From NCBI RefSeq assembly GCF_026127265.1, contig NZ_WWFG01000002.1, positions 2,690,144 to 2,722,143 of the forward strand: DNA of 32,000 nt, given 5' to 3'. Below, piece after piece: positions 1-32,000 of this stretch. Position 1 is the first letter of the stretch, and the number at the start of each line of letters is the position of its first letter. The notes under the pieces were generated by a model, which worked only from the letters and a program-made list of their open reading frames with translations, did not search any database and was not told the origin of the DNA. Both the position numbers and the translations under genes were made by a program. Origin of the DNA: Nostoc sp. KVJ3. Lineage in GTDB: Bacteria; Cyanobacteriota; Cyanobacteriia; Cyanobacteriales; Nostocaceae.

Positions 1-1
1 C

Positions 2-901
2 GGAAATCCAAATAATTTAGGGAAAGCAGGTGATTTAAATATAATCGCTCGCTCTATACTTCTGGACAATAAAGGAAAACTCATATCTAATAGTGAGTCA
101 GGTAAAGGCGGGAATATTACCTTACAGGTGCAGAATTTATTATTGATGCGCGACGAAAGTCAAATAACCACTAATGCAGGTACAACAAGGCTTGGTGGAG
201 ATGGCGGTAATATTATCATCAATGCACCTAATGGCTTTCTTGTCGCGACTCCCTTCGGAAATAACGATATTACTGCCAATTCCTTCTCTGACTCTGGTGG
301 TAAAGTGACAATCACCACTAAAAACATTTTTGGATTTGTGCCTCGCACTCGTGCAGATGTAGAGAAACTTGACCCAAAGAACATAAACCCGAATAATCTG
401 CAAACAAGTGACATCACCGCATTTTCTCAGCAAAACCCTTCATTAAATGGCACTGTCCAAATCAACTCACTAAGTGTTAACCCCAGTCAAGGATTAGTGG
501 AACTGCCCGTAAATCTGGTTGATGCTTCCCAGCAAATTGCTACTGGTTGTAGTTCTGGTGTAAAAATAGCCAGGAGTTCATTTATTGCTACTGGGCGTGG
601 CGGACTAGCAGCCGATCCTACGCAGCCATTGATAGCTGATGATGCAGTGCTGGCAGATTGGATTACATTGGAGCCAGAGAGTCAGAATCGGGCTGAGGGT
701 ATTGATAACAGAGTGATTGTTTATAAGCAGAGAAACACAGAAGAACCACAGAAAGTTAATTCTGTCAATGAACCTACTCAAATTGTCGAAGCTCAAGGCT
801 GGGTAGTGGATGCAAATGGTAACGTGGTTTTGGTTGCTCAAATACCCACTGCGTCGCCTCATAACTCTGCGCTCATTGCTACATCTTGCGCTGAGAATTA
901 G
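2..901 (+). CDS. C-terminal part (5' end outside window) of a filamentous-haemagglutinin-like two-partner-secretion exoprotein paralog
   Basis: The frame is open from nt 2 (GNPNNLGKAGDLNIIARS...) and runs into the ORF-track segment 128..901. Protein and DNA are colinear with the last ~295 codons of the 824-aa TPS protein at 3541..4426. For example, 403..470 is identical to 3925..3992. Confidence 0.85.
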   Translation, partial: GNPNNLGKAGDLNIIARSILLDNKGKLISNSESGKGGNITLQVQNLLLMRDESQITTNAGTTRLGGDGGNIIINAPNGFLVATPFGNNDITANSFSDSGGKVTITTKNIFGFVPRTRADVEKLDPKNINPNNLQTSDITAFSQQNPSLNGTVQINSLSVNPSQGLVELPVNLVDASQQIATGCSSGVKIARSSFIATGRGGLAADPTQPLIADDAVLADWITLEPESQNRAEGIDNRVIVYKQRNTEEPQKVNSVNEPTQIVEAQGWVVDANGNVVLVAQIPTASPHNSALIATSCAEN

Positions 902-907
902 AATTGC

Positions 908-915
908 GCGATCGC
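908..915. repeat. HIP1 octamer GCGATCGC (example copy; many more across the window, e.g. 940..947)
   Basis: Read directly from the sequence. The palindrome recurs in most genes and spacers of the window, which is characteristic of many cyanobacterial genomes. Confidence 0.9.
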
Positions 916-1263
916 TAATTCACTCTAACTTTTACAGAAGCGATCGCCCCTTCCATTAAACTTAGTTGTCAGTACAGCCTATCATTCGCGTAAAACTGTC
1001 AGTAGCCAGATTCATCAATGTTTTAATGAAATTCGGCAGAAATATATGAACTTTTGTTACATAATGCGTAATTATTACTAGCCAAACCGAAATCCTAATT
1101 ATGGGAGTTCACAAGAGCTTTATAAACCTAATGCTTTCGTGCCCCTCTGGAATCTGTATACTTAATTCCTTTGTTACCAAGGTCTACTAATCGAAGTCAC
1201 ATTAGTTTAGTAGATTACAAGATCAGCTCACACATCCATCAGTCAGCAAAGAGAGGAAAATTC

Positions 1264-1602
1264 ATGGAATCTCAAACAGTACAGCCAACAGTTATAGATG
1301 TCCAAACATTACAGCAATTAGAAGACGATATTAAAAATGAATTGAATAACATCCTGAAAAACTCTAATTTTGGCGAATTACTCGGAAAATACGGCTTATC
1401 AGGACAAAACATTTTAAAGGTTCAGTGCCTACTGGATTTAGCTCAAATCGAAGTTAGTGATGCTAATCATGATCAGCAAGTAGATAAATCTTTGTCAACA
1501 ATTATTCAACAATCAAACACAACCCTTAGAACAGTTACTATAAGCGGTTTTTATAACCCTTGTCCAGTACCTGGCTATCCTGGTGGCTGCTGGGTAGCTT
1601 AG
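1264..1602 (+). CDS. small hypothetical protein (112 aa from the internal ATG) with C-terminal Cys-x9-Cys tail (CPVPGYPGGCWVA)
   Basis: ORF 1171..1602. The ATG at 1264 follows a purine-rich AGAGAGGAAAA stretch. There is no recognisable domain or signal peptide. It lies between the two FHA-like genes on the same strand. Confidence 0.45.
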   Translation: MESQTVQPTVIDVQTLQQLEDDIKNELNNILKNSNFGELLGKYGLSGQNILKVQCLLDLAQIEVSDANHDQQVDKSLSTIIQQSNTTLRTVTISGFYNPCPVPGYPGGCWVA

Positions 1603-1951
1603 ATATAACTAAAATCTCATCAAGTGATACTGGTGAGATAAACAAGGCAATAATTTTCATCAGCAAGTTTACAATGGTAAACAATGCTAGTACTTAGTCA
1701 AACTAATTTTGATTTTTTGTAGTAGGGACTTCAGTGATTAGAAAATAAGGACTAAAGTCCTTACTCCAAAATTTTTCATCATCAATTTAACCTTGAAAAA
1801 CTACTAACAGAATTGTAAAGCTTTAACGTGAAACTCTTGCTTGATTCTTTGCTATTTTCAAAATTTGTACTACTAAATAACAATTGGTCGATACTTTAAA
1901 TCAGTCAGTATTTCACTACTTAACCATTCTTTATAAGGTGCAAATTTTGTT

Positions 1952-4426
1952 ATGACTCTAAAGAGCAAGGTTTGGTGCTGGCAGTTAAGTCTAATAAGTT
2001 TTTTAGCAATTACTGGAACATTCACCTTATCTGAGTATTGTGCCTTGGCGCAGATTAAAGAGGATCAAACTCTCGGTAGTAACAATTCAATCGTTACAGG
2101 CAAACTGAGTAATGGTCAACAGACTATTCAGATCGATGGTGGGGCAATTCACGGTAAAAACTTGTTCCATAGTTTTGAACAGTTTTCTGTTCTCACTGGC
2201 AATACAGCCTACTTTAATAATGCAGTAAATATTGAAAATATCATCACTCGCGTAACGGGCAAGTCCATTTCTAATATTAATGGCACACTTAAAGCTAATG
2301 GTACAGCCAACCTCTTTCTAATTAATCCCAACGGGATTATTTTTGGCCCCAATGCTTCTTTAAACATTGGTGGTTCATTTGTGGCAAGTACGGCGAGTAG
2401 TCTGAACTTTGCAGATGGTACTAAATTTAGCGCTACAGATCCCCAAACTACAACCCTTCTGACAGTCAGTGTTCCCATTGGCTTACAATTTGGAGCTACA
2501 TCAGAAACCATCCGCAATCAATCCCAAGCAAGTCCAGGTGGCGCAATCAATAACCTACAAGCGCCTGTTGGTCTACAGGTACTGTCAGGTAAAACCTTGG
2601 CACTTGTCGGTGGCAATGTTGTGCTGGAGGGAGGAGATTTAACAGCAAAGGGAGGACAAATAGAGCTAGGAAGTGTTGCTGTTAATAGTCTAGTTAAAAT
2701 GAACCAAACAGACCAAGGTTGGGACTTGGGATACGAAAATGTCAAGAATTTTCAGGACATCCAACTAATTTCGCGAACTGAAATTCCTTCTTATGTAGAT
2801 GTCGGTGGCGAAGGTGGAGGTAATATCCTGGTACAAGGTAGACGCGTACTCATAACTGGTTCTTCACAGATTTTGGCTAATAGCCTAAGCAAGCAACTAG
2901 CAGCAAATTTGACCGTTAATGCCTCCGATACTGTAGAGTTAATCGGTGGTATTCCTTTGAAGGTTGGGAGCGATCGTACAGGAGGTGCTGGAAACTTAAC
3001 GATCAACACTAGCAAGTTGATTCTCAGCAAGGGAGCACAAGTGTTACTTGATACTTCTCTCTCTAATTCGTTGGGACAATTGACTGTGAACGCCTCAGAT
3101 TCTGTAGAACTAATCGGTGGTTCCGACTTTCCACCCTCCTCTTTTTTCCCAAATGGTATTTTTATACCTAGCGGATTGTTTAGCGCAACTTATGATGTGG
3201 GAAATGCTGGTAACATCACGATTAATACTCAGAGGTTAAGTATCCAGGGAGGGGCACAGGTGTCAACAAAGTCTGACGGACAAGTTATATTTGCTGATAA
3301 CCAATATCAATTTAAACCCGCTACAGGAAATGGAGGGAATTTGACTGTGAACGCCTCCAAGTCCATAGAATTAACTGGAGCTTCACCAAATGGTACTAAG
3401 CTCAGTAACTTATCTGCTTCAACTACTGGTTCTGGATCTGCTGGAAATTTAGATATCACAACTGGGTTATTGATTATTCGCAATGGGGCTGCAATAAATG
3501 TGAGCAGTGAAGCTCAAAAGGATATCAATTATCAACCGGGTGTAACCAATTTAGGGAAAGCAGGTGAACTCAATATAACCACTCATTCCATACTTATGGA
3601 TCAAGGAACACTTACATCTAATAGTGAGTCAGGAAAGGGCGGGAATATTGCCTTACAGGTGCAGGATTTATTACTGATGCGTCGCAACAGTAAAATATCC
3701 ACTAACGCCAGGGGTGACGGAGATGGCGGCAATATCACTATCAAAGCACCTAATGGCTTCCTTGTGGCTACTCCCTTCGGAAATAACGATATCACCGCCA
3801 ACGGCTTCTTTGGCTCTGGTGGTAAAATCACAATCACCGCTAAGAGCATCTTTGGTTTTGTGCCCCGCACCCGTGCAGACGTAGAGAGACTTGACCCAAA
3901 AGAAGTTAACCCGAATAACCTGCCAACAAGTGACATCACCGCATTTTCTCAGCAAAACCCTTCATTAAATGGCACTGTCCAAATCAACTCACCAGATGCT
4001 GACCCCAGTAAAAGATTAGTGGAATTGCCCGTAAATCCGGTTGATGCTTCCCAGCAAATTGCTGCTGGTTGTGGTTCTGGTGGAAAAATAGCCAGGAGTT
4101 CATTTATTGCTACTGGACGTGGTGGACTAATGGCCGATCCCACGCAGCCATTGATAGCTGATGATGCAGTGCTGGCAGATTGGATCGCATTAGAGCCAGA
4201 GAGTAAAAATCATGCTAACGGTATTCAGAAAAGAGTAGTTGCTCAGGCGCAGCAAAATATAGAAGAAAAATCACAGAAGGTTAATTCTGTCAATGAACCT
4301 ACTCAAATTGTCGAAGCCCAAGGATGGGTAATTGATGCTAACGGGAACGTGGTTCTGGTTGCTCAAGTACCCACTGCGTCGCCTCATAATTTGTCACTCA
4401 CCGCGACATCATGCGCTGCTCATTAG
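1952..4426 (+). CDS. filamentous haemagglutinin N-terminal (TPS/haemagglutination activity) domain exoprotein, beta-helix repeat protein
   Basis: It has a signal peptide (MTLKSKVWCWQLSLISFLAITGTFTLSEYCALAQ). The TPS-domain hallmarks are present: NLFHSFEQFSV, ITRVTG, NGTLKANGTANLFLINPNGIIFG, GGSFVAST. Beta-helix units recur (NLTVNASDTVELIGG / QLTVNASDSVELIGG / NLTVNASKSIELTGA). Confidence 0.9.
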   Translation: MTLKSKVWCWQLSLISFLAITGTFTLSEYCALAQIKEDQTLGSNNSIVTGKLSNGQQTIQIDGGAIHGKNLFHSFEQFSVLTGNTAYFNNAVNIENIITRVTGKSISNINGTLKANGTANLFLINPNGIIFGPNASLNIGGSFVASTASSLNFADGTKFSATDPQTTTLLTVSVPIGLQFGATSETIRNQSQASPGGAINNLQAPVGLQVLSGKTLALVGGNVVLEGGDLTAKGGQIELGSVAVNSLVKMNQTDQGWDLGYENVKNFQDIQLISRTEIPSYVDVGGEGGGNILVQGRRVLITGSSQILANSLSKQLAANLTVNASDTVELIGGIPLKVGSDRTGGAGNLTINTSKLILSKGAQVLLDTSLSNSLGQLTVNASDSVELIGGSDFPPSSFFPNGIFIPSGLFSATYDVGNAGNITINTQRLSIQGGAQVSTKSDGQVIFADNQYQFKPATGNGGNLTVNASKSIELTGASPNGTKLSNLSASTTGSGSAGNLDITTGLLIIRNGAAINVSSEAQKDINYQPGVTNLGKAGELNITTHSILMDQGTLTSNSESGKGGNIALQVQDLLLMRRNSKISTNARGDGDGGNITIKAPNGFLVATPFGNNDITANGFFGSGGKITITAKSIFGFVPRTRADVERLDPKEVNPNNLPTSDITAFSQQNPSLNGTVQINSPDADPSKRLVELPVNPVDASQQIAAGCGSGGKIARSSFIATGRGGLMADPTQPLIADDAVLADWIALEPESKNHANGIQKRVVAQAQQNIEEKSQKVNSVNEPTQIVEAQGWVIDANGNVVLVAQVPTASPHNLSLTATSCAAH

Positions 4427-4429
4427 AAT

Positions 4430-4650
4430 TTGAGATATGGCAGTTTTCCTACGGATGAGTAGAGCAACCAGGGCAATAGAATGATGCCTCCGGTGCGCGG
4501 CTTGGGCAACGCGGCTATACAAACAAAGTTCGCCTTTCCTACGGAACGCTACGCGAACGCGGACTAAGAAAAAATTGGGTTTTTGAAACCCACGGAGGTG
4601 GTTTTTGTCTGTGTAAACGCGGTTGCTAACCGCCCTTTTAACTCCTAATT
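4430..4650. repeat. dispersed-repeat-rich convergent intergenic region
   Basis: It contains CCTACGGA...CTACGCGAACGCGG motifs, which are related to the CTTCGCGAACGC core of the SDR elements elsewhere in the window. It also has small palindromes such as GCGGTTGCTAACCGC. The 106-aa ORF here looks like an artefact. Confidence 0.5.
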
Positions 4651-4652
4651 CC

Positions 4653-5684
4653 CTAACTTGTCTCCTGAATTTGCAAACGAACAGTGTGTTCAGTCGCACC
4701 ACTAAGTTGCAATTCCATAATTTCACCACCTAGAGGTTCTAAGCAAGTGAGGAGCGATCGCAAGTTGGGTGTACTTGCGCCAGTATCTACATATAATCGA
4801 TCCGCCAAATTACCAATCCGTTTCCAAGTCATGTAGAGTTTAGCGATCGTTTGTTCAATCTGAGATGCTTGATTGACCAAATCAGCAGCTATGCTCAAAC
4901 AGCCGACTCTTTGCGCCTCTTCTAAGGCTGTTTCAATATCAATATTTTCCTGCGTTAGCGCCTGAACTTGAGCCGCCCCTTTGAGATATTTGGCCAAGTT
5001 ACGCGCTTCGGTAGTTACCTGTTTCAGGGTATCTACATCAGGATTGGCAGCAATTTCCTTCTGGATAAATTTTTGATGCGATTCTGGCAGTTTTTCCATT
5101 TCCTTCACCAGTGGGGCAATGTAGCGCGGGGGAAGGGTATTATCTGCGGCTTTTTCCTTGACTGATTCGGGTAATAAATCCGAGGACATAGCTGTCCATT
5201 CATCGCTGAGTTGACGCACTTCGCGCCTGGTGATGCGATCGCCTTTTTGGGCAGCTTCACTCACCATCTGTTGCACTTCTGGCGATGCTTTGGAGGTTTC
5301 AACAAAGGCCCGTTTACTGAAGTTATTCACAGAACCGGGATCGAGTTTACCGTCTTCAATTAGAGTATCGGCACTATTAGCCAGTTGAATCCAGGCATAA
5401 GCTTGACTTTTACTGATTTCCCGCTCTTTTAGCCATCGCAGAAAGCCAGTACCGCGCCCGTCACCGCCGACTTTTTCTCTGTCGCGGATCGCGCGTAAAA
5501 TTCGCCCCCGCCAGATTTCGGTTTGCAAATCAAAGCGATCGCACACCTGCCAAGCTATTTCTAGCTGCTGTTGAAAATCTGACTCTAGAATCTGTTCATC
5601 TTCTGGATCGGGCAGTTCAAAGCTGATATCGGCTGGCTGCTGTAAAGCAGCAGCAAGGTCGTTGATGGAGTCGGTGTCTTGCAC
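4653..5684 (-). CDS. conserved hypothetical protein (acidic N-terminus, helical; GTG start)
   Basis: This is a long ORF of 343 aa with uniform coding-like composition. The start codon is GTG (revcomp of CAC at 5682..5684). I recognised no diagnostic motif. Confidence 0.6.
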   Translation of the reverse strand: MQDTDSINDLAAALQQPADISFELPDPEDEQILESDFQQQLEIAWQVCDRFDLQTEIWRGRILRAIRDREKVGGDGRGTGFLRWLKEREISKSQAYAWIQLANSADTLIEDGKLDPGSVNNFSKRAFVETSKASPEVQQMVSEAAQKGDRITRREVRQLSDEWTAMSSDLLPESVKEKAADNTLPPRYIAPLVKEMEKLPESHQKFIQKEIAANPDVDTLKQVTTEARNLAKYLKGAAQVQALTQENIDIETALEEAQRVGCLSIAADLVNQASQIEQTIAKLYMTWKRIGNLADRLYVDTGASTPNLRSLLTCLEPLGGEIMELQLSGATEHTVRLQIQETS

Positions 5685-6021
5685 GATTGAGACTAACTAG
5701 GTGGATGCGATCGGCTTATTATGCCACAATCTGCGGACTCTCACTTAAGGGAGAGTACGGTATTTTGAGTTACAACAAATATAGTAGGAGGGGTAAACCG
5801 CCTCTGTGACTCAATTTGGGATTTTAGATTTTGCATTAAGCTATGTGGCATTAATGCATTGGCTTTCGAGCAAGAATTTTAGATTGGTTTTTGCGTTCAA
5901 ATTCCCTTACTCTGAAACCTTTTTAAATTTTTGGTTGTGAATTATTGAATCCAAAATCCCTAATTTAAAATCTAAAATTCTGGGAAGTCTTTAATTAATT
6001 AGAGAGAATAAAAATAAAACG

Positions 6022-7008
6022 ATGAACCAGGTAGACTACCTCCGCATTAGCTTAATCGATCGCTGCAACTTTCGTTGTCAATACTGTATGCCAGAGGGAG
6101 TAGAACTGGATTATATTCTCAAGCAACAGTTATTGACTGATGAGGAACTACTCAGCTTAATTCAAGAAGTATTTATTCCAGTAGGCTTTACCCGATTTCG
6201 TTTGACTGGCGGTGAACCATTATTACGTCCGCGGGTGGTGGATTTGGTCAGCGCGATCGCAACTTTACCCCAAACTCAAGACCTCTCAATGACTACCAAC
6301 GGGTTTTTGCTGGCTCCGATGGCACAAAACCTCTACAATGCAGGTCTGCGAAGAATTAATATTAGTCTGGATTCTCTCGATCCCGATATTTTCGATCAAA
6401 TTATTGGTAATCAGGGACGTTCTCGTTGGCAACAAGTTTGGCAGGGGATTCAAGCTGCCCATCACGTCGGATTCGACCCTTTGAAACTTAATGTGGTGGT
6501 GATTCCTGGCGTTAATGACCACGAAATTCTAGATTTAGCTGCCCTGACAATTGATAAACAGTGGCACGTTCGATTTATCGAATTTATGCCCATTGGTAAT
6601 GTACATTTATTTGGCGATCGCGGTTGGGTTTCTTCAGCCAATTTACGAGAACGGATTCGCGATCGCTGGGGCTTGACAGAATCACAAGTTCGTGGTGCTG
6701 GCCCTGCTGATGTCTTTCAAATTCCTGGTGCGAAGGGGACACTAGGATTTATTAGTCAAATGTCAGAATGTTTTTGCGATCGTTGTAACCGGATGCGCCT
6801 AAGTGCAGATGGCTGGCTGCGTCCCTGTTTATTAAATGAAACTGGTCAAATAGATTTAAAAACTGCTCTGCGTTCTGGTGTTAGCACCACTCAATTACAA
6901 GAGCAAGTCAGGCATTTACTGCAAATAAAGCCAGAAATTAACTTTAAAGGGCGCGATTCTGGCGTTACGGGTACATATAGCCGCACCATGTCACAAATTG
7001 GCGGGTGA
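6022..7008 (+). CDS. moaA: GTP 3',8-cyclase MoaA (molybdenum cofactor biosynthesis, radical SAM)
   Basis: N-terminal radical-SAM cluster motif CNFRCQYC. Also [15 protein letters not shown] and INISLDS, plus the C-terminal second-cluster motif [21 protein letters not shown]. Confidence 0.95.
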
Positions 7009-7014
7009 AAATAG

Positions 7015-7081
7015 TTATGAGTTAAAAGTGAGGAGTTAGGAATTATCGTCTTTCAACTCATAACTCATAACTCCTAACTCC
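7015..7081. repeat. heptamer (STRR-like) and inverted repeats in the moaA/rpsD convergent spacer; possible bidirectional terminator
   Basis: GTTATGAGTT (7015..7024) is complementary to AACTCATAAC (7056..7065). GAGTTAGGA (7034..7042) is complementary to TCCTAACTC (7073..7081). The two pairings cross, so they are alternative hairpins. The ACTCATA/ACTCCTA heptamers are tandem. Confidence 0.35.
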
Positions 7082-7690
7082 TTACGCTTGTCGTGAGTAG
7101 TATTCCACCACAAGTAGTTCATTAACTTGTAGTGCCACCCATTCGCGTTCAATAACGCTGTTGACTTTACCAACCAACTTATTTTTGTCAAACTCCAAAT
7201 GACTGGGGAGGTTGGCCAAACCGGGATATTGCAAGTTAGCTTCCACCAACTTCCGTGATTGTGCCCGATCTCTGACTGCAATTGTTTCACCAGGACGGCA
7301 TTGATAGCTGGCAATATTCACCACACGACCGTTAACAGTTACGTGACCGTGGTTTACCAGTTGACGCGCTGCGGGGATAGTCGGGGCTATACCCAAGCGG
7401 AAAACGGTATTATCCAACCGCATTTCTAGCAATTGCAACAGCACTTGTCCGGTAGAACCGGTAACACGTCTAGCTTTCCGCACATAGCGGAGCAATTGTT
7501 TTTCAGTCAAACCGTAGTTGAAGCGCAGCTTTTGCTTTTCTTCTAAACGGATGGCATATTCAGAGCGTTTTTTACGGTTCTGACCATGCTGACCAGGTGG
7601 GTAAGCGCGTCTGGCGCTTTTACGAGTCAATCCTGGGAGGTCGCCTAAGCGACGGACAATTCTGAGGCGGGGCCCTCTATATCGGGACAT
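7082..7690 (-). CDS. rpsD: 30S ribosomal protein S4
   Basis: [22 protein letters not shown]..., 202 aa, with an S4 RNA-binding domain ([39 protein letters not shown]). Confidence 0.97.
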
Positions 7691-8147
7691 GAGTTTCCTT
7701 AATCTAATCCTGTTTAAACTTTACCCAAACGTTCCATTTTGACATTCCCCCGATCCAAAAATTAGGGGATTCTTGGTTTTTTGAGGCTACTTGCTTTGGT
7801 ATGACGTATCCTACCAAAATAGAGGCATCAAATTTTTCGCCAGTTGCTTTAAGCCGATAGAGCCAACACACTAGCTTCCAAGCCTGAATTCCGACCTGTC
7901 ACGCCGTACTCGTGCCAATAAGTTTTTTGTGTTTATTTAGTTTCGTAGGCTACTCAATCATCAGATTGGTTTACGCAGTATTCTTACTCTGAAATACTTT
8001 TTGCGTTGCCTACTTATCTTTCAAACAGTTATATTAACACATTTTCCGGCATAATTAATTATGTCTATACCTTGCTCGTGCTGAAATTCTGTAATTGCAG
8101 AGGATTTTTTAAATATTTGAGTTAGCATAACTTTGGGTGTTTGGAGA

Positions 8148-8792
8148 ATGGCAATGTTAATGAGCAATAAAGCGGTTAATAGAGGTAAGAACAAACAAGC
8201 CAGTTCCACCTCCAGAAGTTTAGTAGTACCAGTTTTGGCTATAGCTGGATGGTTGACAACGATCTTACCCAATCCAGCGATCGCTGCTTCCTACAGCAAT
8301 GATTATAGTGTCTGTGCGGGTCGCCTCCTAAAAGTGGGTGTAACGGCAGAAGCAGCTTCACTTGGTTGTGCAGCAGCACTGCGTCCAAAGGATTTGGCTG
8401 CTTGTGTGGTTAGCATCAAAAATAAGACCCAAATTGCTGCGACAGATGCACTTTATACTTGTGGGAAGGCGCGCCGTCCTGAAGAGTTAGCTACCTGTGT
8501 AGTTGGTGTTAGCTTAAGTACTAAGGAAGAAGCTAATCCGGCAGTTTTAGATTACTGTGGACGTAGTTTGTTACCGGTGCGCTTTGGTCAGTGTGTAGTT
8601 GGCTTGCGTAGTCAAATAGACCTTCCCACTACCCAGGCGTTAGATACTTGTATCAGTGCTAGTGATAGTATTGTTGGCGCTTCATCTTCGTCTGCACCGT
8701 CAACGATAATTCCTGCGGGATCAAATCCAAGTAACGACACTATCCCATTTCCAACACAACCGATTGCTCCAGCACAGCCACGCACTAATTAA
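8148..8792 (+). CDS. secreted Cys-repeat protein, hypothetical
   Basis: The ATG at 8148 follows GGAGA; the ORF-track start at 8133 is TTG. Signal peptide ...LAIAGWLTTILPNPAIA/AS. There are three to four copies of a Cys-pair unit (CAAALRPKDLAACVV, CGKARRPEELATCVV, CGRSLLPVRFGQCVV, ALDTCI). The tail is Ser/Pro-rich. Confidence 0.65.
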   Translation: MAMLMSNKAVNRGKNKQASSTSRSLVVPVLAIAGWLTTILPNPAIAASYSNDYSVCAGRLLKVGVTAEAASLGCAAALRPKDLAACVVSIKNKTQIAATDALYTCGKARRPEELATCVVGVSLSTKEEANPAVLDYCGRSLLPVRFGQCVVGLRSQIDLPTTQALDTCISASDSIVGASSSSAPSTIIPAGSNPSNDTIPFPTQPIAPAQPRTN

Positions 8793-8823
8793 ATTACCGT
8801 GCTTGGCAATTGACCTTATTTAG

Positions 8824-9156
8824 TGCTGAGTGCTGAGAATGAGTGGAGAATCTGAGTGCTTTACTCTAAGTTCTGCACTCAGCATTTTTAACCAGAACAT
8901 CGCTTTTTCAATCAGGAGTCAGAATTAATTCTGACTCCTTAATTCTATTTCGATAAAAACTTGGCTGCACCCAACTTTTTTGCAATTAATCCAGATACGC
9001 AACCTCTCAAATAATTCTGGAATCTGTGAGTTGCAACTCTCACAAATCAAATCGGATTGCTATATCTACATAGGACTTACCCAAAATCGTCTCAAGAACC
9101 TGATTTGTCGTAGCGGTAATTCATGAATTACCGCTACTTCTTTTTACGTAAGTCCT
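8824..9156. repeat. cluster of strong palindromes/hairpins
   Basis: TGCTGAGTGC...GCACTCAGCA lies at about 8824..8886. A perfect 26-bp palindrome, AGGAGTCAGAATTAATTCTGACTCCT, is at 8914..8939. GTAGCGGTAATT-CATG-AATTACCGCTAC at 9110..9137 is nested inside AGGACTTAC (9072..9080) / GTAAGTCCT (9148..9156). Confidence 0.7.
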
Positions 9157-9164
9157 GATACAAT

Positions 9165-10574
9165 CTAATTGTCTACACATACAGAAATAAGTTTGCTGTA
9201 GTATTCAATTTTTGCATAGATGCTGATAATATTATCACCGACTGCAAAAAAAGTACCTTCTTGCTCATTTTTAGAAAATTGCAAATTTGGATATTTAGCA
9301 GCAGCTTCCTCAGCAGTCATGGCTTTTGCTTCTATTTGATATGGCAATAGTCCAATACAACCAATGTAGAATACCAAAGGAGATATCCGATCTTGATAGA
9401 TATTCTCTATATGTTGTTCTAGCTGGGTATTCGCGGCTGTCAAAGCTACAACCATTTCCTCTTTGCTGATTTGCTTACCGGTTTGTTTATCCTGAAATAA
9501 CTGCGCCAAACTATCAGCACCAACTTTCTTCAGAATATCTACAACTATACCATTTTGCTCAAGCCCAAGAAAATCATCAAAAATTGGTTTCATCAACTCA
9601 TCAACTTTTGTAATCTTGGTGCGTGATGAGAGTAATCTGTGCCTTACAGCCAGATTATTGTTAAATACCATCTCAAAACTAGGCTTAATGATAATTTTTC
9701 CAGTGTTCTTGTCACAAAGACGATACATTCTATTCAAAAACTTGTTAGCAGAAGGTAACTTACTCAAGTTCAGAATATTTTGACTACCAATGTCGATTTT
9801 ATAGCTCAATCTTGAGTCAAGAGTACCATTAGCAAGAGCTTCATGGATATCTGTATATTCGTTAGTAGTAGGAAAGTTGATGTAAGTATTCTTGGAAAGA
9901 TAGTGCTTTTTAAACTCATCTAACTGTGGTGCTATAAATATATCTGATTCCTTTTTCAAGTGAGCAGAAATAATACTAGCAAGCACTTTAAGTTCTGCGA
10001 GTTGATTGAACAGTCCATCAATACTACTAAAACGACTATCAGAAGCAACAAGTGGCAAGTTATCTAGCTGGATGGAATATTCAGTATCGAAGTCAAAATA
10101 GTCTGCATCTAACACGCCTTTTTGCTTAAGCAAGTCAAAAGCTTTTTTCCTACTAATTTTGACTTGTAAGGATTTTATGTTGATCTTACCGTCACTTACA
10201 ATCGTGTAATTATTAAAAGTATTGAGGTTATTTACCAGCAAACCTGCTACCTCAAGAGTGGGGGTTTTGTCTTCAGATTTGGCAAGCTTGACTTTCCGTT
10301 TAATCAGCATATTGATAGTAGCAGTATTGCGGTTAAACTGAAACTTGCCCATATCAACATACTCAGCATTATCTATATATTCTGTTCGTAACCAAGGTTG
10401 TAGGAGTTCCCCATTTTCATCTCTCACACCTTTAACCCGTTTGATACCTGTTCTTTGATAATTTTCTTGCAGATGGTTGATATTGACGATGATATTGTGG
10501 CGATATTCTGCAAGAATTTGGATGAGTTCTAGCAGAGAAATTTGATTATTTTTCATAGTTGTCATAATTCTCAT
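9165..10574 (-). CDS. AT-rich orphan protein of unknown function (469 aa; start may be one of three ATGs in MRIMTTM)
   Basis: The ORF is long and uninterrupted despite low G+C. My 60-nt spot counts gave 30% (9181..9240) and 37% (10021..10080), against 42% in the adjacent mprF-like gene (11041..11100). There is no TM segment or signal peptide, and I recognised no catalytic motif. A TATAAT-like box and AGAGGA lie upstream on the minus strand. Confidence 0.7.
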   Translation of the reverse strand: MRIMTTMKNNQISLLELIQILAEYRHNIIVNINHLQENYQRTGIKRVKGVRDENGELLQPWLRTEYIDNAEYVDMGKFQFNRNTATINMLIKRKVKLAKSEDKTPTLEVAGLLVNNLNTFNNYTIVSDGKINIKSLQVKISRKKAFDLLKQKGVLDADYFDFDTEYSIQLDNLPLVASDSRFSSIDGLFNQLAELKVLASIISAHLKKESDIFIAPQLDEFKKHYLSKNTYINFPTTNEYTDIHEALANGTLDSRLSYKIDIGSQNILNLSKLPSANKFLNRMYRLCDKNTGKIIIKPSFEMVFNNNLAVRHRLLSSRTKITKVDELMKPIFDDFLGLEQNGIVVDILKKVGADSLAQLFQDKQTGKQISKEEMVVALTAANTQLEQHIENIYQDRISPLVFYIGCIGLLPYQIEAKAMTAEEAAAKYPNLQFSKNEQEGTFFAVGDNIISIYAKIEYYSKLISVCVDN

Positions 10575-10680
10575 TGCATCCTCTATAGTACAATTATACT
10601 ATATAAATCCAAGTTGTGCAGGGGTAGTCCGTCGTAGACATTACCCCTGCATTGAAGTGTTTAGTCGCAATGATAGGTGT

Positions 10681-10830
10681 GTATGCAAAAATATTTATGT
10701 CATTACGAGCGGAATGAAATGTAGCAAAGCATAAGTCCTTCGGACACGCTTCGCGAACGCAAGGTCTTGGGATTGCTTCATTCCGCTTTGCTCCATTCGC
10801 AATGACAAATGTATATTTATTTTTGCATTA
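10681..10830. repeat. nested small dispersed repeat (SDR/MITE-like) element
   Basis: The outer inverted repeat is GTATGCAAAAATATTTATGTCATT...AATGACAAATGTATATTTATTTTTGCAT. The inner arms are GTCATTACGAGCGGAATGAAATGTAGC...CATTCGCAATGAC. The core is AAGCATAAGTCCTTCGGACACGCTTCGCGAACGC, which also occurs at 16441.. and 23028... Confidence 0.85.
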
Positions 10831-10903
10831 CTACTTATTGTGTAATTGGTTGTCTTTTGACTCAGTACGCGCTAAATGCGCCGCTATGTATGTACAGCAA
10901 TCA

Positions 10904-12574
10904 TCATGCTCCGGGTTTGAAATAATCAAAAAGGCGATCGCCAGAATCAGCGCGAATCAATGCTACAACTACATCTGGTAAAGCAGCAAAACTGGGATAA
11001 ACTAAATAACGTGGTTCCCAAGAGGGACGGAACTTCTCTTTGTAGGCGTGCAGTCCCTTGAAATTGTAGAAGCGATTCAAATGTCTGTAAAGATAGTGCA
11101 ATACTTTCTCTAATCGGCGTGCTTCTGGGTTGTCTCCAACTCCCGCCAGTGCAGAAAGACCGAAATTAAAGCTGTCGTAACCACACTCTTTAAAATGCTG
11201 AAGCAGGGAAATAAATAGAAAGTCCATCGTCCCATTTTCTAGAGATGAACGATGTCGCATCATGTCAATGGTTGCTTCGTTAAGTTGGTACTCCCGAAGA
11301 ATATTGGCAAAGGCGCTGATGTTACCTTCGGGAGTATGCACCACAGCAATCTCGCACTCTCGCAGATAAGCTTCGTCAAACCAACCCAAAGAAAATTGTT
11401 TTTCCGAACCTTGTACCATCTTTAGCCATTCATCACTCACAGGTTTGAGGAGGTGCAATAAATCATTGGTGATGGGTGGTTGGTAAAACTCGATTTGGTA
11501 TCCTAGCTTAGTTAAACGATTGATTGATGGTCTAAAGTTTTTACCGGCTTTACCTTGTAAGGTAAAACTTTTCAAGTCAACGATCGCTTCTTCGCCAATC
11601 TTGAGTACCTTAAATCCCAATGACTTGTAAAGCGGAATATCATCGGGCAAAGTTTGATAAAAACCAGGATACCAGTCATTGCGCTGGCAAAACTGCTGGA
11701 AAGCAATAATTGTCTCCTTGCGGTCTTCAATCGGGCCGATGGGATCTCCTAATGCGATCGCACCCCTTCCTTTGGGAACATAAGCAATTACACTCTTACC
11801 AGTAGGACTAAAATAATAACTCTTGTCATTTAAGAGTGCGATCGCTGCTAAAGAAGAACATCCATATTGCTCGACAATTTCTCTAGCTCTTTTTCGCTCA
11901 TTTGGCGTTGCTAGATTACGCCAAAACACAGGTTGCAATAGCATTATTATTGCATAAGTAATAGTAACTGCCGCAATAATATAGATAGAATTAGCAAAGA
12001 AATCTCCAAATTTTGTCTTGGGTTGCAGTCCCCAATTATCTTCTGTGAAGAACATCGCTAAAGTCTGAAGTATAGCTTCACGCCAATTAAAATTTTCCGA
12101 AAATTTGCCGTCTAACAAATAAAAGCCAATAGTTCCGTATGCTAGAGTAAATAGTAAAGCACCTATCAGCACTCTAACTCCCCGTGCAATTGAAGGACGG
12201 TCTGATCGCGCTGTGAAAAGATGGCGCATCAAGACTAATTGCACTAGCAAAACTCCAGAGAGGAGACTCTCTTCATAGTCCAGTCCCTTGAACAAGTGGC
12301 TGAAAATGGAAATCACTAGCAAGCTAGTGGTTAGTAACCAGGCTATTCTTTTTCGCCGTAATAAGTTAGTAGCAAGTGTAAGTAAAACAAACCCAGTTAG
12401 GGCTGCAAATATATGGCCGCTGAGACGAATTTCAAAAGGTAAAAATCCCTTCAACCAGTGATTTCGCCCATACAGGGTAGGTGTCACTGCTGACAACAAA
12501 TTTACTACTCCGACTAAACCTGTAAGGAAAGCTACACTCCAAAGTCCAATCTGAGTTTTTAAATTATTAGTCAT
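10904..12574 (-). CDS. MprF-like aminoacyl-phosphatidylglycerol synthase (N-terminal TM segments plus C-terminal LPG-synthase/DUF2156-type domain)
   Basis: 556 aa. The N-terminal ~220 aa contain multiple hydrophobic helices. The C-terminal domain carries family-typical stretches: QFSLGWFDEAYL, AFANIL, MDFLFISLLQHFKECGYDSFNFGLSALAGVG, FYNFKGLHAYKEKFRPSWEPRYLVY. Confidence 0.85.
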   Translation of the reverse strand: MTNNLKTQIGLWSVAFLTGLVGVVNLLSAVTPTLYGRNHWLKGFLPFEIRLSGHIFAALTGFVLLTLATNLLRRKRIAWLLTTSLLVISIFSHLFKGLDYEESLLSGVLLVQLVLMRHLFTARSDRPSIARGVRVLIGALLFTLAYGTIGFYLLDGKFSENFNWREAILQTLAMFFTEDNWGLQPKTKFGDFFANSIYIIAAVTITYAIIMLLQPVFWRNLATPNERKRAREIVEQYGCSSLAAIALLNDKSYYFSPTGKSVIAYVPKGRGAIALGDPIGPIEDRKETIIAFQQFCQRNDWYPGFYQTLPDDIPLYKSLGFKVLKIGEEAIVDLKSFTLQGKAGKNFRPSINRLTKLGYQIEFYQPPITNDLLHLLKPVSDEWLKMVQGSEKQFSLGWFDEAYLRECEIAVVHTPEGNISAFANILREYQLNEATIDMMRHRSSLENGTMDFLFISLLQHFKECGYDSFNFGLSALAGVGDNPEARRLEKVLHYLYRHLNRFYNFKGLHAYKEKFRPSWEPRYLVYPSFAALPDVVVALIRADSGDRLFDYFKPGA

Positions 12575-12939
12575 TAGTCTAAAAGTATTAATTAGAAGTT
12601 AGGAGAGACGCGATTCATCGCGTCTTTTAGGAGTGAAAAATATTGAAGAAGAAATCAGAATTCAGGAGTCATAATCTCCTAACTCCTGAATTCTGTTTTG
12701 AGAAATAAACCAGTTTTATCGGTTAGGTTCCTTATACATAAAAAAACTTTAATGTTTTGAATTTTATCCATAACACCTTAATTTTAATGCCTCATAGCAA
12801 TTTTTTATTAAACTACACAATATCAGGCTTGGTAAGACTTGGGATTGAAGCCCATTGTTTTATGCAACTTCATTAGCTAATTGGTATTAGCAACAGAAGA
12901 GCAGTAAAACCTGAATTTTCAAATTTTAACTCCTAACCC

Positions 12940-13848
12940 CTAACTTTTAACTCCTAACTTTTTAAATTGTTCCCCTACGTAGGAAAGCGAATCTTTAAGA
13001 TGCTTGTGGAAGTAGTTCCAGCCTACATTTGCACCAGACAAACCATGACCGCCTGGAAAGGCATAAAAGACGTGAGCAATGCCTAATTTATTTAAGGTTT
13101 CGTTGAAGGCTTTGGTAGAAGCAAGCAAATTAGTGTCGTTCAGACCTGCATCCAGGTAAACACGCAATTGCTTTCTATCTTCAGGTGGTAGCTGTTGCAC
13201 GATTTGTTGGGGACTATTTTGTGAACCGCTATTATCGGTAAAGTAACCGCTATGGCTAAAGAGAATGTGGAAGTTGTTTAGATAGCGTAACCCAATATTA
13301 AATGCTCCCCATCCCCCAGAAGACAGACCTCCCAGCGCCCAAAACTGGGGTTCTTCTAAAGTGCGATAGCGTGACTTGACAACTTGCACTAATTCTGAGC
13401 CAATCAAAGTCCCTATTTTGCCATTGGGCCCATCAAAGTAATCGGGGTCGTATAAAGGACTGGAACCGCGATTATCATTACCATCAGGTGTAATCACAAT
13501 CGATGGTGGTAATTTTCCACTTTGATAAAGTTCATGCAGTATGTCTAGGACTGCATATTTATCAGCATAAGCGCGGGCATCATCATGACCACCGTGTAGT
13601 AAGAAGATTACAGGATAGCGCTTTTGCTTATTTTTATAATAATTAGGCGGCAAAATCACACCGTAGTTGCGGACTGTACCCATCGCTTGGGAGTTGAAGG
13701 TGGCTAATTGAAGTTTTAGCCCAGTATCTGCCTTTTTTTTGGGTGGGTCTAGTTGGGGAGCGCCTAAGATGAATACATAATAATAACCAGCAGTAGTGAG
13801 GAGTGCGATCGCACCGACCAAACTAATTAAAAATTTAGAAATCTTCAT
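12940..13848 (-). CDS. exported alpha/beta-hydrolase, putative esterase family (paralog 1)
   Basis: N-terminal signal anchor MKISKFLISLVGAIALLTTAG. Motifs YPVIFLLHGGHDD, the nucleophile elbow GGLSSGGWGA (G-x-S-x-G), FSHSGYF, and PGGHGL near the C-terminus. It aligns along its full length with the next gene. Confidence 0.8.
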   Translation of the reverse strand: MKISKFLISLVGAIALLTTAGYYYVFILGAPQLDPPKKKADTGLKLQLATFNSQAMGTVRNYGVILPPNYYKNKQKRYPVIFLLHGGHDDARAYADKYAVLDILHELYQSGKLPPSIVITPDGNDNRGSSPLYDPDYFDGPNGKIGTLIGSELVQVVKSRYRTLEEPQFWALGGLSSGGWGAFNIGLRYLNNFHILFSHSGYFTDNSGSQNSPQQIVQQLPPEDRKQLRVYLDAGLNDTNLLASTKAFNETLNKLGIAHVFYAFPGGHGLSGANVGWNYFHKHLKDSLSYVGEQFKKLGVKS

Positions 13849-13986
13849 ATTTATTTAGGGTTGAAAAAAAATCACCTCCATTAGAACTTACTATAGTTAA
13901 TCTGCTGAAAAATGGCAGCAGAGTTTTCCGCATTGATGTTTAAATATCAATGTTTAGCAAAATAGAATTATCTCTACTGGTAATTG

Positions 13987-14967
13987 CTAATAATTTTGAG
14001 TATTTTTATTATTAATCCCTAAATTAGTAGATGTGTGTTTATGTGCTATTTCAGCAGATTTAAATTGTTCGCCTACAAACGTCAAAGAATCAGCTAAATG
14101 TTCCCGCCAGTATTGCCAAGTATGACTACCAGGAAACTGACGAAACGAACTATAAACTTTGAGATTATTTAGTACTTTAGAAAAGTTTTTGGCTGCGTCG
14201 ATTTCTTCAATATCTGATGTCCCAGAATCTAGGTAGATTCGCAACCTTTTTTTAGCTGGTGTGGGAATGCTTTTGATATAAGTTATTGGGCTATTTATCG
14301 GGCCACTTTTATCATAAAAATAACCACTATGACTAAATAAAATTGAGAAATGACTTAAGTTATGTAATCCCACATTCATTGCCCCCCAACCACCAGAAGA
14401 TAAACCACCCATAGCCCAAAAATCTGGATTTGCCAGTGTCCGATAACGGCTTTGGACAACTTTTACTAACTCATTACCCACGGCTGTGGAGACTTTACCA
14501 TTAGGGCCATCAATATATTGAGGATCCCAGTAAGGACTAGAGCCACGTTTATCATTGCCATCTGGTGTGATAATGATACTAGGTGGTAACTTACCTGTAG
14601 CATAAAGTTGTTCCACAGTCTTGAGAGCTTGTCCCTTGCCCTGAATAAACCAATCATTGGGTGTACCATGTCCGCCGTGAAGCAGAAAGATTACAGGATA
14701 GCTTTGTTTTGGGTGTTGCTCATAGCTAGGGGGTAAAGAAACGCCATAAGTGCGACTTGCACCCATTGCTTTACTCTCGTAGGTTTCAATTTTGTAGGTT
14801 AGGTGAGTAGGTGAGTCAACAGTATTAGACTGGGTTGGAGGTAGGGAAGGGGTTGTTGGTAAATCCTGTTGTTGGGGTGGGTTTGCTACGACATTTTGGG
14901 ATAAATTACAGCCAACTAGAGTTAACACTGAAACTAGCAAAAGAATTTTTGATTGTTTGTAGTTCAT
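13987..14967 (-). CDS. exported alpha/beta-hydrolase, putative esterase family (paralog 2), probable lipoprotein
   Basis: The likely start is MNYKQSKILLLVSVLTLVGC, which has an L-V-G-C lipobox. The ORF track extends to 15006. Motifs YPVIFLLHGGHG, GGLSSGGWGA, FSHSGYF, PGSHTW. Confidence 0.8.
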   Translation of the reverse strand: MNYKQSKILLLVSVLTLVGCNLSQNVVANPPQQQDLPTTPSLPPTQSNTVDSPTHLTYKIETYESKAMGASRTYGVSLPPSYEQHPKQSYPVIFLLHGGHGTPNDWFIQGKGQALKTVEQLYATGKLPPSIIITPDGNDKRGSSPYWDPQYIDGPNGKVSTAVGNELVKVVQSRYRTLANPDFWAMGGLSSGGWGAMNVGLHNLSHFSILFSHSGYFYDKSGPINSPITYIKSIPTPAKKRLRIYLDSGTSDIEEIDAAKNFSKVLNNLKVYSSFRQFPGSHTWQYWREHLADSLTFVGEQFKSAEIAHKHTSTNLGINNKNTQNY

Positions 14968-15190
14968 TTTAAAGGGCATTGGGCAGTCGGTGCTGGCAGA
15001 CATCAAGTTTATGCAAGTAATTTGTCAATGTTGTGTCAACAGGATGGAAACTTTACGACTTATTGTAAGTTAAAAGTGAAATTGACGATTTTTGATTTGT
15101 TCTGCCCATTAGGTACGAGGCATAAACTAGTACAGTGCGGCGGAAATAAACTACCCATTCCAAATCAATGAAACCCTCATGCTGTATTCG

Positions 15191-15220
15191 TTTTTAATTT
15201 TTAATTTTTAATTTTTAATT
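15191..15220. repeat. heptamer tandem repeat (TTTTTAA x4), STRR-like
   Basis: Direct reading of the sequence gives tttttaa tttttaa tttttaa tttttaa tt. Confidence 0.9.
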
Positions 15221-15274
15221 CCGCTCTGCGGTACTAGGCTGTTAACTTTGATGAAATTTAGGTTTTTTAGTTAA

Positions 15275-15357
15275 TGCTATTTTTGTGTCATTGCGAGCGG
15301 AGTGAAGCAATCGCCTGGGATTGCAACGCTTTGCTCGCAATGACATATATTTTGCAT
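15275..15357. repeat. SDR/MITE-like hairpin element
   Basis: ATGCTATTTTTGTGTCATTGCGAGCGGAGTGAAGCAATC...TTGCTCGCAATGACATATATTTTGCAT. It belongs to the same family as 10681.., 17931.. and 23237... Confidence 0.8.
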
Positions 15358-15458
15358 GACTTTTTAACTGATAAAAAGGCAAAGAGTCAACAGCCTAGGC
15401 ATAAGCTAAAAAAAATCTAAAATTGGCACAGTCAAGAGTTAGGATAAATTTATTCACG

Positions 15459-16391
15459 ATGCTTAAAAAGCTACAACTCAATTTCAGTACACTGTTCGGC
15501 TTGTCGCTGCTGGTGCTTTCCGTGTGGGCGATCGCTAACGAACTGCAAGAGTATAATTATCGTGACATCCTCAACTCTTTAACTGCTATTCCCAAAAGTC
15601 GCTTAAGCTGGGCAATTTGGCTGACAGCCTTGGGCTATCTAGTGATGATTGGGTACGATATTTTGGGTTTTAGTTACATTAATCGTTCCCTAAGTTGGAA
15701 CAAGATTGCTTTAACCAGCTTTATTAGCTCTGCCTTTAGTAATACTATCGGTTTTGCCTTATTGACTGGTAGTGCTATCCGTTATCGATTTTACTCCAGT
15801 TGGGGAGTGTCAGCAGTTGCGATCGCTCAAGTAATTGCTTTCGCTAATTTTACTTTTTGGTTGGGGATGTTTGCCGTTGCAGGTTGCTTATTCCTCATCA
15901 ATCCCCTCAAAATTCCTACTCAACTACATTTACCTTTTGCCACTGTGCGTCCCATTGGGATAATTTTTCTGCTATTGGTTGCTGGTTATTTGGTAGGAAG
16001 TATTTTTATTAAGCAACCATTAATAATTCGGGGACAAGAATTTCGATTTCCTACTTTTAAGATATCCCTTGTCCAAATAGCAATTTCTGGTCTTGATTGG
16101 ATTTTGGCAGCAGCAGTTCTTTATCCTCTGCTTCCCGGTAATATATCTTTGTCCTATCTGGACTTTTTGGGAATCTACTTACTAGCGATGTTTGCAGGTG
16201 TTGTTAGTAATGTCCCTGGTGGTTTGGGAGTATTTGAAACTGTAATTTTGCTGATTCTCTCATCTAAAATTTCGGCGGCAGCAATTTTAGGGTCAATGCT
16301 GGCTTATCGAGGAGTCTATTATTTTTTACCTTTGCTAGTAGCAGCTGGGTTATTAGGAATTTATGAAATTAGATTTAGAGCCAGTAAGTAA
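15459..16391 (+). CDS. lysylphosphatidylglycerol-synthase TM-region (UPF0104 / flippase-like) family membrane protein
   Basis: A polytopic membrane protein with about 8 hydrophobic helices. The N-terminus (LFGLSLLVLSVWAIANELQEYNY) and the SNVPGGLGVFE motif are typical of this family. I prefer the ATG at 15459 (MLKKLQ); the ORF-track TTG start is at 15423. Confidence 0.7.
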   Translation: MLKKLQLNFSTLFGLSLLVLSVWAIANELQEYNYRDILNSLTAIPKSRLSWAIWLTALGYLVMIGYDILGFSYINRSLSWNKIALTSFISSAFSNTIGFALLTGSAIRYRFYSSWGVSAVAIAQVIAFANFTFWLGMFAVAGCLFLINPLKIPTQLHLPFATVRPIGIIFLLLVAGYLVGSIFIKQPLIIRGQEFRFPTFKISLVQIAISGLDWILAAAVLYPLLPGNISLSYLDFLGIYLLAMFAGVVSNVPGGLGVFETVILLILSSKISAAAILGSMLAYRGVYYFLPLLVAAGLLGIYEIRFRASK

Positions 16392-16414
16392 GTCAGCGTG
16401 AAAATTTCAATGTA

Positions 16415-16495
16415 TGTCATTGCGAATGTAACGAAGTGGAATGAAGCATAAGTCCTTCGGACACGCTTCGCGAACACAAAGGTCTTGTAGATTTT
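16415..16495. repeat. one-armed SDR fragment
   Basis: TGTCATTGCGAATGTAACGAAGTGGAATGAAGCATAAGTCCTTCGGACACGCTTCGCGAACAC, with no matching right arm. Confidence 0.75.
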
Positions 16496-16597
16496 ACATT
16501 CTGTTACATGGTAAGGTCTATTTATACCGACTTACTTAATTTAAAAATATCAATAATAAACGCTGAAGTCCAGTTTCAGTATAACTACGAACAGTTA

Positions 16598-16645
16598 GAT
16601 CCCCGACTTGTTTAAGAAGTCGGGGATCTAAGATTTTTGTTTATT
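16598..16645 (+). terminator. Rho-independent-terminator-like hairpin (Nostoc-type GATCCCCGACTT hairpin)
   Basis: GATCCCCGACTT (16598..16609) pairs with AAGTCGGGGATC (16617..16628) to give a 12-bp stem. TAAGATTTTTGTTTATTTT follows. It lies downstream of the 15459..16391 gene. Confidence 0.55.
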
Positions 16646-16811
16646 TTAAATACGATATCTTCACAAATAGCGCATGAAAAGTCCTAATTTTTGCTGAGGC
16701 GATCGCTAATTCAACTCTATAACAATAGTAACAGTTAGTTGGAAGTTTTGAATTAGATTTCCATAAATCATCATCAAAGTTCCGTTTTACTATTTGAGGA
16801 TAGAAAGAATC

Positions 16812-17201
16812 ATGAAAAATAAAGTATTGTTTGGTGCTATATTTCTGACAACTTGGGTAGGAACATTAATTCCCGGTGCTTTAGCTGCCTCACCCTGTTC
16901 TGTAGGACAAAAGGCTGAGGTTCTTTGGAAGGAAAAATGGTATCCAGCAACGGTACTTAAGGTTAAGAATGATAATTGCTATATTACTTATGAAGGTTAT
17001 AGTAGTTCCTGGAATGAATGGGTTGGCACTGAACGCTTTCGGGCATCATTTGGAGTTGGAGATGCAGTGAGAATTTTGTGGAAAGGGAAATGGTATAAAG
17101 GGCAGGTTTTAGAAGTTAATAACGATCTTTATAAAATTACTTATGATGGCTACGATAGCTCTTGGGATGAGTGGGTTGAACCTTCTAGAGTAAGTAGATA
17201 G
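16812..17201 (+). CDS. secreted protein with two tandem Tudor/Agenet/SH3-like beta-barrel repeats
   Basis: The ATG at 16812 is preceded by GAGGA. Signal peptide MKNKVLFGAIFLTTWVGTLIPGALA/AS. The two units are GQKAEVLWKEKWYPATVLKVKNDNCYITYEGYSSSWNEWVGTERF and GDAVRILWKGKWYKGQVLEVNNDLYKITYDGYDSSWDEWVEPSRV. Confidence 0.75.
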   Translation: MKNKVLFGAIFLTTWVGTLIPGALAASPCSVGQKAEVLWKEKWYPATVLKVKNDNCYITYEGYSSSWNEWVGTERFRASFGVGDAVRILWKGKWYKGQVLEVNNDLYKITYDGYDSSWDEWVEPSRVSR

Positions 17202-17278
17202 AGAATATTTCGGTTTTATAAATTTAAGTTTAATACCAATTCTGTATGAAGATGCACATAATAATACCCCCCTGTAGT

Positions 17279-17463
17279 CCCCCCTTGGCAAGCTATGGTG
17301 TACACACAAGTCGAATCACCCCCCTTAATCCCCCCGATATATTGGGGGGAAACAAGAAATCTAGTTCCCTCCCCTTTATAAGGGGAGGGTTAGGGTGGGG
17401 TAAAGCCTCGGTTAATCAGCTATTTCAGACTTGTGTATACACCGTAGCCGATGCCTTGGGGGG
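17279..17463. mobile_element. MITE-like element (~185 bp) with ~35-bp imperfect terminal inverted repeats
   Basis: The left end is CCCCCCTTGGCAAGCTATGGTGTACACACAAGTC. The right end is GACTTGTGTATACACCGTAGCCGATGCCTTGGGGGG. Internally there is a CTCCCCTTTATAAGGGGAG hairpin and GGGTTAGGGTGGGG. It has no coding capacity, and the 75-aa ORF across it is an artefact. Confidence 0.7.
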
Positions 17464-17516
17464 ACGGCGATAGCCGGGGGGTGAATTATATGCAGCTTCA
17501 CAAATAAATGGTATAA

Positions 17517-17553
17517 GGGACGATTTCACTTGTTGGAGTCGTCCCTTAATTTT
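17517..17553 (+). terminator. hairpin plus T-tract (possible terminator of the 16812..17201 transcript, downstream of the MITE)
   Basis: GGGACGA (17517..17523) pairs with TCGTCCC (17539..17545), followed by TTAATTTTT. Confidence 0.4.
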
Positions 17554-17809
17554 TGAGATGTCAATTCTGTTTGAGTTGTAAGGAGTGAACTACTCCGCCG
17601 TAAGACGGACGGAGCTTCCCAATTCATCGGGAACTGCCTCAAAAACTCCATAGTTCTATTGGTCTGACATTCCCTCCAAGGGCAGGAGTCCTGGTTCCCA
17701 AGACCCAAATCTTTTTCTTGCAACATATACCTATTAGCTTGGTTTTCGCTTATGGCATTGATGGTCAAGACCAAATAATTCTATCAGAAAATTCTGGCGA
17801 TTCGTCATA

Positions 17810-17853
17810 CATCTGATATTTGTTTTTGCAAGAGCAAAAACAAATATCAGATG
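17810..17853. repeat. perfect 20-bp-stem hairpin
   Basis: CATCTGATATTTGTTTTTGC - AAGA - GCAAAAACAAATATCAGATG. Confidence 0.9.
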
Positions 17854-17930
17854 CAATCCTTATCCCCCGCTCCCTATCCCCACCTTATGAGTACATTGAA
17901 GGTGGGGACTTCCGCGACACGTTAAGTACG

Positions 17931-18060
17931 TATGCAAAAAGATTTATGTCATTGCGAGCGGAATGAAATGTAGCGTTCGCGCAGCGTCTCTAAGAGTTGC
18001 AATCCCAAGACCTTGGGATTGCTTCATTCGCAATAACAGATGTATATTTAATTTTGCATT
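17931..18060. repeat. nested SDR/MITE-like element
   Basis: TATGCAAAAAGATTTATGTCATTGCGAGCGGAATGAAATGTAGC...GGATTGCTTCATTCGCAATAACAGATGTATATTTAATTTTGCAT, with the same outer and inner arms as 10681..10830. Confidence 0.85.
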
Positions 18061-18193
18061 AATACTTATTGAATCGCCAAGCCGCCAAGAAAAGCAGGAA
18101 ATAAGTTTACAAATTATTATTTGCTCTCCATGAATTATTGAGAGACTGTAGACTGAGAAGCATAAGGGTAATCTCGTATATTTTGGCAGAGTT

Positions 18194-18583
18194 ATGGAGC
18201 CAGTATCACTGACAGCCGCTGCGATCGCAACTTTGGTAATCACCAAAGCCTTTGAAAAAACTGGTGAAATCTTGGGCGAAAACGTTTTAGAGCAAAGTGG
18301 TAAATTATTTTTACTGCTGAAGCGCAAAGCACCTAAGACGGCGAGTGCTATAGAACTGGCTCAAACACAACCGCTAAATTATGGACAAGCTTCTCTGGTT
18401 GAGCAGGTAGAAGAAGCAGCAAAAAAAGACCCTGAAATTGCTCAAGCTGTGGAAGCTATAGCGGATACTGTTAAATCTCAACCCTCTATTATTCAGAATT
18501 TTACGAACACAGTCGATAAAAATTATGGCGGGAATGTCGGGAATGTTGCTAATGACAACCGCAATCAAACTTTTAATTTCTGA
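18194..18583 (+). CDS. 129-aa N-terminal effector-like module ORF, in frame with the downstream NB-ARC gene and separated from it by a single TGA
   Basis: ATG at 18194. It starts with a hydrophobic helix (MEPVSLTAAAIATLVITKAF), continues with a charged helical region, and ends in an N/G/Q-rich tail (NFTNTVDKNYGGNVGNVANDNRNQTFNF). The stop TGA at 18581..18583 is followed by 26 sense codons in the same frame, up to the GTG at 18662. Confidence 0.6.
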   Translation: MEPVSLTAAAIATLVITKAFEKTGEILGENVLEQSGKLFLLLKRKAPKTASAIELAQTQPLNYGQASLVEQVEEAAKKDPEIAQAVEAIADTVKSQPSIIQNFTNTVDKNYGGNVGNVANDNRNQTFNF

Positions 18584-18661
18584 CTAAAGTCGTCCGAAGG
18601 GGAACGGGTAAAGTTAAATCCCCCGACTGGAACACCGCAAAATTTACCTCTGAGTGGGGTA

Positions 18662-21115
18662 GTGGAATTTGTTGGGCGTGAGGAAGAATTGCAAAAACTG
18701 CACCAACTTTTGCAGGATAATAAACAAGTAGCCATTGCTGCGATCGCTGGTATGGGTGGAGTTGGTAAAACAGAACTCGCCTTACAATATGCCATCAAAC
18801 GCCGCGAAACATATAACGGTGGGCTTTGCTGGTTGCTAGCAAAAAATGGGGATGTGGGCATTCAAGTTGTGCAGTTTGCCAGAACGCAGCTTGATTTAAA
18901 GCCGCCAGAAGATTTTGATTTACTCGCCCAAGTGCAATATTGTTGGCGGCGTTGGCGTGAGGGTGATGTGCTGCTAGTGCTGGATGATGTCAGCGACTAT
19001 GAGGAAGTCAAGCCTTATCTACCGTCGTCATCTTCTCGGTTTAAAGTGCTGATGACTACGCGCCAGAAGTTGGGACGCATGGCACAGTTATCTTTAGATG
19101 TGCTGCAACCAGAGGCGGCGCTGGAGTTATTAAAGTCTTTACTCAAAGAGACACCGGGGCGAATTGAAAAAGAATTAGCTTTAGCAAATCAGTTGTGTGA
19201 ATGGCTGGGATATTTACCTTTGGGTGTGGAATTAGTAGGGCGCTATCTGGCGCGGAAACAGGATTTATCCCTAGCAGAAATGTTGCGGCGGTTGGAGAAC
19301 AAGCGATTAGATGAGCGTTCCCTCTCTAAATCTAAGTCGGAAGCTGACATGACAGCACAACGAGGTGTGTTAGCCGCCTTTGAGTTGAGTTGGCAAGAAT
19401 TAGAGGACAATGATAAGCAATTGGGTTGTTTATTGAGTTTATTTGCTGCCGCACCTATACATTGGAAGTTGGTGGAACAGTGTTTACCAGATGAAGATGC
19501 CGAAGATTTAGAGGAAATTAGAGACGATAGCTTGCTGAATTTGCATTTACTCCAGCGCAAAGGTGAGGGAGTTTATCAATTACATCCACTGCTGCGCGAG
19601 TTTTTCCAATACAAGTGTACAGGTTTAGATAAGGTAGAGGAATTTAAGCGATCGCTTTGTCGGGTAATGGTAGCAGTTGCTAAAGATATTCCTGAAGACC
19701 CTACCCTTAAGCAAATCACTGCTGTTTCCCCCGCCATATCTCATATAGCTGAAATAGCAAAGAATCTCATTCAATACATCAGCAATAATAATTTACTTTA
19801 TCCTTTCGTTGGTAACGCTCGTTTTTACAGTGGTCAAGGGTTTTATGATAAAGCTTTACCTTGGTATCAGGATTGTCTAAAAGTTATCAAAGAACGCTTG
19901 GGAGAAGAACATCCATCTGTCGCCACTAGCCTCAACAACCTAGCGGGACTCTACGACTCCCAAGGCAGATACAGCGAAGCCGAACCCCTTTACATCCAAG
20001 CTTTAGCACTCAGGCGCAAGCTGCTGGGTGAAGAACATCAAGATGTCGGACAAAGCCTCAATAACCTAGCGTTACTCTACTACTCCCAAGGCAAATACAG
20101 CGAAGCTGAACCCCTTTACATCCAAGCTTTGGCACTCGCGCGTCAACTACTGGGTGATGAACATCGATTTGTCGCCACTAGCCTCAACAACCTAGCGGGA
20201 CTCTACAACTCCCAAGGCAGATACAGCGAAGCCGAACCCCTTTACATCCAAGCTTTAGCACTCAGGCGCAAGCTGCTGGAAGAAGAACATCCATCTGTCG
20301 CCTCTAGCCTCAACAACCTAGCGCATCTCTACGGTTCCCAAGGGAGATACAGCGAAGCCGAACCCCTTTTAATCCAAGCTTTAGCACTCAGGCGCAAGCT
20401 GCTAGGAGAAGAACATCCAGATGTCGGACAAAGCCTCAACAACCTAGCGTATCTCTACAACTCCCAAGGGAGATACAGCGAAGCCGAACCCCTTTACATC
20501 CAAGCTTTAGCACTCTGGCGCAAGCTGTTGGGAGAAGAACATCCATCTGTCGCCCAAAGCCTCAACAACCTAGCGTTACTCTACGGTTCCCAAGGGAGAT
20601 ACAGCGAAGCCGAACCCCTTTACATCCAAGCTTTAGCACTCTGTCGCAAGCTGCTGGGAGAAGAACATCCAGATGTCGCCTCTAGCCTCAACAACCTAGC
20701 GTATCTCTACAACTCCCAAGGGAGATACAGCGAAGCCGAACCCCTTTACATCCAAGCTTTAGCACTCTGGCGCAAGCTGTTGGGAGAAGAACATCCATCT
20801 GTCGCCACTAGCCTCAACAACCTAGCGTTACTCTATAAATCCCAAGGCAGATACAGCGAAGCTGAACCCCTTTACATCCAAGCTTTAGCACTCAGGCGCA
20901 AGCTGCTGGGAGAAGAACATCCAGATGTCGCCCAAAGCCTCAACAACCTGGCGTTACTCTACAAATCCCAAGGCAAATACAGCGAAGCCGAACCCCTTTA
21001 CATCCAAGCTTTGGATATTTGTGAGCGACGGTTAGGCGCAAATCATCCTAATACTGTTACTGTGCGTCAAAATTTAGCAGATTTGCGCGATCGCATCGCC
21101 TCAAATCAAGAATAG
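18662..21115 (+). CDS. NLR-like STAND ATPase: NB-ARC domain plus ~10 kinesin-light-chain-type 42-aa TPR repeats
   Basis: Walker A GMGGVGKT (18749..18772), Walker B LLVLDDV, MTTR, and a GLPL-like GYLPLGVELVG. Nine near-identical EEHPxVAxSLNNLAxLYxSQGRYSEAEPLYIQALALxRKLLG units follow. The only start before the P-loop is the GTG at 18662, with a poor SD; there is no ATG. Confidence 0.9.
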   Translation: MEFVGREEELQKLHQLLQDNKQVAIAAIAGMGGVGKTELALQYAIKRRETYNGGLCWLLAKNGDVGIQVVQFARTQLDLKPPEDFDLLAQVQYCWRRWREGDVLLVLDDVSDYEEVKPYLPSSSSRFKVLMTTRQKLGRMAQLSLDVLQPEAALELLKSLLKETPGRIEKELALANQLCEWLGYLPLGVELVGRYLARKQDLSLAEMLRRLENKRLDERSLSKSKSEADMTAQRGVLAAFELSWQELEDNDKQLGCLLSLFAAAPIHWKLVEQCLPDEDAEDLEEIRDDSLLNLHLLQRKGEGVYQLHPLLREFFQYKCTGLDKVEEFKRSLCRVMVAVAKDIPEDPTLKQITAVSPAISHIAEIAKNLIQYISNNNLLYPFVGNARFYSGQGFYDKALPWYQDCLKVIKERLGEEHPSVATSLNNLAGLYDSQGRYSEAEPLYIQALALRRKLLGEEHQDVGQSLNNLALLYYSQGKYSEAEPLYIQALALARQLLGDEHRFVATSLNNLAGLYNSQGRYSEAEPLYIQALALRRKLLEEEHPSVASSLNNLAHLYGSQGRYSEAEPLLIQALALRRKLLGEEHPDVGQSLNNLAYLYNSQGRYSEAEPLYIQALALWRKLLGEEHPSVAQSLNNLALLYGSQGRYSEAEPLYIQALALCRKLLGEEHPDVASSLNNLAYLYNSQGRYSEAEPLYIQALALWRKLLGEEHPSVATSLNNLALLYKSQGRYSEAEPLYIQALALRRKLLGEEHPDVAQSLNNLALLYKSQGKYSEAEPLYIQALDICERRLGANHPNTVTVRQNLADLRDRIASNQE
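19904..21012 (+). repeat. 126-bp tandem coding repeats (TPR units) with very high nucleotide identity
   Basis: The period of 126 nt is visible directly: CATCTGTCGCCACTAGCCTCAACAACC at ~19913 recurs 126 nt later and onwards. Long blocks are shared identically between units, for example AGATACAGCGAAGCCGAACCCCTTTACATCCAAGCTTTAGCACTC. Confidence 0.9.
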
Positions 21116-21165
21116 GCAAGTTTTGTGCAAAGCGTACCATGTTAAAAGTTAGATTTGCGATCGCC

Positions 21166-21333
21166 TAAACTCGGAGTTTCCTGTTCTAAACTCGGAGTTT
21201 TCTGTTCCAAACGAGAACGTTCCTGTTTTAAGTGAGAACGTTTTGGCTTCAAGTGAGAATGTTCCTGTTTTAAGTGAGAACATTTCTATTCCAAGTGAAA
21301 ATGTTTTAGTTTCAAGTTCGACGTTTCGTGTTC
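21166..21333. repeat. eight degenerate tandem copies of a 20-22 bp unit
   Basis: TAAACTCGGAGTTTCCTGTTC / TAAACTCGGAGTTTTCTGTTC / CAAACGAGAACGTTCCTGTTT / TAAGTGAGAACGTTTTGGCTTC / AAGTGAGAATGTTCCTGTTTT / AAGTGAGAACATTTCTATTCC / AAGTGAAAATGTTTTAGTTTC / AAGTTCGACGTTTCGTGTTC. Confidence 0.9.
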
Positions 21334-21436
21334 TGAGGTGGAATGATGGTGTTGTGAAGGCGATCGCTCTTGTTCAGAGTGTAAAATGAGGTACGATGGC
21401 CTGTGAGAATTGAGAGATGAATATAATTGCGATCGC

Positions 21437-21742
21437 TTAGATATCCTGATTCTCGTGAAAAATATCTTCAAAATCTCGATATCCACTCAAAACCCTCTCC
21501 ACTTGGATACCATTTTTAACTGGTCTGTAAAAAATGACTTGATTATCCACTGGCAAACTACGTAAATTGGGTGCTAGTTCCTCACGGCTACGCCCAAGTT
21601 CAGGAAAATCTGCTAATAAAAGACACTTTTCTTCAAAAGCATCAAGAAAACGACTAGCTGCACCTAAATTCAACCGACTTATATAGTTTTTTATATCTTT
21701 TAAGTCTTGCTTGGCAGCAGCACTCAAAATATATCTGCTCAT
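21437..21742 (-). CDS. parE: type II toxin, ParE/RelE superfamily
   Basis: 101 aa: MSRYILSAAAKQDLKDIKNYI...FPELGRSREELAPNLRSLPVDNQVIFYRPVKNGIQVERVLSGYRDF. The ATG lies 2 nt after the parD stop (TAAGGATG). Confidence 0.85.
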   Translation of the reverse strand: MSRYILSAAAKQDLKDIKNYISRLNLGAASRFLDAFEEKCLLLADFPELGRSREELAPNLRSLPVDNQVIFYRPVKNGIQVERVLSGYRDFEDIFHENQDI

Positions 21743-21744
21743 CC

Positions 21745-22005
21745 TTAACTCTGCTGTGCTTGTTGAATTTCTTCTCGTAATTCTCTTAATACTTCTTCCC
21801 CATCAAAAACATCACCGCGATCTGATTGTTCAATTCCAATAGCAATTTCTTTGCGGAGTTCTTCTAATCGCACTAAACGTTTCGTCTCCCATTCCTCTAG
21901 CAATTGCAAGGCAGCGCAAACTACTTCAGAAGCAGATGAATATCTACCTTCCTTGACTGTTGATTGGATAAACTGCTCTAGTTCTGGAGTTAAAGATATA
22001 TTCAT
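21745..22005 (-). CDS. parD: type II antitoxin, ParD family (ribbon-helix-helix)
   Basis: 86 aa: MNISLTPELEQFIQSTVKEGRYSSASEVVCAALQLLEE.... It sits immediately upstream of parE. Confidence 0.85.
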   Translation of the reverse strand: MNISLTPELEQFIQSTVKEGRYSSASEVVCAALQLLEEWETKRLVRLEELRKEIAIGIEQSDRGDVFDGEEVLRELREEIQQAQQS

Positions 22006-22108
22006 AACATGGAAGACAATATTTTAATCAACATGACTACATTTTACTATAGCGATCGCTCGACTTAAATTGTAGAATCATGAGCAATTTTTCACAAAAT
22101 CTCGATAC

Positions 22109-22381
22109 TTACAAAGTATCCATCGGCTCAAGAGTCGGCTCCTTGTTGAGGTCAATATTATCAATTACTGGTAGAGAATATCCCAGCTTTAACCCAAGCA
22201 AAATCCAGTCTTCCAGCGTTGGGCGTAATTCATCTTCACACTCGCGCAAAGTTGATGCAAAGGCTATCACTCCTTTGCAAACAGGAATCCTACCTGTAAA
22301 TGTATCATCTTCGAGCTTGTCATAAATTGCCTGAGCAACTGCTTGGTCAACATAATCGCTCAGAATAAACCTTATGGCCAT
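22109..22381 (-). CDS. HicB-like (UPF0150-fold) antitoxin-type protein, with no hicA partner seen
   Basis: The likely start is MAIRFILSDYVDQAVAQAIYDKLEDDTFTGRIPVCKGVIAFASTLRECEDELRPTLEDWILLGLKLGYSLPVI, a pattern typical of cyanobacterial HicB-family annotations. The ORF-track start at 22426 would run deep into the Uma2 gene. Confidence 0.5.
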   Translation of the reverse strand: MAIRFILSDYVDQAVAQAIYDKLEDDTFTGRIPVCKGVIAFASTLRECEDELRPTLEDWILLGLKLGYSLPVIDNIDLNKEPTLEPMDTL

Positions 22382-22922
22382 GACTGTTGAAGAATACCTC
22401 CAAATGGAGGAACAGAGCAATATCAAGCATGAATATATAGACGGTTACATCTACGCAATGGCTGAAGCGCTTGAAGCACACGTCACAATTGCTCTTAACC
22501 TTGCCGCTCTCCTCCGTAATCATGTGCGCGGCTCTGGTTGCCGTGTTTACATCACTGACATGAAAGCCCAAATTGAATCTCTGAATCGCTTTTATTATCC
22601 CGATGTGATGGTTACTTGCGATCAACGAGATCGAGAAACGCCAGGTTATAAAAGATTTCCCTGTTTAATTGTCGAAGTTTTATCTAATTCTACAGAAGCC
22701 TTTGACCGCGGTGACAAATTCGCCGATTATCAAACACTGGAAAGTCTGCAAGAGTATATATTAATTAATACTAAACGTCAGCGAGTCGAGTGTTTTCGAC
22801 GCAATGAACAAGGGTTCTGGGTTTTGCAATCTTACACAGCAGAACATCAATCATTTCGACTCAACAGCGTGGATTTTGAGGAAACAATGGCAGCACTTTA
22901 CGAAGATATAGTTTTTGAATAA
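22374..22922 (+). CDS. Uma2-family (DUF820) PD-(D/E)xK-type putative endonuclease
   Basis: MAMTVEEYLQMEEQSNIKHEYIDGYIYAMA...YYPDVMVTC...CLIVEVLSNSTEAFDRGDKFADYQ...LQEYILI. The start may instead be the ATG at 22380. Confidence 0.85.
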   Translation: MAMTVEEYLQMEEQSNIKHEYIDGYIYAMAEALEAHVTIALNLAALLRNHVRGSGCRVYITDMKAQIESLNRFYYPDVMVTCDQRDRETPGYKRFPCLIVEVLSNSTEAFDRGDKFADYQTLESLQEYILINTKRQRVECFRRNEQGFWVLQSYTAEHQSFRLNSVDFEETMAALYEDIVFE

Positions 22923-22948
22923 GTAGTTAAACAAAATTAATTACACAA

Positions 22949-23117
22949 TGTCATTGCGAATGGAGCGTAAAGCCTTCGGCATAGCTTCGCTTAACGCGGT
23001 AGCGTCTCGTAGAGATAGCGAAATGAAGCATAAGTCCTTCGGACACGCTTCGCGAACGCGGGGGCTAGGATTGCAACTCTTGGAGACGCTGTTCGCGTTC
23101 GCTTCGCTTGCAATGAC
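22949..23117. repeat. composite/nested SDR element
   Basis: TGTCATTGCGAATGGAGCG...GAAATGAAGCATAAGTCCTTCGGACACGCTTCGCGAACGC...GCTTCGCTTGCAATGAC. The 68-aa ORF 22948..23154 is read out of this repeat. Confidence 0.85.
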
Positions 23118-23236
23118 TGTAATTAATTCTGCATGGTTACTTAATACCGAATAAGAGGATTTTACCCAAAGTCTGACTAAGCCTTATTTTCATCAAGAAT
23201 TGCTATAAGAGTACTCCAAGTAAAAAAATGCCCAAT

Positions 23237-23300
23237 TGTCATTGCGAGCGAAGCGAAGCAATCCCAAGGGCTGTGATTGCTTCGCTTCGCTCGCAATGAC
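23237..23300. repeat. SDR hairpin with perfect 26-bp arms
   Basis: GTCATTGCGAGCGAAGCGAAGCAATC (23238..23263), an 11-nt loop, then GATTGCTTCGCTTCGCTCGCAATGAC (23275..23300). Confidence 0.95.
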
Positions 23301-23422
23301 GGGTTTTGGATCATTTATTTTTTGGAACACTCTAAAGGACTTCCAATTAAAAAATACTCAACCACTTTTTGCTAAGGCGGACAAGATGCCATTGGTATCG
23401 AGTTAAAGCTAAAGCCCAGATG

Positions 23423-24160
23423 TCAAATAACCTTGTGGCGTTGCGTCAATGTCAATTGTGATTTGAGCTTACCATCTTCCATCTCAACGATGCGATCGGC
23501 AATGTCTAGGATGCGGTTATCGTGAGTAACCATCAAGATAGTACAGCTTTGTTCTTTTGCCAGTTTTTGCATGAGATTGACTACATCTCGTCCCGATTGG
23601 CTGTCAAGGGCGGCGGTGGGTTCATCGGCCAGGATTATTTGAGGATGACTTACTAAGGCGCGAGCGATCGCTACTCTTTGTTTTTGTCCCCCAGACAGTT
23701 TATCAGGATAGTAATGCAAATGATTTCCTAATCCTACCTGTTCTAGCATCTGGACTGACCTCGCTAGCATCTTTTTTAACCCAAGATGTTTGTGCAATTC
23801 CAAAGCCATTTTGACGTTTTGGAGTGCTGTTAAACTACCATGCAAGTTATGTGATTGGAAAATATAACCGTTACGGCATCGCGCTTGCACTAATTGTTCA
23901 GGACTAGCACTACAAAGTTCTTGCCCTAACACTCGCAAACTACCCGATTGGACAGAACGCAATGCACCTACTAAGGTCAGCAAGGTAGTCTTTCCAGAAC
24001 CAGAAGGCCCGGTCATAATAATAATTTCACCGACGTTAATCTCTAAGTCGATGTTAGATAATACTTGCTTACGAAGTGAACTTTCACCAAAGTGGTGGTC
24101 GAGATTCTGGATGGAGATGACGGGAAGCATATTTGAGCATTGGGCATTGAGCATTCCCAT
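23423..24160 (-). CDS. devA: DevA-family ABC exporter ATP-binding subunit
   Basis: Walker A GPSGSGKTT, signature LSGGQKQRVAIARAL, Walker B ILADEPTAALD, H-loop VTHD. It is last in the devB-devC-devA order. An alternative start is MLPVISIQ at 24130. Confidence 0.9.
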   Translation of the reverse strand: MGMLNAQCSNMLPVISIQNLDHHFGESSLRKQVLSNIDLEINVGEIIIMTGPSGSGKTTLLTLVGALRSVQSGSLRVLGQELCSASPEQLVQARCRNGYIFQSHNLHGSLTALQNVKMALELHKHLGLKKMLARSVQMLEQVGLGNHLHYYPDKLSGGQKQRVAIARALVSHPQIILADEPTAALDSQSGRDVVNLMQKLAKEQSCTILMVTHDNRILDIADRIVEMEDGKLKSQLTLTQRHKVI

Positions 24161-24162
24161 TT

Positions 24163-25332
24163 TTAAAACATATCAGCAGGGTCAGTGGCTTGGAGTTTGC
24201 GCGTGGCGATCGCACCGGAAATTGTACACATAATGATAGTTAGTACTAATACTTGCAATGCCCGAATCGCAGTCATGTACATGGGTAAATTTGTGACGCT
24301 GCGAGTCAGTTGGTAAAGTGCTAAGGACACTCCCAATCCGGGGAAGAAGCCCAATGCTGCCAATATCAACGATTCTTCAAGCACCACACCTAGCAGGTAG
24401 TAATTGCGATATCCCATTGCTTTGAAGGTGGCATATTCTCGAACGTGGGCATTAACATCGGTAGAAAGAACTTGATAGACGATAATTACGCCTACCACAA
24501 AGCCCATTGATACACCCAGGCTGAAAATAAACCCAATTGGGGAATTTGTTCTCCAGAAGTTATTTTCAAATTCAATAAATTCGGCGTGGGTTAAGACTTT
24601 GACATCATCTCTCAGGTAGGCTTTGAGCATTGCTGCTACTTTTTTCGGGTCATACCCTGGTTTAAGAACAATTAAACCTAGACTGACGCTGCTAGATTGT
24701 CGCCCAAATAGCCGCAAAAAGTTTTGATCGCTGGTAATCAGATTGCCATCAGAACCAAAGGAAGCCCCGACTTGAAATAAGCCACTAATGGTAATTGTGC
24801 GCCGTTCGATTTCGGTAGTTAGGGTTTTGCCTTGGTCAATTTGAGCGATCGCTTTTTGATAATCTCCTCTTGCGCCACGGTCGAACAAGACGGTATCTGG
24901 TAGCTTAATTGTCTGCAATTGCTGGTTAACATCTGGTAAGTCAAAGGCTGGCTGATCTGGGTTGAAGCCGATAACTAACACCCCTGTTTCACGGTGTGTT
25001 TGGGGATTTTTCCAGATTGTGTTGTTGAAATACATTGCTTGGGCCGACTTCACCCCTGGGATATCCATTGCTTGGTAAAGTCGCCGCCGAGAAAATGTAG
25101 ACAAGCTTGGCAAATTACGGGCTTGAGGACTGGTTAAAACAATGTCTGCTTGCAAACTGCGATGTAGTCTAGTGTTACTGTCATACAGCGCAGTTTGAAA
25201 GCCCAACTGCATGAACATGAGAAGATCCGCAAAGGCAATGCCTGACAGTGCCACCAAAAGACGGCTTTTTTCATGATTCAGTTGCAGCCATCCTAAAGGG
25301 GTTCGTCGTTGCAGTTGTTTGATCAATCCCAT
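24163..25332 (-). CDS. devC: DevC-family ABC exporter permease (FtsX-like)
   Basis: RTPLGWLQLNHEKSRLLVALSGIAFADLLMFMQLGF is a typical DevC N-terminus. There are four TM segments with a large periplasmic loop. I prefer the ATG at 25330..25332. The ORF-track GTG at 25395 adds 21 aa that are read from a GGGGACAAG/AATTCAC repeat tract. Confidence 0.88.
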   Translation of the reverse strand: MGLIKQLQRRTPLGWLQLNHEKSRLLVALSGIAFADLLMFMQLGFQTALYDSNTRLHRSLQADIVLTSPQARNLPSLSTFSRRRLYQAMDIPGVKSAQAMYFNNTIWKNPQTHRETGVLVIGFNPDQPAFDLPDVNQQLQTIKLPDTVLFDRGARGDYQKAIAQIDQGKTLTTEIERRTITISGLFQVGASFGSDGNLITSDQNFLRLFGRQSSSVSLGLIVLKPGYDPKKVAAMLKAYLRDDVKVLTHAEFIEFENNFWRTNSPIGFIFSLGVSMGFVVGVIIVYQVLSTDVNAHVREYATFKAMGYRNYYLLGVVLEESLILAALGFFPGLGVSLALYQLTRSVTNLPMYMTAIRALQVLVLTIIMCTISGAIATRKLQATDPADMF

Positions 25333-25398
25333 GATAAGAAGTGGGGAGATGAGGGGGACAAGGGGGACAAGGAGAATAATCAATGCCCAATTCACAAT

Positions 25399-26598
25399 TC
25401 ACAATTCAATTACTGCCTTAACTTGCATATTGGTTAAGGTGGCAGCTTTTTGGCTGGAGGCTTCATCTAGTCGGATATGGACTTCTACTACTCTGTTGTC
25501 GATATTGCTGACGGGATCTGTGTTAATTACATTCTGCCGTCGCACTTGCAAGCTTTTGCGATCTACGATTCCCTGCAATTCAATGGGGAGGTAATCACCA
25601 AATACTCGCACTTGCTGACCGGAATGGACTTTGCCGATGTCGCTTTCGTAGACTTCGGCTATTACATACATCTGGCTGGTTTGTCCGATATCAGCAATGC
25701 CATCATTTGATACCAATTCGCCAGGATGGGTATGAATCTCAAATACCTGGCCATTTTGGGGCGATCGCACTTGGGCCTGTTTGAGATTGACTTTTGCTAA
25801 ATTCATGGCTGCTACAGCCCGATTGACTTCTGCTTTGGCTGCTTCTACATCCACTCCTCGCACTTCAGCAATTTCATCAAGGGTTGCTGTGGCTTCTTTT
25901 ACCTGCTGTTGGCTAGTTGATTGGCTACGATTTAACTGTGCTTGCGCTTCTTGGAGATTTTTCTGGGCAGTTTCCCAGTTTAAACGCTTACTATCCCGTT
26001 GGGAGGCGGAGATTGCACCCTGTTGATATAGTTGCTGATAGCGTTCGTCTTCTACTTGGGCGTTTTGCACTTCGGCTTGGAATCGCTCAATTGTGGCTGC
26101 TTGGGCATTAGTATTACCTTGACCTTCTGCTTCTAAACGAGCGATCGCAGCTTTTTGGGCGGCAATTACACCGCGTTTAGCCCCTGCTTGGGTACGATTT
26201 AGGTTTGCCTGGGCGACTTTCACTTGTTGCTGTGCCTCTTCTAATTCTGCTTGCAAGCGATCGCAGCTATTTAAAATTGCAATTACCTGTCCTGCTTTTA
26301 CCCTATCCCCCTCCTTCACTAACAACTTTTCTACCCGACTTCCTTCAGCAGATACCGCAGCAGAGAGTTTAATTACCTTTCCCTGTGGTTCAATCCGCCC
26401 TAAAGCTGTTACAGTTTTTAACTGTGGCAATTGTGTTGCTGGCACTTGTGTCTCTGAATTTGCATAATTTTGCCAGCGTTTTAATATATAAAAACTTATT
26501 CCGCCAACCAATAAAGATGCAATTATACCTATAGCAACGGATTGACGCAGAATAAACTTAGGGAACGTTCTATACCCTAGCTTTGAGTTTCGCACCAT
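25399..26598 (-). CDS. devB: DevB-family (HlyD-type) membrane fusion protein
   Basis: N-terminal TM anchor, a lipoyl-like motif (VKEGDRVKAGQVIAIL), a long Ala/Gln-rich coiled-coil hairpin, and a beta-barrel C-terminus. It is followed by devC and devA. Confidence 0.9.
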   Translation of the reverse strand: MVRNSKLGYRTFPKFILRQSVAIGIIASLLVGGISFYILKRWQNYANSETQVPATQLPQLKTVTALGRIEPQGKVIKLSAAVSAEGSRVEKLLVKEGDRVKAGQVIAILNSCDRLQAELEEAQQQVKVAQANLNRTQAGAKRGVIAAQKAAIARLEAEGQGNTNAQAATIERFQAEVQNAQVEDERYQQLYQQGAISASQRDSKRLNWETAQKNLQEAQAQLNRSQSTSQQQVKEATATLDEIAEVRGVDVEAAKAEVNRAVAAMNLAKVNLKQAQVRSPQNGQVFEIHTHPGELVSNDGIADIGQTSQMYVIAEVYESDIGKVHSGQQVRVFGDYLPIELQGIVDRKSLQVRRQNVINTDPVSNIDNRVVEVHIRLDEASSQKAATLTNMQVKAVIEL

Positions 26599-26851
26599 AG
26601 ATTACCTCTTAACTAGTGGCGCAGAAAAAAATAAATAGATTAATTTTTTCTCCTTACTTCTTTACTAACTTTTACTTCCTTTGTTAGTTATTGTTGATTT
26701 ATCGATTCAGAGTTCATAGAAAAAACCGAAATTATTGAGAATTTACTAACCTACTGTAATTTAGGTGAATAGGATAACAGTAAGTCACTCTCCAGCATTA
26801 AGAGACTTATGTTATTGATGAATTAGTTCTATTTTTGGAAAGTACTCAGGT

Positions 26852-26893
26852 ATAGTAGACGGTTTTAAAATCAAGGGTTGTAACAGTGCCAAC
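26852..26893 (-). promoter_or_regulatory. candidate NtcA-type promoter upstream of devB (weak)
   Basis: GTAACAGTGCCAAC (26880..26893) is GTA-N8-AAC, which reads GTT-N8-TAC on the devB strand. Exactly 22 nt downstream on the minus strand is TACTAT (plus-strand ATAGTA, 26852..26857). This matches the GTAN8TAC-N22-TAN3T layout of NtcA-activated promoters with one half-site mismatch. Confidence 0.2.
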
Positions 26894-27100
26894 AATCAGA
26901 GGTAAATTCAGTCAAAAGGATTTTTGTCATGAAAAACAAACAAATTACAATTAATAAAAAGTCTCTTTAACTTTGATAGTTTTATTATTTCTAATGATAT
27001 ATTTGACCACTAAAATTTATTTTTATAAATTTTCTTTTAAATTGACTAACCTATTTGTTACCAATAACTTTAATTGAAAGGGAGGTAATCAACTGCATCT

Positions 27101-27128
27101 ACAAAAATAAAACCCGCCGAGGCGGGTT
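27101..27128 (-). terminator. Rho-independent terminator of the first pentapeptide-repeat gene
   Basis: AACCCGCC (27111..27118) pairs with GGCGGGTT (27121..27128). On the minus strand the stem is followed by TTATTTTTGT. It lies 67 nt downstream of the stop at 27195. Confidence 0.65.
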
Positions 27129-27194
27129 AAAAAACCTTAATTTTCTCTTAATAGCCGAATTTTTGAAACCCCATCCCCTATTCCCTATTCCCTT

Positions 27195-28436
27195 TTATCG
27201 CCAGTGTTGGGGGATGTTCAAATTTTCCGGTAGGATTGTTGTGCGATCGCCAATAGCCTCTTCAATCTGCTGTAATTCTAGGTTTTCACATCCACTCAAG
27301 TTTGCCCTAGCAAGGTTGGCTTCTTGGAAGTTAGCGTCTTGCAGATTAGCTGTACTGAGTAACACACCTTCTAAGTTGGCTCCAGCAAGTTTTGCTCTTT
27401 GCAGGTTACTGCCAATCAGGTTTGCATCTTGGAGGTTGCTACCCTCTAAGTTTATTTCAAAGAGGTTGGCATCACAAAGGATTGCTCCTTCTAGATTGGC
27501 ATCACAAAGAATTGCCTCTGTCAAGTTAGCATCACAAAGGATTGCCCCTTCTAAGTTGGCATCATAAAGAATTGCCTTTGAGAGGTTTGCTTTTCTGAGG
27601 ACTACTCCTTGCAAATTGGCTTCTGGAAGGATTGCCTTTGAGAGATTTGCTTCATAGAAGATTGATCCACAAAGATCGGTTACTGATAAGTCTGCCTCTG
27701 AGAGATTTGCTCGTGTGAAATTAACCCATTGTAAGTTAGCTCCTACGAGGATTGCCCTAGAGAGGTTAGCTTCCGTTAAGTCTGCATTACTGAGGTCTGT
27801 ATTGCGTAAATCCAGTTTCTGATTTACCGGATCTTTATATGAATCGCGTCGTCCAATAACAGTTAAGGCTGTTTGAATATCTGTAGGGAGTTTTGATGAC
27901 TCTTGTAAATTGTTCTCATATTCATGATTCATCGGGGAATTCTCACGGATAAAAGCAGCGAGAATTTCCATAATTGTCCAATGGTCTTTGTGAGAATCCT
28001 TAGCAATTCGTTCTAAAGCATAAATGGCGGCAAATCGCGTTTCAATCTTTTCATTTCCCAGTTGTTCAATTGCTTTACAAAAACGTTCGGGAGCAATTTC
28101 TTCTGGAGTTGCTTGGGTGTTATTGATGCCAGTTCCGATATTCTTATCCCAAGCTAGTGTCCCAGCTAGGAGTTGCGTTAACAAACTCTGATTCTCATCT
28201 AGTGAAAGTTTGGAAGTATAGTAAGCATTAGTAATTAATGCCAATCCTCCAATGATGATGGCAAGAGTTGTTAATGCTTGATTAATATATTCTATTTTTT
28301 CTTGAGTTGAAAATCCTTCAATACTTTCAAATAACGAGAAAATGAGAGTTACTGATAAAATAAATATAATTGAAATAAATACTAACAAAGTCGTGATTCC
28401 ATTTGTCTTTATGAAAGATATGTCATAAGTCTTCAT
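27195..28436 (-). CDS. membrane-anchored pentapeptide-repeat protein (paralog 1)
   Basis: Two N-terminal TM helices. Conserved module ERFCKAIEQLGNEKIETRFAAIYALERIAKDSHKDHWTIMEILAAFIRENSP, then TDIQTALTVIGRR. About 36 A(D/N)LxX pentads follow, and the C-terminus is GDRTTILPENLNIPQHW. Confidence 0.9.
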   Translation of the reverse strand: MKTYDISFIKTNGITTLLVFISIIFILSVTLIFSLFESIEGFSTQEKIEYINQALTTLAIIIGGLALITNAYYTSKLSLDENQSLLTQLLAGTLAWDKNIGTGINNTQATPEEIAPERFCKAIEQLGNEKIETRFAAIYALERIAKDSHKDHWTIMEILAAFIRENSPMNHEYENNLQESSKLPTDIQTALTVIGRRDSYKDPVNQKLDLRNTDLSNADLTEANLSRAILVGANLQWVNFTRANLSEADLSVTDLCGSIFYEANLSKAILPEANLQGVVLRKANLSKAILYDANLEGAILCDANLTEAILCDANLEGAILCDANLFEINLEGSNLQDANLIGSNLQRAKLAGANLEGVLLSTANLQDANFQEANLARANLSGCENLELQQIEEAIGDRTTILPENLNIPQHWR

Positions 28437-28736
28437 ATCTGACTCCTTACGGAAATAAATTTAGGTTGATTTTAAGAGTATCTGTAAATATCTGATAGCG
28501 TACAAATACGGAAGTACTTGATAGGTACTTGAATCTACTTAATAGAAATCATCTATGAAATCCATAAGAATTTATTTTTCAAATATGTTGTGAACTAAGG
28601 CAATACGGTTCAGATAAGACTAAAATTCTCATCTAGCGGATAGTGCAGAGAAGTACAATTTCGCGTCTCTACAGCTTTATGGTTCTCCCAAAAATCCTTA
28701 ACCCAAGCGTATTGCTTTATAAAGTTGAAGAGCTTT

Positions 28737-29200
28737 TTAACAAACATCTAAGCACATCTGACTAAATTGGAAATCGCGGTAAGCAATTCCTCGTTCCGTT
28801 AGCATCGCTTGCGCTAGCTCTGTATCTAACACGCTATCTTCCAAAAGCAGGAAACGGAGGACATTCATTAGTCGCTCTCCTGTTGAGGATTAGGGGCTGG
28901 AGGTAGAGCGCCAACAGGAGGCTGATTAATCACTGCCCAAAACAGGCCAACACCCTTAATCGAATCGACAAAATCATGGTAATCCACTGGCTTAACAACA
29001 TAAGCATTTACCCCTAACTCATAGCATCGAACTAAATCCGGCGATATGGCGAAATGGTGCGCGCAAGCTGTTCGCTAATGTCACTGATTAATGCCGCATA
29101 CCCTTCAACGCTCCCCTGTTTATTAAATTGGGGAACACAAATAGCATGAATGTAGCGTGTACCACCATCTTTGGAGTTAAAAGGTTCAAGTTTGAGTATT
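28737..29200 (-). pseudogene. debris of two-component signalling genes (PAS fragment, receiver C-terminal fragment, receiver N-terminal fragment)
   Basis: My minus-strand translations give three fragments. 29041..~29195: LKLEPFNSKDGGTRYIHAICVPQFNKQGSVEGYAALISDISEQ, which is PAS-like. 28868..~29038: DLVRCYELGVNAYVVKPVDYHDFVDSIKGVGLFWAVINQPP...ESD*, the alpha4-beta5-alpha5 part of a CheY-like receiver. 28737..28868: MNVLRFLLLEDSVLDTELAQAMLTERG..., a receiver N-terminus that stops after 43 aa. The frames differ and none is a complete domain. Confidence 0.55.
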
Positions 29201-29218
29201 TAAGGGTGAAACTTTAGC

Positions 29219-30511
29219 TTACCAACATTCGGGGAATTGAAGATTTTCCGGTAGGATGGTTGTGCGATCGCCTTTTGCTAATTCAATCTGGTGTTGTTCT
29301 AGGTTTTTGACTCCCCTGAGTATTGCCCCTTGCAGGTTAGCTTCCCTGATGATTGCCTCTTGTAAGTTGGCTTCCGTGAGGTCTGCTCCCTGAAGATTGG
29401 CTCCCATAAGAAATGCCTTTTGTAAATTGGCTTTCTCAAAGAATGCCTCTCGTAAATTGGCTCTCATGAGAAATACTTCTTCTAGGTTGGCTTTCTCAAG
29501 GAATACCTCTCGTAAATTGCTTCCATTAAGGTTTGCCCCTCGCAAGTTGCTTTGCCTAAGGTTTGCTCCTTGCAGATTGGACTCTCTGAGAAATACCTCT
29601 TGCAGATTAGCTAGTATAAGGTCTGCTCCTTGCAGGTTGGCGAACTCAAGGTTTGCCTTTCGCAGATTGATGCCAATTAGTTTTGCTCCTTCAAGGTTAG
29701 CTTGCCTGAGGTTTGCCTCTTGCAGGTTAGCACCAAAGATATCTGCCCCTTGGAGATTGGCTTTGGTGAGTTCTGCCCCTTGTAGGTTGGCTTCCCTGAG
29801 GTCTGCCTTTTGCAATTTGGCTTCCCTAAGGTCTGCTCCTCTAATATCGATATTACATAAATCTAGTCTCTGATTTTCTGGGTCATTCTCAGACTTGCGC
29901 CGTCCAATTACGGTAAGGGCTGCTTGAATATCCGTCTGAAGTTTTGGTTCTTGCTCTATCTCCTTTGGTTTTTGATAATTCCAAGTATTGACTATTATTA
30001 ATGAGTCTGAATTTCCTGTATTTTTCTCGGAAAAATCCATCAAAGGTGCATTCTCTCGCACAAAAGCCGTCAGGACTTCCATGATTGTCCAGTGATCATC
30101 TTTGGAATCTTTGGCGATTCGTTCTAGAGTATAAATTGCACCTAATCGCACTTCAATCTTTTCATTCCCAAGCTGTTCAATCGCCTTCGCAAAGCGTTCT
30201 GTGATTTGCTTGTCTTGTGCTGCTTCTGCATTTCTTAAAGCAGCTTCAGCACTTTTATTGGCAGCCTCAGCACTTTTATCCATAGCTTCCGCACGTTTGG
30301 CTGCATAGTAAGCATTGATAAACACTGCAATTGCGCCGAAAATTGTCGCAGTAGTTTTTAGCGCTTCCGTTTCATTTTTTACTCGTTCATCTATTAGAGG
30401 TATATGCCAGACAAAGCAACCGACTATAACGGATGAAATAATAAACAATACAATAAATAAAATTAGAACTATAAACGAATTTCTGGGTGTGTCTGTCTTG
30501 TTATCAGACAT
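29219..30511 (-). CDS. membrane-anchored pentapeptide-repeat protein (paralog 2)
   Basis: It has the same architecture as paralog 1: two TM helices, an Ala/Glu/Lys coiled segment, ERFAKAIEQLGNEKIEVRLGAIYTLERIAKDSKDDHWTIMEVLTAFVRENAP, TDIQAALTVIGRR, about 38 pentads, and GDRTTILPENLQFPECW. Confidence 0.9.
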   Translation of the reverse strand: MSDNKTDTPRNSFIVLILFIVLFIISSVIVGCFVWHIPLIDERVKNETEALKTTATIFGAIAVFINAYYAAKRAEAMDKSAEAANKSAEAALRNAEAAQDKQITERFAKAIEQLGNEKIEVRLGAIYTLERIAKDSKDDHWTIMEVLTAFVRENAPLMDFSEKNTGNSDSLIIVNTWNYQKPKEIEQEPKLQTDIQAALTVIGRRKSENDPENQRLDLCNIDIRGADLREAKLQKADLREANLQGAELTKANLQGADIFGANLQEANLRQANLEGAKLIGINLRKANLEFANLQGADLILANLQEVFLRESNLQGANLRQSNLRGANLNGSNLREVFLEKANLEEVFLMRANLREAFFEKANLQKAFLMGANLQGADLTEANLQEAIIREANLQGAILRGVKNLEQHQIELAKGDRTTILPENLQFPECW

Positions 30512-30623
30512 AAATTAAATTTCTTCCTCATCTCCCAAATTACTACGGAGACTTTTGGTAAAAACTATAGCATTAAGTGAAAACGGTAGAATACGCCCAA
30601 ATAACTAATGATGCTGTGATAAC

Positions 30624-32000
30624 TTAACCTGATTGTCGCCAATCTGTCGGTGCTTCGATATAATCAGGTAGACGAGTGGTGCGATCGCCAAGTGCCTTTC
30701 TAATCTGGTGCAACTCTAAGTTTTTAGCCCCTGTTAAAATTGTCCCTTCCAGTTTGACATCACTGAGGTCAGCTTCTAAAAAGTTAGCTCCCATCAGGTT
30801 AGCCTGAGTCAGGTTAGCTTGATAAAAGGTCGCTCTATGCAGGTTAGCTCCAATCAGGTTAGCCTGATGCAGGTCAGCTTCCGTTAAACTGGCTTCTGAA
30901 AGATTGGCAAAATAGATTTCTGTTTGGTGGAGTTTGGCTGCATTCAAGTTAGCCCCAGAAAGGTTTGCTCCATTTAGGTTAGCCCCTGAGAGGTTAGCAC
31001 CAATCAAACCCGCTAGATGGAGGTTGGCTTTCCCCAGTTTTGCACCTTGCAAGTTAGCTAAAAACAGCTTTGCTCCAGACAGGTTGGCGACTTTCAAGGT
31101 CGCTTGTTGCAAGTTAGCTTTATAAAGGTTTGCTCCTTGGAGATTAGCTATACGCAGACTTGCTCCAGAGAGATTAGCTGAACGCAGGTTCGCCCCAGAG
31201 AGATTAGCCCGGTTGAGATTAGCCCAACACAGATTAGCTCCACAGAGGCTAGCGTTTAGTAACTTGGTTTCATAGAGAATAGACCTGACGAGTTTAGCGC
31301 CATTAAGGTCAGCCTCGCTCAAGTCGGCTCCCCGCAGGTCAGCCCCACTCAGGTCAGAACCACGTAAATCCGCTTGTTGCAGGTTAACTCCTAGTAGGTC
31401 TGCTCGTCTGATGTCGATATGACGTAAATCAAGTTTCTGGTCTTTTGGGTCTTCCAGTAAATTCCGCCTACCGATGACAGTTAGGGCTGCTTGAATATCG
31501 GTGCGGATTATTGGCAATTCTTCATTGAGGTTTTGCTCCAATGGCTGTGTCGGACGCGACCCACCTCTACGCCTACCTGAGTAAGCATCTGGTGAATATT
31601 CCGGCTTTTGTTGCTCTATCTTCATCGGCTGGATAGGTGCATTTTCACGCACAAAGGCAGTGACGATTTCCATGATTGTCCAGTGTTCTTTCGGAAAATC
31701 CTGAGCAACTCTTTCTAATGCATAAATTGCACCTGTTCGGGTTTCAATTTTATCATGACCAAGTTGGGCAATTGCCCCCATAAAACGTTCTGAAGTTAAT
31801 CTGTCTTGATTCAGTTTGGCATTCTGAATGCCAATTTCGAGGTTTTTCTCGGCTGCGATCGCATTTTTATGCATCGCCTGGGCCCGCTTTGCTGCATAAT
31901 ATGTATTAAAGATTGCTGCCGATGCCAGAAAAACTATTGCAGTAGTTGTTAAAGCTTGGTTTCTATACTGAATTTTTTCCTGAATTGACAATTCTTTAAT
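30624..32000 (-). CDS. membrane-anchored pentapeptide-repeat protein (paralog 3), 5' end probably outside window
   Basis: It has the same module (ERFMGAIAQLGHDKIETRTGAIYALERVAQDFPKEHWTIMEIVTAFVRENAP, TDIQAALTVIGRR, about 48 pentads, GDRTTRLPDYIEAPTDW). The frame stays open to the window edge (..IKE before the TTG used by the ORF track). Only the second TM helix is present, so the first TM is expected upstream. Confidence 0.85.
   Translation of the reverse strand: MKELSIQEKIQYRNQALTTTAIVFLASAAIFNTYYAAKRAQAMHKNAIAAEKNLEIGIQNAKLNQDRLTSERFMGAIAQLGHDKIETRTGAIYALERVAQDFPKEHWTIMEIVTAFVRENAPIQPMKIEQQKPEYSPDAYSGRRRGGSRPTQPLEQNLNEELPIIRTDIQAALTVIGRRNLLEDPKDQKLDLRHIDIRRADLLGVNLQQADLRGSDLSGADLRGADLSEADLNGAKLVRSILYETKLLNASLCGANLCWANLNRANLSGANLRSANLSGASLRIANLQGANLYKANLQQATLKVANLSGAKLFLANLQGAKLGKANLHLAGLIGANLSGANLNGANLSGANLNAAKLHQTEIYFANLSEASLTEADLHQANLIGANLHRATFYQANLTQANLMGANFLEADLSDVKLEGTILTGAKNLELHQIRKALGDRTTRLPDYIEAPTDWRQSG

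Follow-up and report, generated by a model that had tools for sequence, protein, structure and literature searches.

A conserved in-frame UGA-C and a downstream pseudoknot between a putative Bell-type effector and an NB-ARC-TPR protein in Nostoc sp. KVJ3: probable programmed readthrough

A Bell-type small protein next to an NLR

The closest described relatives of the locus reported here are the Bell/BASS/NLR pairs, in which a protein of ~130 aa, with a hydrophobic helix at the N-terminus, then a helical bundle and, at the C-terminus, a motif of ~22 aa, is encoded directly before a collinear NB-ARC-TPR NLR (Dyrka et al., 2020; bioRxiv 10.1101/2020.01.06.895854). The two genes of such a pair have their own starts, and the NLR bears a further copy of the motif at its N-terminus, a duplication that was required by the screen used to find the pairs (Dyrka et al., 2020). 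The publications on Bell/BASS amyloid-signaling pairs that were checked make no mention of stop codons or readthrough. In Nostoc sp. KVJ3, within a window of 32,000 nt (the whole stretch of DNA analyzed), a small gene likewise lies directly upstream of a collinear NB-ARC-TPR gene. This locus differs from the described pairs in that it has one motif copy, no conserved NLR start, a UGA-C stop context, and an RNA pseudoknot.

The small gene, ORF1 (18194-18583, + strand, as are all features described below), runs from the ATG at 18194 to a TGA at 18581-18583 and encodes 129 aa. The first of the six helices in its helical domain (18194-18514), MEPVSLTAAAIATLVIT, is N-terminal and hydrophobic. The protein begins M-E-P-VSLTAAAIATLVIT, placing an acidic residue at position 2 ahead of the hydrophobic helix, and the family alignment shows that these N-terminal features are kept across the family. 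ORF1 agrees with the published Bell description in its length of 129 aa, hydrophobic N-terminal helix, acidic position 2, and all-helical character (Dyrka et al., 2020). No PDB relative was found by sequence or fold, and no Pfam or NCBIfam model exists that matches ORF1; its probable membership in the Bell group rests on family relationships.

The C-terminal N/G-rich tail of ORF1, DKNYGGNVGNVANDNRNQTFNF (18515-18580), is a single-copy, BASS7-like putative amyloid signaling motif. It shares alignment columns with the ENWQGINIKGGTNTISGNTFNF tails of relatives, ENWQGINIKGGTNTISGNTFNF being BASS7, and it is N/G/Q-rich and disordered (pLDDT 31-37 in the AF2 model). Relatives that share 57-66% identity with ORF1 have ENWQGINIKGGTNTISGNTFNF or KLADKIGQVVMPGGTGNI at their C-terminal end, and these are the Bell-side BASS7 and BASS5 entries in Table S2 of Dyrka et al. 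(2020), while the tail of the window itself, NYGGNVGNVANDNRNQTFNF, is absent from that motif table. A first-pass annotation had described ORF1 as a hydrophobic N-terminal helix with a helical body and an N/G/Q-rich tail, and both the sequence and the AF2 model bear this out. Its likening of the protein to a Bell/HeLo-like executioner with an amyloid-type tail beside an NLR is likewise upheld by a family that includes published BASS7 and BASS5 proteins. For the structure prediction that it proposed for residues 1-129, AF2 returned six helices, but as a weak model (pLDDT 61.6) with no match in the PDB.

Stand-alone small proteins are the norm for this family. The best 120 of 211 clusters are all 102-163 aa long, representative clusters number 463, and only five of the 150 best representatives of the ORF1 subfamily exceed 200 aa. 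The two long representatives with recognizable partners (P0221 and P0259) are not joined to NB-ARC-TPR.

One reading frame across a conserved UGA

Downstream of ORF1 lies a STAND NTPase of the NB-ARC-TPR (NLR-like) type (ORF2, 18662-21115), recognized from Pfam matches, tandem repeats, and pN/pS, in which an NB-ARC domain with a Walker A motif is followed by a C-terminal TPR sensor array. The NB-ARC domain (~18680-19354; PF00931, E=7e-19) contains the Walker A sequence GMGGVGKT at 18749-18772, as read from the sequence. The TPR array (~19781-21097) comprises ~10 TPR_12/TPR_10 repeats (TPR_12, E=9e-171), which appear in the DNA as a tandem period of 126 nt over 19899-21012, with 8.8 copies and 88% matches. 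Between the two ORFs, the TGA is followed by a C (18584) and the codon CUA, and the 26 codons after it (LKSSEGERVKLNPPTGTPQNLPLSGV, 18584-18661) are all sense codons in the frame of ORF1 that lead into V-EFVGREEEL and then Walker A. This linker would be translated only on UGA readthrough. The other two frames are not open to a comparable extent, the +1 frame closing at once and the -1 frame after 31 codons.

The coordinates thus confirm the earlier observation that ORF1 and the NB-ARC-TPR ORF share one frame with UGA-C as the sole interruption. In the window there is no in-frame ATG between the ORF1 stop and Walker A, and the in-frame start-type codons are a GTG at codon 27 (18662) and TTGs at codons 36 and 43; the first-pass statement that the GTG is the only start holds upstream of the NTPase core, as both TTGs come after FVGRE. 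Neither a second copy of the tail motif nor a second Bell-like gene is present anywhere in the window, and no + strand terminator was found between ORF1 and the NLR ORF. A weak sigma-70-like promoter match (9/12) lies upstream of ORF1 at 18153-18182 and has low evidential value, sigma-70-like sites in the region being no more numerous than in shuffles.

The conservation of this arrangement was assessed in 81 related loci drawn from numerous assemblies of cyanobacteria. The ORF1 homolog ends in TGA in 65 of these, and in 63 its frame stays open past the TGA for 50 codons or more, so that the stop is conserved and the frame kept in the ortholog alignment that the first-pass annotation had called for. 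TGA-C occurs in 60 of the 63 in-frame loci and CTA is the next codon in 47, while the stops of 259 long ORFs taken from these loci are TGA in 23% and TGA-C in 3.1% of cases. By this comparison the stop and frame arrangement is far beyond chance (63/81 loci versus a 3.1% TGA-C background). One stop codon interrupting a frame that is continuous elsewhere could also mark an assembly or sequencing error, or a fused NLR that has recently become a pseudogene, both of which had been put forward. However, this TGA recurs in over 60 independent assemblies, from isolates and metagenomes, with ORF1 sequences that are 40-94% identical, the small protein is the usual form across more than 200 clusters, and the downstream ORF is under purifying selection. 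Since the TGA is conserved across assemblies, error and decay are both refuted, and the probability left to them is negligible.

The frame relationship extends to the NTPase core. A P-loop after the TGA is in frame 0 in all 50 loci that have one, at distances from the stop of 144, 150, 153, 156, 159, 165, or 180 nt, all multiples of 3, and the indels in this spacer are all multiples of 3 even though they are located upstream of any candidate start. Across these loci the NLR start codon is not conserved. Some ATG, GTG, or TTG precedes FVGR in 38/50 loci, none does in the other 12, and in one locus (L064) none is found before Walker A. In the 94% identical ortholog from Nostoc ATCC 53789, the NLR is called from a TTG at codon 21, which is TTA in the window, and the GTG at codon 27 of the window is GAG in ATCC 53789. 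The downstream ORFs are intact, with lengths of up to 1229 codons. Judged by codon substitutions, the NB-ARC is under purifying selection and the NLR is functional, with a pN/pS of 0.25 over NB-ARC codons 27-100 after the stop; linker codons 14-26 have a pN/pS of 0.38. In canonical pairs, the segment equivalent to the linker (IPxNLPxSG..FVGR) belongs to the NLR protein.

Twelve relatives with TAA or TAG stops are canonical Bell-BASS and BASS-NLR pairs, in which the NLR starts at an ATG of its own, may be in any of the frames, and bears the tail motif a second time. Duplication of the motif on the NLR is seen in L018, L051, L059, L060, L063, L067, L068, L070, L074, and L097, and every canonical pair with its own NLR ATG uses TAA or TAG. 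The UGA-type loci have one motif copy and no room for a second, the window having 26 codons before the NTPase core. This agrees with the earlier remark that the motif is not duplicated on the NLR in the window. In the TAA/TAG relatives it is.

A pseudoknot following the stop

The UGA at 18581-18583, the proposed recoding site, is followed by a highly conserved 8-nt spacer, CUAAAGUC (18584-18591; family consensus CUANAGYC), and then by an H-type RNA pseudoknot of 31 nt (18592-18622) supported by RNAalifold and covariation. From the stop to the first helix the alignment of 51 sequences is gap-free, and most columns are at least 90% conserved. The pseudoknot consists of a 5-bp S1 (18592-18596 with 18605-18609), which RNAalifold found independently, a 4-bp S2 (18600-18603 with 18619-18622) from the 51-sequence alignment, and an A-rich loop 3 of 9 nt (18610-18618). 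In the 51 sequences, 98% of the cells in S1 and S2 are paired, compared to 17-50% in slid controls. Compensatory changes occur at four of the nine pairs, namely 24-36 (CG/UG/UA/GC), 22-38 (CG/UA), 30-52 (GC/AU/CG/GU), and 31-51 (GC/AU/GU). The two sites coupled in pair 30-52 lie 22 nt apart, one being non-synonymous and the other synonymous, and in one locus (L025) an extra loop base leaves both helices in place, the peptide therefore being different.

The covariation score of the pseudoknot was reached by 0/500 shuffles. The measures least inflated by shared ancestry give moderate support, with "further pair types" reached in 1/500 shuffles and "pairs changed on both sides" in 52/500. Codons 1-13 after the stop have a pS of 0.14 (flanks 0.40-0.58) and a pN/pS of 1.09, which indicates constraint at the RNA level. 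The fold energy of the single sequence is no better than that of shuffles (z=+0.96), and no Rfam family matches the pseudoknot. A clade of nine loci has lost the 3′ arms of the pseudoknot and kept the UGA-C in frame, and the non-NLR classes retain an in-frame UGA-C without a pseudoknot. Conversely, in the canonical pair L097 the pseudoknot is retained although no stop precedes it, and so the structure may serve a different function. The conserved pseudoknot 8 nt past the stop had not been noticed in the first reading of the sequence.

An in-frame UGA with a conserved RNA structure 8 nt downstream resembles a bacterial selenoprotein gene, and bacterial SECIS hairpins lie at roughly such a distance from the UGA. 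In that case SelB would read the structure as a SECIS, and the product would always be a selenocysteine-containing fusion. However, the Nostoc structure is an H-type pseudoknot rather than an extended hairpin with a GU-containing apical loop, and it is missing in several UGA-type clades. Moreover, Cys occupies the UGA position in no homolog found, the site lies in a disordered linker and not a redox center, and both the stand-alone 129-aa family and the canonical pairs identify termination at this point as the ancestral, normal outcome. No selenocysteine-decoding trait is reported in the cyanobacteria examined in the literature. Selenocysteine insertion is accordingly a highly improbable account of the locus.

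The main rival to readthrough is an unusual pair of independently translated genes, a possibility already raised by the first-pass annotation. Here the two would be ordinary genes of one operon, the UGA would be a true stop and the NLR would start at the GTG at 18662 or at another codon (a TTG, a GTG, or a non-canonical codon elsewhere), the pseudoknot would be a translational-coupling or repressor element for the NLR initiation region, and the NLR, lacking the motif, would affect the Bell protein by a different route or have no action on it. The GTG of the window sits one codon before EFVGRE, candidate starts lie between the stop and FVGR in 38/50 loci, and gene callers annotate such starts. 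Strong Shine-Dalgarno sequences are often missing in cyanobacteria, pseudoknots in bacterial initiation regions are known regulators, and L097 has the pseudoknot without the stop. However, two separate genes leave unexplained the TGA-C in 60/63 in-frame loci against the 3.1% background, as well as the constant frame 0 with upstream indels that are all multiples of 3. They also fit poorly with the 12/50 loci that have no canonical start before FVGR, with a "start" that differs between 94% identical orthologs, with the use of TAA or TAG by all canonical pairs that have their own ATG, and with linker codons 14-26, upstream of the starts, which are constrained at the amino-acid level (pN/pS 0.38). 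Two independently started genes are thus considered unlikely.

Several BASS types are represented among the Bell tails that this junction connects to sensor modules, and the modules found downstream include NB-ARC-TPR, other NB-ARC types, NACHT, and others. The UGA junction is thus used with other downstream modules and, once, with another upstream one, which the first reading of the sequence had likewise missed. Such variety, which includes an esterase-like domain joined to NB-ARC-TPR, together with the frozen synonymous sites, would suit a recombination cassette, in which the UGA, spacer, and pseudoknot serve mainly as a homology patch for shuffling effector and sensor modules among paralogs and the in-frame stop is incidental to expression. 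However, homology patches do not yield compensatory changes or G-U-tolerant, strand-specific pairing, and the choice of TGA-C, the frame, and the translation of the NLR are left unexplained. As the main function of the junction, recombination is improbable, and it is compatible with readthrough rather than an alternative to it.

Readthrough model and known systems

Programmed UGA readthrough, yielding an abundant Bell-BASS effector and a rare Bell-BASS-NLR fusion that seeds it, is assigned a probability of about 0.68 from the comparative evidence. Among the options listed in the first-pass annotation, the comparative data favor a readthrough-controlled free module with a rare fusion. Readthrough at some efficiency is most likely on these grounds, and among the points against it are the GTG at 18662 just before EFVGRE and the nearby GTG or TTG in most loci. 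ORF1 and the NLR would then constitute one recoded gene, with a single mRNA translated from the ATG at 18194. Most ribosomes would terminate at the weak UGA-C (18581), producing the 129-aa Bell-type pro-toxin with its BASS7-like amyloid motif. A minority would decode the UGA with a near-cognate tRNA, probably that for Trp, aided by the CUA context and the compact H-type pseudoknot that begins 8 nt downstream, and would continue into NB-ARC-TPR to give a fusion of ~973 aa.

On ligand recognition by the TPR array, the NB-ARC would oligomerize, and the BASS segments of the fusion, now clustered, would seed an amyloid fold. This fold may then template the free Bell-BASS pool and release the membrane-attacking Bell helix, resulting in cell death in the context of abortive infection or allorecognition. 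The single motif copy would be both seed and substrate, and the stop would set a low ratio of sensor to effector. Templating and membrane attack are proposed by analogy with Bell/BASS systems and with fungal HET-S/NWD2. In HET-S/NWD2 and HELLP/PNT1, NLR oligomerization nucleates an amyloid motif and converts a helical pore-forming domain, as proposed here, but the partners are two separate genes without recoding, and the cyanobacterial motif is putative. The same cassette also follows an esterase-like domain without an amyloid motif (L088), and the seed-and-substrate logic therefore cannot be the whole story.

A broader and rather doubtful extension of the model is that the junction is a mobile, modular recoding cassette of filamentous cyanobacteria that joins interchangeable death effectors (Bell-BASS types, the esterase-like domain) to interchangeable sensors (NB-ARC-TPR, other NB-ARC, NACHT), with a readthrough efficiency that is itself regulated or sensed. 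Readthrough could rise if RF2, tRNA pools, or the fidelity of termination were disturbed by a phage or by stress, or if the pseudoknot were stabilized by a ligand. If so, the fidelity of translation termination would feed directly into an immune decision. The readthrough model itself, if true, would be one of the rare instances of programmed stop-codon readthrough on a bacterial chromosome. KVJ3 shares the arrangement with dozens of filamentous cyanobacteria.

The predicted readthrough product has the same architecture as true Bell-NLR fusions, with Bell at the NLR N-terminus; in those, however, the Bell and NLR parts are linked through a sense codon and Bell is not produced as a free protein. 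The closest parallel for the recoding signal is MuLV gag-pol, in which a stop, an 8-nt spacer, and a pseudoknot make up the readthrough signal (PMC7026636). A C following UGA and the sequence UGA-CUA are known leaky contexts (PMC7026636), and the KVJ3 family combines a leaky stop context with a selected zero-frame ORF without a conserved start and a covarying pseudoknot ~8 nt downstream, as in MuLV-type readthrough. Both systems feature a sequence-conserved 8-nt spacer and a compact H-type pseudoknot. In MuLV the outcome is a plentiful short protein and small amounts of a fusion extended at the C-terminus, and the same is predicted here. MuLV differs in being a eukaryotic virus that uses UAG and eRF1, as opposed to UGA and RF2 on a bacterial chromosome, and the Nostoc pseudoknot is smaller (31 nt, with helices of 5 and 4 bp), has no sequence relationship to that of MuLV, and is putative in function. 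Within bacterial translation, the A1 protein of coliphage Q-beta arises by UGA readthrough of the coat gene (PMC7026636, Table 1), and there too a minor extended protein works with a major short form, as would be the case in Nostoc. Q-beta A1 belongs to a phage gene with no known requirement for a downstream pseudoknot, whereas the Nostoc locus represents a chromosomal family that spans cyanobacterial orders and has a dedicated RNA structure.

Conservation of the UGA in the ORF1 family

ORF1, a putative Bell-type protein of 129 aa that begins at ATG 18194 and ends at TGA 18581-18583, shares one reading frame with the NB-ARC-TPR NTPase (ORF2, the NLR) that ends at 21115, as the first-pass annotation had described. 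The 26 codons that follow the stop are all sense codons and run into EFVGREEEL and the Walker A motif (18749-18772), the base directly after the TGA is C, and there is indeed no in-frame ATG between the stop and Walker A. The sole start-type codon 5′ of the FVGR motif is GTG 18662, and no + strand terminator was found between ORF1 and ORF2. According to Pfam, ORF2 consists of an NB-ARC domain and about ten TPR_12/TPR_10 repeats. The sensor array is encoded by a tandem repeat at 19899-21012 (period 126 nt, 8.8 copies, 88% matches), and its units are near-identical with few variable positions, resembling rapidly diversifying NLR repeats.

Searches of Pfam, NCBIfam and PADLOC gave no matching model for ORF1. 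Its AF2 model features six helices and a disordered tail with a mediocre pLDDT of 61.6, and nothing significant was found in the PDB by sequence profile search or by Foldseek of this low-confidence model. Nostoc sp. KVJ3 has an annotated protein identical to ORF1; an exact-protein look-up for the KVJ3 protein gave no record. Relatives of ORF1 fall into 211 clusters, the best 120 of which consist entirely of free-standing proteins of 102-163 aa. An exhaustive profile search gave 463 representative clusters, and only five of the best 150 representatives exceed 200 aa. Two of these five (P0221 and P0259) have recognisable partners, and neither is joined to NB-ARC-TPR. Furthermore, a junction-peptide search found no natural fusions that have an amino-acid codon in place of the UGA.

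The stop was compared across 81 loci, comprising the window and 80 fetched genomic loci from Nostocales, Coleofasciculaceae, Microcoleus, Symploca and others. (In a metagenome pattern scan, about half of the matches were chance coding matches (SGTGKVKS) and were removed.) The ORF1 homologue ends in TGA in 65 loci, TAG in eight and TAA in eight, and in 63 of the 81 the frame stays open for at least 50 codons beyond the TGA, and in most of these for hundreds. In 60 of these 63 loci C follows the TGA directly, and the next codon is usually CTA (47), less often CTG (9) or CTC (2), none of which is a start codon. For comparison, TGA accounts for 23% of stops and TGA-C for 3.1% in 259 long ORFs of the same loci. 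The description of UGA-C as a weak terminator agrees with the literature, in which both C at +4 and UGA-CUA are known leaky contexts (PMC7026636). Since both the stop and its frame relationship are conserved across related loci, the UGA is neither a sequencing or assembly error nor a fresh pseudogene, two of the options that the first-pass annotation had entertained. A separate case is L036 (5001-5440), where a premature TAA lies at codon 85 of the Bell ORF and the tail, downstream TGA, pseudoknot core and NLR frame are all kept; in this locus the effector part has probably become a pseudogene recently.

The surroundings of the locus differ in part from those in Nostoc ATCC 53789. Just 3′ of the NLR lies a small toxin-antitoxin/defence cluster (21437-22922) with ParE/ParD (21437-22005, - strand), a UPF0150/HicB-like gene (22109-22426, - strand) and a Uma2-family endonuclease (22374-22922, + strand); HicAB and PIN/MazE-type modules take its place at the syntenic locus of ATCC 53789. 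Directly upstream, at 16794-17201, is a gene for a small secreted-looking protein with two Agenet/Tudor-knot-like modules, whose synteny with the Bell-NLR locus is kept in ATCC 53789. The spacer 5′ of ORF1 measures about 990 bp in the window versus about 300 bp in that strain. Many small dispersed hairpin repeats (GTCATTGCGAGCGAAGCGAAGCAATC... and its complement) occur in the intergenic DNA at 17200-18190, 21150-21230 and 22950-23300, and a 21-nt tandem repeat is present in three copies at 21165-21227. Farther downstream, a DevBCA-like ABC/FtsX/HlyD exporter (23423-26598) adjoins three consecutive paralogous pentapeptide-repeat proteins of 412-454 aa (27195-31991, - strand).

Frame, start codons and selection in the downstream NLR

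A P-loop follows the TGA in 50 loci, in frame 0 in every one, at distances of 144, 150, 153, 156, 159, 165 or 180 nt. All linker indels are thus multiples of three, and they are located 5′ of any candidate NLR start. In twelve of these loci ATG, GTG and TTG are all missing 5′ of the FVGR motif, and one (L064) lacks them even before Walker A. At the syntenic ATCC 53789 locus, which is 94% identical, the NLR is called from a TTG at codon 21 that is TTA in the window, and the window GTG at codon 27 is GAG in ATCC 53789. The ratio pN/pS is 0.38 for linker codons 14-26 and 0.25 for codons 27-100 past the stop, and the downstream NLR is under purifying selection. A selected NLR with no conserved start, preceded by a weak in-frame stop in a frame that is never broken, is, as judged from sequence comparison, a signature of readthrough.

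The main alternative is that the NLR initiates independently at GTG, TTG or non-canonical codons. We consider this improbable, as it would leave unexplained the choice of TGA-C, the invariant frame with its indels in multiples of three, and the loci that lack any start. Frameshifting is excluded, because no slippery site is present and neither of the other two frames stays open.

An RNA pseudoknot downstream of the UGA

The first 13 codons past the stop behave unlike coding sequence, with a pS of 0.14 (0.40-0.58 in the flanks) and a pN/pS of 1.09. Third positions are nearly invariant, and the rare codons CTA, TCG and CGG, which have a background share of 9-14% of their synonymous sets, are fixed. 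RNAalifold, applied to 42 distinct sequences, places a 5-bp hairpin beginning 8 nt past the UGA, and when the hairpin loop is paired with a downstream UCCC as a second helix, the result is an H-type pseudoknot that is 98% paired across 51 sequences. In the window it occupies 18592-18622, with helix S1 at 18592-96/18605-09, helix S2 at 18600-03/18619-22 and an A-rich loop at 18610-18.

Compensatory changes occur at four of the nine pairs, namely 24-36 (CG27/UG11/UA10/GC2), 22-38 (CG45/UA4), 30-52 (GC31/GU7/CG5/AU4) and 31-51 (GC45/GU4/AU2). None of 500 shuffles matched the observed covariation score or fraction paired, one of 500 reached the measure of further pair types, and sliding the helix partners by one to three columns as a control left 17-50% paired. 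Pair 30-52 couples a non-synonymous site with a synonymous site 22 nt away, and at L025 an extra loop base leaves both helices intact, so that a different peptide is encoded. Because G-U pairs are frequent, the pseudoknot can be assigned to the sense RNA. The window contains a single copy of the core 20-mer, with 0 expected by chance, and the 20-mer is matched exactly in 23 loci, in one copy each and always at the junction position. An Rfam E-value scan of 18400-18800 gave no matching family, only a spurious RNase P fragment, and single-sequence folding of the window junction, a method that cannot reveal pseudoknots, was no better than shuffles.

The in-frame UGA-C is also found without this structure. 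A nine-locus clade has lost the 3′ arms of the pseudoknot through a 9-nt deletion and retains the in-frame UGA-C, as do loci with other downstream modules, where the pseudoknot is absent. Neither the "short" class nor the non-NLR classes yielded another conserved structure with covariation when searched for one.

Decoding of the UGA as selenocysteine is unlikely, given that the structure is a pseudoknot and not a SECIS hairpin, that Cys homologues were not found, that the UGA site sits in a linker, and that the Sec-decoding trait is unreported for cyanobacteria in the literature. No suppressor or Sec tRNA was found within the window.

Canonical pairs, other modules and the predicted readthrough product

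Where the stop is TAA or TAG, the relatives form canonical pairs of a Bell-BASS and a BASS-NLR gene, in which the NLR has its own ATG, may be in any frame, and carries a copy of the Bell tail at its N-terminus. The two copies read TIENWKGINIKGGSPTINSPKFTF against MTTEDWQGINFKDSNPTINNPTFYI at L051, and KLADKIGQVVMPGG against KIADKIGVFAAS at L067. These tails are listed as BASS7 and BASS5 in Table S2 of a screen in which a duplicated motif was a requirement (Dyrka et al., bioRxiv 10.1101/2020.01.06.895854); neither that study nor its 2024 follow-up mentions stop codons or readthrough. Many UGA-type loci also feature the BASS7 tail, as a single copy immediately 5′ of the UGA. The window tail NYGGNVGNVANDNRNQTFNF aligns with BASS7 and shares the terminal TFNF, is not in the published paired-motif list, and occurs once within the window, in keeping with the earlier observation that it is not duplicated on the NLR. 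TGA stops are absent from the canonical pairs, and a second motif is absent from the UGA-type loci. At L097 (2861-3420), a canonical BASS7 pair, the Bell ORF ends in TAA and the NLR, with its own BASS7 copy, starts at an ATG 4 nt later. This NLR retains a complete pseudoknot with no stop codon ahead of it, and L051 has only the 3′ half. Possible explanations are that L097 is recently derived and that the pseudoknot serves a second function.

The UGA junction is a general module boundary. At L093 (4669-6654, - strand), a Bell-UGA-pseudoknot junction leads into an NB-ARC-DUF7779-phycobilisome-like protein, in which a phycobilisome-protein (globin-like) domain (PF00502, E=2e-36) replaces the TPR repeats as the C-terminal "sensor". 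The cassette links Bell to a module of no recognised family at L081. At L088 (216-1553, - strand) and the metagenomic L089 (JGI12316), the TGA-C, 8-nt spacer and pseudoknot lie between a DUF676/PGAP1-like serine-esterase domain (THSLGG; weak Pfam E ~1e-3) and a NACHT NTPase, and neither a Bell domain nor an amyloid-like tail was found. UGA-C junctions without the pseudoknot lead into membrane or PPC proteins or a NACHT-type NTPase (L065), and at L057 the Bell ORF ends in TGA-G with CHASE2 downstream.

The comparative data predict a readthrough product. A single mRNA would span ORF1 and the NLR; the majority of ribosomes would stop at the UGA to release a free Bell-BASS pro-toxin, and a minority would read through to a Bell-BASS-NB-ARC-TPR fusion of about 973 aa. 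By analogy with known Bell/BASS systems and fungal HET-S/NWD2, ligand-driven oligomerisation of the fusion may nucleate a BASS fold to which the free Bell-BASS protein is then converted. Such a design would set both motif identity and a low sensor-to-effector ratio. As the junction joins varied modules, amyloid seeding would not suffice for every case. In Anabaena, stop-codon readthrough is measurable and increases upon perturbed translational control, which makes regulated readthrough conceivable.

If true, this would be a new architecture for NLR amyloid signalling, with a rare nucleator and an abundant substrate from one gene, so that motif identity and stoichiometry would be set by translation and not by two co-evolving genes. 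It would also explain the "orphan" look of many cyanobacterial Bell proteins in duplicated-motif screens, and why many cyanobacterial NLRs, now called from arbitrary GTG/TTG codons, seemingly lack a proper start. Reporter assays could test this compact system directly.

Viruses and eukaryotes offer well-documented cases of programmed stop-codon readthrough, but few bacterial examples are known; Q-beta A1 and B. subtilis levansucrase are the only two listed in a review (PMC7026636). If confirmed, the present case would be a conserved chromosomal bacterial gene family that uses UGA with a dedicated downstream pseudoknot. We know of no retroviral-type readthrough signal of stop, 8-nt spacer and pseudoknot in bacteria. 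Bell/BASS NLR systems and pseudoknot-assisted readthrough are each already known; their combination is not known, and a full-text literature search found no prior report of it. In bacteria, a conserved chromosomal readthrough signal of the stop-spacer-pseudoknot type is likewise not known. The layout of the present junction is that of the MuLV gag-pol readthrough signal, which also comprises a weak stop, a conserved 8-nt spacer and a compact pseudoknot.
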